A DNA stretch of 64,000 nt from a virus (IMGVR_UViG_3300031993_000010:1-64000); one strand, 5' to 3'. Numbered from the stretch's first letter, positions 1 through 64,000 are shown. Notes: generated from the sequence alone by a model not told the origin. Numbers and translations are program-made.

Positions 1-1149
1 AGACGTGAAGGTGAGACGGACGAGGAATATGAAGATAGAGTAAGGATGACAAGGTATGGATACCATATACCTTCGTTCGGTATTACATTTGGTAGGCAAA
101 ATAACCATATATTCAAGAATGTCAGCCCTAGTATGAGTAACCCGATACAGACCGAACAATCAATTAAAGCAATGTCTGCAATAGCGCAGAAGGGAAAGGG
201 CGGTGCAGGACACTCAGTTGTATTTCATGGACAGGATTTGTGGAATATATATTCGGGCTATTCATATAATTGCAAGGTGGATATGATGGGCAATGCACAG
301 ATTATGCCACTTATGTATTTCCAAATGCTTAACATTCCGATGTTCAGGGGCGCGTATATGGTTTTCAAGGTGACACATTCCATGCGCCCTGGTGACATGA
401 CAACGTCAATAGAGGGTATGAAGATGTCAAGATATACACTGCCGTGGTGTGAGGAATGGTTCACTGATGTCTATTTCGACAAGGATGGAAATATCATTTC
501 GAAGGAGGAATATTATAATTTACAGAATTGTGGGGAAGATGATTTAGATGTTGGCACACAATATTTTGCAGCAAAGAAAAGTGAAAAGGCATTGGAAATT
601 AATGATGGTAAACCGTTAGGGAGTACAAAGAAGGATTATACAGAAACCGAAGCTTATAGTAAAACGGTAATTGCAGTTGTACATGTCAGAACGGGAAAGG
701 ATAAAGAAGCGTATGCATTGTTAAGGGTACATAAAAAAGTTGCAAATACAGTTGTTAAAATTTTTAATGAAATATATACAAAATGTCCTGATTTTTATTT
801 CTCTATAGATAGAGCGGAAACAAAACAATATAACGAAGCAAAGGTTTTGTCTGATGCGGAAAGCGAAAAAATTGGAAAGATACAAACAGGTACGTTTTAT
901 GCTTATAGTTACAGAAATGTATCAGGTAAAGGGTGTTTATCCAATCATGCGTATGGAGTTGCAATCGATATTAATCCTGCAAACAATCCATATACAAAAA
1001 ACACTTCAGAATTATCGAAGTCATATAATAAAAACAAGTCTGTGAGAAAAACAAGTGACGATGTAGTAAAGATATTTTATGATAACGGATGGGGATGGGG
1101 TGGAACTTATTATGACTTTATGCATTTCAGTTACTTCAATGGTGCTTAA
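1..1149 (+). CDS. C-terminal part of a virion/baseplate-hub protein ending in an M15-family (L-Ala-D-Glu/D,D-peptidase-like) peptidoglycan peptidase; 5'-truncated by window
   Basis: Frame is open from base 1. M15 motifs YSYR, SNHAYGVAIDINP and WGWGG..YDFMHF. Upstream part (G.AQIMPLMYFQM.NIPMFRGAYM..KVTHS) resembles a phage hub domain. Confidence 0.8.
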   Translation, partial: RREGETDEEYEDRVRMTRYGYHIPSFGITFGRQNNHIFKNVSPSMSNPIQTEQSIKAMSAIAQKGKGGAGHSVVFHGQDLWNIYSGYSYNCKVDMMGNAQIMPLMYFQMLNIPMFRGAYMVFKVTHSMRPGDMTTSIEGMKMSRYTLPWCEEWFTDVYFDKDGNIISKEEYYNLQNCGEDDLDVGTQYFAAKKSEKALEINDGKPLGSTKKDYTETEAYSKTVIAVVHVRTGKDKEAYALLRVHKKVANTVVKIFNEIYTKCPDFYFSIDRAETKQYNEAKVLSDAESEKIGKIQTGTFYAYSYRNVSGKGCLSNHAYGVAIDINPANNPYTKNTSELSKSYNKNKSVRKTSDDVVKIFYDNGWGWGGTYYDFMHFSYFNGA

Positions 1150-1172
1150 TAAATTATAAAAAATAAATAATT

Positions 1173-1712
1173 ATGGCTTGTGGTTCAGCGTCAGAGAACT
1201 CATCATGTGTAGGAACAAAGACAATACAACTAACCGATGAGGAAAAAAAGAACAATAGAATGATTCTTCTGAAGGTTCTATTGGATAACGGATTCAGTTG
1301 TGTCGCCGCTTCAGGGGTAGTGGGTAACATAATGGGTGAGTCAGGTGGCAATCCAACTGCATACAACTCTTGTGATGGAGTAGAATGTACACCGAGTGTG
1401 GGTATATGCCAATGGCATGGCTCAAGATACACACGACTGAATGATTTTGCCAATAAACAAGGTAAGCCGTGGAATGACATGGAACTACAGGCACAGTTTA
1501 TGATATGGGAATTCAATAATACACATAAAGAGGCCGCAAAGAAGATAAAGGAACAAACCACTCCTGAAGATGCTGCTATTGCATGCTGCATTTTTTACGA
1601 AGTTGCGGCTCATTGTCACAACCCTTGGAAGACGAACGGAAAATGGGATTGTTCTAAAAACAGAAAACAAGCAGCACAAGAAATGTATCAAAAATGCACA
1701 AATCAACAATAA
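1173..1712 (+). CDS. phage tail lysozyme (Phage_lysozyme2-like)
   Basis: AASGVVGNIMGESGGNP, GICQWHGSR, LQAQFMIWE and final R...AQEMY are typical of tail-lysozyme domains. Confidence 0.8.
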   Translation: MACGSASENSSCVGTKTIQLTDEEKKNNRMILLKVLLDNGFSCVAASGVVGNIMGESGGNPTAYNSCDGVECTPSVGICQWHGSRYTRLNDFANKQGKPWNDMELQAQFMIWEFNNTHKEAAKKIKEQTTPEDAAIACCIFYEVAAHCHNPWKTNGKWDCSKNRKQAAQEMYQKCTNQQ

Positions 1713-1714
1713 AT

Positions 1715-1725
1715 TAGTATATTTA
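1715..1725 (+). promoter_or_regulatory. putative promoter TAGTATATTTA, followed by an inverted repeat at 1723-1742
   Basis: Matches the recurrent intergenic motif; lies upstream of the 1750 ORF. Confidence 0.5.
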
Positions 1726-1749
1726 CATCAGCACTGATGTAAGACACGA

Positions 1750-2370
1750 ATGAAAAAATATTTGGGAAACATAGTAACCGCATACAAAAGGGAGAAGTTT
1801 TCTCCTTTTTTTAATGTGGTGAAGGACATGCAGGAAATTATAGACGGATTACCCACATTGGTAATCGGCTTGGAAAACGCAAGGAACGAGATAGACGGGT
1901 TCACGATACTGAACAAACACTACAATGACAATATGTTGTGGTGGACATACAAGAAGACGGAGCGCAAGTATGAGTTTGACGAGGATATAGTTTCATTTTA
2001 TGATTTCTGCACAAACACGTTTCTTGAAAAATACAGGTATGTTTATATTGACATTCCCAGATTCAGGTACAACAGACTGAAAAAATTAATCAATTATATC
2101 AATTCGCCGATTGACAAATTATGTTTCCAGACAAGAGACAATAATTTTCTATTTATCTACGACACTTTATCCAATAATGTGTTTGGACTTTCCTTGACAT
2201 TGCTTGAGTATATCGGAATAGAGAAGGGTAAGGTCATAAAGAGGGTCAAGGCGAACCGTATGAACAGGTTTGTATACGACACGTCGTTTATCGACCAAAG
2301 ACTGAGGGGTGTGATAGGTGCCAATACACACTATATTCTTCCGTTGGCGGAAGTTTTTCTGAGTGTTTGA
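1750..2370 (+). CDS. hypothetical protein
   Basis: 206-aa ORF with genome-typical codon usage. Confidence 0.7.
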   Translation: MKKYLGNIVTAYKREKFSPFFNVVKDMQEIIDGLPTLVIGLENARNEIDGFTILNKHYNDNMLWWTYKKTERKYEFDEDIVSFYDFCTNTFLEKYRYVYIDIPRFRYNRLKKLINYINSPIDKLCFQTRDNNFLFIYDTLSNNVFGLSLTLLEYIGIEKGKVIKRVKANRMNRFVYDTSFIDQRLRGVIGANTHYILPLAEVFLSV

Positions 2371-2378
2371 TATTTATA
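2369..2378 (+). promoter_or_regulatory. putative late-type promoter GATATTTATA
   Basis: Recurrent motif ~20 nt upstream of the ATG at 2399. Confidence 0.55.
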
Positions 2379-2398
2379 TATAATAAAAGTATACTATT

Positions 2399-2725
2399 AT
2401 GTTTAAAGTGAGAAACAAGAAAACCTATGCAAAACATGTAAGGAGGAGACCCGAGAACATTGTTAAGCCGACAATTAAGACAAATGTGAGTGTAAAGGTT
2501 GAGAAGAAAGACACCAAGTTGGTTGACGTGTTGTTGGAGAAAAAACAGATACTTCCCAAAGAGGAGAAGAAGGTGGAGGAAGTAATGGCGGTTGTAATGG
2601 AAGAACCTGCAACCACCATTGAAGAGGTTGTGGAGGAAGAAAACAACGGTGAGGAAACTCAAAAGCCCGCCGTCAAGAGGAAAACCAGAAAACCAAAAAC
2701 AGAAAATAACGAAACAAAAGAATAA
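2399..2725 (+). CDS. hypothetical protein with basic N-terminus and acidic centre
   Basis: 108-aa Lys/Glu-rich ORF. Confidence 0.65.
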   Translation: MFKVRNKKTYAKHVRRRPENIVKPTIKTNVSVKVEKKDTKLVDVLLEKKQILPKEEKKVEEVMAVVMEEPATTIEEVVEEENNGEETQKPAVKRKTRKPKTENNETKE

Positions 2726-2729
2726 CATT

Positions 2730-2888
2730 ATGGATAAGAAACTTAAAGAAATGGAAAACATGCTTGGTATAGAGAATACCGAGGAAACCAACGTTAAGGT
2801 TGAGAGAAAAGAGAAGGGCCTTTATGAGAGAACCACAAAGAAACCCGTTCTTATAACCGAGGATAACAAAGTAATGCTTACCGACTAA
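2730..2888 (+). CDS. small hypothetical protein
   Basis: ATG 2730 follows the previous stop; MDKKLKEM...LITEDNKVMLTD. Confidence 0.6.
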   Translation: MDKKLKEMENMLGIENTEETNVKVERKEKGLYERTTKKPVLITEDNKVMLTD

Positions 2889-2918
2889 AAATAATTAAAC
2901 AATGGGTACAGATTAAAA

Positions 2919-3746
2919 ATGGATTATAAATTCATAAAAGAGAATCATCTTGAAGAGTCTGTGAACAGACTTCGTAAGATAAACGAATATGTTGTTAATC
3001 CCTATACAAGGGAAGTTGATGACCCCAATCAAGGTCAGCAATCCCCAATGGATGGTGGTGCTTCTGATATGAACCAAGGTGGTATGCCGCCTCAGGGTGA
3101 TGGACAGGCACCTGATATGGGACAGCAACCTCCAATGGACGGTGGACAAAGTGGTGACATGGGTCAAGGACAACAGCCCCCAATGGATGGACAGGCTCCT
3201 GATATGGGTGGTGATGCAATGCCACCTCAAGGCGGTGAGGATATTCCCGTAGGAACAGAAGTTCCTGACAATGGTGAAGGTGAAACCCCTGAAGGTGACG
3301 AGACAGTTGGTGAAGACGATGAGGTTATTGATGTTGATGAACTCACCAATTCGCAGGAAGCCGCTGAATACAAAATTGACGGTGTAGATGATAAACTTTC
3401 CAAACTCATGGGAATGGTTTCAAAATTTGAACAGGCAATTGAGGCAAGTGACGCAAAGATAGAAGACCTCAAGGCTGAGTTCGAGAAAAGAAACCCGACC
3501 AATGCGGAACGTATCAATATCCGTTCAATGAACAGTAAACCCTTTAATGTCAACCCGACAGAGTATTGGGATGAACAGAGAGAGAAAAATCCCAACTACG
3601 ATGTGATTTCCGACAACAGTGTTTCTCCAGACAAGGAGGACAAACTCTATAAAATAACTGATGCCGATTTGGGTGATTTCACCTCAGGTGACTTGGAGAG
3701 GAGTTTCAATAATTTCCCGAAAGACCTGAAGGATTACTTCAACTAA
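2919..3746 (+). CDS. acidic protein with G/Q/P/M/D repeats and coiled coil; candidate prohead core/internal protein
   Basis: N-terminal IKE/LEE/INE motifs, low-complexity repeat region, acidic linker, coiled coil. Confidence 0.65.
   Translation: MDYKFIKENHLEESVNRLRKINEYVVNPYTREVDDPNQGQQSPMDGGASDMNQGGMPPQGDGQAPDMGQQPPMDGGQSGDMGQGQQPPMDGQAPDMGGDAMPPQGGEDIPVGTEVPDNGEGETPEGDETVGEDDEVIDVDELTNSQEAAEYKIDGVDDKLSKLMGMVSKFEQAIEASDAKIEDLKAEFEKRNPTNAERINIRSMNSKPFNVNPTEYWDEQREKNPNYDVISDNSVSPDKEDKLYKITDADLGDFTSGDLERSFNNFPKDLKDYFN
3030..3240 (+). repeat. degenerate in-frame repeats (GQQPPMDG, DGQAPDMG, MPPQG)
   Basis: gatggacaggcacctgatatggg and gatggacaggctcctgatatggg near-duplicates; MPPQG occurs twice. 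Confidence 0.8.
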
Positions 3747-3765
3747 TCGAGTCACAATATATAAT

Positions 3766-3798
3766 AAAAAGCGAACCCTAAAAAGTTCGCTTTTTTTT
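3766..3798 (+). terminator. rho-independent terminator
   Basis: aaaagcgaac...gttcgctttttttt hairpin plus U-tract. Confidence 0.8.
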
Positions 3799-3810
3799 CG
3801 CGTTTTTTAA

Positions 3811-3863
3811 CAAAAAAATAGTACATTTGTTTTGGATGAAAAATGGTTTGTGAGATATTTATT
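3811..3863 (+). promoter_or_regulatory. tandem promoters: Bacteroidota-type TACATTTG (3822-3829) and GATATTTAT (3854-3862)
   Basis: Both recurrent motifs precede the SSB gene. Confidence 0.6.
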
Positions 3864-3900
3864 ATATATACGATGCAAATAATAAAAAAACTTTAATAAT

Positions 3901-4929
3901 ATGTCAGATTACAATGAAAACACTCCTTTCAACGAGGAGGAAAAAGAAAGAAGAAATGAAAATGCAGGTAAGAAAAAATTTGACCCGAAGAATTACCTTA
4001 ACGTAAAGTTGGAAGAAAACGAAGACAAGAGGGAAGTCAGGATAAGAATTATCCCCGCCCAAGCAGGTTCCAACAAAATTTCCACAGACATTCACATTCA
4101 CAGCCTTAAGGTTGACCCGCAGATTGCAAAAAGCGGTTTCAAGACCTTTACTTGTTTGAATGACAAACATCTTGAAGGTCAGCACGGTTGCCCGTTCTGT
4201 GAGATGTTCGATGAATATGCTGAGGAAGCGAAGAAACTCAAGGACAAAGACGGAAACATCGCAAACAAGGAGGAATGGAAGACCCTTTGGAAACAGGCGT
4301 TCAAGTACCAACCCAAAATTGCTCACATCATCAGGGTTATCGACAGAGACCATGAGGATGAGGGTGTCAAGTTTTGGCGTTTTAACGAGTGGGACAACGG
4401 CAAGGGTAGTTATGACGAACTCAAGCGTATCTACAAGCAGTATAACGAAAACGCTGCGATAGAGAAATACGAGAATGAGTTCAAGAAGACCCCTTCCAAG
4501 GAAGAACTCGAGAACTATATGAAGACCGAGGACGGCAAACTTATCAGTTTCTATGACGTGTTTAATCTCAAAGACGGTCACGACATTATACTTACCCTTA
4601 CAAAGGGCGAGAACACAAAAGACAGGACTGAAGTTTCAATCGCAGCCGACCTGAGGGCAAAACCGTTGTCCTTAGACGAGGAACAGGTTGAAAAATGGAT
4701 AAACGACGAAAAGACATGGCAGGATGCCTATGCTGTCAAGAATTACGATTACCTTAAAGTTGTTCTTGAAGGTGGCATACCTGTATTCGACAGAACTTTA
4801 GGTAAATATGTGTCGAGGGAAGAAAAGGAAAACAATGACAAGCAGGCGGAAGCCGAGGCTGTCAATGAAATCAACAAGGCTATCAAGGATTCCGTGGAAT
4901 CAGAACCTACCGATGACCTTCCTTTCTAA
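3901..4929 (+). CDS. single-stranded DNA-binding protein, T4 gp32-like
   Basis: H..C..CPFC zinc motif, VIDRD.EDEGVKFWRF, G.DIILT, acidic C-terminal tail DDLPF. Confidence 0.8.
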   Translation: MSDYNENTPFNEEEKERRNENAGKKKFDPKNYLNVKLEENEDKREVRIRIIPAQAGSNKISTDIHIHSLKVDPQIAKSGFKTFTCLNDKHLEGQHGCPFCEMFDEYAEEAKKLKDKDGNIANKEEWKTLWKQAFKYQPKIAHIIRVIDRDHEDEGVKFWRFNEWDNGKGSYDELKRIYKQYNENAAIEKYENEFKKTPSKEELENYMKTEDGKLISFYDVFNLKDGHDIILTLTKGENTKDRTEVSIAADLRAKPLSLDEEQVEKWINDEKTWQDAYAVKNYDYLKVVLEGGIPVFDRTLGKYVSREEKENNDKQAEAEAVNEINKAIKDSVESEPTDDLPF

Positions 4930-4939
4930 CAAACTCACG

Positions 4940-4968
4940 GGGAGAGTGAATAAACTCTCCCATTATTT
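4940..4968 (+). terminator. stem-loop / terminator
   Basis: gggagagt-gaataa-actctccc followed by attattt. Confidence 0.6.
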
Positions 4969-4985
4969 ACTTAAAGTTAAAAAAA

Positions 4986-5597
4986 ATGAGCAAATTATAT
5001 TTTGAATATAGCCCGATGAATAGTGGCAAAACCGCTACATTGCTGATGAAGGCTTATTCCTTTGACAAGAATGGGCTTGCTGTGATGTGCATGAAGCCTG
5101 AAATCGACACACGTGACGGTTATGGTATGATAAAGAGCAGGGTTGGCATTGAACGTAAGTGTTATGTCATTGGTAAGGATGTAACCGACCTGTATCCCTT
5201 AGTTCAACAGTACGCTGCGGACAACAACAATCAGTTACCGTCATGGATATTGATTGACGAAGCGCAGTTTTTGACTGAACAGCAGGTTGATTGGTTTGCG
5301 TGGTATGTTGACAATATGGATGTGAATGTCATATGCTATGGTCTGAGAACCGACTTTCAAGGAAAACTGTTTGAAGGCAGTAAAAGGCTGTTTGAAATGG
5401 CGGATTCGATAAACGAACTGAAACTAACCTGCAGTTGTGGGCGTAAAGCCATTATAAACGCAAGGGTTGATGAAATGGGGCGTGTTGTAACTGAAGGTGA
5501 ACAGGTTGAGATAGGCGGTAATGAGAGATATGTCTCAATGTGCCGCAAATGCTATAATAAGTACAAAAAAGACAATTGCGATGTACGAGAAAGATAA
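4986..5597 (+). CDS. tdk: thymidine kinase
   Basis: PMNSGKT, ILIDEAQF, CYGLRTDFQGKLFEGS, CSCG, IGGNERYVSMCRKC. Confidence 0.95.
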   Translation: MSKLYFEYSPMNSGKTATLLMKAYSFDKNGLAVMCMKPEIDTRDGYGMIKSRVGIERKCYVIGKDVTDLYPLVQQYAADNNNQLPSWILIDEAQFLTEQQVDWFAWYVDNMDVNVICYGLRTDFQGKLFEGSKRLFEMADSINELKLTCSCGRKAIINARVDEMGRVVTEGEQVEIGGNERYVSMCRKCYNKYKKDNCDVRER

Positions 5598-5901
5598 ACT
5601 CCACGTGGTCTTCTACATTGATGTAAGCGGTATCAGTGACTTTGATGTACCCGCCTACGTCAGTGAGATTGCAAATACATTCAAAAGCGCTGACAACAGT
5701 GTGGTCAAGTATTTTATACCGACAACAAGCGGTGAAACGAGGATTGAGGTGTTGCCCACATTCAAGCAGTTTATTCCACAGGAAGACCTTGACGATATAT
5801 TGACTGAGGAACTGACACCGCATTTCGATGAGATAAAGAAACGTGTGTTGGAACGTCTGTACGCCAAGGATGAAAAGAAACTTGACAGTAACTGTATATA
5901 A
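5581..5901 (+). CDS. hypothetical protein
   Basis: Likely ATG at 5581 overlapping the end of tdk. Confidence 0.65.
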   Translation: MYEKDKLHVVFYIDVSGISDFDVPAYVSEIANTFKSADNSVVKYFIPTTSGETRIEVLPTFKQFIPQEDLDDILTEELTPHFDEIKKRVLERLYAKDEKKLDSNCI

Positions 5902-5973
5902 TAAAGAAACACTTGACGTGATTAACACAACAATTTCAAATATGTAAATATAAAGTTATAAAACTGTAAACTT

Positions 5974-6579
5974 ATGAAAAATCTTTTAGAAAAAACGTAT
6001 GTTACAATGATGACAATGCTCGACAATTTTGAACGGTGCAAAGAAAAAATTGAAAGTAACGATGATAAAGATGATTGCCTTTTGGCGATTGAGAGGGCGA
6101 TTAGTGAAATAAAAAGCCTTGAGGATAAGTATGTGACAGTCTTGGATAGTATCAAGCCCGATGATAATACATTACCAAAAATAAGCGGAATAGAAGGTTA
6201 TGAAGCGTTGCCTGAAATATGGATTAGGGAACTGAAAAAAGGTGACAAAGTCAAGTGGACTTGGAAAAGACCAAATTTTGAAGAGGATTTGGAATGGAGG
6301 GTAGTGTCCATAAATAAAGTCTATAGCCCTTACAATTTTTTACCCGTTATTGCCGTATGTATTCACAACGACAAGTATAATGAGACAATCAAACTTCCCG
6401 ACAATTTTGAAAATCTTAGACGTTTAGATGATAATGGCAATGAAATACCGATAGCGTTATTTACACCAATGTTGGAAAACGAGGTGTTGACATATCCTCC
6501 ACATACACATAAGAGAATGACACCCGAAGAGGGGAGAAAATCCTTTGAGGAGTTTGCTAAAAAACAGAATAAAGAATAA
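5974..6579 (+). CDS. hypothetical protein
   Basis: 201-aa ORF. Confidence 0.65.
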   Translation: MKNLLEKTYVTMMTMLDNFERCKEKIESNDDKDDCLLAIERAISEIKSLEDKYVTVLDSIKPDDNTLPKISGIEGYEALPEIWIRELKKGDKVKWTWKRPNFEEDLEWRVVSINKVYSPYNFLPVIAVCIHNDKYNETIKLPDNFENLRRLDDNGNEIPIALFTPMLENEVLTYPPHTHKRMTPEEGRKSFEEFAKKQNKE

Positions 6580-6603
6580 TGTAAACATATAAATAATAGA
6601 TTT

Positions 6604-7818
6604 ATGAAACAAGCAGTAAAAAAAGGTGCGGGAGTCAAGACAAGCGGTCTTGCCGCATTCAAGGCAAAAAAAGGGTTAGGCTATCATGAAGGTGATAAGG
6701 TAACGACAGTATCAAGCAATGCTGACAAACCAATGCGTTGGCTGCTTATGCCCGAGGCATTCACCGATGCGCTGAAAATCCACATCCCTATGAATTATGT
6801 GACATTGGTGGTTGGTCATTCCAACAGCGGTAAAAGCACCGTGTTGAACCATGCCATTGTAGCGGCGCAGAAGCAGGGAATGATTCCCGTAATATTCGAT
6901 ACGGAGAACAATTTTGATTTCACTTATGCAAAAGACATGGGTATGGAGGCTGAACCTGTATATGGTGACGTTGAGGTTGAGGTTGTCGACCCTGAAACAG
7001 GTGAAGTGTCATATATAACCGAACGAAGAATCGTAAACTATGAGGGAAATTTCCTCTATTTCAACAATGCAATCCTTGCCGAAACCTACGGCAAGAATGA
7101 TTACAGTACAGGAAAGGAAAACCCCAAGGGGCGTAAGGTTGCTGTTATTGAGGACATTGCCTTCTGTATGAACGAACTTCTCACCGCACAGGATGAGGGT
7201 GAGATTGAAAGCGGTTTCGTCTTTATTTGGGATTCAGTTGGTTCAATATCATCATATAAGAGTTACAAGAGTTCAACCAACAATGCAATGTGGGATGCGG
7301 GCGCAATATCCGTTGCGTTCAATGGTATTGTGAACGACAGGATACCACGTTCCAGAAAAGTGTCCTCAAAATACGATAACACTTTCATTGCATGTAACAA
7401 GGTTTGGCTTGATTCAATGAGCAACCCGATGCCCGGTGCGCCTCCGTCATTGTCATTGAAGGGCGGTAACGCTCTTTTCTATGCAGCACGTCTTATTATT
7501 CTTTGCGGCGGACAGTTGAAGGCGGGTGTCAAGAAACTCACAGCCACTTCGAAGGGGCTGAACTACAACTATGCCTTGCAAACCAAGTTAAAAGTGCTGA
7601 AAAACCAACTTCCAAGCCCATATACAGTTACATATGAAGGTGATGTGATTTGTACACCTCATGGTTTGATAAGTACAGACAAGACCGTGCTTGACAACTA
7701 CAAGAAAAATCATGTGGCCGACATCCTCAAGCACCTCAACGAGACATCGACTAACGGAGAGGTTGTTACAGATGCGGACAGCATTGAGTATGGCGAGGAG
7801 GAAGAGACCGAGGTATGA
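6604..7818 (+). CDS. recA: RecA/UvsX-like recombinase
   Basis: Walker A GHSNSGKST, VIFDTENNFD, FIWDSVGS, KGGNALFYAA, K.KVLKNQL. Confidence 0.85.
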   Translation: MKQAVKKGAGVKTSGLAAFKAKKGLGYHEGDKVTTVSSNADKPMRWLLMPEAFTDALKIHIPMNYVTLVVGHSNSGKSTVLNHAIVAAQKQGMIPVIFDTENNFDFTYAKDMGMEAEPVYGDVEVEVVDPETGEVSYITERRIVNYEGNFLYFNNAILAETYGKNDYSTGKENPKGRKVAVIEDIAFCMNELLTAQDEGEIESGFVFIWDSVGSISSYKSYKSSTNNAMWDAGAISVAFNGIVNDRIPRSRKVSSKYDNTFIACNKVWLDSMSNPMPGAPPSLSLKGGNALFYAARLIILCGGQLKAGVKKLTATSKGLNYNYALQTKLKVLKNQLPSPYTVTYEGDVICTPHGLISTDKTVLDNYKKNHVADILKHLNETSTNGEVVTDADSIEYGEEEETEV

Positions 7819-7827
7819 AGATAATTT

Positions 7828-7853
7828 GGGGTGGATAAAAAATCCACCCCTTT
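7828..7853 (+). terminator. rho-independent terminator
   Basis: ggggtggat-aaaaa-atccacccc-ttt. Confidence 0.7.
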
Positions 7854-7881
7854 AATAACACTATAAAAATGTATAAGCGTT

Positions 7882-8790
7882 ATGTTCACGAACAGAAAGA
7901 AGATAAAATTTGATTACTGTACTGATGATGAATGCGCTATTTTGCTGAATGAATCGAGGCACCGCATGGATTTCCTTGATAAACTAAAGGATAATATTTT
8001 CATAAAAATTAAGGAAAGTGTGGATGTAATGCTGAATGAGCAAAAATTTGGCAGTACATTTGTTTTTGATGAAGAAAATGATTTTTTTGGGAGAATGTTC
8101 ATACATATCATCCTTGTCAAGGTTGATAATATAAACAATGCACGGAATTACGGTGGTAATTATTACAACGAGAAGGAATTGACAAAAGGGAAACTTTTTG
8201 AAGTTGATTTTGAAATAACGATTGGTGTTAATGATGGTGGGCAATACAACGAAAACTATATCAAAACAATAATAGACCATGAAATCACACACCTTTATGA
8301 TGATTTTGAGTGGCAAGCAACAGGCCACAAACCTTTGATAGATAAGAGCGAAGGTAATAAGGATAATTTCATAAGAGATAACATAAATTCAAACGATGGT
8401 ATGTTGAAATCATTGGCGTGGTGTCTTTATCTCGATAACTGGGTTGAAGAAAACGCATTTATCAACCAAGCCTATACTGAGTTTTCCAATGTTGGAATGA
8501 CAAGACGGAATGTTCATACAAAAATTAAGTCAACAGTTGCATACAGAAATTACAACAAGGCTAAGATAGATATGGGCTATTATATTGGCAACAATAGTGA
8601 ACAGTATCTAAAAAGCATTTACAATAATATACTTTCTAAATATGGTAAGATTGGAATCCCGTCCCCCGCACAAGAAAACAATTACAGAAACAAACTCAGA
8701 ATGTGGTCGGATAACATATTCAGACATTTCATAAAACGTTACTGTTCAATTGTGTCTGAATATTTAGACAACCTACCTTTGAATCGATAA
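7882..8790 (+). CDS. HExxH zinc-metallopeptidase-like protein
   Basis: IIDHEITHLYD plus downstream EENAF; leader has LLNES/IKES/MLNE. Confidence 0.55.
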   Translation: MFTNRKKIKFDYCTDDECAILLNESRHRMDFLDKLKDNIFIKIKESVDVMLNEQKFGSTFVFDEENDFFGRMFIHIILVKVDNINNARNYGGNYYNEKELTKGKLFEVDFEITIGVNDGGQYNENYIKTIIDHEITHLYDDFEWQATGHKPLIDKSEGNKDNFIRDNINSNDGMLKSLAWCLYLDNWVEENAFINQAYTEFSNVGMTRRNVHTKIKSTVAYRNYNKAKIDMGYYIGNNSEQYLKSIYNNILSKYGKIGIPSPAQENNYRNKLRMWSDNIFRHFIKRYCSIVSEYLDNLPLNR

Positions 8791-8821
8791 TTTTTTGAAA
8801 AAATCCTTGTTTTTCCATCCG

Positions 8822-8837
8822 AAAAATAGTATATTTG
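8822..8837 (+). promoter_or_regulatory. Bacteroidota-type promoter AAAAATAGTATATTTG
   Basis: TAnnTTTG -7 consensus, with a TTG about 20 nt upstream. Confidence 0.7.
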
Positions 8838-8875
8838 TATTGATAAGTTAATAAATCTTTAAAACTTTTAAGAAA

Positions 8876-9064
8876 ATGAAAAAAATCAGTGAAATTTACG
8901 ACAAATTGATTGAAACAGTTCAGGGCGTTAATGATGACGTTAAGAAATTTGACGGCGGTAACAAGAGTGCAGGCACCCGTGTCCGCAAGGCTATGCAGGA
9001 CATCAAGGTTATTGCACAGGAAATCCGTGAAACCGTCAGCGAAATCAAAAACGCTGAGAAATAA
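8876..9064 (+). CDS. histone H1-like (Hc1-family) small DNA-binding protein
   Basis: D..KF..GNKSAGTRVRKAMQDIK..AQEIR signature of Bacteroidota Hc1-like proteins. Confidence 0.8.
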   Translation: MKKISEIYDKLIETVQGVNDDVKKFDGGNKSAGTRVRKAMQDIKVIAQEIRETVSEIKNAEK

Positions 9065-9083
9065 CCTCAATCAAGGCAGGGAT

Positions 9084-9118
9084 GGGAATGGGATAATTTA
9101 ATCCCATTCCCTTATTTT
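9084..9118 (+). terminator. rho-independent terminator
   Basis: gggaatggga...tcccattccc-ttatttt. Confidence 0.75.
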
Positions 9119-9157
9119 ACAGTTCATATTGTTGTGCCACGTTGATTATAATTAAAA

Positions 9158-10324
9158 ATGGCAGTCAATCAGCCAATACCGAAAAGGATAATTGAGACAA
9201 AGCCTGAAATGGCAGTCAAGAAATACAACACACTCCTTGTTGACGGTTCAAACCTCTTGGAAGTGTGTTTCGCCAAGGATAAAAAACTGTCTTCAAACGG
9301 TTTGGAAGTCGGGGCGATTTTTCAGTTTTTATTACAGATAAAACTTTTGCTGCAGAAGGGTAATTTCCGTCATGTTTATGCTTTTTTTGATGGAAACTCG
9401 TCAGGTCAGTTGCGGTTTAACCTGAATTGTGAATACAAGTTGAATCGAGACAAGACATTTGAGGAGGAAGGTCTCTCCGACTATATGAAGGAGGTCAATT
9501 CCAGAATAAAGTGGATGGAGAAGAAGATTTATAAGAAGCCCAAGCGCACCGAAGATGAAAAAGAGGCGTTTTTTAGACAGAAAAATGTTATTTTGAAGTG
9601 TTTGGATGAACTTTTTGTTAGGGTTCTCGAGTGTGAATACACGGAGGCTGATGATTTTATCGGCTATTACGTGACACACAAGGCACCTGAGGAAAGAATA
9701 GTCATTATTTCCAATGACAGGGACTTGACGCAGTTGATTTCCGAGGATGTGATTGTCTACATCCAATCGAAACATGAGTTTATCAATACGAAAAACCATA
9801 CCGAGAAGTTGGGGTATAATTACCAGAATGTTCTGTTGAAGAAAATGATTTGTGGTGATACTTCTGACAACATAAAAGGGGTGAAGGGTGTTGGCGAAAA
9901 GACATTGCTGACCAATTTTCCTGAGTTTTGTCAAAGGAAGGTAACATTAGACGAAGTAATCGAGAAAGCCAAGAAAATAAACGATGACAGGGCGGCTGAA
10001 AAGAAAGCGCCGTTGAAATGGGCGGAGAATATTGTTGAGAGCATTACCGATGGATGTCAAGGCAAGAAATTGTATGAAATAAATGAAAAGATAATAGATT
10101 TGAAAAATCCGTTGATGACGGAAGATGCAAAAGAACTGTTGGAGGGGTTTATGCACACCCCTATCGACCCCGAAGGTCGAAGCATGACAAACCTTTACAA
10201 TATTTTAATGGAAGCAGGTGTTGACGATTTAAGAGATGCAAGTGTATTTGGGAATTTTTTCACTGAATTTGGCTATGTCATAGACAATGAAAAAAAGTTT
10301 TATGAAAAAAGCGTAGCGGAATGA
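9158..10324 (+). CDS. 5'-3' exonuclease / flap endonuclease (T4 RNase H / PolI 5'-nuclease family)
   Basis: LLVDGSNL, FFDG, YKLNR, EADDFIG, SNDRDLTQL, GDTSDNIKGVKGVGEKT. Confidence 0.9.
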   Translation: MAVNQPIPKRIIETKPEMAVKKYNTLLVDGSNLLEVCFAKDKKLSSNGLEVGAIFQFLLQIKLLLQKGNFRHVYAFFDGNSSGQLRFNLNCEYKLNRDKTFEEEGLSDYMKEVNSRIKWMEKKIYKKPKRTEDEKEAFFRQKNVILKCLDELFVRVLECEYTEADDFIGYYVTHKAPEERIVIISNDRDLTQLISEDVIVYIQSKHEFINTKNHTEKLGYNYQNVLLKKMICGDTSDNIKGVKGVGEKTLLTNFPEFCQRKVTLDEVIEKAKKINDDRAAEKKAPLKWAENIVESITDGCQGKKLYEINEKIIDLKNPLMTEDAKELLEGFMHTPIDPEGRSMTNLYNILMEAGVDDLRDASVFGNFFTEFGYVIDNEKKFYEKSVAE

Positions 10325-10334
10325 ATAACCGATG

Positions 10335-10351
10335 AAAAAATAGTATATTTA
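10335..10351 (+). promoter_or_regulatory. putative promoter AAAAAATAGTATATTTA
   Basis: Recurrent motif upstream of 10397. Confidence 0.55.
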
Positions 10352-10396
10352 TTTTGTCAATTCACATTTTGGTTTAACCATTAAAAATAAAAACAA

Positions 10397-11368
10397 ATGG
10401 ATAACAATGATATTAAAAAAGAAGTAAAAATCGATAACAGCGCCTACATGGACCGCTTCAGGTTTTTACTCACCGCAAATGATGATATTATTTGCGAAAG
10501 GTATTTCAAAATCAATTATTTCAACTATGCGGCTTTCGTTTCGAGTGAAATGAAGAACACTATTGAGGACATCGTCGCCCTTATCAAGAGAGACCTTGTT
10601 TCCAAGAGCCGTATCTATGAATGGTACACATGCGAGACACCTGTGAAAATTACAGGGTTTCTCCCCAACGGAATGGGTCTGCAGAACCCGAACAGCGAGT
10701 ACATTACCTATCCTCCTGTTGAACGCAATCCCGAAGCGGTCGACAATACCGACGAGGTACATCCGTATGACGTGACCTTCAAGTTTGAACTACAGATGGC
10801 GCAAACTGTCAGTACCGACAGCGAAGGTAAGCCCACTTTTTCGAACTACAAAAAGATATATGAGGCTATATGGGACGGCACCGTTTATCCGAAAGACATA
10901 CGTCACAGAGTTGACCTTACAAACTCAATGGCACCCTACAAGAACAGGGACTTGAACTTTATGAATTTTGTACAAACCCTCAATTACCACATGGTAATTG
11001 GCAGACAAGACCTTGTGTACGAAATCATCAAGATGATATGTGAGACGTCAAGCGGTGAGGGTAAGCGGTATACCACATATTCGCTTTATGGCACAAGCAC
11101 TGTGTCACAGGAACAGCCTGTATCATTGAAGAAGGTGGAGAACCGTATTTTCCACACTTATGAGCGTGATTCCAATGAGGCGATTGCGTGTGATGTCTAT
11201 TCTGACAAGGATGGCATCTTGTGGGCTAAACTTCCGACAGGTGCATATCGCAAGGTTGTAGAGTACAGTTATGACCCATACGGACAATATGTCAAGTCTT
11301 GGGAAAAGGCTGTCAGGGAAAAGACCGATGCATACAGAGCAAGCGTTGGTTTTTACGGAAGAAGATAA
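10397..11368 (+). CDS. hypothetical protein
   Basis: 323-aa ORF in the replication block. Confidence 0.7.
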   Translation: MDNNDIKKEVKIDNSAYMDRFRFLLTANDDIICERYFKINYFNYAAFVSSEMKNTIEDIVALIKRDLVSKSRIYEWYTCETPVKITGFLPNGMGLQNPNSEYITYPPVERNPEAVDNTDEVHPYDVTFKFELQMAQTVSTDSEGKPTFSNYKKIYEAIWDGTVYPKDIRHRVDLTNSMAPYKNRDLNFMNFVQTLNYHMVIGRQDLVYEIIKMICETSSGEGKRYTTYSLYGTSTVSQEQPVSLKKVENRIFHTYERDSNEAIACDVYSDKDGILWAKLPTGAYRKVVEYSYDPYGQYVKSWEKAVREKTDAYRASVGFYGRR

Positions 11369-11387
11369 CGATTATTTTAACATCATG

Positions 11388-11418
11388 GTACCGCCCCCTC
11401 AAAAGGGCGGTACTTATT
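11388..11418 (+). terminator. stem-loop / terminator
   Basis: gtaccgccc...gggcggtac-ttatt. Confidence 0.6.
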
Positions 11419-11429
11419 AACGTGAGATT

Positions 11430-12881
11430 ATGGCTTCAAAAACAAAAAACAGAGTTACAAACTTAAGTCTGTTCAGTTACGACTACCAATGCTGCATCCT
11501 AAAACTCTTTATGGAGAACTCCGAGTTTGCAATGTCCACCATCGAGGTAATGGACCAAAACCATTTTACGGGCAGTGCTGAGTTGAGAAAGATAGCAGGC
11601 ATACTGAAAGACAAAATACTTAAGCTAAACAGGACTATTTCATACGAGGAACTTGAACTCTATATTAAATCGACGATAGACGATGCCATTACAGTTGAGA
11701 ACTGTTTGGAGGTTATGAGACTTAAAATGATGCAGTGCCGTTTCGGACAAGCCGAATTGGATGCCGTCAAAGACGAATATCACAACTTTCTCGTTGCAAT
11801 GGAAACAATAAAACTCAACAATGAGATTAGTGAGTTGAACAAGGATGGTGCATCAAAGGATGATGTTCTAAACCTTTTTAATGAATACGACAGAAAGACC
11901 ACGTTTGCGGAAGTTGTTGGTACACCTGTGGACACTTCTCTTGATTATCTTTTAAGCCTTGCCGACGACGACAATTGTGTTGTTATCCCCACGGGTTGTA
12001 AACCTCTTGATGAGAGGTTGGGTGGCGGCATGAGAAAGGGTGACTTTGGCATTCTTGTTGCGGGTACAGGTATCGGTAAAACTTGTGTAACAAGCGGGTT
12101 TGCTGCATATGCGGCATGGAAGGGTTATAAGGTTGCCCACATAATACTCGAAGACAAGCCTCAAGATATTGACTCGAAATATGCAGGTTACATATTGAAT
12201 CTGCCCGTCAGTTCATTCAGAGGTAAGACTGCTACCCCAGAAGGAAAGAAAAATTATAAAGAAAAAATGACAAGTATTCATACAGAGTACACATCTAAGA
12301 TAGGTAAGAATCTTATGACAATACGTGCCATTGACCAAAATAAGAAAATACACAGACTTTCCGTCAGGGATATAGATGTCAGGCTGACAAAACTTGAAAA
12401 CGAGGGGTTTAAGCCCGACCTTGTAATAATAGACTATTTTGACCGTATAAGATGTTCGGTTTCCAATGTCGAAATTTGGCGCAAAGACCAAATCATTTCA
12501 GATGAATTGAATGAACTTGCGGTGAATCATGACGTTGCTATGTGGGTGCCGAGTCAGGGTAACAAATCCACACAAGACCGTTCAACAAAAATCAACATTT
12601 CAAACATGTCGGGCGGTTCATGGAAGGGTTTCACCTCACAGATAGTGGTCGCCATGCAGAAGAACGTTGAAGACCTATCAACTAAGGTAGCAACAGTACA
12701 ATTACTGAAGAACCGCTACAACAACGACTTCACACCTATCGCTATCGAGTTCGACAACGGCACATGCCGCTTCGGTCAGGTGATAAATGACGACGAACCG
12801 ATTTACGGGGACAGCGATGAAGCAAACAAGATAGCGGACAAGGTTTATGATGAAAACTATAAGTCTAAGAAAAAGAAATAG
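11430..12881 (+). CDS. dnaB: replicative DNA helicase (DnaB/gp41-like)
   Basis: IPTG...LD..LGGG, Walker A AGTGIGKT, DLVIIDYFD, PSQGN, LLKNRY. Confidence 0.88.
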   Translation: MASKTKNRVTNLSLFSYDYQCCILKLFMENSEFAMSTIEVMDQNHFTGSAELRKIAGILKDKILKLNRTISYEELELYIKSTIDDAITVENCLEVMRLKMMQCRFGQAELDAVKDEYHNFLVAMETIKLNNEISELNKDGASKDDVLNLFNEYDRKTTFAEVVGTPVDTSLDYLLSLADDDNCVVIPTGCKPLDERLGGGMRKGDFGILVAGTGIGKTCVTSGFAAYAAWKGYKVAHIILEDKPQDIDSKYAGYILNLPVSSFRGKTATPEGKKNYKEKMTSIHTEYTSKIGKNLMTIRAIDQNKKIHRLSVRDIDVRLTKLENEGFKPDLVIIDYFDRIRCSVSNVEIWRKDQIISDELNELAVNHDVAMWVPSQGNKSTQDRSTKINISNMSGGSWKGFTSQIVVAMQKNVEDLSTKVATVQLLKNRYNNDFTPIAIEFDNGTCRFGQVINDDEPIYGDSDEANKIADKVYDENYKSKKKK

Positions 12882-13010
12882 TTAATAGTAATTTTTTGTA
12901 AATCAAATATTTACAAAATTATTGTTCATAACTTTCTGATAACTGAAACAAATAAAAAATTGTCAATATGTATTGGTATTAATCAGTACAATAATCTTAA
13001 AAAATTTGTT

Positions 13011-15416
13011 ATGGATAAGAAAATAGAATTAAATGAATGGCTTGATGGCAAACAACTTGGCATTGACATTGTGAACAAGAAGTACTTGCAGGAAGGAGAA
13101 ACCTTCGAAGAGTGGATTAACCGTGTAAGTGGCGGTGATGATGAGGTAAAGCAACTCATCATTGAGAAAAAGTTTTTACCGGGAGGTAGAATATTAGCCA
13201 ACAGAGGGCTTTCCAAAAACGGTATTAAATCATCCCTTTCTAACTGTTACGTCCTTTCGGTTGACGACAGCATTGAAAGTATATATGAGTGCTGCGCTAA
13301 AATGGCACGTACCTACTCGTTTGGTGGTGGTGTCGGTGTGGACATAAGCAAGTTGAGACCGAGAGGTGCTAAGGTTAAAAACACTGCAAAGGAGACAACA
13401 GGTGCAGTGAGTTTTATGAAGACGTTTGATACAGTAACAGGCACCATTGGCCAGTGTGGGAGGCGTGGTGCACTGATGATTTCGATATCAGTCAATCATC
13501 CTGATATATATGAATTTGTTGATATTAAGGCAAATACAGATGAAATCACTAATGCCAACATATCAGTCAGGGTAAATGATGAGTTTATGAAAGCAGTTGA
13601 TGAGGATAGGGATTATCTTCTTCATTGGCCGTGTGAAATGGACATCAGTAAAGATGAATTAGACGCTGTAAGTGAATACAATACGCTTGTAAAGGTTGAT
13701 ACTGTTTCAGGTCCTGTATACCTGAAAAAAATAAAGGCAAAAGACCTTTTCAACAAACTTGTTGTAAACAATTGGGACTATGCGGAACCTGGAATCCTGT
13801 ATTGGGACAGAATAAAGAGTTATCATTTAATGAGTGCAAATCCTGAGTTTCAGTATGCGGGCACAAATCCTTGTGCCGAAGAACCTCTTCCTGACGGTGG
13901 TGCATGCTTACTCGGTTCAATGAATTTGTATCAATATATTACAGAAGATAATCATTTTGATTATGACACATTTTTCAATGACTGCAAGATTGCGACAAAG
14001 GCATTGAACGACATTCAGATAGAGGGTACTCCGTTACACCCGTTGGATATACAGACTGAGACCGCTATCAAATATAGACAGATTGGTCTTGGTATATTCG
14101 ACTTGGCAGGTGTACTTATCAGACTTGGTGTGCGGTATGGTTCCAAAGAGGCACAGGAAATAGCGGATAAGATTACACACACAATGTTGATAGCTGCATT
14201 TGAGAAATCTTGTGACTTGAACGAGGAACTTGGTGTTAATGCCACATATGACCATATGTTCGACAGTACTTTCTACAAGGAAAGAATCGAACCGTTTATT
14301 CCTGAACAATACAAAGGGAAATATCCTTTGAACAGTCAATTGTTGACAATTGCCCCGACTGGTACTATTTCAACGATGATTAACGCCACATCAGGTGGTG
14401 GCGAACCCATGTTTGCTGTTTCTTATACAAGAAACACTAAATCAATTGGTGAAACAGCCTATAAGGTTTATCCTAAGGCGGTTTTGGATTACTACAACGG
14501 TGATGAAAGTAAAATCGACGAGTCTAATCTTCCCGAATCATTTATTACCGCAGGACAGTTAAACCCAATGGAACGTGTTGAAATGCAGGCAGCCCTGCAG
14601 AGAAATATTGATGCTTCCATTAGTTCAACTGTTAATCTGAACGAAAAGACAACGGTTGAGGATGTGTACAACATTTACATGGAGGCTTGGAAACATGGTT
14701 TGAAGGGTATTACCATTTTCAGGGACAACTGTAAGCGTGTTGCAATTCTGACAACATCGGCTCCGACTGAAAATAACGTTTTGTTCAATACAGTAGATGC
14801 CCCGAAGCGTCCAAAGGTTTTACCTGCTGATTTCTATCAGGTTAGAGTTAATGGCGAGAATTTCAGAATTTTTGTTGGGTTGTATGACGACAAACCTTAC
14901 GAACTTTTTGCTATGCCTTGTGCAAACTGTGAGAAGATACCCAACCATAAGGGTAAGATAACACGTCTTAAAAAACGTATATACAAGTTCGAGTCGGATT
15001 ATATCACCATTGACAACATTGCGGTAGAACTCGACAAGGATTACGATATTTTCGGCGAGATTGACAAGATTTCGGATATTGTGAATGAGGGTAAGACCCT
15101 TAAGAAGAGTGATACTGAGATAGTCAAGGATGCTGTGTACAATATAAAGGAATGGAGTGAAAAAAGAGAGTACAGAAATGTTGCACTCCATATCAGTGGT
15201 AACCTTAGGACGGGAATGCGCCTTGAAGACATTATCAAACTTGAAGACAAATGCAATGACAATATTGTTTCCTTCAATAAGGCAGTCTCGAGAGTTCTTT
15301 CCAAATACCTGAAAGAAGAGTTCAACGGTGAGAAATGCCCTGAATGTGGTGGAGACCTTGTTGTTGCAGAAGGATGCGTTCACTGTAATAGTTGTGGATG
15401 GAGCCGCTGTTCATAA
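13011..15416 (+). CDS. nrdJ: adenosylcobalamin-dependent (class II) ribonucleotide reductase with C-terminal zinc ribbon
   Basis: FLPGGRIL, SNCYV, GGGVG, RRGALM, AEPG, TNPCAE, ACLLGS, TIAPTGTIS, DASISST, KGITIFR; C-terminal CPECG..EGC..C..CGWSRC; no nrdB nearby. Confidence 0.9.
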   Translation: MDKKIELNEWLDGKQLGIDIVNKKYLQEGETFEEWINRVSGGDDEVKQLIIEKKFLPGGRILANRGLSKNGIKSSLSNCYVLSVDDSIESIYECCAKMARTYSFGGGVGVDISKLRPRGAKVKNTAKETTGAVSFMKTFDTVTGTIGQCGRRGALMISISVNHPDIYEFVDIKANTDEITNANISVRVNDEFMKAVDEDRDYLLHWPCEMDISKDELDAVSEYNTLVKVDTVSGPVYLKKIKAKDLFNKLVVNNWDYAEPGILYWDRIKSYHLMSANPEFQYAGTNPCAEEPLPDGGACLLGSMNLYQYITEDNHFDYDTFFNDCKIATKALNDIQIEGTPLHPLDIQTETAIKYRQIGLGIFDLAGVLIRLGVRYGSKEAQEIADKITHTMLIAAFEKSCDLNEELGVNATYDHMFDSTFYKERIEPFIPEQYKGKYPLNSQLLTIAPTGTISTMINATSGGGEPMFAVSYTRNTKSIGETAYKVYPKAVLDYYNGDESKIDESNLPESFITAGQLNPMERVEMQAALQRNIDASISSTVNLNEKTTVEDVYNIYMEAWKHGLKGITIFRDNCKRVAILTTSAPTENNVLFNTVDAPKRPKVLPADFYQVRVNGENFRIFVGLYDDKPYELFAMPCANCEKIPNHKGKITRLKKRIYKFESDYITIDNIAVELDKDYDIFGEIDKISDIVNEGKTLKKSDTEIVKDAVYNIKEWSEKREYRNVALHISGNLRTGMRLEDIIKLEDKCNDNIVSFNKAVSRVLSKYLKEEFNGEKCPECGGDLVVAEGCVHCNSCGWSRCS

Positions 15417-15439
15417 CAAATAATATCAATGATAATCTA

Positions 15440-15468
15440 TATGGGACCTTATTTAAGGCCCCATTTTT
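15440..15468 (+). terminator. terminator after nrdJ
   Basis: atgggacctt-attt-aaggccccat-tttt. Confidence 0.6.
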
Positions 15469-15549
15469 AATAAAGAATAAATTAGCGGGAAAATGAGAGT
15501 ACTATTTTTATATTTTGTGATATTTATGAGTATGTAAAATAAGAAAAGC

Positions 15550-16605
15550 ATGGAAATAAATAGTAATGATTTACAACGACTGTATGTTGAAGAGAGGTTG
15601 ACAATAAAAGAAATTGCTGCTATGTATGATGTATCATACAGTAAGATGCGTAGGACTTTATTGAAAAATGGTATAAACTTACGAGGCAAAGGTGAGATGG
15701 ATGGAAGAGTATACAAACATGTTGCACATAATAAAATTGTTTTGAGTGAAGAACAGGTTGACAAGTGCAAGGTGTTATATGAAAATAACGTTCCTGTTAA
15801 TGACATAAGTGTTGAATTAAACATATCAAAGAAAGTAATTATTCGTTATGCCAAGGAATGTGGGTGGAAAAGAACCAAATCGATGATGAGCCGCGAACAG
15901 TATGATGACACAAATGACAAGATAATAATTTCAATATACAACGACGGAAAATCAACAACTGATATTGCCAAAGTTTTGAATGTTACACATAGAACAGTAA
16001 TTAATCACCTGAGGCATAATGGTATTGATAGAAGGAGTATATCAGAGGCACAGTTTTCCTATAACAACAAGGAAATACCTGAAGTTTTGCAAGATTATGA
16101 AAAACTGTACAATCTATATGTTGAAGAACGATTATCGAAAAAGGAAATTTCGGAAAAACTTGGTGTATCACCAAATGTTATCAACCGCAAACTGAAAGAA
16201 TATGGTATAAAGATTCGTGGTTGCAATGAAGCGTTCAAAGGAAGGCATGCCGGTTCTAAACATCCGAATTGGAAAGGAGGAGTAACTAGTTTATATGTGC
16301 GCATAAGAGAGATTATTTTCAAACCACAGGTGAGAAGTGTGTTAAAGCGTGATGGTTACAAATGTCAACTTTGCGGAAGTACCAAAAATCTCCAAGTGCA
16401 TCATATCCGTCATTTTTCCGAGATTTTCTATGAAATTCTGTCAGAACATCCTGAGTTGAATATAAACAGGGACAAGGAGGAACTTGTTGGTATCATTTCC
16501 AATGACCAACGCATGTTGGATGAGGATAACCTTATCACTTATTGTCGAGACTGTCATTTGTTTGAGGTACACGGATATCAGAGAACAGACCGTAGTGGAT
16601 GGTAG
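15550..16605 (+). CDS. free-standing HNH (homing) endonuclease with tandem HTH repeats
   Basis: About 4 repeats of LY.E..LS..EIA..L.VS...I...L...GI..R; HPNWKGG; VLKRDGYKCQLCG...LQVHH...NLITYCRDCH...H. Confidence 0.85.
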   Translation: MEINSNDLQRLYVEERLTIKEIAAMYDVSYSKMRRTLLKNGINLRGKGEMDGRVYKHVAHNKIVLSEEQVDKCKVLYENNVPVNDISVELNISKKVIIRYAKECGWKRTKSMMSREQYDDTNDKIIISIYNDGKSTTDIAKVLNVTHRTVINHLRHNGIDRRSISEAQFSYNNKEIPEVLQDYEKLYNLYVEERLSKKEISEKLGVSPNVINRKLKEYGIKIRGCNEAFKGRHAGSKHPNWKGGVTSLYVRIREIIFKPQVRSVLKRDGYKCQLCGSTKNLQVHHIRHFSEIFYEILSEHPELNINRDKEELVGIISNDQRMLDEDNLITYCRDCHLFEVHGYQRTDRSGW

Positions 16606-16634
16606 AAAAATAAAATTTAACAACAAAGAAAGAC

Positions 16635-17375
16635 GTGAAACTTCCGCTTTTTATAAATCATGATTTAGGAAACCCACTCTATTGTGACATCCTTAACGAG
16701 GATTTGAACGAGGGGTTAATAAAAACATATCCTCCTGAGGTTGTACTCAGGCATCTCAAAGATTTGTTTAACTTCACCGATGAACAGATAATGTTAGTTG
16801 ATTCAGCAACCAAGAGAGGCGGGGATGCGAGTAAAAGAATAGTCGTAAAAGTTGAAAAAAAGACGAGGAAAAAATAGAGAGTGTTAAACATGCTGCCAAT
16901 TTGTGTGGCTATATATTGAATTTGGAGTGGAATACAGACGAAGGTGTCAATATGGTATTTATTCCAAAGTATTCAGGCGATGTGACTGATATTGTGAAAA
17001 AAAATTGGTTCTTTAATACATATAACACCGATATACAACAAGGAGAATATTCTTAAAAATGGATTGTCTCCCAAAATAAAGAATACAATGTTCATGCACG
17101 ACGGCAGGGTATATTTTTTTCCGAACGATAGTCGTCTGAACAGTGAAATATACTTCCAAATGCAGGATTTTGAGAAACATTTGAAGAATAAGTCCAATAA
17201 TGGATGGTGGACGGCTTTTATAATTTCAGTAGATAGATTGAAAGATATAACTTTCTTTTACGACACATCTTATCGAAATGGCATTTATACTTATGATAAC
17301 ATACCACCGTCTGCAATTACAGGGCACGGTGATGTGGATTTGAATAAAGATATACTTGGAGTTAAAGAATATTGA
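16635..17375 (+). pseudogene. ADP-ribosyltransferase/Tpt1-fold-like gene interrupted by two compensating homopolymer frameshifts
   Basis: Segments 16635-16861 and 16998-17375 share a frame; 16862-16996 is open in the shifted frame; junctions are A7 (16855-16861) and A8 (16997-17004). The restored protein has HIT...NILKNGLSP..RVYF...YTYDNIPPSAI. Confidence 0.7.
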
Positions 17376-17418
17376 AAATATAGTACTATAGATATTTGCT
17401 TTAGGTTTTCCATTAAAC

Positions 17419-17427
17419 TATATTTAT
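17419..17427 (+). promoter_or_regulatory. putative late-type promoter TATATTTAT heading the baseplate operon
   Basis: Recurrent motif ~20 nt upstream of 17446. Confidence 0.55.
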
Positions 17428-17445
17428 TGTATATACAATGGAAAA

Positions 17446-17832
17446 ATGGCAAAAATACAAAAATATGGCATAAAGTTTCCGATTACGATAAAGGGTGACG
17501 ACAAATCTCTCCTTGATGTCAGTTATTCGGAGGCTGAAAGCATTAATTCAGAATTGATACATGTTCTTTTTACCCCCAAAGGGCAACGTCTCAGAAACCC
17601 GAATTTCGGCACAAATCTGATTCAATTCATTTTCAACCCCAATGATTCACAGAACTATGCTGACATAGTTTCAGAATGTAAGGAAGCAATAAAGACTTTT
17701 ATACCGTCCTGCAAATTGAATAATATAGAAATATATGAGTCTGAGGATGGTCTCGGACTTTACGCTAACATATACTATTCAGTTTGGGAAAACGGGGTGA
17801 CTTCATCATATAATACAGTTATCAAATTATAA
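17446..17832 (+). CDS. baseplate wedge subunit, gp25/GPW-like
   Basis: GIKFP, LFTPKGQRLRNPNFGTNL..FIF.P. Confidence 0.88.
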   Translation: MAKIQKYGIKFPITIKGDDKSLLDVSYSEAESINSELIHVLFTPKGQRLRNPNFGTNLIQFIFNPNDSQNYADIVSECKEAIKTFIPSCKLNNIEIYESEDGLGLYANIYYSVWENGVTSSYNTVIKL

Positions 17833-17835
17833 GAC

Positions 17836-19830
17836 ATGGCAGAAAACAGGATACAGTACACAACAAGGAACTATCAGGATATAAAGAACAGCCTGACCGA
17901 GATAACAAGAAGATATTATCCAAGTCTTTTCAATTCCCTCAGCGACGCTTCAATCGGTGAATGGATGATTGACATTAATTCGGATATATATGATACCCTG
18001 ATGTACAATATCGACAGGGCTTATCAGGAAACTGCGGTTGAATCTGCAAACAGCAGGGAAAGCCTTATAAATATGGCACGTACTCTCGGCGTAAGGATAC
18101 CTGGACCGAAAAGTGCTATTGTGGAGGTTGAAATCTCCTGTATCTTGCCACTTAATACAAGTGCTGTTGAAGGCAGTCCCAATGACCTTGCGATTGCTGA
18201 TGAAAGTTATGCCCCGTATATCAAGAGGGGAAGTCTGTTTAGTGACGGAAGCAACACGTTTGAACTGATGGAAGATGTGGATTTCAAGAAACAGTTTGAC
18301 ATGAACGGTATGTCAAACAGAAAAATGATACCACGCAAAAACGCCAATGGTCAGATAATCGGCTACAAATACAAGAAATTGGCGATAGCGGCTGCGGGAC
18401 AGAGCAAAATCTTCAAGAGATTTGTCTCAGGTGGTGACCTTGAACCGTTTATGAAACTAACACTTCAGGACAACAGCATACTTGGTGTTGAGAGTATCAT
18501 ATTAAAAGAAGGCAGGTTGCTTGATACTAACCCTGCCATTTCGGAGTTTTATGTTGACAAGGAGAGCTATGAAGACCGTGAAGGAAGACCAACCATGCGA
18601 TTTTTCGAGGTTGACAATCTCATCGACCAGTACAGGTTTGGTTACGAAGAACAGTTCTGTGAAAGAAATGACGGCGGTCCTGACTATTACAACCCTGTAT
18701 GGGAGGCAATTGACATATTGGAGACCGAGGATGGCAATATACCGTTGCGAATGGCGGTTCGTGGCAAATGGAAACGCTTGAAAAATAAGTTTATCACTGA
18801 ATACACCGAGAAGGGTATGCTTAACATTATATTCGGTAGCGGTCTGAGAAACATGTACGGTTGTATTCCTGATAATGCTTCCGAATACACCAAATACCGT
18901 ATGTCAAGGATGGCGGCGAACGATTATATGGGTGTATTGCCCGAACCTAACACCACAATGTTCATATTATATAGAGTTGGTGGCGGCGACATGACAAACA
19001 TCGGTGCAAACACATTAACAAATATCATTTCTCTTGCCTGCACCATAAACGGTAACTGTAATGACCCTGAAGATAATAGAAAAAAACAGTCTGTCAGGAG
19101 TTCAATAGAGGTAACAAACCCGACTCAGTCCTATGGCGGAAAAGATGCTCCGACCAATGACGAGATAAGGTATATGATGAGGTTTATCTCAGGCGAACAG
19201 AACCGTTGCGTCACACTTAACGACTACTATTCACGTCTGATGCAGTTGCCCGCCAAATACGGCACACCTTTCAGATGTGGTGTCGTTGAAGAGAACAACA
19301 AGGTTATCATTTATACTCTCGGTCTTGACTATAACGGATGGCTGACAAGTCTTCTGTCTGAAACGGTTGCTGAAAACATAAAGGAATATCTGTCGAATTA
19401 TAGGATGATAAACGATTATGTGGAGATTCGTTCGGGTAGGATTATCAATCTATCGTTTGAGGCTGACGTATATATTGACAAAAGTTACGACAAAAGTGAG
19501 GTCAGCAAGAGGATAATCGAACTTATCCGTGACTATATGGACATAAGGAAATGGCAGATGGGACAGGATATTTTCATCGGTGACCTCGAAAAGGAAATTT
19601 CCAAACTCGACGGCGTGGTCAACCTTATTGATTTAAGGTGCTATAACAAGGTGGGTGACGGTTATTCTGATACAAAAATAACCCAACAGTTGGTTGAGAA
19701 TACTGATGTTGTTACTGACAATAATGAGATTGATTTGAGGGCAAGCGAAAAAACGCTGTTTGCGGATACAGGAACGATGTTTGAAATCAAGTACCCTGGG
19801 GATGTGGTTATAAATGTACGTGAAAGATAA
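17836..19830 (+). CDS. baseplate wedge subunit, T4 gp6/baseplate J-like
   Basis: RNYQDIK..L, A.SR.SL..MARTLG, IIFGSG, YRVGGG, VTNP..SYGGKD, QNRCVTLNDY. Confidence 0.85.
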   Translation: MAENRIQYTTRNYQDIKNSLTEITRRYYPSLFNSLSDASIGEWMIDINSDIYDTLMYNIDRAYQETAVESANSRESLINMARTLGVRIPGPKSAIVEVEISCILPLNTSAVEGSPNDLAIADESYAPYIKRGSLFSDGSNTFELMEDVDFKKQFDMNGMSNRKMIPRKNANGQIIGYKYKKLAIAAAGQSKIFKRFVSGGDLEPFMKLTLQDNSILGVESIILKEGRLLDTNPAISEFYVDKESYEDREGRPTMRFFEVDNLIDQYRFGYEEQFCERNDGGPDYYNPVWEAIDILETEDGNIPLRMAVRGKWKRLKNKFITEYTEKGMLNIIFGSGLRNMYGCIPDNASEYTKYRMSRMAANDYMGVLPEPNTTMFILYRVGGGDMTNIGANTLTNIISLACTINGNCNDPEDNRKKQSVRSSIEVTNPTQSYGGKDAPTNDEIRYMMRFISGEQNRCVTLNDYYSRLMQLPAKYGTPFRCGVVEENNKVIIYTLGLDYNGWLTSLLSETVAENIKEYLSNYRMINDYVEIRSGRIINLSFEADVYIDKSYDKSEVSKRIIELIRDYMDIRKWQMGQDIFIGDLEKEISKLDGVVNLIDLRCYNKVGDGYSDTKITQQLVENTDVVTDNNEIDLRASEKTLFADTGTMFEIKYPGDVVINVRER

Positions 19831-19837
19831 ATAATCA

Positions 19838-19865
19838 AGGGGCTTGCAAAAACCCCTTTTTTTTT
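19838..19865 (+). terminator. terminator overlapping a putative promoter (GTATATTTA 19866-19874)
   Basis: agggg...cccc followed by a long T run. Confidence 0.6.
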
Positions 19866-19894
19866 GTATATTTAAGTTATAAAAAGAATACACA

Positions 19895-20140
19895 ATGGGA
19901 TGTAAATGTAAAGAGAAGGCTGTTGCCGCAGAGAAGTATTCCGATGATAAACATGTACTTGAGAAAATAGAGGGGTTAAAGAGAATCCCAATGGTTATAG
20001 GCCGTATAGTCATTGGAATTTTAGTCAGTGGAATACTTATAGTTAGTCTGCCTTTCTTGGTTTTGTTTGTTGTTTTCAACACAGCCATGGGCAGAACCAC
20101 ACAGATAAACTTAAAGAGATTTTTTAACAAGAAGAAATGA
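19895..20140 (+). CDS. small membrane protein (MGCKC N-terminus)
   Basis: One long hydrophobic segment. Confidence 0.65.
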   Translation: MGCKCKEKAVAAEKYSDDKHVLEKIEGLKRIPMVIGRIVIGILVSGILIVSLPFLVLFVVFNTAMGRTTQINLKRFFNKKK

Positions 20141-23100
20141 AAAACGAAAACAATTCATACAGGGTAAGAACGGGTGTCGGCATCGACGCACCGAGCCATA
20201 TTGACGTAAAACTTGACCAGACTTTTGAATTTCTCAATATTCTATCGCTTAAAATAGGTCAGAAGAATTTATATAAGATGCCCGCGTCCAATTACGGTAT
20301 CATATGTGGTCGTGTGCTTGCCAATAAGACATTCGGTATTCCCAATGCAAGGGTTTCGGTTTTCATTCCCTCGGAAAACAGTGTATTTGATGTCAAGGAC
20401 AATATATTGTACAACTATTCCACAGTCAACAGTTCAAACATGGACGGTATAAGGTACAACCTGCTGCCTTCATCATCCAACAACGACTGCCATCAGACCG
20501 TCGGTTCAATGTATGAGAAGGAGTTTGTGCTTGACAACAATGACGTAATCAAGATATTCGACAAATATTACACATACACAACAAGGACGAACAATGCGGG
20601 TGACTATATGATTTACGGTATTCCCGTTGGTCGCCAAATGCTGCACGTTGATGTCGACCTTTCCGACATAGGCGAACTCTCAATACGTCCCTATGATATG
20701 ATATATAAGGGATACAATGTGAATCAGTTTGAAAGTCCCAACAAGTTCAGGAGGGATAAGAACCTCAACCGCCTTCCTCAGATTTTCACCCAAGACAAGG
20801 GTGTGTATGTCTATCCGTTTTGGGGCGACACGTCTGACGACGACACAAACGCCTCAATAACAAGATGTGACATTGAGATTGACTATAAGTTCGAACCTAC
20901 CTGTGTATTCATGGGTAGCATTATAAGTGACACGGGCAGCGCAAGCATATCACACAAGTGTGTCCCCGACGATAAGGTTGGCAAGATGTCTGAACTTATC
21001 ACAGGTGAGGGCAGGATTGAGATGATAAGGAAAACCTTCGACGGAAAGGTTGAGGAATTTTCCGTTATGGGAAACAGACTTATAGACGGCAACGGTGTTT
21101 GGTGCTATCAGATACCGATGAACCTTGACTATGTTAGAACTGACGAGTTTGGTAATATAGTACCTACCGACAACCCCGACACGGGTATTCCGACGAGGGC
21201 AAGGGTGCGTTTCAGAATTTCAATGGATGAACCTGGTACTGATGACACTGCAAGGAAACGTGCAAGGTTCCTTGTACCGAACAATCCGAGAATAGATGGG
21301 AAGGACAATGGGATATACCCCGAGTTCAATAAATCGGAAAAGCATGAACCTGACTATGAGTTTGGCAGTAGGACCAAGGAGGAGAGTTACAGGGATTTGT
21401 TTTGGAATAATGTATATACTGTAAAGAGTTACATACCGAGACTGCAGAAAAAGAGAAGCCCCGCAAGCAGAAAGTTTACAGGTTTTAAGATGATTAATCA
21501 CTTTGGTGACAACAATCCGTTACCGTATAACAACCTTCACATTAGAATGGGGTTTGTTTACAGGTTTCTTTGCAGCCTTCTGACAATGTTCATTGTGCTT
21601 GTTGCATCGTTGAATACGGTTATTGCAACCATTGGCTACATTTTATTGGGATTGGCATATTCGTTAGATGTGTTGGGGTATATATTTGGAGTGGTTTTGT
21701 CACCGCTTATATGGCTCATCCGTGTTTTTAAGGGGGAAGAAGTAGATGACGTTAGCGATTTAAATATTTTTAGTAAACTAACATGCCCAATATACGGTGC
21801 AATACCAAAGATGTTCATTCAGATAAGTAATTTATGTGAAGAAGATACGATGGTTTTTGTACCGGGTGCAGGTGCATGGCTTAGGGGTTGTATAACGGCT
21901 GCATGTAAAATGAGAAAGGCTAATCATTGTGTTAATAATCAACAAGTGACAATTAGCAGCCGTGATAGTGAAGATTTAATACCCCAAGAAATATCAATCA
22001 ATGAAGATGGTGATGTTGATAAGAATGAAAAAGAAAAGGCGGACCTTTGTGAACTTGGAGAAAGTCAATGGACTACCGAAATCGACAGCCTTTTGAATTG
22101 TGTGCAGAATGAGTTGGTGCAAGATAATGACGTAACATCGTTCAATTTCCAAGACGATTGGATTAATGGAGTCCTTTATGCGCCGTTATGGTATAGAAAA
22201 ATCAGACCGAAACGAAAAGTGTTTTTTGGGTTGATTCAAATTGGCGGTAGTGATGTATGGTGTGATAGTGAAAGTCGTGCAAGCAAACCGAGCCGACAAA
22301 GTTTTAAACTTTATAACACCTGTACACAGAAAAGGGATTTGGATACACAATACAAAATACAGCCATTGGACAAAGATACTAAAAAGTCAGTTGACTCACA
22401 GTGTTCAAATAACAAATGCCATCGTCAAAAAACGTATTTCAGGGTCAATAAAGGTGTTATTGTGAGAAAAGAAACCAAACTTGGTGAATTTGTATATTAT
22501 TACCGTTCAGTTGAGTATGATGAAAAAATAAACATATCCCAAATAAATAATGAGGCAGGTGACGTTAAGTTACTTTTTGCAACCGATATTGTTCTTTTGG
22601 GTAATTTAAGAGAGTGTAACTCGTTGGGTATACCTCAGTTTTTCAAACATCTTGAAAGTACCACATACAAAATGCCGCCTGATTTGGTATCGGTGGACTA
22701 TGAAGGGAAAGATGAAGACAACCCTGACTTAGATAGTGAGAATGAATATACTGGTACTGCACAGGATTGGCATACTGAGTTTACGGGTGCTGATTGGGGT
22801 AATTCAGGTGTTGACCAAAACTACAACAAAGAAAACAGTCGCTATCAAGAGCGTGGTGACGGTATAAAAGATGGTGATAATAAGGAACATGATAATGGCG
22901 GATTGTTCTATGGGATAAATTGTGCCCGTGAGTATGTCAAGCCCAAATCGTGCATTAATCTTAGTAGAATATGTGAATTTGGTGTAAGTCTTGACCAATC
23001 AATACTTTTCATGTCAAGTGAAAACAATGAAGGTACACAAATGCCACCTGATGGATTTATGTCATACGATGAGATATACAACATGGATGCTAGGTCAATG

Positions 23101-26100
23101 TTTGCCACAATGAACAGCAACGCCTTGAGAACTGTGGTAAATCCACAAACAGGATTCCCTGTATATCGTTTCAATACATTATACACTGATAATTTCGACG
23201 GTAGTTTACAAAACCTAATGTCCGACATTCCACAGGTAAATGACGGGAATATTCCAATTTTATACCACAATAACAATTTTCTTGAAGTATCAAGCGAAGC
23301 GTATTTGAGATTCAGGTATGGTTTTTTACCCAATACCAATGATTTTGGGGTGACTTTTTATCAAACCAACGATGAATATCGCTTTCCAAGATATGAAAAC
23401 TCATTCTATTTCTATTTCGGATTGAAAGAGGGAAAAACCGCCATTGACAAGTTCAGAAGTACATACTATGCTGAATGTTCCAATGAAAGTGATTCCGAAT
23501 CGGTTTTAAGGATAAATTATCAACCAAACTCGTGGTGTGCAAATGAAAGTGACAACAAGGATGATTTGGATGGGTATGTCAATTTAGACCTCAGCGACCT
23601 GACACTTCCAATAACGCTTTCAATTAAAGATGAACTCACAAACGAGGAAATTGCTAATATAACACTGAGGAATAAAGGGTATAAGTTCTATATTGGTCAA
23701 TCAAATCCAGAAGCTGTTAATGGTGGGTATTATTGTTTAAACAATGAGTTTCCAAATGGTTGGAATGGTTTGAGAAACGGTGTATATACCATTTATATTA
23801 CCGACGGTGAAGACAACCAACAGCAGGAGACAATCAATTTCCAAGCACCGAAACTTGACTGTGACTTATCTGTTACTAATTTTGTTGGAGATGTGGATGT
23901 TATAGGAGATATGATAAACCTTTCGCAACCTCCATACTGCGATATTCTTGAAAGCAGTGCAATATCTACCAATAACACATTGGAAAGAATGATTGGTGGA
24001 TATATCACCATTGAAAGTATAAACAACAGTACCAATCCCGACTATGAGATAGAAATCAAAAAAGACGGTGCTGACGAAAATGAACCGTGTTCAAGGGTTG
24101 TATATCACACTGTTGACAATAGTATAACCCCCCCAAACGCATTTAAGAATCCAACTTCTTCAACACCCTCATTACCAAGGATAATCGGTGTTAGTGAACC
24201 AAACCGTTACTATATTGTAACCATTAGAGAGAAATGTGGAGATACATATCTTCATACCAATGAATTCTCCCAAAAGGTATATGTTGCCGCTGAAACAGAG
24301 TTCAAGATGTATGTGAATGATGTGGATTATGATTTGATACAGAATTTTGACACGGGATATAGAGATGACGAACATGGCGGTGATATATTGGACAATGGTA
24401 ACATAAGTCTTGTTGAAGGATGGCTTGATTTTGCAAGCGGAATGGGACCGTTGCATGAATTGGAACTTCCATTGGCAAGTTTGCCGAGTACTGTTTCGGA
24501 TTTGAAGAACCCGTCAGCCGATTGCAAATATACACTTACCGATGAGTATTACTTTGACGAGGCGGAGTTTTTTGAAGACAATCTTACTCTCTATGACAGT
24601 GCGGAAGATTTTCAGACAAGCCCCGACCCGTTTGGACGGGTGGTGAATACAGCAAATCCGTTGGGGTATGATTACTATGAAAGAGGGAATTTAAATCCTT
24701 TGATTGGGTTTAATATAGATTATTATTATAATGGGGTAAATGATGAAGGAAAACAACTTGTCTTGGATGCGTTGAATGAGGTAATTGCAAAACGTTTGGA
24801 ACTGCTTGGGTTGATGAGAAAGGCGTTCTACCTGACCAACGACAACGGTTCGAAGGATTTGACAGTGACAGCCAACAAAACACCGTTTAATACATTGATG
24901 TATTATGTTGAGGACATTGACGACCCCGATGATAATGTGGCTTATGGTGAATATGAGGATTTGGATATAGAAAACCATGAGGATAATACCAAAAACAGCA
25001 TTTCAATACCTACGATAGAATATGATTACACAAATGATTGTATAGTGTTTCGTATAATCTGTAATAACCAACATAAAAGACCTTATTATGTTGGTGTGAG
25101 AAGTCAAAGGAATGTAACAGTACCCAATTTGCTTGGGATTAACAGTAACGGTGGTTTTACACCTGGTGCGAACATGCCACCTTTACACAGCGTAGACATG
25201 ATGCACATGTTCGGTATACATATTATTGACAAGATACCAACGTTTGCGGGTATTGTGTGGCAACCAATGGTTGAATACCCGATTTACGGTGCAACCACAC
25301 AGGGATATCAAGGTGCATATATGACAATGGACGGATTGATAGCGGGGCACCTTTATAATATGTTCTCAACATCCAATAACAGAAACTCCGCTGAGTTTGT
25401 GACACAGCAGTTGGGTAATGAAGACGTTGAATTTTATACCGTAACCGTAAGGACCGAAGATGGTGTAACCCCTGACGAGTACCATATTCCAACCACACGC
25501 TATATCTATAATGAGAGGGAGTATAGCAATAACCAAGTTAACGACCTGTACAACCAATATTTGAATTATTCCATTGGTGAGACCACAACCACCCCTGCAG
25601 ACCCGTGGAGACAACAGTATATGTCAGTGAGAAGTAATTCCAACACATTATATATAAGGGATGTTGATGACACGTTCTTCACCTTTCCTGTCAATATTTT
25701 GAATGGCCGCAAGCCTGGTTTTGACGAGGATACGGTGATAGAACAGAATGACGCCACTTATTTAAAAGGTCGTTTACCTGAAAGCATTGGCGGTTATGAA
25801 ATGATATGGTATGTAAGAACCGAGGACAATCCAATCTATGGCAAATTTATGAATAACTCAAATATTACACCGTCTATCATGGATTGGGACGCTCAATTTT
25901 GGGATACAGGAACTATAAACATCTCAAAGTGTTATTTCATCGGTTTATCGAATGATAGCAATCAAACATATAGAGTGGTAACCCCGACCTATGAGGTTGT
26001 GCCGATTGATGTACAATGCAGTGAGAATAGTAACAGTAAATTGCAGATTACGATAAATAACATATCCAATAATTGCTATTATTTGCGGTATTACAACTTC

Positions 26101-26262
26101 AACGTTTATGCAGAGGCACAAAAAATCACATCACAAGATGTTGCGCCTGGTACACAGACTATTGATACCGAATATTCTTGGAGTGATTATCAAACCAACA
26201 ACCCGACATTGTATATAAAGGATGTTACAGGAATAAGAAGAAAATTGAATCTAACAACATAA
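20137..26262 (+). CDS. very large putative virion structural protein (N-terminal carboxypeptidase-regulatory-like domain, internal hydrophobic hairpin)
   Basis: 2041 aa; GRVLAN..GIPNARVSVF..TNNAGDYMIYGIPVG; lies in the baseplate block. Confidence 0.7.
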   Translation: MKNENNSYRVRTGVGIDAPSHIDVKLDQTFEFLNILSLKIGQKNLYKMPASNYGIICGRVLANKTFGIPNARVSVFIPSENSVFDVKDNILYNYSTVNSSNMDGIRYNLLPSSSNNDCHQTVGSMYEKEFVLDNNDVIKIFDKYYTYTTRTNNAGDYMIYGIPVGRQMLHVDVDLSDIGELSIRPYDMIYKGYNVNQFESPNKFRRDKNLNRLPQIFTQDKGVYVYPFWGDTSDDDTNASITRCDIEIDYKFEPTCVFMGSIISDTGSASISHKCVPDDKVGKMSELITGEGRIEMIRKTFDGKVEEFSVMGNRLIDGNGVWCYQIPMNLDYVRTDEFGNIVPTDNPDTGIPTRARVRFRISMDEPGTDDTARKRARFLVPNNPRIDGKDNGIYPEFNKSEKHEPDYEFGSRTKEESYRDLFWNNVYTVKSYIPRLQKKRSPASRKFTGFKMINHFGDNNPLPYNNLHIRMGFVYRFLCSLLTMFIVLVASLNTVIATIGYILLGLAYSLDVLGYIFGVVLSPLIWLIRVFKGEEVDDVSDLNIFSKLTCPIYGAIPKMFIQISNLCEEDTMVFVPGAGAWLRGCITAACKMRKANHCVNNQQVTISSRDSEDLIPQEISINEDGDVDKNEKEKADLCELGESQWTTEIDSLLNCVQNELVQDNDVTSFNFQDDWINGVLYAPLWYRKIRPKRKVFFGLIQIGGSDVWCDSESRASKPSRQSFKLYNTCTQKRDLDTQYKIQPLDKDTKKSVDSQCSNNKCHRQKTYFRVNKGVIVRKETKLGEFVYYYRSVEYDEKINISQINNEAGDVKLLFATDIVLLGNLRECNSLGIPQFFKHLESTTYKMPPDLVSVDYEGKDEDNPDLDSENEYTGTAQDWHTEFTGADWGNSGVDQNYNKENSRYQERGDGIKDGDNKEHDNGGLFYGINCAREYVKPKSCINLSRICEFGVSLDQSILFMSSENNEGTQMPPDGFMSYDEIYNMDARSMFATMNSNALRTVVNPQTGFPVYRFNTLYTDNFDGSLQNLMSDIPQVNDGNIPILYHNNNFLEVSSEAYLRFRYGFLPNTNDFGVTFYQTNDEYRFPRYENSFYFYFGLKEGKTAIDKFRSTYYAECSNESDSESVLRINYQPNSWCANESDNKDDLDGYVNLDLSDLTLPITLSIKDELTNEEIANITLRNKGYKFYIGQSNPEAVNGGYYCLNNEFPNGWNGLRNGVYTIYITDGEDNQQQETINFQAPKLDCDLSVTNFVGDVDVIGDMINLSQPPYCDILESSAISTNNTLERMIGGYITIESINNSTNPDYEIEIKKDGADENEPCSRVVYHTVDNSITPPNAFKNPTSSTPSLPRIIGVSEPNRYYIVTIREKCGDTYLHTNEFSQKVYVAAETEFKMYVNDVDYDLIQNFDTGYRDDEHGGDILDNGNISLVEGWLDFASGMGPLHELELPLASLPSTVSDLKNPSADCKYTLTDEYYFDEAEFFEDNLTLYDSAEDFQTSPDPFGRVVNTANPLGYDYYERGNLNPLIGFNIDYYYNGVNDEGKQLVLDALNEVIAKRLELLGLMRKAFYLTNDNGSKDLTVTANKTPFNTLMYYVEDIDDPDDNVAYGEYEDLDIENHEDNTKNSISIPTIEYDYTNDCIVFRIICNNQHKRPYYVGVRSQRNVTVPNLLGINSNGGFTPGANMPPLHSVDMMHMFGIHIIDKIPTFAGIVWQPMVEYPIYGATTQGYQGAYMTMDGLIAGHLYNMFSTSNNRNSAEFVTQQLGNEDVEFYTVTVRTEDGVTPDEYHIPTTRYIYNEREYSNNQVNDLYNQYLNYSIGETTTTPADPWRQQYMSVRSNSNTLYIRDVDDTFFTFPVNILNGRKPGFDEDTVIEQNDATYLKGRLPESIGGYEMIWYVRTEDNPIYGKFMNNSNITPSIMDWDAQFWDTGTINISKCYFIGLSNDSNQTYRVVTPTYEVVPIDVQCSENSNSKLQITINNISNNCYYLRYYNFNVYAEAQKITSQDVAPGTQTIDTEYSWSDYQTNNPTLYIKDVTGIRRKLNLTT

Positions 26263-29200
26263 TGCCGAACATACTTTCAAATAGTAAGAATTCAATATAT
26301 TCTGTTGACAAAGAATCCAAAATCAATGTGGATTTGGAACAGACAGGTAAAATACTGCCCTTGACCGACATCAAGGCGGTTGTAGACCAATATGAGATAT
26401 ACAAGGAAGAATCCGCCAAGTGTAACAACTATCGGGTCACGTTGACAATCAAACCATATTGTACAAACGTTCTTTTTAATCCGTGTACTGAGATTATATT
26501 CAATGAAGGGGCGTATGATATTGGAGATGCAGACAAACCTCAGATACAGGTTATAACCGATAATGGAACAGCCTCTGTGCGTTCCGAGTTTGAAGATAAA
26601 GTTTATGGTTTGGAAAGTGGTCTTACACGTCACTATATGGTGGAAAACACCGAATATTCAAGTGACAAGATAAGTGGCGACGGATATACGTACCATCCTG
26701 GCTATGATATATTTGGTAATCATCTTCTAAGAAACCTTTCATTCAGGACCGTGATTCCTTCTAATAATAAAAATCCTGACCGCGACTCTAAAATGGAACC
26801 AATCCCCCTGAGAGAGGTATTTAACACAATAGAGGATTATATGAGAGAACAGGATGGGGATGAAATTAAAGCATATGGCCGCTTTACCCCTGACGATGAG
26901 TCAAAAGATTGGAAGCATCTTTATGATTTAACAAATACTCTTTCATTTGAAAAGGGAGAATCTACAGAAGCAAACCTGACATCGGAAGACGGTTGGTTCG
27001 GGTTTGTCAACAATTCATCAATGGAGGTGAAAAAATGGGATAAACACTCAGGTAAGCCTGATACAGACCCACAAAACAACACATTCAGTCATGTTATAAA
27101 CAACAAGGGAAACTGTGAGTTTATTGACATGTATCCCGACAGGAGTCTGTTCTCCTTTGTACCAAAAGTCAACAAGTTCAAACATAGATTGGAGAAGAAT
27201 TGGGATGTATTTTTGACATATCCTTACGAAAACTTCTACGGTCATGAACTTGTGGAGAAAAATGGTACAAATTCCCTTGCAACATTAAATGTTATCTATA
27301 AAAACCTTAGAAGTGGGGGTTACGGCGTTGAGTTCAGGACATATTGCAAACATAATCTCTCATCAAATGATGAAATAACTATATTTTACACTTGGGGTAA
27401 TGATAATTTCACTGTAGGTGAGGACACTTACAGGGTTTCATATGTTGGTGACATGGAGAACAATAAAAAAGACTATTATTTCGCCATAGACGGTATAGGT
27501 TTGATAAACGATGTGTTCGGTGACAGAATATTGGATGAGTTTTATGAGGAAACAACACCGTCAGCCAACTACACCGTATTCAACCATAAGGTGGGTGTGA
27601 TACCAAACCCCGCCAATACAGAACCCGAGGTAATAAGACTTTATTTATATCAAGTTATTTCAAACAATAGTTTGACATGGGATAGCAGCAATACTTTTGA
27701 CTTGCTGCCTGCCGATGTGGAACACGGTCCTGTGAACTGCAGGGTGAGAATGAGGGATGAAAACGGTGACTATGTGTTCAACTATTATGTGTATGATGGC
27801 AATGATTATATATTACAAGATGACACGTTTAACCCTGACAACTATGAGTTTGGGGAGGGAAATACGTTTGACAGCAAACCTTATGGTTATGTTCAAAACG
27901 ATGTGATACGTGTTTTCAGGTTTGTGATGTACGAAAAGGTGGAAAAATGGTACATTCAGAAGAACGAAGATGGGATTCCGTTGGATGTCAATGAGATAAT
28001 CAACAGTAAACTGCAGGAAGGCGTTGAAATAAGGTTTGCCAAGTGTGTCAATGGTCATAATTGCGAGTATTATATCAGGAAATTCAAGAAGATACCGAAC
28101 CTGAAATACAAGGTTGAGGATTTGACTGACGAGGTGGCGACAAACAAGGTGCGTTTCGATGAATATGTGGAAAACAACGCATTTAAAAACAATACAATGC
28201 GTGATTTCATGAACGAAACTTATCAGTTGGCGTTCTCCAAGACCATATACAATGATGATGTGACACAGATACAGTTCACCGATACATTGTTTTTGGATAA
28301 AATCAGGGACAATCTCGGCAGACCGCTTACCGATATATATGCAACCATTGTGAAGAAAAATGTTGGCTACAAACATTGGTATGATAAAACAACCCCAATA
28401 TATTCAGATTTAAGTGAAAATGACAGGGTTGAGTTTTCACATTGTTTCGGAAAAGTGACAAGCGGTTTGGAGATGAACAGTGAAAAGGGTGATATAGCAA
28501 ACAATGAAATATTAAAGAGTAGAAGCGAATTTTCTGATGCAACCACCTTGAATAACAACAGTGAAAATTTCACCAAATCTTTGGAAGAATGGGGTGGCAT
28601 ACATATGGAGGAAGATGGTTCTTCTGACGGTATCTATGAGAACGATTATGTGTTTTTCGGCGACGTGGTTGAATACAATCCAATGCAGGCAATGGAAACT
28701 GTGTTGTCTGATGTGCAGATGAGATTCAATACACAGATGAGGGAACATTTTGAGGATTTGAAGGATTATTATCAAATATTTGATAAGGAAATAGTTCAGG
28801 ATGACTTTAAGCAAGGTGTAGGAAACAATGGGTTTGAAACCAAAACCATTATTGGTGATAATGATTATGAAAAAAATGAAAACAGGAATGAGGGATACTA
28901 CTATAAGGCACATTATCAGATACCTGTAAGACAACTGTCAGGAACGTTGCGGCAAAGTTCACATTTTGGTGTATTACTGAAGAAAGCATATCCAATCCAA
29001 GCCGACGGACTTTTCATAAAGGTGGAGACATTGAACAAACATGGTTATGGCGGTGGCAGAACAATTTATATTTGTGATGACAAGACAGGTATATGGTACA
29101 AGAGTTCGATAGTCTATGTTGACAGTGCTACTTCCTTTGTCATCAACCCAGTCCCGAAAGACGTTGAGATATATGAAGGTAAACCTTACATGAATTGGAT

Positions 29201-29528
29201 AGAGACATGTGAACTGCTTAACAACAAAAAACTCTGTCTCAGGGTACACAATCCAAATATTCCTGATTATGCGAAGAATGCTTCGGTAAACATGTTCTTA
29301 TGGAGGGATATAATTCCTGCAGTGGAAAGTGACAATGAGGAGTTGTCCACCTATCCGTATGCAAACAACGCTTTGTACATAGACAAATGTATCAATTTCT
29401 TCCTTAAGAGACAAGACCCTGACAAGATGAACGGGTTGTATTATGATGGAAAATTCGCTGACGTGGAGGGTAAAATTGAGAAAGAATCTAATTATGTATA
29501 TATACCTGAGGCTGAAAATATATGCTGA
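26262..29528 (+). CDS. putative baseplate/tail structural protein
   Basis: 1088 aa, translationally coupled (TAATG overlap). Confidence 0.7.
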   Translation: MPNILSNSKNSIYSVDKESKINVDLEQTGKILPLTDIKAVVDQYEIYKEESAKCNNYRVTLTIKPYCTNVLFNPCTEIIFNEGAYDIGDADKPQIQVITDNGTASVRSEFEDKVYGLESGLTRHYMVENTEYSSDKISGDGYTYHPGYDIFGNHLLRNLSFRTVIPSNNKNPDRDSKMEPIPLREVFNTIEDYMREQDGDEIKAYGRFTPDDESKDWKHLYDLTNTLSFEKGESTEANLTSEDGWFGFVNNSSMEVKKWDKHSGKPDTDPQNNTFSHVINNKGNCEFIDMYPDRSLFSFVPKVNKFKHRLEKNWDVFLTYPYENFYGHELVEKNGTNSLATLNVIYKNLRSGGYGVEFRTYCKHNLSSNDEITIFYTWGNDNFTVGEDTYRVSYVGDMENNKKDYYFAIDGIGLINDVFGDRILDEFYEETTPSANYTVFNHKVGVIPNPANTEPEVIRLYLYQVISNNSLTWDSSNTFDLLPADVEHGPVNCRVRMRDENGDYVFNYYVYDGNDYILQDDTFNPDNYEFGEGNTFDSKPYGYVQNDVIRVFRFVMYEKVEKWYIQKNEDGIPLDVNEIINSKLQEGVEIRFAKCVNGHNCEYYIRKFKKIPNLKYKVEDLTDEVATNKVRFDEYVENNAFKNNTMRDFMNETYQLAFSKTIYNDDVTQIQFTDTLFLDKIRDNLGRPLTDIYATIVKKNVGYKHWYDKTTPIYSDLSENDRVEFSHCFGKVTSGLEMNSEKGDIANNEILKSRSEFSDATTLNNNSENFTKSLEEWGGIHMEEDGSSDGIYENDYVFFGDVVEYNPMQAMETVLSDVQMRFNTQMREHFEDLKDYYQIFDKEIVQDDFKQGVGNNGFETKTIIGDNDYEKNENRNEGYYYKAHYQIPVRQLSGTLRQSSHFGVLLKKAYPIQADGLFIKVETLNKHGYGGGRTIYICDDKTGIWYKSSIVYVDSATSFVINPVPKDVEIYEGKPYMNWIETCELLNNKKLCLRVHNPNIPDYAKNASVNMFLWRDIIPAVESDNEELSTYPYANNALYIDKCINFFLKRQDPDKMNGLYYDGKFADVEGKIEKESNYVYIPEAENIC

Positions 29529-31516
29529 GATATGAGATAAATACAAAGGATGTAGAACCGAAGACGGTTCAGTTGGAGATAGAAAGTTACAACATCGAGG
29601 ACAGTTTTGAGAAAGAGGACTATCTTGATGTAACCTGTTATTATTCCAACAATATCAACCTGACCAAAGACACGGTTCTTCATATTTCATCCGAATACAA
29701 TGCCGAACTCACGTTAACGAATGAGGATGTGACAATGTATGACGATTTTGACGTGCCGATAAAATATCTCAACAAGGAGTTCCGTTATTTTGTATTTGAA
29801 CATTACAAGTGGTATAGTCTCTCTTTGGTTGGTGTCAATATTGTTCTTCAAGGGAATGTTCCGTATCTCGAGTTCAGTTTTGACAGGTATCACTATTTCA
29901 CAAGTTATGCTGACATTACTTTTTATGCCGAGTTCTATAATGGTACGGAACTTATACAGAAAACATTTGAGAATTGCATTTTTGAGGATGAATATACCTT
30001 GTTGTGGAAATACAATGCCGACAGTCCCGATATAGACTTGTTTATGTGTGCGGTTTTCCATAATGACACCTATGAGTTTTCGGGGTATGAGGTTGAAAAT
30101 GAGGGGGAATATGTGGAATATGAGGAAGTTCCTGTTCAGGTTTGTTTTTCCGACGATGTTTTGATAAAGGTCAGGGAAGAAAACGGCTGTGACGGTGAAT
30201 GGAGGTATGCTTATTACGAAAAAACGTGTAACGACGGTGATATTAACGGATTGAACGTGTATCGTGACGACTTCAGACTTGAAAATTTCCTGATATATTT
30301 TGACTCGGGCAGCATAACCATTCCGCTTCCCATATCCCAAATGTTTGACACGAGGGTTGAACAGGAGGGAAACATAAAAGAACATTTCATATATGATGAG
30401 ATAAGAAACTCAATAAACGGTTTCATAGAGATGGAGAAATTTGTATACCACCCCGCTTTCAAGGTGGATAAGGAGACTCCAACATTTGAAGACATATATA
30501 AAATCAAGTTCAATCTCCATTTCAGGAAACACAATGGTGACAATTGGACTGTTGATGACAGTGCCGCTTGGAATGGCGTGTACGATAATTTCAGTGGATT
30601 TTATGACGATGTGACAAATGATGTAGACCATCCATTTTTCTCTTATAATGAGCATGGTGGCAATGAACAGGACAAAAGTAAACAGTCTGACTTGGTAAGT
30701 TATCTCGGTTTCACCAATGCCGATATAAAGTATCAGAAAAACAAGGTAAAAAAGTCGTTTTTGAGACTGTCATATTACGATTCACCGAATCCGATAAAGC
30801 AAAACCTGTTGGCGTATGCGACAATTTTTATGGATACAGGCAAACTTTTCGAAAAGTACATGACGAATGTAAGTGACGGTAACTATATCACAAGTTGCAA
30901 TGCGGACGAAGGGTGCGGGATAGACAGTTTTGTCGGTGTCAAGGTGAACACGGAGAGGGTTTATGGAATTGAAGATATACCCCCATCAACAAATGAGGAA
31001 ATCGAGAAACACCGTCTGTCAACACAGTTCAGTGTAGAAGATACCTTTTCATCAAAGGCTTCAAGTGAGGGTTTCAATCTTTATTTATGGGCAGACAACG
31101 ACAACGGTACCATCCCTTCGGACATTTATCTTAAAGTTGAATTTAACCATGCGGGCTATGGCAGAACAATACCGTTTATGATGCCCTACAAGGATATGGC
31201 TGAGGAGTATGAAGACAAGGGCATCAAATCTTTCGAGGACATACGCAAGGATTGGAGTGGTGAGGATTTTGAACATGGTCATTACAAGGGGTATACAATG
31301 AAAAAGTATCAAAAATACTCTTATATACATTTCAAATACTGCTATGACAAGGAAAAGGAGAAACGTGTATACTATTTAGACCCTGAAACTTATGGGGATG
31401 ATGCAATCTACAACAAGGGACTGAATGAAGACGCTTCACCAAACGAATTGGAAATTAACCTTTATGAAGCCAAGGTTAATTTATTGAATAACAACGATTA
31501 TAATACAAACGAATAA
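29522..31516 (+). CDS. putative baseplate/tail structural protein
   Basis: 664 aa, acidic, overlaps the previous gene. Confidence 0.7.
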   Translation: MLRYEINTKDVEPKTVQLEIESYNIEDSFEKEDYLDVTCYYSNNINLTKDTVLHISSEYNAELTLTNEDVTMYDDFDVPIKYLNKEFRYFVFEHYKWYSLSLVGVNIVLQGNVPYLEFSFDRYHYFTSYADITFYAEFYNGTELIQKTFENCIFEDEYTLLWKYNADSPDIDLFMCAVFHNDTYEFSGYEVENEGEYVEYEEVPVQVCFSDDVLIKVREENGCDGEWRYAYYEKTCNDGDINGLNVYRDDFRLENFLIYFDSGSITIPLPISQMFDTRVEQEGNIKEHFIYDEIRNSINGFIEMEKFVYHPAFKVDKETPTFEDIYKIKFNLHFRKHNGDNWTVDDSAAWNGVYDNFSGFYDDVTNDVDHPFFSYNEHGGNEQDKSKQSDLVSYLGFTNADIKYQKNKVKKSFLRLSYYDSPNPIKQNLLAYATIFMDTGKLFEKYMTNVSDGNYITSCNADEGCGIDSFVGVKVNTERVYGIEDIPPSTNEEIEKHRLSTQFSVEDTFSSKASSEGFNLYLWADNDNGTIPSDIYLKVEFNHAGYGRTIPFMMPYKDMAEEYEDKGIKSFEDIRKDWSGEDFEHGHYKGYTMKKYQKYSYIHFKYCYDKEKEKRVYYLDPETYGDDAIYNKGLNEDASPNELEINLYEAKVNLLNNNDYNTNE

Positions 31517-31517
31517 T

Positions 31518-33989
31518 ATGAGGCATTTGAAGTTTGAAACAAGGCGTGAAGATTTAATATCGAGGATACCGGGTTTGTTCGCCTACATTCTTTTCAATGA
31601 AGACGGCACAATAACCCTGCACCCCGCTTCTGATTCGTTTGATGGTTGTTATGGAAAGGTGATTGAAAACATTAATTTACCGTGTGGTGTCAATTTATGC
31701 ACATACGTTTCAATACCCGAGGAAATAGCACCCACCGTTTACCAATGGGATGAGAACAACACGTTCGAGAGTGACGTGGTTGTGGAAGACCAATACGATA
31801 TAGTTGAAAGCAAATACATACGTCAAGTCAAAAACAGATATTATCAGGAAACCGAGTATGACGAGGAAATTGAGTATGAATATATGGAAGATGTTCCTGA
31901 AGATGTGCATAAAGACGACCCGTTATACATAGAAGTACCTAAAAAGGACAAAGTTGGTGAATATATTCTTGATTGTTACGGCAATTACATATATGACTAT
32001 TATCAAAAGGTCACCACATACAACTATTTCATGAAAGACTGTATGTTGAAAGAGGGTGGGACCTACACATACCGTACCTTAATAACTCTTTATTACAGAT
32101 ATAAGGATGTTCTTGGTTCCGACCATCCGTTCATAATGTTCATGGATAAGGGTATTGGAAAAGAATACACTGACAAACATAGGTTAGGATTGGATAATGA
32201 GGAAAAATATCCTGCCGTACCCGATTATATCTATCTCGGACAGGTGAGACAGGTACTTGAAACTTATCATAACTATCAGAAACTGAACAACTACTATATT
32301 ACCCATTATCTCAACATGGGTCAGGAAAACAATTCCTTGAAACGTAAATCGAATGAATATGAACTGATGGGTGGTGATAAATTCACACGTTATTTAGAGA
32401 AATTGGTTGAAAAGAGTGACAGGATTGCTAATGAATATCTGTGTTATTCGAACAACCGTGCATTTGACCTGTCGGTTGACTACTCTATCCCACTTTTCCA
32501 ATCCCATAACGACTTGGGGTATCTGTCGTGTTATGTTAACGAGTTTGTTGCAGGCAACCAATACTATCATGGCGAATTGGTTACCTATAACGGCAGGACA
32601 TACATCTGTATCCTTAACAGGTATGTTGAAGGCGGCAATAATTACGAATATGTAAAATGTAACAACAAATTCTATCGTTTGTTCAATAACACATATATTT
32701 TGTTTGATGTCGGTTATCCGAATCTTGCTGACATAGAGCAGATGAGTGGCACGGAAGGAATATACGACCACAGGTATATGGATTATGACTATGTTTCTAT
32801 TGGCGGTCTTTACTACAAGTGGAACGGTGCCATATATGATATTGTTAATGTAGTCGAATACACGACAGGTAAATGGAATAACGAGTTGGAACTAAATGAA
32901 TTTGATTCACAGCATTTGGTACTTTTGTCTGAATATGCCAACGGTGAAAGCCAATGGTATTCGCAGGATAACACATACGGTAACAAATTTAAGATTTTTG
33001 TCGATGTTCAATCCATACCCGTTGAGTTTGTGCACAAATATATAAGGAAGAACGGAATTTTCTATATATGGGATGAGAGTCAGAACTGCTACATTCCTGA
33101 TGAAAACTTTTGTGAAAGATACACAATAAGCGGTATCGCTGACAGTCAGTTATCGTCTTTGAGGGTGTATGAGAACTATGTTGATGGTTCCAACGTGTAT
33201 GAGGAACCGAGTGACGGTGAAGATTGGCTATATTACTATAAAATAGGCAACACTGCGGCAGTAAGACTGTTGACCGACGAGCACAACAATATAAGGCGCA
33301 CAACGGATGTGCCGTTGGCTGCAGGAGATTATGCCATGGATTTGATGGCTTACGGAACCTATCTTATGGACATTACCTGTGACATAACCAATAAGAAACT
33401 CACATTCACATATGTGGTTAACGGTCATTTGAAGGCAAAGGTTGCCCAAGACAGTCCATTTGTCGATGAAGACGGAAACACGATTTACCATTATGAGGAT
33501 TTTGAGTTTGACTCTGAAGACACTCACGGAGTAGTATATACCGAAACCTATGATTATGACGACCTTGATATAGATACATTATATTTTAACCACACAATGG
33601 TTGACGGTGTGATGGTCAGTGATTTTAACCTTTATGTCAGTGGAAGAACCAACTTGATAGAAAACTATATGGTCAAGTATGGGTATAAGAAGTTCGTTTT
33701 CAAGACAAGCCCGCTTGTAGCAACAGCATCCTACTTCGACAATGATTTTGAATATAACTTTATATCGGGTCATTATACAGAAACCATTGAGAATGACCTC
33801 GATTATGTTTACTCACCGTTGTTCAAGAAGGATTATTTTGTGGGGTATTCGTATGAACCAACAGTGGAAAGCGACGTGCAGATTTCAAGGGGCAATGCAG
33901 GTGCGTTTGAACGCCATATCAAGTTATCTGAAGTCAAGACATTCGAAGATTTGAGTGACTATCCTTTTTTTATTTTGACTGAAGCATAG
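31518..33989 (+). CDS. putative baseplate/tail structural protein, Tyr-rich
   Basis: 823 aa; short CBM5/12-like stretch FVAGNQYYHGELVTYNGRTYIC. Confidence 0.7.
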   Translation: MRHLKFETRREDLISRIPGLFAYILFNEDGTITLHPASDSFDGCYGKVIENINLPCGVNLCTYVSIPEEIAPTVYQWDENNTFESDVVVEDQYDIVESKYIRQVKNRYYQETEYDEEIEYEYMEDVPEDVHKDDPLYIEVPKKDKVGEYILDCYGNYIYDYYQKVTTYNYFMKDCMLKEGGTYTYRTLITLYYRYKDVLGSDHPFIMFMDKGIGKEYTDKHRLGLDNEEKYPAVPDYIYLGQVRQVLETYHNYQKLNNYYITHYLNMGQENNSLKRKSNEYELMGGDKFTRYLEKLVEKSDRIANEYLCYSNNRAFDLSVDYSIPLFQSHNDLGYLSCYVNEFVAGNQYYHGELVTYNGRTYICILNRYVEGGNNYEYVKCNNKFYRLFNNTYILFDVGYPNLADIEQMSGTEGIYDHRYMDYDYVSIGGLYYKWNGAIYDIVNVVEYTTGKWNNELELNEFDSQHLVLLSEYANGESQWYSQDNTYGNKFKIFVDVQSIPVEFVHKYIRKNGIFYIWDESQNCYIPDENFCERYTISGIADSQLSSLRVYENYVDGSNVYEEPSDGEDWLYYYKIGNTAAVRLLTDEHNNIRRTTDVPLAAGDYAMDLMAYGTYLMDITCDITNKKLTFTYVVNGHLKAKVAQDSPFVDEDGNTIYHYEDFEFDSEDTHGVVYTETYDYDDLDIDTLYFNHTMVDGVMVSDFNLYVSGRTNLIENYMVKYGYKKFVFKTSPLVATASYFDNDFEYNFISGHYTETIENDLDYVYSPLFKKDYFVGYSYEPTVESDVQISRGNAGAFERHIKLSEVKTFEDLSDYPFFILTEA

Positions 33990-34015
33990 ACATTGTATTC
34001 AAAAACAGAAAAAGT

Positions 34016-34024
34016 TATATTTAT
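34016..34024 (+). promoter_or_regulatory. putative late-type promoter TATATTTAT
   Basis: ~22 nt upstream of ATG 34047. Confidence 0.5.
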
Positions 34025-34046
34025 CTATAAGATAATACGACTTTCA

Positions 34047-34961
34047 ATGGCAAATAATACATATGGTATAGTAAGGGCGGCTTTGGTGACGCCAGACGAT
34101 GTTGAGATTTTCTATTCGTACAGACCAACAAGAAACAGTGAAGACGATTCTTTCAAGGATTGGCGAAAGATTGAGGATGTTTCATCCATTTTCTCCAATA
34201 GCAAGTTGGAGAATTCGGAAGTGGCGGATTTACGCCTTCCTGGTATGTATAACCTAAACCTCCCCGTATCCCTTTTTGGAAAAAGCGGGTATTATACCAT
34301 ATATATCCGCCCCAAGGAGTATATGTTCACAATAAAGGATGTAGGCTCATTGGCAGCATTTCCTGAAATCAGGGGTATTGTCCTTGACATGAACGAAATC
34401 GTTGAGAACAGGGGTATTTTTGCTGATGATAACCTTGTGGGTTACAGGGTTGAATATTTCAACTATGAAAGTTCGGGGCTTATGCGTCAGGATTATTACC
34501 GTATTGTGACAAGCAACAATTTCTGTGAACCCGTCTCACAAAACCTCACAACCGCAAACACTAACTCAAACGGCTACAGGTACAATACAAGCGGCACACT
34601 GTGCTTTATAACGCTCACCCCTTCAACAAGCCCTTCGTTTAAACCGAATGCAACACCTTATATCGGTGTACCGAACCAAAGGATTCTTTTAATAAACACA
34701 AAGTTCGACCCTGTGGCAATTGAGGTGAATATGGTTGACCATGACATTGAGACGCTGAGTTACATGATTGAGGGTGAACAGGTCAGAAACCTTGACAACG
34801 GCAGGCTTACCCATTATAACTTTGACGGTGAGATATACAAGCAGTTCGAGTTCAGCACTGTTAAGGATAACTATACACAACGTTCTGTTGCCGAGGTTAA
34901 ACAGGATGTCAGTGACGCTGTGGACAACAGCCTTGATTTAAATACCCTTAAAAACGTCTAA
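34047..34961 (+). CDS. putative structural protein
   Basis: Likely start MANNTYG at 34047; 304 aa. Confidence 0.7.
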   Translation: MANNTYGIVRAALVTPDDVEIFYSYRPTRNSEDDSFKDWRKIEDVSSIFSNSKLENSEVADLRLPGMYNLNLPVSLFGKSGYYTIYIRPKEYMFTIKDVGSLAAFPEIRGIVLDMNEIVENRGIFADDNLVGYRVEYFNYESSGLMRQDYYRIVTSNNFCEPVSQNLTTANTNSNGYRYNTSGTLCFITLTPSTSPSFKPNATPYIGVPNQRILLINTKFDPVAIEVNMVDHDIETLSYMIEGEQVRNLDNGRLTHYNFDGEIYKQFEFSTVKDNYTQRSVAEVKQDVSDAVDNSLDLNTLKNV

Positions 34962-34969
34962 TAGCCATT

Positions 34970-37900
34970 ATGCCTAGATACAGCAAAACACATAGTAATT
35001 ACGTAAAGCAGAAGAAACATCAGGATGTAACCGACGGATATATTTTCTCAAGGGATTGGGTAACGTTTGGAAATCTACACAGGTTGGAGCCTGGTAAGAA
35101 ACCGTTTTTCGGTGATTCCAATTTCATTTTCACCGACAACAGCACACCTGTATATGAGAAGAAGAGGGGTTATGGAAAATGGGTTGCCCGTTTTGTGTAT
35201 GATGATGTCAAGGATGCTGTAGGTGACGTAAATGAGGTCAGGGTAAACACAAACAGCAACGACCTGCGTTCATATGCGTATTACGGTTCAATGGTTGACC
35301 TGATACGTGTGACGATTGAGGACATTATAATGAATTTCCCTGCAAGGCTGTATTCAATAAACGAAAACCTCTTCCTGATAGATGGCGGTAATGAGTGGGT
35401 TGATACAGGTAGAAAGAAACTGTCCAACCAATTTTCAATAGACCTGCACAGTGAGGGGATATTGCTTGAGAATAATGAAAACGAACTGCGTTATCTGAGT
35501 GTTTCTTGGGACAAATACAATATTGTCAGGTACGACGGTGACGAAAGACTGTCCGAGGAAAATATAGTTTCATACGACATACTTCCACCTGACGTCGAGG
35601 TGTATAACGCTTACAAATACCATGAACAGGGATATAATTTCCTTGTGTATCAGAATCATCTTTTGAAATGGGACAATGGGACACACAGGTATATCGAAAT
35701 CGAGTATGTGACCGAGTGTCACAACTATTTTGAAAGTTGTGGTGACTATCTTCGTTATGACGGTGTCTTCTACAGGTGGGATGCGGAGAACGGTGAATAC
35801 GTGAAACTGCATTACTATGAAATCTGCGACGACAACTACCAAAAGATAGCGACCATCAGGATTGCTACCGAGGAAAACGTGTATTTCGTGTATGCGTACC
35901 GTATAAACGGCATTGTATATTATGCCTGCGCATATGAAGGTTTCTCAATCGAACCGAAACAGGAACTGATTGAGTCTTACTTCAACAACATTGACGGGTT
36001 AGCCAAGAAACTTCTCAGCAGAAACAGGATACCGTTGTACACGGCAAGGCTGTCCACACCATATGAGACCATGAGTGGCATGTACCTGTTCACGGACAGG
36101 GATTACACATGGCCTTCAGACGGATACTGCATCGACATTGGAAGCCCGAGTTACCTGTCATATCTCGACAGGCTTATGGACATGGCTGAGAAGTATGACA
36201 AGGTGTACAGCGACTGCATATGGCGTTGCATGACACACGAGACCATCAAGAATTTCGATTGGACATACAGACGTGAATACAGTGAGAACGACGCCTTGGA
36301 GAATATTGAGGGTGGACAGAGGATGGAGGAACTGCTTCATTTCTACGGTTACGTCTATGATACCGCCAAACGTTATGTTGACGGCATAAAGATGACCAAC
36401 AAGATTTCCTATGACGGTTACGACAACTGTGCCGATGCTGAGATTTCAGACAAGAACAACGCCAAAGGTTGGGATATTGTGTCAACAATATGGGAACCGT
36501 GCTACTACGAGCCGTATGACTGCAGCGGGGTTGAGACGGGAATTGACTATGTTTTCACACCGAAGTGCTTCGAAAGCAAATTTACGTTTGAGAATGACGA
36601 TTGCCTGTCCGTGGCATATGAAGGAAAAGATATAATATGCATTTCTCCAATTAGGAAGGGTGATGGCAATGAATATGAGATTTATGGGGGTAAACTTCCA
36701 ATTGTGTGGAATCCTAATTGTGCTACTGATATTGTGTTTGGTTGGATTGAAACACCCGATGGGAAAAGATATGTGACACATTACCGCATAGTAGATAAGA
36801 AAACAGGTGATATTATTGCTGAAGGTGATGTCAATGGGGTGGATGTATTCACTTTTGATATGTCAGGAATTCCATCGGGCGACTATGTAGTTTATTTGAC
36901 GTTTAGTGGCGGTGAGTCTGATTCATGGGTGATTGTTAAACAAGAATCCCAAAAATCCTGTGATGAATGCGATGATATATGGAAAGCAATGACAGAGGTG
37001 TGCGAGAAGAATAAGACATTACCTTTGATTATACAGAATAACTGTAATGACAAATACTATAAATTAGGCACGAAAAAATGGGTTGACGAAGAGTATGTAA
37101 ACGAGTTTCCGATGGCAGGTAACTGTTATGAAATAAACGCTATGATGCCGCACCCGTGTATTTGCGATGAGGTTTCATTCAAAATCGGTTGTGGTGTATT
37201 TATGCTTGACTGTAATGGTGTTGGCAAAGATATTGAAACACCAAAAATGTGTGAGACAACCAAATTTGACTATTACAGTGAAACTGACACAATTCTTGTG
37301 GCATGGGACAGTTATCACTACACTCCTCCGCAAACATGTAAATTAACACATAATAACGAGGTTGTAATAAACAACATTCCCATAAACACATGGCAGGAAA
37401 ACAACGATTATTGGGGTAGAATAACACTGAATACCGAATTATTGACTGAAAGTGAGTATGTGATTGAGGTTGAATATAATAGCACTTGCAAATTGTATTT
37501 TCAGATTTTCAACGTTGGACCGTTGTCTGTTGTTGTAAGACGTGAAGAATCCTTACAGGATTGTTCGATACATCCTATAGCGGTGGGGTTAAGGCACCAA
37601 TATGATTCGGAAACAAATACACTGTCGATATGGTTTGAAGAGGGAAGTGTGCATGTTTCAGGCATTAAGTTTGCCATTTTTGATTCAAATGATATTTGTG
37701 TCTATCCTACAACCTCTCTTACAAGCGAACCCGTGGTTTTGGAGATGAACGAGTATCCCGACGACGAGTATTACATGGTGTTTTATGAGAAAGAGGGTAT
37801 GTATAACATTTGCGTCACAATCACAAAGGACAACTATTCACATATAATACCCGACTACTGCATAACAGAAGGCGGAATGACGTTTACACCTTATCCGTGC

Positions 37901-40900
37901 CTGCCCGCCGAGGCAAACAAACTCGACGACCAATATATCAGTGTCGGATGCGGTCCTGATGCGCTTTACTATGAGAAAAAATGCAACGACCCCTCAAAGG
38001 AAATGTTGACATACGACTTCTTTGACGGAAAATGTACCGAAAAGGAAACAAGTTATGTGATAGAGACAGGTGAGTGTGTCGCCTTTGATGAGGATGAAGA
38101 TGAAATACACTTGATACCTTCATGCAACAGTGTATATGGCAGTGGTTTTTACACATATACCGTAGCTCAAGATTGGGGAAGCGGTATAGGCATAGAATTT
38201 AATTATGATTGTGTAAATGGTACAGTAACTTTTAATTTTAATTTGAAAGACCCTAACACCGACCCGTTACCAATATCTTATACCATTGAAACCAAGGATG
38301 GAACTACTCTTGTTATGTCAGGTGACATTGAGAACAATCCCGTGACAATCGATTTGTCAAGCCTGCAGGTGGGTGGATATACTATCCGTTTTTGCGGAGA
38401 TGTTAATTGTAAAAAATATGTTGATATACAGTATCTTGGAAAATATGAAGAGGAATGTCAAGGTTGTCAAGACTATTGGAACAAAATTAAAAAAGAGTGT
38501 GGTGGGGACGAAAAAATTCCTTATATCATACAGGATGCCGACAATCCATCCCGTTTCTATAACGTAGATAACAGTGAATGGGGTAATGAAAAGTTTGTTT
38601 TTGATTTTTGGAACGGTGGCAGTGGTATTTACGTTGGGAAGGAAGATTTGTTCGGTGATGGGTGTACAAAGAACGTTGTTGTGAAACTTGACTGTGGCGG
38701 TTGCTTCGAGATTGTCAATTGTACCGCAATAGGTGTTGATGACCCTGACGAAATAAATGAAATGTGTAAAAAACTTTTCAATTTCAAGGTTTTTGTTAAG
38801 GGTAATTTGCTTATAATTGATTGGGCTGCAAATACATCGTGTGTGCATTATATCATTAAGAATAATAATGACGAAGTTATTGTTGAAGAATATGGGCATT
38901 TTACTAAACCTTTGGGGATTGATTTGACTATACTTACTGAAAATGGGTATACTATAGAGATGGACTTTGACCGATTATCCATGACAATGGCAATAGACAT
39001 TGAAAAATGCCATGCCAACGAAACCTTCATAAGTCTTGTTGAAACGACACATGATTCAACTCCCATGATAGTCAAGGAGACTCCTTGGATAAACTACAGT
39101 CAGAGAAGCACAAGACACCTTGCATATGTCGAGTTAAGCGGCAATCCATCTTGTGACCTTGGAGATGACGAGTGGGATGAAAGCAACACGTTTTCAAGTG
39201 TGCCATATGTAATCAGTGAGGCAAGCCCACGTTTCATAAGGGTGGTGAACAACTACACAACGAGGTACTATATGCTGTCCGATGCGGGAATAGACCATAG
39301 ACCGTATACCCACGACAGGTGGTATTCGGCAATCAACCCGAACTCTGTGACACCTCTCAGTTGCGACATTGACTATCAGAGAAGACTTAACCTTTCCACC
39401 AACAGGATATTCAAGACAAAGGGTACGAAACATGCAATTGACATGGTGATGGGTCTCTTTGGTTATGGAAGGAACAACAAATCTGAACTGCATTGCAACA
39501 GTGACTATGCGCTTTGGGAAATGTGTACCTTCTCAACCATGAAGGGATATGACGACGCCTTCTATTTCTATGAACTGTTGGATGATGCGCCCGACCATGA
39601 GTTCACTGAAAATGAAACTTACCAATCACTTCCGTTGTGGAACGGTGAGTGGAGTTCCGAATACATACGTGTCGGCAGTAACGATATATACACATATTTC
39701 AGGCTTAACAGTGAATATACAGTCAGCGAGGCAATAAGGCAACTCTACCTTCACAGGACAAGCGAGAAGATGTACAACGATTGGTACACAGGTGTTCCGA
39801 TTGGTGACTATTATGAGGGTAATACACATTACGTGATACCGTATTACGATAAGAAGCGGGTGTATGAAGGCAACCTCTATTTCCAACAGAAGGGTGGATG
39901 GGGTAGGATGCCTGAAATATTCGGAATGAGCGACGACAGTCAGGTTGAATGGATGGAAACCGTACCTTACCTGCACGTTCTTCCGTCAGTTGAAGACCTG
40001 TTGTCGGTACTCTCCATTGACTTGCGTCAGGATGACATCTATTATGTTGCTGATTTGATGGATTATGTCAATTTTGACGAGGATGTACCTTACAACCTTT
40101 CACATTTTTTCAAGATAAACGACAGATACAATCCACAGAGATTTTCATCGTGGCTGAACGTGCCTATGACGGGTGAGATTGTTTACAACAAGAACTACAA
40201 TGTGGACGGTGTAACACATGACGACTATGTTCATGCGAAATATCTTGCTGATATAGTTTCAACATCACTGTTCAACAATCCTCACATTGGTTACGGCGAC
40301 TATGACATGGGTAGGGATTACCTCAACTATATGTTCACACCATATAAGTACAGTGTCGACAATTACTATTTCGACAACATGAAGTACAATTATATGGCGC
40401 AGCAAATGGTATTCGATATGGAATCAATACCGTTCAGGGACGGTTTGGCGGGGTATATGATGACACCTGACCCTGGTATTGATGATATTCCTGTATTTGA
40501 TGATGTTCCGTCACGGTATGACACAACATGGGATATGCCTGAATATATCAAAGTGTGGTGGGGTTACGGCTACAACTACTTCAAGAGGGTTGAGTTTGAC
40601 AAGGTTGAGAACAGGGTTAACGGCAACCTGATACCGAATGATTTATATATCTTGAACGACAAGGTATTGGTGCTTCAGAACTTGAACAATAATGTCTATC
40701 ATAGGCAATATATGAAGGATGTTGTCTTAAAATATGTGTTGCAGGTCATACCGTCGACCACAATTTTGATGTTAACAGGTTTTGATTCTAATGCAAACTG
40801 CTGTCTCACATACTATAATTTGTCTGTTGAGCCATCCAACCCAGAGTATGGAAACGTGTACGGTGGAGGTAGGTATCTGACAACAACATATGCTGTGCTT

Positions 40901-41197
40901 GTGGCTGAGGAAAATGAGGGATACCATTTTGTCAGATGGGAAAAGGTGGGTGAAGATAAAAATACTGTTGTCGTGTCAGAGAATAGCACAGTACAGGTCT
41001 TAGTTTGTGAGAACGATACGTACATTGCGGTGTTCGAGGAAGACTGTATCATAACCGCAGGCTGCAAGACAACGTGTAAGATGACGTTTGAATGTGAGAC
41101 ACAGGAACCGTGCGCCACTGTATTCCTGTGTGAGACCGAGGAACAGTGTGATGTCAATTTTACCTGCACATTGCCTGACAGTACAGGTTCAATATAA
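34970..41197 (+). CDS. very large baseplate/tail protein with inserted Ig-like (T9SS-CTD/DUF3244-like) modules and a C-terminal InlB B-repeat
   Basis: 2075 aa; IFKTKGTKHAIDMVMGLFG resembles a phage tail I/baseplate motif; YGNVYGGGRY...AEENEGYHFVRW B-repeat. Confidence 0.7.
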   Translation: MPRYSKTHSNYVKQKKHQDVTDGYIFSRDWVTFGNLHRLEPGKKPFFGDSNFIFTDNSTPVYEKKRGYGKWVARFVYDDVKDAVGDVNEVRVNTNSNDLRSYAYYGSMVDLIRVTIEDIIMNFPARLYSINENLFLIDGGNEWVDTGRKKLSNQFSIDLHSEGILLENNENELRYLSVSWDKYNIVRYDGDERLSEENIVSYDILPPDVEVYNAYKYHEQGYNFLVYQNHLLKWDNGTHRYIEIEYVTECHNYFESCGDYLRYDGVFYRWDAENGEYVKLHYYEICDDNYQKIATIRIATEENVYFVYAYRINGIVYYACAYEGFSIEPKQELIESYFNNIDGLAKKLLSRNRIPLYTARLSTPYETMSGMYLFTDRDYTWPSDGYCIDIGSPSYLSYLDRLMDMAEKYDKVYSDCIWRCMTHETIKNFDWTYRREYSENDALENIEGGQRMEELLHFYGYVYDTAKRYVDGIKMTNKISYDGYDNCADAEISDKNNAKGWDIVSTIWEPCYYEPYDCSGVETGIDYVFTPKCFESKFTFENDDCLSVAYEGKDIICISPIRKGDGNEYEIYGGKLPIVWNPNCATDIVFGWIETPDGKRYVTHYRIVDKKTGDIIAEGDVNGVDVFTFDMSGIPSGDYVVYLTFSGGESDSWVIVKQESQKSCDECDDIWKAMTEVCEKNKTLPLIIQNNCNDKYYKLGTKKWVDEEYVNEFPMAGNCYEINAMMPHPCICDEVSFKIGCGVFMLDCNGVGKDIETPKMCETTKFDYYSETDTILVAWDSYHYTPPQTCKLTHNNEVVINNIPINTWQENNDYWGRITLNTELLTESEYVIEVEYNSTCKLYFQIFNVGPLSVVVRREESLQDCSIHPIAVGLRHQYDSETNTLSIWFEEGSVHVSGIKFAIFDSNDICVYPTTSLTSEPVVLEMNEYPDDEYYMVFYEKEGMYNICVTITKDNYSHIIPDYCITEGGMTFTPYPCLPAEANKLDDQYISVGCGPDALYYEKKCNDPSKEMLTYDFFDGKCTEKETSYVIETGECVAFDEDEDEIHLIPSCNSVYGSGFYTYTVAQDWGSGIGIEFNYDCVNGTVTFNFNLKDPNTDPLPISYTIETKDGTTLVMSGDIENNPVTIDLSSLQVGGYTIRFCGDVNCKKYVDIQYLGKYEEECQGCQDYWNKIKKECGGDEKIPYIIQDADNPSRFYNVDNSEWGNEKFVFDFWNGGSGIYVGKEDLFGDGCTKNVVVKLDCGGCFEIVNCTAIGVDDPDEINEMCKKLFNFKVFVKGNLLIIDWAANTSCVHYIIKNNNDEVIVEEYGHFTKPLGIDLTILTENGYTIEMDFDRLSMTMAIDIEKCHANETFISLVETTHDSTPMIVKETPWINYSQRSTRHLAYVELSGNPSCDLGDDEWDESNTFSSVPYVISEASPRFIRVVNNYTTRYYMLSDAGIDHRPYTHDRWYSAINPNSVTPLSCDIDYQRRLNLSTNRIFKTKGTKHAIDMVMGLFGYGRNNKSELHCNSDYALWEMCTFSTMKGYDDAFYFYELLDDAPDHEFTENETYQSLPLWNGEWSSEYIRVGSNDIYTYFRLNSEYTVSEAIRQLYLHRTSEKMYNDWYTGVPIGDYYEGNTHYVIPYYDKKRVYEGNLYFQQKGGWGRMPEIFGMSDDSQVEWMETVPYLHVLPSVEDLLSVLSIDLRQDDIYYVADLMDYVNFDEDVPYNLSHFFKINDRYNPQRFSSWLNVPMTGEIVYNKNYNVDGVTHDDYVHAKYLADIVSTSLFNNPHIGYGDYDMGRDYLNYMFTPYKYSVDNYYFDNMKYNYMAQQMVFDMESIPFRDGLAGYMMTPDPGIDDIPVFDDVPSRYDTTWDMPEYIKVWWGYGYNYFKRVEFDKVENRVNGNLIPNDLYILNDKVLVLQNLNNNVYHRQYMKDVVLKYVLQVIPSTTILMLTGFDSNANCCLTYYNLSVEPSNPEYGNVYGGGRYLTTTYAVLVAEENEGYHFVRWEKVGEDKNTVVVSENSTVQVLVCENDTYIAVFEEDCIITAGCKTTCKMTFECETQEPCATVFLCETEEQCDVNFTCTLPDSTGSI

Positions 41198-41219
41198 ATT
41201 ATAAAACAAAAATCCGATA

Positions 41220-43724
41220 ATGGCTAACTGCTTGGACAAATACATATGCGACTCATCCGACAACTGTACCGTTGTTATAACCGATGAAAATGGTGTGGAG
41301 ATAGACACAAGGTTTCTCCATGACGGCGATATAATATATTTGAACTATGAGGAACGGGAAGGGTATACATTTGAGGGTTTCACCGATGAAGAGGGTAACC
41401 CTGTCGGTGAGTATTATGCACCTGGTATGTATGAGGTGGAGGTTGTCTGTGGAGGTTCATACATAGCCAATTACAGCACAAATCTTTATGAAATTGATGC
41501 TACCCCATGTGACGGTATAGGCGGTACGGTGACAGGTAGTGGTGAATATCCGTATGGTTCTGAGGTGGAGTTGGTCGCTACCGAGGAGGAGGGATACCAT
41601 TTTTCGGGTTGGTATATTGACGGAGAAATGGTATCGGGTGACATCAACTACTCTTTTACCGTAAGGGATGACGTTGAGATATGTGCACGTTTCGAGGGTG
41701 ACGAGTATTACATATTAGCCAAGCCAAACGACCCCAACCTTGGAAATGCCACAGGAACGGGTGTGTATCATAGGGGTGAAGTGGCGGTTCTTTCTGCGGT
41801 GCCGTTTGAAGGCTCCAATTTCATAGATTGGGACAATGGAATAGTCAACAGCCAATGGAACCTGACCGTGATGGGTAACGGTATCTACATAGCGAATTTT
41901 GACCGTCCGTTGTACACGGTTACAATTAACATAATCAATGAATCTCCGACAAGGGGTGATATGGTTCCTGGGTTTGCCACAGGTGGCGGTACATTCAGTT
42001 ACGGAACTTCTGTAACATTGGGGGCAACCGCATATTCAACATTCTCGTTTGTCAGATGGGAAATAGACGGGGTTGTGGTCGGCACCGACAACACATACTC
42101 ATTAACAGTGACCAACAACATCGTGGTCAACGCTTATTTCACTGACGCATTGTTCAGATTGACATTACATGCTTCACCTGAGAACGGCGGCTACATCGTG
42201 GATTCGAACAACAACCAATATACAGGTGGTGAATATACATATGGTACTGTCGTGAATGTTACGGCAACACCGAATCCTTCATATGATTTTGTCGGATGGG
42301 GTGACAATGTGGCAACACCGTCACGTTCCTTCACCATGACACGTGACATAGACGAGACAGCCTATTTCAGGACAACACCTACAGGGCGTCTGGTTACATT
42401 GAGAATAAACTACAACCAACAACAGGGTATTGTGAGGATATACAAAAACGCAAACAATGAGGATGTGTCGCAATACGGCAACAACGTTGTGACATCACCT
42501 GCGGTTATGATAGGGACAAGCCTGAGGGTGGAATGCGAAGGTATTAACGGATATGTGTTCGACAGATACCTTGTGGATAACTCCACGTTGTCAATACGCA
42601 ATTTCTACATGAACAGTGATATTGAGAAAACGGTGGTGTTCAGACCCGACGGTGTATGTTCCGACCCGATTAATCTGAAGGTGGATGATACCGACTATAC
42701 GTATTTTGAATACAATGGTCAGGAATACAGCAGTGAACAGGGTGTAACGATAATTCCGACATACTCAACACCGTTCACGGTCAAGGCGAGAACGGGTTAT
42801 TATCTTGACAAACTGCTTGACGTTACGGATGAGAACAACCCGATTGACATAACCGCCAACTGTACCAAGTCATATTGCTACGACTACTATTTCCTGTCGG
42901 ATGTTAATGGTTATGTGACATTCTATTTTTCAAACGAGTATAATTATTACAACTTTATAGGGAACAACTATTATTATAGACAGATAACAAGTGCACCGCA
43001 GGGATTTGTACCTCAGGACGGTATTAACAGGTTTTATGGAAATACATCTTATGAGACAATATCACAGATAAATCCCGATACCAATAACGAACAGTATATT
43101 TGTATCGTATTTACCGATTTTTATACAACAGAATCTATTGAAAACTACTATTTTGAGAGAATACCAATACCAAGTAGCGTACCGACAGTAAATGAGTTCC
43201 CATATGTGATAGATTCATCATACCCTGATTTAATACAATGGAACGGTTTATATTGGGTGAAATTACGATTTGGGGTACATTTTTGTCAATTCCATACCAA
43301 TTGGATTACTTTGTGTATATTCGAAATGTATGAAGGTGTCATAAATCCCGTGGATGAAAATTCGCCCGAGTTTGTCTGTGCCAAAAATACTAACGACAAT
43401 GCGTCTTACAGAAAAAAAGTATGTGGCATTATGTGTGTCCCTGAATGTGGGCACAAATATCTTGCAAGTGTAAAGAAGAATTATAACAATACATCTGCAC
43501 AGAAAAGACCGATTGACAGGAGTTGCATATATTGGGGTGCCAGTGCAACGACGGCTGACGCCAATACAATCACAGACCCTAATCGTAGTAATGGAGGATT
43601 CATTTCAATATTTGAAGTGGATTACGATGTTCCACAGTCGGCTACGGCTAACAACATAACATGGAAATCAACACATACAACAGAGGCTGCTACATTGGGT
43701 GATATAATAGAACTCGGTTGTTAA
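41220..43724 (+). CDS. tail-associated protein with tandem divergent InlB B-repeats (Flg_new-like)
   Basis: About 6 repeats of GTVTG.G.Y.YG..V.L.A....GY.F..W. Confidence 0.8.
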   Translation: MANCLDKYICDSSDNCTVVITDENGVEIDTRFLHDGDIIYLNYEEREGYTFEGFTDEEGNPVGEYYAPGMYEVEVVCGGSYIANYSTNLYEIDATPCDGIGGTVTGSGEYPYGSEVELVATEEEGYHFSGWYIDGEMVSGDINYSFTVRDDVEICARFEGDEYYILAKPNDPNLGNATGTGVYHRGEVAVLSAVPFEGSNFIDWDNGIVNSQWNLTVMGNGIYIANFDRPLYTVTINIINESPTRGDMVPGFATGGGTFSYGTSVTLGATAYSTFSFVRWEIDGVVVGTDNTYSLTVTNNIVVNAYFTDALFRLTLHASPENGGYIVDSNNNQYTGGEYTYGTVVNVTATPNPSYDFVGWGDNVATPSRSFTMTRDIDETAYFRTTPTGRLVTLRINYNQQQGIVRIYKNANNEDVSQYGNNVVTSPAVMIGTSLRVECEGINGYVFDRYLVDNSTLSIRNFYMNSDIEKTVVFRPDGVCSDPINLKVDDTDYTYFEYNGQEYSSEQGVTIIPTYSTPFTVKARTGYYLDKLLDVTDENNPIDITANCTKSYCYDYYFLSDVNGYVTFYFSNEYNYYNFIGNNYYYRQITSAPQGFVPQDGINRFYGNTSYETISQINPDTNNEQYICIVFTDFYTTESIENYYFERIPIPSSVPTVNEFPYVIDSSYPDLIQWNGLYWVKLRFGVHFCQFHTNWITLCIFEMYEGVINPVDENSPEFVCAKNTNDNASYRKKVCGIMCVPECGHKYLASVKKNYNNTSAQKRPIDRSCIYWGASATTADANTITDPNRSNGGFISIFEVDYDVPQSATANNITWKSTHTTEAATLGDIIELGC

Positions 43725-43733
43725 ATATTTATA
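43724..43733 (+). promoter_or_regulatory. putative late-type promoter AATATTTATA
   Basis: Recurrent motif upstream of 43750. Confidence 0.5.
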
Positions 43734-43749
43734 GAAAAACATAATACTA

Positions 43750-46086
43750 ATGGCTTGTAATAACATAACACTGTATAACTTGAACTTGGAGGAGGTCGAT
43801 GCGGGCATCCTTGATGTGCATGAAGAATATATAATCGAACTTTCAGTTCCCCAAGACCAAGAGTTTGTCGGTTGGGTTGATTCAAATGGAAACGACATAA
43901 GTGTCTATTTAACTATAATACCCACACCCGAGGGAATGGATGAGGACAATCGTTACTACCAATTCTCACCGAAGTGCGGTTTGGTCTACAAGGCTGTGTT
44001 CAAGACGCCTACGCAATACATATGCAATGTGATTGTTGTGTCGAACAACGAGCGTCAGGGTTCTGCATCGATTACGCAGGATATACCCGAGGGAGAGAGT
44101 TATTTGGGGCAGATAATCACCATGGAGGCGTTTCCCGAATGCTGCTACAGGTTTGACAAGTGGGTTGACAGGAACGGTTCTGACATAACAGAAAATCCGC
44201 ATACAACAACGTCATCCGAACTTGGATATGGTACAAATACATATGTCGCTTTCTTTGAGTTGGAGTCCTTCAATTTTACTGTGGATTGGCAGAACGACGA
44301 GGGTGGTGTCAGCATATATGTGAACGGGCAAAGGATGGAGAACAAGACGTTTCAGGTCTTTTGCGGAGATGTGGTGCATCTTGAGGCAACGGAAAATCCA
44401 ACACACAGGTTTGTACGGTGGGTTAATGGAAACAATGAGACTGTAGACACAGAAAGAATAATAGACTATGTTGTGAAATGCGAGGACATCGGTTCTTCAA
44501 TACGTGCCGAATTTACATCAGCGGAAACCGTCATTGTCAATTATCATAACGGCGCCGACGAAGATATAACAGATGCACAGGTTTATCCTGTAGGCTCACC
44601 CTTTATCACGTTCCCTGATGAGATTGACAGACCTGGTTTCCAAATAGAGGGAATGTGGATACAGCAATGGGCAACATCGCTTGATTCGTCCGAGGCTGTG
44701 TATTATGCAGTGAACACCGAATATCCCACACCTGCAACAGACGTATTGGATTTATATGCTGTGTGGGGTGCAATATATGAAATAGACATACCGTTCAATC
44801 CTGGAATCTCAACACCCATATCACCTATCAGAGGTTTTCCTGGAGATATTGTACAACTGCCCGACATTAGTCCGTTGGCACCTTCTCACCAAAAGTTTTT
44901 GGGGTGGAGCACAATGATTTATTCACAGAATGACCTGTTGAATGCGCAGGGTATAACAGGCGCATTCGTTATACCTGATGAAAGCATAACATTGAACGCT
45001 GTTTGGATTCCTGACAATATGGTGTATTATTCGGCTAACTACATTTTTGACAACGGGACAACATCCATGCCAAGGACAACAGAATGTTTTGTGAACAATT
45101 TATATACTGTAAAGGGAACTGACTTTTTGGGATGGGAACGTGCACACTATCAATTTTCTGAGTGGGAAATAACCAACTCACAACAGTTTGTTTCTCCCGG
45201 ACAGCAGATTTATATAACCGACAACATACAATGGACTACATATGGAATCTCCCTACAAAGTTGTTGGGATGAGGAATCCAAATGGTCGGTGACATATCAT
45301 TTTGATAGCAACACATCGGAAACAATCGAGGTGTATGACAGCACCGTAATCACCCTTAATGACGGTTCAACCCTTTCAAGGGAGGGATATGTGGCTGTCG
45401 GTTGGAAAGACGCCGATGATGAGACTAACTATAACACATATCTATTTGATGGTGAGATAGTTGTGAGAAGTGACATGGAATTCTGGCCGATATGGTCATC
45501 AGAGAACTGTTTCATATATTTGTCATCTCCAGACCCTCAAGGTGTTATTGTGATAAATGAACAGGCGATGGTTGGGACAGGTCCGTTTGAAGTCGACCTG
45601 TATACCACAAACGATATCGGTGGATATTGGGTAGGTGGTACAAAGGAATTCAGTGGATGGTTCACAGATTTGGAGACCCATCAACTTGTACACGGCATAT
45701 TGCCCTTAAACTATTCCGTTATTTTTAATTTAGAATGCGGTAAAAGTTATGAGATGTACTTTGAGGATGTTGAGCCTGAAGAGTGTATTGTACATTTGGA
45801 TTGGGATACACAAAAATTGAGTGTTAAGGTGGATAATTTGGCTGTTGTACCACCATATGACTTGGATTTGAATGGGTCTTCGACAGTAAAGGTTGTTTAT
45901 ACCGGTCTTGGCTTGGATAGTTATAACGGCAGGTATTATGATTCCACGACACAGACTGAATCATATGTGGTATACTCACCATCTACCCATTTTATAGGAC
46001 TTCCAGATTGTGAAGAATGGGGTGGGCATAATATCACACTCTTATCTGAAAGCAGCCCTGTACCAGTAATCCAACCTCATCCCTAA
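43750..46086 (+). CDS. tail-associated protein with InlB B-repeats (Listeria-Bacteroides repeat)
   Basis: Repeated F.GW/F.RW...L.AVW units (e.g. REGYVAVGW, KFLGWST, ITLNAVW). Confidence 0.75.
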   Translation: MACNNITLYNLNLEEVDAGILDVHEEYIIELSVPQDQEFVGWVDSNGNDISVYLTIIPTPEGMDEDNRYYQFSPKCGLVYKAVFKTPTQYICNVIVVSNNERQGSASITQDIPEGESYLGQIITMEAFPECCYRFDKWVDRNGSDITENPHTTTSSELGYGTNTYVAFFELESFNFTVDWQNDEGGVSIYVNGQRMENKTFQVFCGDVVHLEATENPTHRFVRWVNGNNETVDTERIIDYVVKCEDIGSSIRAEFTSAETVIVNYHNGADEDITDAQVYPVGSPFITFPDEIDRPGFQIEGMWIQQWATSLDSSEAVYYAVNTEYPTPATDVLDLYAVWGAIYEIDIPFNPGISTPISPIRGFPGDIVQLPDISPLAPSHQKFLGWSTMIYSQNDLLNAQGITGAFVIPDESITLNAVWIPDNMVYYSANYIFDNGTTSMPRTTECFVNNLYTVKGTDFLGWERAHYQFSEWEITNSQQFVSPGQQIYITDNIQWTTYGISLQSCWDEESKWSVTYHFDSNTSETIEVYDSTVITLNDGSTLSREGYVAVGWKDADDETNYNTYLFDGEIVVRSDMEFWPIWSSENCFIYLSSPDPQGVIVINEQAMVGTGPFEVDLYTTNDIGGYWVGGTKEFSGWFTDLETHQLVHGILPLNYSVIFNLECGKSYEMYFEDVEPEECIVHLDWDTQKLSVKVDNLAVVPPYDLDLNGSSTVKVVYTGLGLDSYNGRYYDSTTQTESYVVYSPSTHFIGLPDCEEWGGHNITLLSESSPVPVIQPHP

Positions 46087-46103
46087 CAATAACATAGAAT
46101 AAT

Positions 46104-47087
46104 ATGGTTCACAGTATAGAGTACATAATAAAGACCAATAGCGACAGCGTTCACTTGGAGTATAGACAAACCGACTATACTCCAAGTGAGTCTGATGTTT
46201 GGGTTGGGGGATATAATTCCTTTACTGACATTAGTGAGGCTGACCCCGACAACTTGGATTCACCTTTGATTGTCAGGGTTGTCGATGGCGGGATTATAAC
46301 CTATTACAGAAGGACACTGATGGTTGGTGAAGGTGTGAACAATTTCACTGTTTCTGTGCTGATAGACGGAATTGAAGGAAGGACAACATTTATTGTTGAG
46401 GAATATACCATGTTTCTCAACCACCGTGTTGTCGGGTCTGACATCTATGTAAGTGTATCCGCCAACAGGACTGAGTTTGAACGCACGGGTATGATAACAA
46501 TCAAGTACACCCCAAATGAAAACATCAAGACTGTCTTGTATATAGAACAGGAAAAGTGCGAGGTAGGCATGATGTTTGGGAACTGTATCATAGAAAGAAA
46601 CGGGGAGTCGTCTGTTGATATTATTAATAGTGGGGAATTTGAGTACACGTTTGACACGCTGACAGACCAAACCGACGGCAATATGGAGAAGTTGACTTTG
46701 GATGTGGCTGCGATAGGACCGCATAGAAAGTATTTTGTCAAAACAATAAGGCAGTATGTACAAATCGGTCCACTTGATGACACATACAGGCTTATGGGTG
46801 GCGAGTGGTACAGACGCAAGACGAAATACGTTGAGGGCAGGTTTGTCTACTATTATGCCAAGGTGTCGGTCATAGACGGTCAGGTTTATGACGTGCAGAA
46901 GTATGACAAGGGATTGAAGATTGAGACAATGCCCGACAAAATCAGTATAACCAACTATGGTAGGGTGTTTATGGCACCAAATTCATATTATGTGGTCACG
47001 TTAGCCAATTATGACAACGTAAAAAAAGAATGCGTTGCCACATTGAGATATTCGGGCAACGCATCTTCCAATATAAACAATCAGTAG
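46104..47087 (+). CDS. putative structural protein (possible BACON-like segment)
   Basis: VSVSANRTEFERTGMITIK...V.YIEQ resembles a BACON C-terminal half. Confidence 0.6.
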   Translation: MVHSIEYIIKTNSDSVHLEYRQTDYTPSESDVWVGGYNSFTDISEADPDNLDSPLIVRVVDGGIITYYRRTLMVGEGVNNFTVSVLIDGIEGRTTFIVEEYTMFLNHRVVGSDIYVSVSANRTEFERTGMITIKYTPNENIKTVLYIEQEKCEVGMMFGNCIIERNGESSVDIINSGEFEYTFDTLTDQTDGNMEKLTLDVAAIGPHRKYFVKTIRQYVQIGPLDDTYRLMGGEWYRRKTKYVEGRFVYYYAKVSVIDGQVYDVQKYDKGLKIETMPDKISITNYGRVFMAPNSYYVVTLANYDNVKKECVATLRYSGNASSNINNQ

Positions 47088-47093
47088 GGTTCG

Positions 47094-47921
47094 TTATTGG
47101 TTAAGTAGGCGCTCGACGTCGTTCTTCACGTCATCGTAATCCTCTATTTCAAACTTGTAGTACTTGTAGTCGTTCTCGACTTCGACAAGTCTATATTCCA
47201 TTGTTTCCAAATTCCACACAACGAAACCATGCCCTGTTGTATTCTCACCGAAATCTTTCTGGAACACAGACCCCGAATATACCAACGGGACACCGTTATT
47301 TCTTATTTCCTGAAATTTATGGATATGCCCCGCCATGACGCAGTCGCATTCCTTGAACAACGAACTGTCGATACCGCTGTCCGACATGTATCCAAGGTCG
47401 GTTACAGACCCCACGCTGTCCCCGTGATATAGTGCCACGATGCGTTTATCGGGTGATTTTTGTTTCAACCCGTTGATATTCGGGTCTTTGAAATCGTCGA
47501 ACATTGAGAACAGGGCGAATATTACATTTTCATCTTCAACATAACCGCTTTTATAGTTCAGCAGACTGTCAATGAAGAAAACGTTTTTGTATGCGTTTTT
47601 TATCTTGAATGTGGGGGAGAGGGAGTCGAGTCTGTCCTTGTTACCCTGCAGCATGTCATGGTTGCCCGCCACGATGTATGTTGTCGCCATTTTGTCAAGG
47701 GCGTTAAGCAGGGAATGGAACAGCGAACGTGCCTCGTTGCTTATTCTTATCTTGGACTCGTAGATGTCACCTACAATTACAATTCTCACCTCATCTTTCT
47801 TGTAGGGTTTGATTGTGTCGGCCAACTGTTTGATGAGATTTGTCATTTTCTCTTTCATGTGGCTTTCATTGACATCGTTCTTGATGTGGAGGTCAGCCAA
47901 ATGGATACAATACTTTATCAT
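47094..47921 (-). CDS. sbcD: Mre11/SbcD (gp47-like) metallophosphoesterase nuclease
   Basis: HLADLH, VGDIYE, AGNHD, LYHG, MAGHIHK, VYSGS..Q.DFGE...HGF. Confidence 0.88.
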   Translation of the reverse strand: MIKYCIHLADLHIKNDVNESHMKEKMTNLIKQLADTIKPYKKDEVRIVIVGDIYESKIRISNEARSLFHSLLNALDKMATTYIVAGNHDMLQGNKDRLDSLSPTFKIKNAYKNVFFIDSLLNYKSGYVEDENVIFALFSMFDDFKDPNINGLKQKSPDKRIVALYHGDSVGSVTDLGYMSDSGIDSSLFKECDCVMAGHIHKFQEIRNNGVPLVYSGSVFQKDFGENTTGHGFVVWNLETMEYRLVEVENDYKYYKFEIEDYDDVKNDVERLLNQ

Positions 47922-47948
47922 TCTTAAAAGATTTTATGTTGAACAAGG

Positions 47949-47964
47949 CAAATATACTATTTTT
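47949..47964 (-). promoter_or_regulatory. Bacteroidota-type promoter AAAAATAGTATATTTG for sbcD
   Basis: Exact reverse-complement copy of the 8822 motif, oriented with the minus-strand gene. Confidence 0.75.
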
Positions 47965-48021
47965 GTTGTTATTTTTTGGGAAATGTCATATATTAGGTAA
48001 AGATTTAAACATTATTAACAT

Positions 48022-48816
48022 ATGACAAAAAAAGTAGAAGAAGTTGTTGAACAAGAACCGAAGGTGATACTTGGCTTGGATGTCAGTACCGCCACAATCG
48101 GTATTAGTTTGGTTGCAATTGACAATGGTGAAATCGTGCCTGTGGACGTGAAACACCTGCGTCTGAACGTTCCATCCAAGATAACGGGAACAAGGGCACT
48201 CCTAATGAAAACCCAAATGTTTGTCGACAAAATCAAGGAATATAATGAAAAATACATAATCGACAAAATTGTCATTGAGGAACCTCTGATGCTGTCGAAC
48301 AATGCGGTTACCGCAAGCACCTTGATGAAGTTTAACGGTATGGTCACTTTGGCGGTATATGACATTTTCGGCATTGTACCCGAGTACATATCGAGTTATG
48401 ATGCGAGAAAATACGGAATGCCCGAGTTGATGGGTGTCAGAAAATATGACAAGAAAGGCAACCTGTTACCGTTCAAGAAATTCAGGTCAGCAGTTAAGAA
48501 AAACGAGACCGTTTTGTTTGGCGACTATACTTTCGACGTTGCCAAAAAGGATGTAATATGGAATTATGTGTCCGAGACGTTCCCGAAGATAGAGTGGGTG
48601 TTTGACAAGAACGGTGACTTGAAAAAGGAAAATTTCGACGCAAGTGACAGCCTGATGTGTATCATGGGATACATCAACAAGCGCAAATACGAAAATGACG
48701 TTCCCGAGATTGTCGACTACGAAGAGAAAACCACCGAAGAAGGTATCGCTATCAAATATAATGTCAGGTTTTGCGGTCATATAACCCCACATTCTTACAT
48801 ATCAGCGGAAAAATAA
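48022..48816 (+). CDS. ruvC: RuvC-like Holliday junction resolvase
   Basis: ILGLDVST..IG, IVIEEP, L.KFNG, ARK, FDASDS. Confidence 0.75.
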   Translation: MTKKVEEVVEQEPKVILGLDVSTATIGISLVAIDNGEIVPVDVKHLRLNVPSKITGTRALLMKTQMFVDKIKEYNEKYIIDKIVIEEPLMLSNNAVTASTLMKFNGMVTLAVYDIFGIVPEYISSYDARKYGMPELMGVRKYDKKGNLLPFKKFRSAVKKNETVLFGDYTFDVAKKDVIWNYVSETFPKIEWVFDKNGDLKKENFDASDSLMCIMGYINKRKYENDVPEIVDYEEKTTEEGIAIKYNVRFCGHITPHSYISAEK

Positions 48817-48896
48817 CAAGCCCACTGTTGACGATACCGACGACAATACACCTCCCTTATCTAAAAAAGATTGGGAACTATATACCGGTTGACAGA

Positions 48897-48922
48897 AAGC
48901 AGTCGTAAAAGACTGCTTTTTT
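48897..48922 (+). terminator. rho-independent terminator
   Basis: aagcagtc-gtaaaa-gactgctt-tttt. Confidence 0.8.
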
Positions 48923-48947
48923 ATTTTTATGGATATTTATATTACAA

Positions 48948-49433
48948 ATGGGGGCAAGTATTGCAACTTATAACAATAATAACAAAACAAACGAGAGTAG
49001 AAGTATGAAACAAACAATCAGACTTACAGAAAGCGACCTTTACACTTTAATCAAAGAAGCCTTGAACGAACTTAGACCAGAAACATATGCCAATTATGCC
49101 AAAGGAAGGATGGAGCAGGCGAAAGGCAATAGAGAATTGTCGCCTGCGCAGCAAAGAGTTCAGCAAAACCCCTATGGTGGTCGTTCACTTGACTATAAAG
49201 CACGTCAAGGTAACCAACAAGCCGCCACAGCATGGAATCAAAAATACGGAACCCCCGAAGAAGGGTATGCTGAAATGAGTGTGCAGAATGGTAACGGTGG
49301 CTCGCGTCTGGTCATGGGTGGCACCCCTGAACAGGCAGGTAGGGAAACCGCAGCCCGAATGGGGGCGTATAATTATGCCGGGCAAAAACTCAACGAAGCC
49401 ATCACCCGTGCCATTCGCAAACTCCTGCGTTAA
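48948..49433 (+). CDS. small candidate head-internal protein with IRLTESDL..LIKEALNE motif (alternative start 49005)
   Basis: Preceded by GATATTTATA (48932), flanked by hairpins, ends KLNEAITRAIRKLLR. Confidence 0.65.
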   Translation: MGASIATYNNNNKTNESRSMKQTIRLTESDLYTLIKEALNELRPETYANYAKGRMEQAKGNRELSPAQQRVQQNPYGGRSLDYKARQGNQQAATAWNQKYGTPEEGYAEMSVQNGNGGSRLVMGGTPEQAGRETAARMGAYNYAGQKLNEAITRAIRKLLR

Positions 49434-49454
49434 GCAACGTTTCTCATACAATAC

Positions 49455-49490
49455 ATAAGTGAATCTAATTCAATAGGTTCGCTTATTTTG
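49455..49490 (+). terminator. stem-loop / terminator
   Basis: ataagtgaatcta...taggttcgcttat-tttg. Confidence 0.55.
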
Positions 49491-49548
49491 CATCATAGAT
49501 TTTCTGTCAGCGTGTATATAGTTTCCAAAAAACATTCCAAATTTGTAG

Positions 49549-49556
49549 TATATTTG
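49549..49556 (+). promoter_or_regulatory. TATATTTG -7 element 4 nt before the primase start
   Basis: TAGTATATTTG-gggt-GTG. Confidence 0.65.
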
Positions 49557-49560
49557 GGGT

Positions 49561-50592
49561 GTGAACATTGAAGATGACATAAAGGATTTGGTTGAGGAAA
49601 CTCTCGGTGCGCCAAAAAGGGACTATGCGGGCAGTGGCAGTTGGTATGAGTTCGACTGCCCTAACTGTGCTGAGGAAAATTGTGGTGTTCCCGATGGTAA
49701 GCATAATCTTGCTGTCAACGTAGCGGTTGGTGAGACGTACTACCATTGTTGGCGTTGTGAGATGGCGGGAAGACTCTCCAAATTGTTTAAACGGTATGGT
49801 TCGCCTTCTATATATAAAAAATATAAGGAATTAATAAGTGAGTATAAGAACAGTCACCTTTATGAAATCGGAACAGGTGACGTTGTTATATCTGACGACC
49901 CCGATAAGCAGGAATCCCTTAATTTTCCAGAAAACTGTTCAAGTGTCTTTGATAATACCGAAGACGGAAACAAAGCGTTGGAATATCTTCACGAAAGGGG
50001 TGTAGATGATTTTTTAATCAGGAAACACAACATAAAATATGTGGGAAATATCCGTTCCAATAAGTATCGGAATATGATAATAGTACCTTCATATGACATG
50101 TTCGGTAATTTGAATTATTTCAGCGGAAGGGATTTTACAGGTAGAAAAGACTACAACAAGAAAAATCCAGATATAAGCAAAACGGAGATTGTTTTTGATG
50201 AGGGTTTGATAAATTGGTACGAGCCGATAACACTTGTTGAAGGTCCGTTTGACCATATTGTGGTTCCAAACTCGATTCCATTATTGGGGAAACCGATAGA
50301 TGAGGAATATGCGGTATATAAGGTCTTGAAAGAAAAGGCTAAGAGCACTGTCAATATCATGCTTGACAGCGATGCTCGTGAAAGTGCGTTAAAGGACTAT
50401 GTTGTGTTAAATAAAGGGTTGCTGTTTAACAGGATACGCATAATCGACTGCCCTGACGGTTATGACCCGTCGGACATGTACAGGGATTTCGGAAAGGGTG
50501 CCATTCTAAAACTTCTTGCATCCGCCAAGAAGGTTGATGACTATGATTTGATGAACCTGTCATTCAAAAAGAATGTTAAAAAATTAAAATAG
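49561..50592 (+). CDS. dnaG: DNA primase (DnaG/gp61-like)
   Basis: Zn finger CPNC...HCWRC, ALEYLHERGV, YFSGR, TOPRIM LVEGPFD, MLDSDA, YDPSD. Confidence 0.9.
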   Translation: MNIEDDIKDLVEETLGAPKRDYAGSGSWYEFDCPNCAEENCGVPDGKHNLAVNVAVGETYYHCWRCEMAGRLSKLFKRYGSPSIYKKYKELISEYKNSHLYEIGTGDVVISDDPDKQESLNFPENCSSVFDNTEDGNKALEYLHERGVDDFLIRKHNIKYVGNIRSNKYRNMIIVPSYDMFGNLNYFSGRDFTGRKDYNKKNPDISKTEIVFDEGLINWYEPITLVEGPFDHIVVPNSIPLLGKPIDEEYAVYKVLKEKAKSTVNIMLDSDARESALKDYVVLNKGLLFNRIRIIDCPDGYDPSDMYRDFGKGAILKLLASAKKVDDYDLMNLSFKKNVKKLK

Positions 50593-50617
50593 AATAATAT
50601 AACTTATAAAAAAGTAG

Positions 50618-50625
50618 TATATTTG
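50618..50625 (+). promoter_or_regulatory. TATATTTG -7 element 4 nt before ATG 50630
   Basis: TAGTATATTTG-cgtc-ATG. Confidence 0.65.
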
Positions 50626-50629
50626 CGTC

Positions 50630-50992
50630 ATGGTTGTAGAATTTGACATAACGAAACGTCTCTATGACGACCTGAAAGGTTGGTGTCAAGTCAATAATAT
50701 TGAACTCAATAAATACGTTTCATTAAAATTGAGGGAAGCCTTGACACTTGACAAATACGGTGACCTGAACGAAAAGGTGAAAAAAGTTCAGAAAAAACAG
50801 GAAAAGAAGAAAAAACCTGCAACTCCTGTGGCGGAAGAACTGATTCCTGTAGTACCAATGGCACCGCCAAATCCTGAGGTGACGTTTGCACCCGAGATAG
50901 AAAAAGTAACTGAATTAGAACCGAACACGGATAATAAGGAAGAAAAAGAAGTCAACACAGAAAAAAAACGTAGAACATTAAAAACAAAATAA
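50630..50992 (+). CDS. hypothetical protein (possible ribbon-helix-helix N-terminus)
   Basis: VEFDITKRLYDDLKGWC..NNIELNKYV...LREAL. Confidence 0.6.
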   Translation: MVVEFDITKRLYDDLKGWCQVNNIELNKYVSLKLREALTLDKYGDLNEKVKKVQKKQEKKKKPATPVAEELIPVVPMAPPNPEVTFAPEIEKVTELEPNTDNKEEKEVNTEKKRRTLKTK

Positions 50993-50993
50993 T

Positions 50994-53408
50994 ATGGTAG
51001 AAAACATCAAGCCCACCGACAAACTGCATTTTGTCCTCCACGCCAACCAAATTGACTATAACGAGGAAAAAATCAATTCACTGAAATCCGAAATAGCCCA
51101 AAAATACGGTGTTCCGTTGAGGAACGTCAAGGTTGAGTTCAAACCGTTGGTTTCGAACAATGACAAGGATGCGTCCATGACGGGGGATTTGATAGAGAAT
51201 CTGCAAGACCCTGCGTTCTTTTTGTTGCTATGTAAAGATTATCTTAACGCAAAGAAGATTGAGGATGTTGATTTCGAGTCAATAAAAACAATCGACCAAG
51301 AGGTCAATCAATATGTTGACTATAACCAATATTCCAAGCACAAAAGATACAAGTTCAAATATGTCAAATGGTCGAACTATCTTTCGTTCGGTCCTGACAA
51401 TTATTTCGATTTCACCAACCTGCATGGATTGGTGCTTTTGAACAGTAATCCCGGAAACCAAGGCGGCAAGACGACTTTCGCCATTAACCTTCTTCGTTTT
51501 GCGTTGTTCGGCAAGTCACCCAAATCCCCAAGTCTGAACTCGGTATTCAATAAGTTCACACCCGAGGCTACCAATGTCATTGTGGAGGTTGGTTTGGAAA
51601 TAGAGGGTGAGGATTATGTAATCAGGAGGACAGTCACAAGACCTGCATTGAACAGACGTACAGAAAAAAGCAAACCGAAACAGACTGTTGAGTATTTCAA
51701 GAAACTTAACGACGACAGTCTTGAACTGATTGAGAACTGTGAAGGTGAGAGTACACAGCAGACCAACAATATAATACGTGAGACTGTCGGCAATCCTGAC
51801 GACTTTGACTTGATTGTGTCGGCAACCAAGACAACGTTGGATGACCTTTTCCGTAAAGGAAAGACTGAGCAGGGGAGACTTTTTTCACGTTGGCTCGGGT
51901 TACTTTCGATTGAGGAGAAGGAGAGTGTGGCGAAAGACTTGTGGAAAAAGAACGTTTCACCGTCACTCCTTTCAAACAGGTACAACCGTGCAACCTTGGA
52001 GTTGGAGATAAAGGATTACGATACCTGTAACGACGACAATGAGAAATGTATCCTTGAAAACGAACGGAAAAAGGGTGAGATAAACGAAACGCTTGTCAAA
52101 CTTAACGGCAAGAAAGTTGACATATTGAAAAACCGAAAGGAGATAAAGGAAGAACTCCAAAAACTCGATGTCGCCACCATTGAGAATAATATTACAGCCA
52201 AAAACACCGAACTTGAACGTAAAAGAGGGGAATTCAAGGCACAGAAAGACGAATATGCCAAGGTCAAGGACGCAGTTTTTGATGAAAGCCTTTATAACGA
52301 GACACGTGCCAAAATAAAGGAATTGGAGGGCGAAAAACAGGAGTTTGAAAGGAAAAACGCCGTGCTGAAGGAAAAGATAAGGAACATTGACGCTGAAATC
52401 AAGAAAGTCCAAGACCTTATACAGAAAGGCATCTGTCCGAACTGTTCCCAAAAAATCGATGCGCAATTACAGAACGGAATAATAGACGAATATGTGCTTG
52501 AGAAAAATAGGCTCATCACCATTGGAGTTACCAACAAAGACAAAATCACTGAATTAACAAATAAAATAAGTGATTTGAATGAGAAAGTGAAGGAAATGGA
52601 GGAATCGCGTGAGAAGGTTCACAAGGAACACAATTTGAGAGCGACATTGTCGGCAATACATTCCAATATCGAGGTTTTGAAGATGGAAGTGGAGAAACTT
52701 GAGGGGCAGAAAAGGGATGTTGAAACCAATAAGGACAATATTGAATACAATAATCGGATAGACAATCAAATTCGTCTTGTTGATGACGAGATACGTGAGA
52801 ATGACAGGTTGAAGGAATCATATATAATGAACATACAGACTTGTAAGAACAACATACAGTCCAATAAGAAGTCGATTGACGAAAGAAGGGAGATAATAGC
52901 CAAACTCTTGGAAGAGGAAAAGACTATACGCAATTGGAATGTCTATCAGGAACTTGTTGGCAAGAACGGTGTCATAAAGGTTGTGTTAAAAAGAGCGTTG
53001 CCGTTGCTGAACAACGAGATAAAGAGGATACTTGACGGCATCTGTGATTTTGACATCGTCCTTGAAATTGACGACAAGAACGAAATATCAATAAACATGG
53101 TGACGGACGGCAACAGCATGCTTGTCGATGTGAGTTCTTCAGGGTTTGAGACTACATTTGCTGCCTTGGCAGTAAGAAGTGCGTTGGCGAATATCAGTTC
53201 TATAACAAAGGTAAATTGCTTAACGTTGGATGAAATTGACAGTACCGTTAACCCCGAAAACTATGACAACCTCAGGGAACTGTACAGCCGTATACTTGGT
53301 CAGTATCAGTACATTTTCCACATTTGCCATACAGCGGAACTTGAGGATATGCATGATATGGTTATCACAATAAGCAAGAAAGACCATATTTCTTCAATAG
53401 AAATTTAA
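50994..53408 (+). CDS. sbcC: Rad50/SbcC (gp46-like) ATPase with N-terminal extension
   Basis: WSNYLSFG, NQGGKTT, coiled coils with CPNC zinc hook, SSGFE signature, LDEID Walker B, ICH. Confidence 0.9.
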   Translation: MVENIKPTDKLHFVLHANQIDYNEEKINSLKSEIAQKYGVPLRNVKVEFKPLVSNNDKDASMTGDLIENLQDPAFFLLLCKDYLNAKKIEDVDFESIKTIDQEVNQYVDYNQYSKHKRYKFKYVKWSNYLSFGPDNYFDFTNLHGLVLLNSNPGNQGGKTTFAINLLRFALFGKSPKSPSLNSVFNKFTPEATNVIVEVGLEIEGEDYVIRRTVTRPALNRRTEKSKPKQTVEYFKKLNDDSLELIENCEGESTQQTNNIIRETVGNPDDFDLIVSATKTTLDDLFRKGKTEQGRLFSRWLGLLSIEEKESVAKDLWKKNVSPSLLSNRYNRATLELEIKDYDTCNDDNEKCILENERKKGEINETLVKLNGKKVDILKNRKEIKEELQKLDVATIENNITAKNTELERKRGEFKAQKDEYAKVKDAVFDESLYNETRAKIKELEGEKQEFERKNAVLKEKIRNIDAEIKKVQDLIQKGICPNCSQKIDAQLQNGIIDEYVLEKNRLITIGVTNKDKITELTNKISDLNEKVKEMEESREKVHKEHNLRATLSAIHSNIEVLKMEVEKLEGQKRDVETNKDNIEYNNRIDNQIRLVDDEIRENDRLKESYIMNIQTCKNNIQSNKKSIDERREIIAKLLEEEKTIRNWNVYQELVGKNGVIKVVLKRALPLLNNEIKRILDGICDFDIVLEIDDKNEISINMVTDGNSMLVDVSSSGFETTFAALAVRSALANISSITKVNCLTLDEIDSTVNPENYDNLRELYSRILGQYQYIFHICHTAELEDMHDMVITISKKDHISSIEI

Positions 53409-53440
53409 CATTTTTTTACAAAAAGTCGTTTTATTTCTTA

Positions 53441-53458
53441 AAAAATAGTATATTTATA
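53441..53458 (+). promoter_or_regulatory. hybrid promoter AAAAATAGTATATTTATA upstream of the sigma gene
   Basis: Combines both recurrent motifs. Confidence 0.6.
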
Positions 53459-53511
53459 ATATCCAATGAGTACTACAACTCACTTAATATTAGATGTCTA
53501 ACTTTTAATAA

Positions 53512-54213
53512 ATGAAACGCAATGATTTTGAGAATGTTGATACAATCGGGCTTTATTTCAAAGACATAAAACACACTAAGAGTCTGTCTCGTGAGAAGGA
53601 AAAGGAATTAGCCCAAAAAATAAAAGAAGGTGATAAAGATGCACTAAACGCACTTGTTGAAGCAAATTTGAAATTTGTTGTCACGGTCGCCAAACAGTAT
53701 GCCAATTCAGGGGTTCCTATGTCTGAGTTAATCTCGGAAGGGAACCTTGCTTTATATAGGGCTGCGGAAAAGTTCGACCCTTCAATGAACAAAAAGTTCA
53801 TAACATATGCTGTTTGGTGGATACGCTCTTACATGAAGGATTGCATAAAGCAATATAATGGTAACGGTGAGGAGTTTGCCACTGACGATTACACAATGGC
53901 ACAAATCGAGGAAAACGATTCAAGTTTCAGGGGAGAGACCATCAATACTGATTTTGAGGAAAAAATCACTGATATACAGAGTAGGGGGATGGCGATAGAT
54001 GACCTGACTTCTTGCCTGCAGGAACGTGAACTGAAAATACTTTCATTATATTATGGGTTGTATGGCAACAAGGAAATGACATTGAAGGAGATAAGTGATG
54101 AAATGAACATGTCGAGCGAAAGGGTCAGACAAATAGTGAACACCTCGATTGTCAAACTCAAGGCCAACGTTTTGGCAAGTGATAATTTCGAGGAATACAA
54201 AGATTTGTGTTAA
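53512..54213 (+). CDS. RNA polymerase sigma-70 family factor (Bacteroidota primary-sigma-like, short)
   Basis: ELAQKIKEGD..AL..LVEANLKFVVTVAKQY, LISEGN, AAEKFD, FITYAVWWIR, region 4 MTLKEI....SSERVRQI. Confidence 0.92.
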   Translation: MKRNDFENVDTIGLYFKDIKHTKSLSREKEKELAQKIKEGDKDALNALVEANLKFVVTVAKQYANSGVPMSELISEGNLALYRAAEKFDPSMNKKFITYAVWWIRSYMKDCIKQYNGNGEEFATDDYTMAQIEENDSSFRGETINTDFEEKITDIQSRGMAIDDLTSCLQERELKILSLYYGLYGNKEMTLKEISDEMNMSSERVRQIVNTSIVKLKANVLASDNFEEYKDLC

Positions 54214-54215
54214 GT

Positions 54216-54225
54216 GATATTTATA
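54216..54225 (+). promoter_or_regulatory. putative late-type promoter GATATTTATA
   Basis: Recurrent motif upstream of 54253. Confidence 0.55.
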
Positions 54226-54252
54226 GATAATAAAAGAAAAAAATACATAGTT

Positions 54253-54669
54253 ATGGCAGAGAAAAAAACTACAACTGCAAAGAAGACGACAAAGAAAAGC
54301 ACAAGTAAGTCAAAGACAGCCAAAAAACCCAAGGTAACCGCTGCAATTGAAGAGACTGTAGCCCCCGTGGAAGAAGTTATCAATGAAACTGTAACAGTGG
54401 CAGACGAAAAGGTTATTGAAGAAGTTCCTGAAATGCAAGAAGAAACCCCTTCTATGGTAGAACAAGAAACTGTAGAGGTTAAGGAATCCGAGATTCCTAC
54501 CGTAGAACCTGTCAAGGAAGAAGTTGCCGAGGATGATGAGGATGATGGCATCGAGATTATAAAGGACAAAACCGACAAACCCGAGAAAAAGCCTATAACC
54601 CCCAAGCCGCAACCGAACAGAAAATACAGGACGACCAATCAAATAATGGGTATAATTTACGAATACTAA
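54253..54669 (+). CDS. Lys/Thr-rich then Glu-rich hypothetical protein
   Basis: Start MAEKKTT; architecture similar to 2399. Confidence 0.65.
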   Translation: MAEKKTTTAKKTTKKSTSKSKTAKKPKVTAAIEETVAPVEEVINETVTVADEKVIEEVPEMQEETPSMVEQETVEVKESEIPTVEPVKEEVAEDDEDDGIEIIKDKTDKPEKKPITPKPQPNRKYRTTNQIMGIIYEY

Positions 54670-54673
54670 GACC

Positions 54674-55171
54674 ATGGCAAGAGATTATATAAGAGAAGGT
54701 CTTAACAGACTGCGTGACATTTATTCCTCTTCACTTAACGAGGAAGATAATATGGGCATGTCCGACACCAATGAGGTGTCCGATGAGGCTGTGCCATACA
54801 CCAAAAACGACGACATTCTCAATTCAAGTTTACAGACATGCACTGAGTTGTTCGGGGCAAGTTTCACCAAGACAAAGAACCCGATGCTGTATTATACAAA
54901 GTCGAAGGATGTGACGCTGACAGGCGAAATTCCTGACCTTGAAAATGCAAAGTTTGAGTTCAAGTTGCTTGACGGATGCTATCTGTGGGCTGACAAGTTG
55001 GAACTTAACGAAAAGCACATGAAGACACTCAACGTGATATGGGGTGCGTATCAGAATTGGCAGTCCGAATTGAGCAAGATGACCGATAAGGTGCCGATGT
55101 CCATAAGGGGCGACGGTTCAAATGAACAACTGAATGAAAGGGTCATTCACCGTGGTGATGATATTGATTGA
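54674..55171 (+). CDS. hypothetical protein (IRE/LNE motifs)
   Basis: 165-aa ORF. Confidence 0.7.
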   Translation: MARDYIREGLNRLRDIYSSSLNEEDNMGMSDTNEVSDEAVPYTKNDDILNSSLQTCTELFGASFTKTKNPMLYYTKSKDVTLTGEIPDLENAKFEFKLLDGCYLWADKLELNEKHMKTLNVIWGAYQNWQSELSKMTDKVPMSIRGDGSNEQLNERVIHRGDDID

Positions 55172-55199
55172 AATATTGGAATTTGTTTTACCCATATGT

Positions 55200-55224
55200 A
55201 GGCGGCGTTTTGCCGCCTTTTTTT
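55200..55224 (+). terminator. rho-independent terminator
   Basis: aggcggc-gtttt-gccgcct-tttttt. Confidence 0.85.
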
Positions 55225-55264
55225 ATGTTTGAAAACTATTTATATTATATATAAACACATTATT

Positions 55265-55660
55265 ATGGAAAGACACGATTCACCTTTTATAGAAGTTAAA
55301 TTGCCACAGAACATTGTTGATGACGAAGAGAAGTGCCAAGATGTTGTTTCGGCTATACGCAATGCAATGCGTGAGGTAGGATATGTATATTATAACAATG
55401 ATGGTGGAAAATTGTTCCGCTATGCGCCGATGACGCCACCTGTTGAGTATCATTTTGTCAATGAGGTGCGTAATGCCTTGAAAGAAGAACTCAGTAGGGG
55501 TGAGGTAAGGGCAATGATAAGCAGCGAATTGGACGACTATACGAAAAACGCAAAGTTAAAGAAAGCAGTCAAGAATATTGCTGCTGATGTATTGGAAGAA
55601 TTTCTTGACAGTCTGTGGAAAAGAAAGTCATTCTGGAAGGGCACAATAAACAGAAATTAA
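55265..55660 (+). CDS. hypothetical protein
   Basis: ATG 55265 downstream of CTATTTATA (55236). Confidence 0.65.
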   Translation: MERHDSPFIEVKLPQNIVDDEEKCQDVVSAIRNAMREVGYVYYNNDGGKLFRYAPMTPPVEYHFVNEVRNALKEELSRGEVRAMISSELDDYTKNAKLKKAVKNIAADVLEEFLDSLWKRKSFWKGTINRN

Positions 55661-55672
55661 ACCAATTTAGTT

Positions 55673-58600
55673 ATGAAATCGGAATCAAGTGCAACATATA
55701 TTTTCTCCAAGGGTAAAGACGGTGTTTGGGCTGTGCTTGCGGCACGTCGTAAGGATAAGGGTGACGATGACTTCGGCGGATTGTGGAATGTACCTATAGG
55801 GGGTCGGGAAAAGGATGAAACCACGCTTGACACTGCCGTTAGGGAAACAAAGGAAGAATCGGGGATTGAAATACCGAAATCCGATTTCATTTCCGTTGGC
55901 GATTCTTGTTATTTCGAGAATGGTGAGAAACATATGTTTTCCAATTTTGTTGTAATAATGAAGGAGAAAGTTAATCCTGGTAAGGGTGACGGCGAAAACA
56001 GCAAGTTCAAATGGATACCGATGGCAGAGATTGACAAGCATAAGTGGGCATTTGGAATGGACAACACTGTTGCCAATGTTTTTGACTTTGTTGTAAAGGC
56101 AATTGAAAAAAGTGGAAAGGAACAACTTAACGAATACCTTGACAAGAATTATATGATGCCGTTGAAACAGTTCATGAATATGACGGACGAGGAAAAGGCT
56201 TGGGAATGTGCGGGCAGGTGTCCATGGCTGCTTACAGATTTCATTGAATCGTCTGAAATGGGTGAAAAGGTGGATGAACTTATAGAGAAGGGGGAATTGC
56301 CTAATGACTTGTTTGATTTGGAGAGTTATGAAATAGCCGAATATATTGGTCCGTTATTCAAAACCACGTTTTCGAAATATGCCGAAGATTTTGTCCAATA
56401 TGTTTACCGATACGGGGACACCGATGTTCCATTGTTTTGTGCGGCGGACTTTGTGAAAGAAATACACAACGAATGGCTTGTCCACATGACGGATAATCTA
56501 AGGGGTGTGAACCATGAAGGGTTCAGTTATGGCGTTGAAATGGAAGACCTTGCATATACCCCTGGTAGAGGCACAATAAAATACAAGTACGGTCCGGGAT
56601 ACAATTTTGCATTTGAGGCTGATGATGCCGATACCGCTGAAGGAAGTGGCTATGGCAAATATTGCATTTTATTTCAGGCGAGTGGTGTTGAGATATACCA
56701 TTATGGAGACGAACAGCATCAAGTCATATTCTATGGTCCGTCAGCAAAGAACCTTATATTCATAGTTCGTGCCGATGATTATAGTGACTATTCAGGTATG
56801 TGGTGTGTATTGGATGAAAAGGCAAGCGGATATGACAAATACCTGTGTCATTTCGACCGTCTTCAAGATGCTGTTTATTGGGCAATTAAAAACTTCCCGC
56901 AATACATGAGTCGTTTTATTGGAAAATCACAACAGAAAAATTTTGAGAGGAACAGGAATAAACCAAAAGAACAGAGATGGTGGCTTTCTGAGAACAAGGG
57001 TAGGACAATTGTATTGACTGAGAGTCAATTAAAATTAATAAACGAGAAGATGGACGTGTCACCTGACAAGTTCAATTCAAATATACGCTATTTTCTTCAT
57101 CAGTTGATTTCAGACCCTGTCAACGCACAACCCCCGACAGCACTGAAAGCTGTGGGTATAACACGTTCCAAACTCATCAACCTTTTAATAAAAAGAGGAA
57201 TAATAGAGAAACACGAGAAATTGAACGACAAGGATAAAGACGGTAATTTCAAGACCGCAACCATGAAAGTGTCGTTCACTGTCAAGGACAAGGTACCCGA
57301 TGAACTTGAATATAGGGTTCCCAAGAATGACTTCGACAGGAAGATAGAGAAATTGAGAAGAGAGATATTTGAGAAGAATGTTCCGACCAAAGCTGCTGAG
57401 GTGTACAACCGACAGTTGAGCGAGGATGGTGAAGGAATGGGCGGCGCTACGTCAGCAGCATCATCAGGGGCGTTTATTCAGCCAATAGGCGTTGCCATCG
57501 GGAGAAAGATAGATGAAGAAGTTGACGAATTGGAAGCAAAACATTCTTCAGGTGCAGATTTTGATAAATTCGATTCTGAGTACATGGGCAAAGGATGTGG
57601 TTCACAAGTATATGGTTGGGGGTATTATGTGACAACCGATAAGGAAACTGCAAAAGGATATGAAGATTATTTCAAAGATAATCCAACATACAAGATAGGT
57701 AGTACAAAAAGTGGTTCTTACACATATACCGTTGAAATCCCCGATGATAACGACGGCAATTATATCCTGTGGGACGGAAAACCTTTGGACAAGATTCCGT
57801 TCAGTAAAAATTTTGAGACATTTGGTGAACAGTACCAAAAACTTGCAAGTCTGACTAGTCCTAAGGAAGTCAGCATGATGCTGTCGAACATGGGTTATAC
57901 AGGGATAAAAACCACCCCGTTCAGAAATCAGAAAAAAACGGACGACCATCTCAATTTCAGCAGTGGTGCAAATTATGTTGTGTTTAAGGATGACGATTTG
58001 AAGATTCTGAAAAAGAAAGCACACACCAAGAAAGCAGATAAATACGGAGACTGGTATGTAATAGAGGATAGAGGTGGAATAGGTAATTTGTATAACCCTT
58101 CAACGAACCATTATTTTTTCGGTACTGAAGATAAATCCACATGGCCGCACGTACACCGTTTTTCAGATGAACCGAACATAGTAGGTATAACATTCCAAAA
58201 CCCTGACGGAGTGGCAGCAAATTTCATAGATGTTAAATCGATGAAATTGTTTTATCCCGAAACTGATGTGGAAAAGTGGCCATCTATGGTGACACTTCCG
58301 TTTGCATCTAATGCTAAATTTTACATAGTAAGGGATGATAACACAGCAAAGGTAATTCCTCTTGAACGTTTTACAAAAACCCCATTGTTTGGTAATTTTA
58401 ATGATGTCTCAACATGGGCGGATGACTACGGTAGCACGTCTGATGGGAAATTTACGGATTTCGAGATGGAAGATGGGTCACATATACACATGGACAAGAA
58501 CGGAAAGATAATTAATGGTGCTACAGGAAAAGAGGAAATGTCCAAACCCTTGCTCGAAAAGAAAAAGACGATAATTGTTACAGAGGAACAGATGGAGAAA

Positions 58601-58735
58601 ATCAGAGAGGTAACAACAACCGTGTCAGTAGGTGATTATCAATACGATGTTCCGTTAGGTGTTGATAATGAGGATGAAACAATGCAACGTCATAACGGTG
58701 AGGGTGGTTCGGTGTCAATAAATCACGTAAAATAA
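55673..58735 (+). CDS. multidomain polyvalent protein: NUDIX hydrolase + ART-like + unknown + ART-PolyVal-like + repeat domain
   Basis: NUDIX box GGREKDETTLDTAVRETKEESGI; WLVHMTD..GFSYG; HSSGADFDKFD..YMG.G.G.QVYGWGYYVT...GYTGI...NYVVF. Confidence 0.8.
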   Translation: MKSESSATYIFSKGKDGVWAVLAARRKDKGDDDFGGLWNVPIGGREKDETTLDTAVRETKEESGIEIPKSDFISVGDSCYFENGEKHMFSNFVVIMKEKVNPGKGDGENSKFKWIPMAEIDKHKWAFGMDNTVANVFDFVVKAIEKSGKEQLNEYLDKNYMMPLKQFMNMTDEEKAWECAGRCPWLLTDFIESSEMGEKVDELIEKGELPNDLFDLESYEIAEYIGPLFKTTFSKYAEDFVQYVYRYGDTDVPLFCAADFVKEIHNEWLVHMTDNLRGVNHEGFSYGVEMEDLAYTPGRGTIKYKYGPGYNFAFEADDADTAEGSGYGKYCILFQASGVEIYHYGDEQHQVIFYGPSAKNLIFIVRADDYSDYSGMWCVLDEKASGYDKYLCHFDRLQDAVYWAIKNFPQYMSRFIGKSQQKNFERNRNKPKEQRWWLSENKGRTIVLTESQLKLINEKMDVSPDKFNSNIRYFLHQLISDPVNAQPPTALKAVGITRSKLINLLIKRGIIEKHEKLNDKDKDGNFKTATMKVSFTVKDKVPDELEYRVPKNDFDRKIEKLRREIFEKNVPTKAAEVYNRQLSEDGEGMGGATSAASSGAFIQPIGVAIGRKIDEEVDELEAKHSSGADFDKFDSEYMGKGCGSQVYGWGYYVTTDKETAKGYEDYFKDNPTYKIGSTKSGSYTYTVEIPDDNDGNYILWDGKPLDKIPFSKNFETFGEQYQKLASLTSPKEVSMMLSNMGYTGIKTTPFRNQKKTDDHLNFSSGANYVVFKDDDLKILKKKAHTKKADKYGDWYVIEDRGGIGNLYNPSTNHYFFGTEDKSTWPHVHRFSDEPNIVGITFQNPDGVAANFIDVKSMKLFYPETDVEKWPSMVTLPFASNAKFYIVRDDNTAKVIPLERFTKTPLFGNFNDVSTWADDYGSTSDGKFTDFEMEDGSHIHMDKNGKIINGATGKEEMSKPLLEKKKTIIVTEEQMEKIREVTTTVSVGDYQYDVPLGVDNEDETMQRHNGEGGSVSINHVK

Positions 58736-58759
58736 TTAAAATCAATTTACAATTTCATT

Positions 58760-58951
58760 ATGCAAGATATTTATATGTTAAAAGAGTTCGACCATAGCGA
58801 GATTTTGAACAATATCGACAAGTTGAAGGACGAGATAAACGAGGAAAGAGGCAAAGATGACAGTGAGTATGATGCCGAGAAGGAGTTCAAACTGATGTAC
58901 AGGCAGTTTATGGAAGGCTTGAAACTTAACACAGGAATAAGATTATTTTAA
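58760..58951 (+). CDS. small hypothetical protein
   Basis: 63 aa; start may be ATG 58775. Confidence 0.55.
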   Translation: MQDIYMLKEFDHSEILNNIDKLKDEINEERGKDDSEYDAEKEFKLMYRQFMEGLKLNTGIRLF

Positions 58952-58963
58952 ACATAAACAAAA

Positions 58964-59881
58964 ATGATTAAAGAAGGTAAATACACACTCAGCGAATTGA
59001 GAGTTGCCATTAAGGAAAGCACCAAAGACGAATTCAAACCAAAGTTCGGTGACAAGGTGGAAAGTGACAACGAGAAGAACAACAAAGAGGCTGTAAAGGA
59101 TATTACCAAAGAAGTTGAAAAATACAACCCTGACGGTATTAGACCCGAGATAGCATTGCCCGTTGACAGAAACAAGACCACTCTTGACCTTAAGTTCAAT
59201 GAAATGGAACCTGGTAAAGAATGGCGTGACCGTGTCGAGGCACAGGTGCACGGTTTCCCGTCTGTAGAGAACGAGAAATCAAGCGACGCTAAGGAAAACG
59301 GTGGACTTGACTATGAGGGTAACAAAAAGTTCTTCGACCATCGTGAGGAAATGGCAAAGGAACGTCAGAAAGCAACACAGGACAGCAAAGACGCAGGTCT
59401 TAGTGGCCGTGAGTTAAAACCATACAACACTGAACCCGGTTCATTGTTTGAAGGGAAGAAATGGAGAAACGAGAAAGAACGCAGAAGTATGATGTCCAGT
59501 GGTGTGATTAATGAGGATAGTAAATCCAACACAATGAAGCGACTCAACTTCAAGTTGAAGGTTTTCTTGAATGAAAACGAAATCAAGAGTTACATTCCCG
59601 AATCATATAAAACCGACGGCAACAAGTTCTATGTCAAGGATGCAAGTGGCACACAATATATGGTGGAGTGTGTCAGGGATAAACAGTTTGGCTTCATGAC
59701 TGTGAATATTGTCAACAGACTGAATGAGGACAAGGAGAAGGCGCAGATTGAAAGAATGAAGAGTCTTTTCAACTACAATAGTTCAGACTATTTCGGTGCG
59801 TCTGACAAGGGTGGCAACAATGTCGAACGTTTGCACGAAGGCATTGAAAAAATCAGGGGTATAGAAAAAACCAACAAATAA
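58964..59881 (+). CDS. charged hypothetical protein, candidate head-internal/core protein
   Basis: IKE, LSE, IKES, LFE and INE motifs. Confidence 0.65.
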   Translation: MIKEGKYTLSELRVAIKESTKDEFKPKFGDKVESDNEKNNKEAVKDITKEVEKYNPDGIRPEIALPVDRNKTTLDLKFNEMEPGKEWRDRVEAQVHGFPSVENEKSSDAKENGGLDYEGNKKFFDHREEMAKERQKATQDSKDAGLSGRELKPYNTEPGSLFEGKKWRNEKERRSMMSSGVINEDSKSNTMKRLNFKLKVFLNENEIKSYIPESYKTDGNKFYVKDASGTQYMVECVRDKQFGFMTVNIVNRLNEDKEKAQIERMKSLFNYNSSDYFGASDKGGNNVERLHEGIEKIRGIEKTNK

Positions 59882-59882
59882 A

Positions 59883-60596
59883 ATGGCAAAGAAACGTGAA
59901 ACATCACAGGATGAGAATTTCACAATTCTCACAAAAATGCTTAACCTTATACAGAAGCATGGCGTGTGGAACATAATCAAGGCACTGTTGCTATTGGTGA
60001 CGTTTGCAGTAGTGATGTATTCAGTCACTCATATAGATGATTTGGTACAGAAGGCATTCAAAGAACAGACCGAGGAAGCAGCATCAAAACACAATGCTGT
60101 TATGCAGCACAGGTCGAATATCAAACCAAAGATTGACCTGTTGCTTAAGGAGACCCTGAACGAGTTGAACGCCGACCGTGTATTTGTCATCGAGATGCAC
60201 AATGGAACCAACAACCTTTCAGGATTACCCTTTGTATATTGCGAAATGACTTATGAGGTATGCCGTCCTGGTGTTGACAGGGTTGATGACGAATACGGTG
60301 CGGTTGTTCTTTCAAGGTACACATTGCCTTATTACATGTCAGAACACAGGTATTTTGTCGGCAGCGTCGATACCCTTGAAAAAACGGATTCCAAACTTGC
60401 CCATAGAATGAAGGCTAACGGAAGCGCTTACTTGTGTGTAACTAACATGTATGGCGTGAACAACTATCTCGGGTATGTCGGCATAGGATTTGCTGAAGGC
60501 AGCGAAACACCTGCAGACGAACAACTGATAGACGCTGTGTATAAACTTTCGCAAAAAATATCAACATTACTTGATGTGGATGTGATAGAGCAATAA
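59883..60596 (+). CDS. putative holin, T4 T-like (single TM + GAF-like domain)
   Basis: TM segment then ELNADRVFVIEMHNG..NLSGLPF....MTYE...YLGYVGI. Confidence 0.65.
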   Translation: MAKKRETSQDENFTILTKMLNLIQKHGVWNIIKALLLLVTFAVVMYSVTHIDDLVQKAFKEQTEEAASKHNAVMQHRSNIKPKIDLLLKETLNELNADRVFVIEMHNGTNNLSGLPFVYCEMTYEVCRPGVDRVDDEYGAVVLSRYTLPYYMSEHRYFVGSVDTLEKTDSKLAHRMKANGSAYLCVTNMYGVNNYLGYVGIGFAEGSETPADEQLIDAVYKLSQKISTLLDVDVIEQ

Positions 60597-60619
60597 CCAA
60601 GTTAAGCAACGGTCGTGAT

Positions 60620-60865
60620 ATGAAGGATTCCAAAAAGATTAGGGTAATAATAGAAGTGGCGCAATGGCTTCTGATAATCGGATTGTTGACGGCATATCTA
60701 TCCATTTTTTTCAAGTTCAAGAACTACACTAACGATAGTGTCAATATGGACAAGTATAACACGATACACCGTGACAGGAAAATAGACGAATTACAGCAGC
60801 GCAACCAAATGTTGGAGGATTCCATAAAAGTGCTGAACAATGAAGATGTTACAAAGGAGTTGTAG
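60620..60865 (+). CDS. single-TM coiled-coil protein (spanin/lysis accessory candidate)
   Basis: N-terminal TM, C-terminal heptads; adjacent to the holin candidate. Confidence 0.5.
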   Translation: MKDSKKIRVIIEVAQWLLIIGLLTAYLSIFFKFKNYTNDSVNMDKYNTIHRDRKIDELQQRNQMLEDSIKVLNNEDVTKEL

Positions 60866-60893
60866 CCAAAAAATAGAATTTTTTAATTTTTGT

Positions 60894-60925
60894 AGCCGAT
60901 TAACGTTGTTTTAATCGGCTTTTTT
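60894..60925 (+). terminator. rho-independent terminator
   Basis: agccgatta...taatcggct-ttttt. Confidence 0.8.
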
Positions 60926-60951
60926 CTTTATATTCTAATAAAGATAAAACG

Positions 60952-61131
60952 ATGTCACAAATTCTAACATTTTTCCTGATAATGTCCATCCTTTGGCTTT
61001 GCAAGGAAACTTTCGGTATAGTCAAATGGTTTCTATCCAAAGATGAGGAGTACAAACAATCTTGGGTCAAGACACTTTTGTCGTTCGCTTCCATTTCGTA
61101 CATAATAACGATAATAATATTCGGTGTCTGA
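60952..61131 (+). CDS. 59-aa two-TM membrane protein (absent from ORF track)
   Basis: MSQILTFFLIMSILWLCKETFGIVKWFLSKDEEYKQSWVKTLLSFASISYIITIIIFGV; fills the gap and abuts the next ATG at 61133. Confidence 0.7.
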   Translation: MSQILTFFLIMSILWLCKETFGIVKWFLSKDEEYKQSWVKTLLSFASISYIITIIIFGV

Positions 61132-61132
61132 T

Positions 61133-61702
61133 ATGATAAGTTTTGAGAAAAGAATGCTTGAATATGCCAAGTACGGTATTTCAATGAGAACCACAAGTGA
61201 TGCAAGCGGTGTTGAATACTATGTTGTCACAATAGCCTTCAGCCCCAAATGGGATGTTGTGGAGTCTCAGGATGAAAAGGTGCGTTGTGTCAGTCAATCC
61301 AACAATGGTGAATATGTATATTTCACGGAGGTGACCAACGGTCTTGAGTGTATATTCAGTTCAATTGAAGAGACAATAGAATATAATGAAGATGTTGAGA
61401 AGAAGATTCAACTCCTGAGAGAAAAAATCGGTGAATTACAGGAACTTTTCGCAAATGAAACTTATGAAAAACTTCAGTACCTGACATTTGCCATAAGTGA
61501 ACCAACAAAAAAGAGAGGAAGAAAACCCCAATCGAAGAACGAGCCGGTAGAACCTAAAGACGAAGAAAAGAAAGAGGAGGAATTGCAGTCTCAGGAAGAA
61601 CAGAAAGAAAATACCACAACGGGCGAAAACAAAGAGGAAGCCAATGACATTGACGCCAAGATAGCGGCTGCCATGAAGAACAATAAAAGAGGCAAGAAAT
61701 GA
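61133..61702 (+). CDS. hypothetical protein
   Basis: ATG 61133; coiled coil and charged tail. Confidence 0.7.
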   Translation: MISFEKRMLEYAKYGISMRTTSDASGVEYYVVTIAFSPKWDVVESQDEKVRCVSQSNNGEYVYFTEVTNGLECIFSSIEETIEYNEDVEKKIQLLREKIGELQELFANETYEKLQYLTFAISEPTKKRGRKPQSKNEPVEPKDEEKKEEELQSQEEQKENTTTGENKEEANDIDAKIAAAMKNNKRGKK

Positions 61703-61986
61703 AAGACACAGAAGACTACACCATACAGGTTGTTTCACCAAACGTGGTGATTCTGGTGGGCGGATTGCATACACAAACACCTAACTCATATATGAAGAAG
61801 GTGGTGAGGAAAATTACCAAGATGGTTGGTACTGACAGATATACCGAGTATATTGACAGCCATTTGGACAATCCGTGGGTTAGAGTGCTTGTTTTTGACA
61901 TAGACTCCTTGCCATTTGATGATAGTTTAGAAAGTATAAAAGAAAAAATAAAAATAAAGAATACCGAAGATGATGATTGCGCTTAA
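61699..61986 (+). CDS. hypothetical protein
   Basis: ATGA overlap with the previous gene. Confidence 0.65.
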   Translation: MKDTEDYTIQVVSPNVVILVGGLHTQTPNSYMKKVVRKITKMVGTDRYTEYIDSHLDNPWVRVLVFDIDSLPFDDSLESIKEKIKIKNTEDDDCA

Positions 61987-62380
61987 GATATTTGCTTACA
62001 TATTCTTTGCGTATGGGCTAACCAACATTGTGGTGTTTGGCAGGGGACCATTTGGAATATGTGATTTGATAAGAAATTTGGCTGACAGGATTTCCGACGG
62101 CTTGGGTAAACTGTTCCATTGTCCAATGTGTTTTTCGACGTGGGTTGGGGCAGGTACATCACTGTTGGATTTGCTTTTCATCAAGAACTTTGCATTCACA
62201 CCCTTCAATCTCGTATTCTCGTGTATGGGTGGTTTTTGGATTGGGTTGCTGACAGTATTGATGGACGCCTTCCTTACATCAGGTATAGTGTGGATTCTTC
62301 ATCAGTTTGAGGAGGCACTTGAAAGACATGGATATATGACAGAAACAGAAGAGGAGATAATAGACGATGAGCAAGAATAG
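61970..62380 (+). CDS. DUF1360-like membrane protein
   Basis: Hydrophobic helices with LFHCPMCFSTWVG. Confidence 0.6.
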   Translation: MMIALKIFAYIFFAYGLTNIVVFGRGPFGICDLIRNLADRISDGLGKLFHCPMCFSTWVGAGTSLLDLLFIKNFAFTPFNLVFSCMGGFWIGLLTVLMDAFLTSGIVWILHQFEEALERHGYMTETEEEIIDDEQE

Positions 62381-62606
62381 ATTAGAGAACGAAATAGAGA
62401 AAAGTAAGGTTGAGAAAACTGCAATCGAGGCGCAGACTGAAATGAACCGTGACAAATACGCCGCATTCGTCAATGATAATTTGCATTATATCATTAACAC
62501 TACCAATGTCATGTCAAAAAGGTATAAACTTCCCTCAAGTATAAGGCGTAAGAAAAACTGTACCAAGTTTTTAATAAAATTAAAAAAGTTTTTAGGGTTA
62601 TCATGA
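62367..62606 (+). CDS. hypothetical protein
   Basis: Overlapping operon member. Confidence 0.55.
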   Translation: MSKNRLENEIEKSKVEKTAIEAQTEMNRDKYAAFVNDNLHYIINTTNVMSKRYKLPSSIRRKKNCTKFLIKLKKFLGLS

Positions 62607-62854
62607 CATATAAAGACATATTCAAGATTGCCGAGAGTATTGAAAAAACAATACCCGAGATTGCAAAAGATAACAACGGTGTTGATGTACGCCAAAAATT
62701 GACTATGGTTATCAGTGTGTCAAGGGATGAGATTGATGACATTAATGAAAGCATGTACCTTATGGAACATCGGGATTTGCGTGGTATTGAATACACCGAC
62801 GAAATCGACATAAATGTCTATGGAATGCTTTTCAAGGTTGTGTTCAATGGTTAG
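62603..62854 (+). CDS. hypothetical protein
   Basis: ATGA overlap; 83 aa. Confidence 0.6.
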   Translation: MTYKDIFKIAESIEKTIPEIAKDNNGVDVRQKLTMVISVSRDEIDDINESMYLMEHRDLRGIEYTDEIDINVYGMLFKVVFNG

Positions 62855-63840
62855 ATGTTTTCGTCACGGCTGATTTTAATGTCAGACCAACCTGTCTTTT
62901 CCTTTAGTTTCTCTCTCCATTTATCACACAGATTTGGATTAAGAACACCTGTGAAGAAAAGGTATTTTGACGAAGAAAACATATCAAAGAGTGTGTTGTA
63001 CAGCAAGGATGATTCCCTGCTGTTTTTGCATTGAACAAAATCGAAGTCAAAGTCGTTTTCTATTATAAGGTATTGGTTCCATATAAAGATTTGCTTGGTG
63101 TTTTCACGGGACAAATCTTTAAGTATTATGTTGTCAATCAGCCACGGACAGGTTTTCTTGTCATATACAGGATGATAGCCGTATACAACAATGTCTTTTT
63201 CTACTCTCCACGGATGTCGTTCCAATATGATTTGACTCGGGTTGTCGGTGACAGTGGTAATGACCGTGCCGTCATCTCTTTTGAAAACCGATTCGTTGCT
63301 TTCAACGGTAGGGTCTATGGTTTTTACCAGAATAATCTCATATTCCACATCGGCAAGGGTGTCGTTCTTTCCGCTTCTGAACATAACGGGAAAAACAATC
63401 TTCTTGTTTTCCTCTATCAATTCGTGATAGCGTTTGTAGGCGCTGCTCATCCACAGGAACCGACCTTTGTTAAGTTTTCTTTTTTTGTTGCGGACAACCA
63501 TTATCTTGTACTCACCCTTAACGTCGCCGTTCTTCTCTCTTTCCCGTTCCCTCGGTGTTTTGGTTCTCATGACATAATCATAATGCCATTTTCCCTTCAT
63601 CTGTCTGTTTTTCCTCTTTCTGCGAAGCCTGGTCTGCCTCCGTTTTTCCGTGGCAGCCGCCATCAGTTGACGGCGCCTCTCCTTCATTTTATCCCTCTTT
63701 TCGGATTTCCGTTCAAATTCCGCTTGTTTTTGTGCATCAGTCTTCTTTTTCCTTTTGGGTTTGGGATTGTCAGACTTCCTACGCGCCACCATCCTTTGGT
63801 AACGCCTGATTAACCGTTTGACATATTTTTTATCCGACAT
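62851..63840 (-). CDS. hypothetical protein with very Arg/Lys-rich N-terminal third
   Basis: 329-aa ORF; TATATTTAT on the minus strand at 63868-63876. Confidence 0.7.
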   Translation of the reverse strand: MSDKKYVKRLIRRYQRMVARRKSDNPKPKRKKKTDAQKQAEFERKSEKRDKMKERRRQLMAAATEKRRQTRLRRKRKNRQMKGKWHYDYVMRTKTPREREREKNGDVKGEYKIMVVRNKKRKLNKGRFLWMSSAYKRYHELIEENKKIVFPVMFRSGKNDTLADVEYEIILVKTIDPTVESNESVFKRDDGTVITTVTDNPSQIILERHPWRVEKDIVVYGYHPVYDKKTCPWLIDNIILKDLSRENTKQIFIWNQYLIIENDFDFDFVQCKNSRESSLLYNTLFDMFSSSKYLFFTGVLNPNLCDKWREKLKEKTGWSDIKISRDENI

Positions 63841-63867
63841 TTTTTAGCGAAAAAGAAGATTATTCAA

Positions 63868-63885
63868 ATAAATATAGTATATTTG
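63868..63885. promoter_or_regulatory. back-to-back divergent promoters (minus TATATTTAT, plus TATATTTG)
   Basis: ATAAATATAGTATATTTG between divergent genes. Confidence 0.6.
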
Positions 63886-63924
63886 CATTGTTAAAACAAT
63901 TTTTTCTATAAAACAAATAATACT

Positions 63925-64000
63925 ATGGCTAAGTTAGAGCAAGCGTCTGAAGACGTAATCAAATTCATCGAAGACATCATTGTCGAAGGTGACTACGACG
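63925..64000 (+). CDS. hypothetical protein, 3'-truncated by window
   Basis: MAKLEQASEDVIKFIEDIIVEGDYD..., open to the window end. Confidence 0.55.
   Translation, partial: MAKLEQASEDVIKFIEDIIVEGDYD

Follow-up and report, generated by a model that had tools for sequence, protein, structure and literature searches.

Gene content of the locus

The DNA analysed here (the window, 64,000 nucleotides) comes from a 227-kb virus record that is 62% complete, and the genome that carries the gene described below is that of a jumbo phage. An open reading frame on the plus strand at 55673-58735 had been claimed in an earlier note on this DNA. Translation of the window bore this out, with an intact frame encoding a 116-kDa protein of 1020 amino acids, and all of the motifs quoted in that note were located as described (Table 1). 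The upstream 131-aa ORF heads a two-gene operon, is co-oriented with the polyprotein gene and shares 58% identity with the ORF in the same position of a syntenic locus, L003. The polyprotein gene is directly flanked by genes of SbcCD-like, primase-like, and sigma-factor type and not by genes for the head. No PHROG matches were obtained for the 131-aa ORF, the neighbouring small ORFs, or the leader-bearing ORFs discussed below. Paralogues of the modules were not found elsewhere in the 227-kb record, tblastn and megablast searches of 50,697 phage records gave no match to the query, and a close-relative search of IMG/VR with the whole polyprotein returned none.

Promoter motifs were read off aligned upstream regions; k-mer enrichment taken alone gave no clean motif. 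The strict promoter-like motif has five matches genome-wide, all intergenic, one of which lies 5' of a gp25-like baseplate gene (17421), and a similar motif occurs 5' of the homologous genes in L003 and in a further locus, L004. The element common to the polyprotein operon and the gp25-like gene, CTATTTAT(A/T)TATA, is kept in two other phages. A different upstream motif, TAGTATATTT, was observed for the replication genes and the sigma gene. Argued from this one structural operon, late timing of the polyprotein operon is probable.

Table 1 Features of the polyprotein operon, in window coordinates
Feature	Position	Strand	Residues or remarks
Terminator hairpin	55196-55225		precedes promoter-like motif
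Promoter-like motif CTATTTATATTATATATA	55237..55258	+	~28 nt 5' of 131-aa ORF
131-aa ORF, conserved	55265..55660	+	ends 12 nt before polyprotein start
Module A, NUDIX hydrolase domain	55673..56107	+	aa 1-145
NUDIX box	55799-55867	+	aa 43-65
A/B junction	56108..56155	+	aa 146-161, contains Q-L-N-E|Y
QLNE	56123-56134	+	motif location verified
Module B	56156..56983	+	aa 162-437
H-M-T	56483	+	motif location verified
GFSYG	56519	+	motif location verified
B/C junction and leader cassette	56984..57052	+	aa 438-460
LSE..IVLTESQLKLINE	56984-57046	+	motif location verified
Module C core	57053..57376	+	aa 461-568
C/D linker, disordered	57377..57532	+	aa 569-620
QLSE	57413	+	motif location verified
IDEE	57509	+	motif location verified
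Module D, divergent ART-PolyVal/DUF3990-like	57533..58018	+	aa ~621-782
HSSGADFDKFD	57542	+	motif location verified
QVYGWGYY	57605	+	motif location verified
NYVVF	57971	+	motif location verified
Module R, beta-rich, beta-propeller-blade-like	58019..58543	+	aa ~783-957
R/E junction, second leader cassette, peptide E, and stop	58544..58735	+	aa 958-1020
LLE..IIVTEEQMEKIRE	58550-58609	+	motif location verified

Sequence and structure prediction of the modules

The NUDIX box of module A, described earlier as intact, was confirmed. PF00293 matched aa 17-134 in Pfam above threshold (E 4e-14, 53.2 bits, cut-off 21.1), and the G-x5-E-x7-REUxEExGU box is whole, with the segment reading G-G-R-E-K-D-E-...-R-E-T-K-E-E-S-G-I. 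PHROG nudix families were also matched by this module. NCBIfam returned for NUDIX generic and far sub-threshold matches only (MutT, RppH, NadM-Nudix, and others), and the PDB matches were generic as well, with an Ap4A hydrolase as the nearest relative (E 5e-5). The polyprotein N-terminus, M-K-S-E-S-S-A-T-Y-I-F, leads directly into the NUDIX domain with no leader cassette.

Module B was predicted by AF2 (pLDDT 87, pTM 0.84) to fold as a helical bundle at aa ~162-257 followed by an alpha/beta domain at aa ~258-423 with a weakly ART-like fold. The best PDB fold matches found with VIA were all ARTs and all weak (TreX Z 5.7, Scabin Z 5.5, and pertussis S1 Z 5.4; rmsd 3.5-6.0 over 105-140 residues). 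Foldseek returned Scabin/KptA at E 0.17-0.3, and AbiGi and a phage ART were matched in the Atlas and BFVD libraries. Module B had no sequence match in Pfam, NCBIfam, or PDB, and PDB profile searches with modules B and C gave nothing below E 0.3. In a 74-sequence alignment (A1) the conserved positions were W268, H271, G283/F284, G309-Y310, S337-G338, H343, G345-D346, Q350, and F353; H271 is invariant and Y310 nearly so, and the residue before the V-I-F strand (strand 5) is the invariant Gln350 and not Glu or Asp. The catalytic triad of ARTs combines H or R on strand 1, Y or S on strand 2, and E or D on strand 5. Given the low fold scores and the Gln at the strand-5 position, the assignment of this domain as ART-like is tentative. 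The module B family is virus-restricted, having been observed at 54 IMG/VR loci, whereas 185,579 species genomes yielded 3 MAG contigs with it.

An "unknown domain" had been placed between the following linkers. A domain does exist there, and it now reads as winged-helix-like: the core of module C was modelled by AF2 as helices with a beta hairpin (pLDDT ~90), and VIA matched the fold to IscR (Z 5.1 and 4.3) and TA0346 (Z 4.4). The C family is represented by a 50-sequence alignment (A5). No sequence match to module C was found in Pfam, PDB, or NCBIfam, and ESM Atlas feature searches with C and with a ~400-aa X+C+E relative yielded nothing informative. The C/D linker (pLDDT 25-42) holds Q-L-S-E|D-G-E-G, a degenerate tail-like element (ATSAASSGAFIQP), and I-D-E-E. 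A Φ-x-E-D-G-E-G-G after C is kept in relatives, and the relatives P0002-4 have a 41-aa insertion at this linker.

Module D contains H-S-S in strand 1, G-W-G-Y-Y in strand 2, and an A-N-Y-V-V-F-K-D-D-D strand 5. In the ART-PolyVal/Tox-ART-HYD2 clade these strands carry H, Y, and D, respectively (PMC5512222). The K-H-S-S and G-W-G-Y-Y of module D align with the Y-H-G-S/T and G-x-G-x-Y of bona fide ART-PolyVal members (alignment A4); Asn767 of strand 5 is conserved and aligned with a Glu of one ART-PolyVal copy. PF18760 was matched at E ≤1 by 12 of 13 aligned relatives (best 1.2e-20), and module D matches the DUF3990/ART-PolyVal regions of P0136 and P0125. D may therefore be read as a divergent ART-PolyVal-like domain from its motifs and its relatives; its own match to PF18760 is below the cut-off (E 0.025, 15.8 bits against 31.2, profile positions 11-131 of 140) and its AF2 model is poor (pLDDT 29-88). 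The match to DUF3990 was at E 0.063, and NCBIfam gave nothing for D-R-E. The "repeat domain" noted after D is present as module R, with a fold (pLDDT >90 in AF2) that now reads as beta-propeller-like, matching WD40 and other propellers in Foldseek (E 6e-5 to 5e-4, probability ~1.0) and VIA (Z 5.0-5.7); in the relative P0037, the D domain is followed by a WG_beta_rep. Peptide E (aa 982-1020, G-D-Y-Q-Y-D-V-P...G-G-S-V-S-I-N) is common to 54 relatives and forms the C-terminus of a ~400-aa phage family. In P0005, P0011-14, and P0018 a Tad6 domain follows directly after E.

Module boundaries and the leader cassette

AF2 confidence is low at aa 146-161 (pLDDT 43-74 for the A/B junction), 438-446, 569-652, and 958-970, and the ends of homologues fall at aa ~152, ~438-445, ~604-620, and ~969. 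P0005 and P0006 begin at query aa 152, two residues before the E-Y of NEYL, and P0007 and P0011-13 begin at aa 438-445. Because homologues begin or end there, the linkers are true module boundaries, and the suggestion that cargo is gained or lost at the LxE linkers was corroborated: module exchanges among homologues, like the ends of the homologues themselves, coincide exactly with these positions.

A cassette was recognized at these linkers with a consensus of roughly (V/N)xES(K/R)...ΦΦΦ(T/S)E followed by an amphipathic helix. It forms internal leaders of the polyprotein at aa 446 and 967, within the B/C sequence L-S-E-N-K-G-R-T-I-V-L-T-E-S-Q-L-K-L-I-N-E and the sequence L-L-E-K-K-K-T-I-I-V-T-E-E-Q-M-E-K-I-R-E at aa 958-981, and internal relatives at the A/B-type joint read ΦxES K...ΦxE|YLDK. 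The cassette was also found at the N-termini of stand-alone relatives and of ORFs 48948 and 89052; 15 of the 31 strict instances are N-terminal and the others lie at junctions. Since it is found ahead of unrelated domains and, in stand-alone proteins, immediately behind the start Met, it does not belong to any single fold. At least 90% of the 50 C-domain sequences retain the leader Glu, with conserved hydrophobic periodicity after it (alignment A5), and the first leader was modelled by AF2 as helix 1 of domain C (pLDDT 76-85). The helix-1 placement of this leader and the periodicity point to a structural role more readily than to a simple site of cleavage.

At least one Φ-x-E site precedes the internal B domain in 33 of 36 relatives, in which the density of such sites is 0.085 in the 24 residues before internal B and 0.024 elsewhere, a 3.5-fold difference. 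Within the query protein the enrichment is slight, with 7 sites among 238 residues of low confidence versus 11 among 637 folded ones. The expectation that LxE sites would avoid folded domains accordingly held for some sites and failed for others: of 18 [LIV]xE sites from aa 146 onward, seven are in low-confidence regions and 11 are confidently folded. Those in or beside low-confidence linkers are LNE154, LSE440, LTE450, LSE584, IDE615, LLE962, and VTE971.

Two other interpretations of the cassette were rejected. A dimerising ribbon-helix-helix is at odds with the poor conservation of the post-Glu helix and with the occurrence of the cassette without a second helix. DNA-level recombination cassettes would be joined by a direct DNA repeat, and none joins the two leader copies, whose DNA identity is no more than the shared peptide demands.

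Relatives and domain shuffling

Four full-length orthologues keep the fusion at 67-86% identity. At L003, where flanking genes are 38-66% identical, the same slot is occupied by P0007, a 1214-aa protein of the order C-x-D-R-E-E-x-Tad6 without NUDIX or B, and a Macro gene lies near the gene for this Tad6-bearing protein. A census of 45 multidomain relatives gave ART-PolyVal (10), Tad6 (5), NUDIX (5), GNAT (3), DUF3990 (3), SprT-like (2), Acb1 (1), and RES (1), and PolyA_pol is also among the domains of relatives. Tad6 (PF25188) had no match in this protein or in the 227-kb record and was matched only in relatives; Acb1 is absent from this protein. These comparisons establish where the modules begin and end, that they have been shuffled, and which domain families they belong to, and they support the description of a multi-effector protein (NUDIX plus two ART-related domains) whose modules are gained and lost at linkers. 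The role against NAD or nucleotide-signal defences put forward in the earlier note fits the validated counter-defence modules Tad6 and Acb1 of relatives, but neither is in this protein.

Comparison with known systems

Domain architecture has been the main basis for predicting polyvalent proteins, and to our knowledge their loading and processing has been worked out in few cases only, among them P1 DdrB and the virion RNA polymerase of N4. The present polypeptide carries at least two unrelated effector domains (NUDIX, B, C, D, and R), and its relatives share the domain network of the class (ART-PolyVal, GNAT, SprT-like, RES, and PolyA_pol). The module array, together with shuffled relatives bearing known effector domains, makes it polyvalent as defined by Iyer, Burroughs, Anand, de Souza, and Aravind 2017 (PMC5512222), with a NAD/ADP-ribose and counter-defence theme. 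Polyvalent proteins are likewise large chains of unrelated effectors, with ART as the commonest protein-modifying domain, and those shared with the relatives here are ART-PolyVal, GNAT, SprT-like (a zincin-type peptidase), and RES, with extensive shuffling (PMC5512222). In contrast, the chain described here is not tied to the virion by a MuF, portal, MPTase, lysozyme, or vRNAP module, no Pfam family is matched by module B or C, and Tad6 and Acb1, both defined only recently, occur among its relatives. It also has the leader/junction cassette and the C-terminal peptide, neither of which was found by term searches of PMC5512222.

In T4, Alt and the internal proteins carry a 10-residue capsid targeting sequence that is removed by gp21 (PMC9026906), and ART and Nudix proteins have been argued to be often virion-packaged in myoviruses (PMC9503650). 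The likeness to T4 Alt and IPI-III lies in a short hydrophobic-x-Glu leader before unrelated cargo with ART among it, in the exposed (L/I)-x-E at the junctions, and in the late, baseplate-like promoter context suggested for the polyprotein operon. The leader here differs in exceeding 10 residues, in consisting of a strand and an amphipathic helix, and in being internal as well as N-terminal, whereas the N-terminus of this protein itself lacks the leader that T4-type capsid targeting would use. The T4 cargo is encoded by separate genes and not as a polyprotein, and Alt is of the R-S-E type while the ART-like domains here are of the H-Y type. The motif here also differs from the S/A/G-x-E recognized by phiKZ gp175. 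In phiKZ-like giant phages (201phi2-1 and SPN3US; PMC9026906, PMC5694885) internal ejection proteins are cut after Glu by the prohead protease; the resemblance is in the jumbo phage setting and the conserved Glu-ending motifs in disordered segments, of which several per junction would give redundancy here. The ejection proteins have no sequence similarity to the polyprotein. Tad6 is a type I Thoeris inhibitor that is reported to bind ThsB directly (PF25188; Yirmiya et al. 2025, from the summary given by PMC13728456). P0007 at the syntenic locus and several other relatives end in Tad6 directly after the E element, and this protein shares just the preceding leader/tail element.

Proposed mechanism and alternatives

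The best overall explanation, to which we give about an even chance, is a packaged effector polyvalent protein aimed at NAD/ADP-ribose chemistry. Its chain would comprise, in order, NUDIX, the helical and ART-like B, the winged-helix-like C, the ART-PolyVal-like D with the propeller-like R, and peptide E, and would target the NAD/ADP-ribose chemistry of the host, for take-over or to counter NAD-derived immune signalling. The operon would be transcribed from a late-type promoter, and the protein would be loaded into the head through the cassettes, the C-terminal peptide, or both, and would enter the next host together with the DNA. There, we infer, the NUDIX module would hydrolyse an ADP-ribose-type nucleotide and the ART-like modules would bind or transfer ADP-ribose. 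Virion packaging of the polyprotein is slightly favoured, and cutting by a head protease after the junction Glu is rather doubtful. The promoter-like motif held in common with the baseplate gene and the Glu joints in disordered linkers count toward packaging and cutting. Fusions to head domains, such as MuF or portal, were not observed. The gp21 protease (PF03420) and gp23 (PF07068) were not found in the 227-kb record, which is not decisive because the record is 62% complete.

A cytoplasmic multidomain protein for counter-defence or takeover, unpackaged, uncut, and acting as one polypeptide, is a substantial minority possibility. The cassette would then join domains structurally, contributing a strand and the helix that opens the next domain, and its conservation would allow modules to recombine without misfolding. 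The modelling of the first leader within domain C and the periodicity kept after its Glu are consistent with this, as are the replication and transcription genes nearby, the missing head protease and capsid genes in this partial record, the leaderless N-terminus, and the direct ThsB binding reported (PMC13728456) for Tad6, which relatives carry. Such a joint does not sit easily with a cassette that precedes unrelated domains (B, C, peptide E, and others) and follows the start Met of stand-alone proteins. The promoter motif, common with the baseplate operon and unlike that of replication genes, also argues for packaging, as does the general association of polyvalent proteins with virion or conjugative delivery (PMC5512222).

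The packaged protein could also be processed more strictly, as the earlier note had it, with a gp21-like protease cutting every (I/L)-x-E linker into ~5 injected enzymes that pair ADP-ribose writers with a NUDIX eraser. Each of the A/B, B/C, C/D, and R/E junctions has at least one exposed Φ-x-E, homologues such as P0005 and P0006 start within a few residues of the sites, and giant-phage head proteases also cleave after Glu (PMC9026906). This scheme is nevertheless improbable, given a D/R boundary without linker or site, no gp21 homologue found in the incomplete record, a Gln at the expected acid position of B, and a strand-5 acid that is not placeable in D; the writer/eraser pairing is speculative because the NUDIX substrate is not assignable from generic matches. 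Those same positions, the invariant Gln350 where ARTs carry a catalytic Glu or Asp and the conserved Asn767, would suit ART-like modules that act as binders or sponges for NAD-derived signals or host proteins, with C and E as tethers to DNA or a virion component. The winged-helix-like fold of C, the propeller-like fold of R, which is typical of binding domains, and the presence in relatives of Tad6, a binder rather than an enzyme, are in keeping with that role. Against it, B and D both retain the H and Y motifs without exception, acidic residues (K-D-D-D) lie just past the strand in D, and ARTs with a non-acidic third residue can be active mono-ARTs, as in the PARP family. We regard this binding role, too, as having a low probability.

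Implications for jumbo phage biology

Stand-alone proteins begin with the same joints that form the seams of fusions, which makes the cassette a concrete candidate for a loading or processing signal. That the cassette, perhaps with the C-terminal peptide, is a portable "load into capsid, cut here" code in a large group of uncultured and probably Bacteroidota-infecting phages is unlikely. On the same reading, B would form a previously undescribed ART clade, confined to viruses, with a predicted H-Y-Q active site. Tad6 and Acb1 occur in the same chains, and these proteins could therefore serve as catalogues from which to mine counter-defence domains, the unannotated B and C among them. The two syntenic jumbo phages offer a natural experiment at one locus, with NUDIX and B here versus Tad6 and a nearby Macro gene there. 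If packaging is true, counter-defence would begin at DNA entry; and if the portable code is true, such phages would be able to assemble, swap, and inject counter-defence arrays (NUDIX, ART-like, Tad6, and Acb1) as polyproteins.

Genome context and modules of the polyprotein

The open frame at 55673-58735 (+) was borne out, with 1020 residues and a mass of 116 kDa, and all of the motifs quoted in the earlier note were found in place. The window covers the first 64 kb of an IMG/VR virus record of 227 kb, whose completeness is rated at 62%, and an identical polyprotein is present on a contig of 364,702 bp. The record carries genes for gp25- and gp6-like baseplate wedge proteins, a UvsX-like recombinase, a DnaB-like helicase, a ribonucleotide reductase, an SbcC-like protein and a sigma factor, and was therefore assigned to a jumbo myovirus-type phage; no similar record was found among 50,697 phage genomes. 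Very large ORFs downstream of the baseplate wedge genes (20137-26262, 26262-29528 and 34970-41197 (+); 2041, 1088 and 2075 aa) had no PHROG match and presumably encode tail or baseplate fibre proteins.

The earlier note had read the protein as a NAD/ADP-ribose multi-effector with a NUDIX domain and two ART-like domains. The NUDIX assignment stood on its Pfam match, while the ART matches of modules B and D were low-scoring or sub-threshold. The NUDIX module gave only generic NCBIfam matches, far below threshold, and its nearest PDB relative is an Ap4A hydrolase (E 5e-5). Homologues number ~1,700 in all; the remainder of the protein (aa 146-1020) has 731 at E <= 1e-10, with matches to B and C predominating.

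Module B had no sequence match in Pfam, NCBIfam or the PDB. Its AlphaFold2 model, predicted from a 74-sequence alignment, reached pLDDT 87 and pTM 0.84, and the structures most similar to its second half were nearly all ADP-ribosyltransferases. Their scores were low: Z 5.7 for TreX (rmsd 3.5 over 105 aligned residues), Z 5.5 for Scabin and Z 5.4 for pertussis S1, with a Foldseek E value of 0.17. Matches in predicted-structure libraries included AbiGi and a mycobacteriophage ART. Conserved residues are compatible with an H-Y-Q arrangement (H271, Y310, Q350), in which Q350, invariant in the alignment, occupies the position of Glu or Asp in ARTs. Across 185,579 species genomes the B family occurred on 3 MAG contigs, compared with 54 loci in IMG/VR, and it is essentially virus-restricted.

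Module C showed a weak likeness to winged-helix regulators (IscR, Z 5.1). In module D, the motifs K-H-S-S...F-D-K-F-D...G-W-G-Y-Y-V-T can be aligned with the motifs that hold the strand-1 His and the strand-2 Tyr in ART-PolyVal/DUF3990 domains. D's own match to PF18760 was below threshold (E 0.025); of 13 aligned relatives, 12 matched this family. The ART-PolyVal clade is H-Y-D according to Iyer et al. (PMC5512222). The third strand of D reads A-N-Y-V-V-F-K-D-D-D, so that the acidic residue could not be placed, and the AlphaFold2 model of D was poor (pLDDT 29-88). The peptide of module E is also the C-terminus of a phage family of about 400 aa built as X+C+E. The C-termini of this family (P0030-P0158) and window 58616-58732 share one nearly invariant peptide, (V)G-D-Y-x-Y-D-V-P-F-G-G-D-K-E-T-L-x-R-K-N-G-x-G-G-S-V-S-I-N. 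It is found at the end of dozens of phage proteins that are diverse in other respects, with Φ-x-E-T-T-T (Φ, hydrophobic) just before it, and is a candidate for a docking or signal peptide.

Modules of the polyprotein and the motif site of its operon
Feature	Position or sequence	Description	Basis or status
Promoter-like motif site before polyprotein operon	CTATTTATATTATATA		candidate
A	aa 1-145	NUDIX	Pfam E 4e-14, NUDIX box intact
B	aa ~162-437	helical bundle, then alpha/beta domain	AlphaFold2 model
C	aa 461-568	helices and beta hairpin	model pLDDT ~90
Linker after C	aa 569-652	disordered	predicted model
D	aa ~621-782	ART-PolyVal/DUF3990-like	aligned motifs
R	aa ~783-957	beta domain, propeller-blade-like	confident model; Foldseek E ~1e-4, probability ~1.0
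E	aa 982-1020	peptide G-D-Y-Q-Y-D-V-P...G-G-S-V-S-I-N	conserved

Module seams and the junction cassette

The earlier note had proposed to check whether domains are gained or lost at the linkers, and homologue matches (n=158, BLAST and HMMER) begin or end at aa ~152, 438-445, 604-620 and 969. Homologues P0005 and P0006 start two residues upstream of E-Y in N-E-Y-L, P0007 and P0011-13 start at the leader of C, and E is found behind C or R, in two copies, or ahead of Tad6. By these alignments the linkers are real module seams. Orthologues P0002-P0004 have, at aa ~605-653, an insertion of 41 residues in which part of the C|D linker (window 57377-57532) is repeated, and the length of this linker is thus free to vary.

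The joints share a grammar in which a few basic residues separate (V/N)-x-E-S-(K/R) from Φ-Φ-Φ-(T/S)-E, and an amphipathic helix follows; after C the form is Φ-x-E-D-G-E-G-G. In stand-alone B, C and other proteins this cassette directly follows the start Met (for example M-K-K-I-I-L-T-E-N-Q-F and M-K-K-I-I-R-L-T-E-N-E-L), and 15 of 31 strict instances are N-terminal. The leader Glu is conserved at >=90%, and the density of Φ-x-E in the 24 residues ahead of internal B domains is 3.5 times that found elsewhere. Within the polyprotein the enrichment is modest (7 sites in 238 low-confidence residues vs 11 in 637 folded residues). Apart from what the shared peptide dictates, the two leader copies have no DNA repeat in common, so that selection acts on the protein. 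No earlier description of the cassette was found in the cited literature.

The cassette also heads low-complexity basic ORFs at window 48948-49433 (+) and at 89052-89906 (+) of the whole record (G000; equal to L002:3053-3907). Both have an in-frame extension upstream, after which they begin with M-K-Q/R-T-I/V-R-L-T-E-S-D/E-L, the leader as at the polyprotein junctions; their products are probably disordered and resemble phage internal proteins. The 48948 gene is absent from the syntenic phage locus L003.

Locus and promoter-like motifs

Locus L003, on a metagenome contig of 145 kb, shares synteny with 47-64 kb of the window, and flanking proteins are 38-66% identical. In the same slot, after the homologue of a 131-aa ORF, it encodes a 1214-aa protein, C-x-D-R-E-E-x-Tad6, without NUDIX or B; the present architecture is kept in four full-length orthologues (67-86% identity). 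Taken together, these indicate a stable but rapidly re-tooled effector locus. The 131-aa ORF (55265-55660 (+)) ends 12 nt before the polyprotein start in the same operon, is 58% identical in L003 at the same position and had no family match; its product could be a partner or chaperone. A Macro-domain gene lies at L003:18497-18967, between orf160 and NT5C homologues, and is absent from this phage at the corresponding G000 ~64400-64970. The L003 phage thus has Macro and Tad6 without NUDIX and B, and this phage the reverse, so that the accessory genes concerned with ADP-ribose chemistry are complementary in the two. A Clp-type AAA+/M41 peptidase fusion gene (G000 65596-67734 (+)), ~7 kb downstream of the polyprotein, keeps its placement in L003 (L003:19550-end).

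Upstream of the two-gene operon lie a terminator and then the motif CTATTTATATTATATATA. Its strict form has five matches in the genome, all intergenic, and one of these sites is 25 nt upstream of the gp25-like baseplate gene. The homologous genes in L003 and in locus L004 have similar motifs ahead of them. Replication genes and the sigma gene have a different motif, TAGTATATTT, and two promoter-like classes appear to exist in this genome. The TAGTATATTT class was seen before replication, recombination and sigma-factor genes at window 1714-1730, 10340-10360, 49540, 50610, 53445 and 63880. The (C/A)TATTTAT(A/T)TATA class was seen at window 3856, 17421, 48935 and 55237 and at G000 136660 (-), where it precedes the polyprotein operon, the gp25-like baseplate gene, the leader-bearing ORF 48948 and two further ORFs of 342 and 1450 aa.

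Possible late expression, packaging and cutting

The earlier note had proposed that the protein is packaged and cut at LxE linkers by a protease like T4 gp21. The conserved Glu of the joints in disordered segments, the cassette behaving like a portable leader, and the CTATTTATATTATATATA motif common to the operon and the gp25-like baseplate gene all count in favour. The candidate junction residues are E154, E440/E450, E584/E615 and E962/E971. The leader-like cassette recalls the T4 capsid targeting sequence, which is removed by gp21. Head proteases of giant phages cleave after Glu (PMC9026906), and Iyer et al. 2022 argued that the virions of myoviruses often contain packaged ART and Nudix proteins (PMC9503650). 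Against this, no gp21 or gp23 homologue was found in the 62%-complete 227-kb record, the polyprotein's own N-terminus is without the leader, the model makes leader 1 the first helix of C, the adjoining genes are not head genes, and the late promoter is inferred from one structural operon. On balance the polyprotein is probably expressed late and may well be packaged into the virion; cutting at the junction Glu seems doubtful. The observation in the earlier note is confirmed and its interpretation partly supported, with the pairing of 'writer' and 'eraser' and the mechanism by T4 gp21 standing as hypotheses.

Relatives and protein class

Among 45 multidomain relatives the domains were ART-PolyVal (10), Tad6 (5), NUDIX (5), GNAT (3), DUF3990 (3) and WG repeats (3), with SprT-like peptidase (2) and Acb1, RES, PolyA polymerase and nucleoside deoxyribosyltransferase-like domains (1 each) being rarer. 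Acb1 is an anti-CBASS nuclease family. This repertoire matches that of the polyvalent proteins (Iyer et al. 2017, PMC5512222), to which Tad6, an inhibitor of type I Thoeris that binds ThsB (PMC13728456), and Acb1 are additions. The polyprotein, which includes two unannotated, mostly viral domain families and the conserved leader/junction cassette, belongs to the polyvalent-protein class as a new form with a NAD/ADP-ribose theme.
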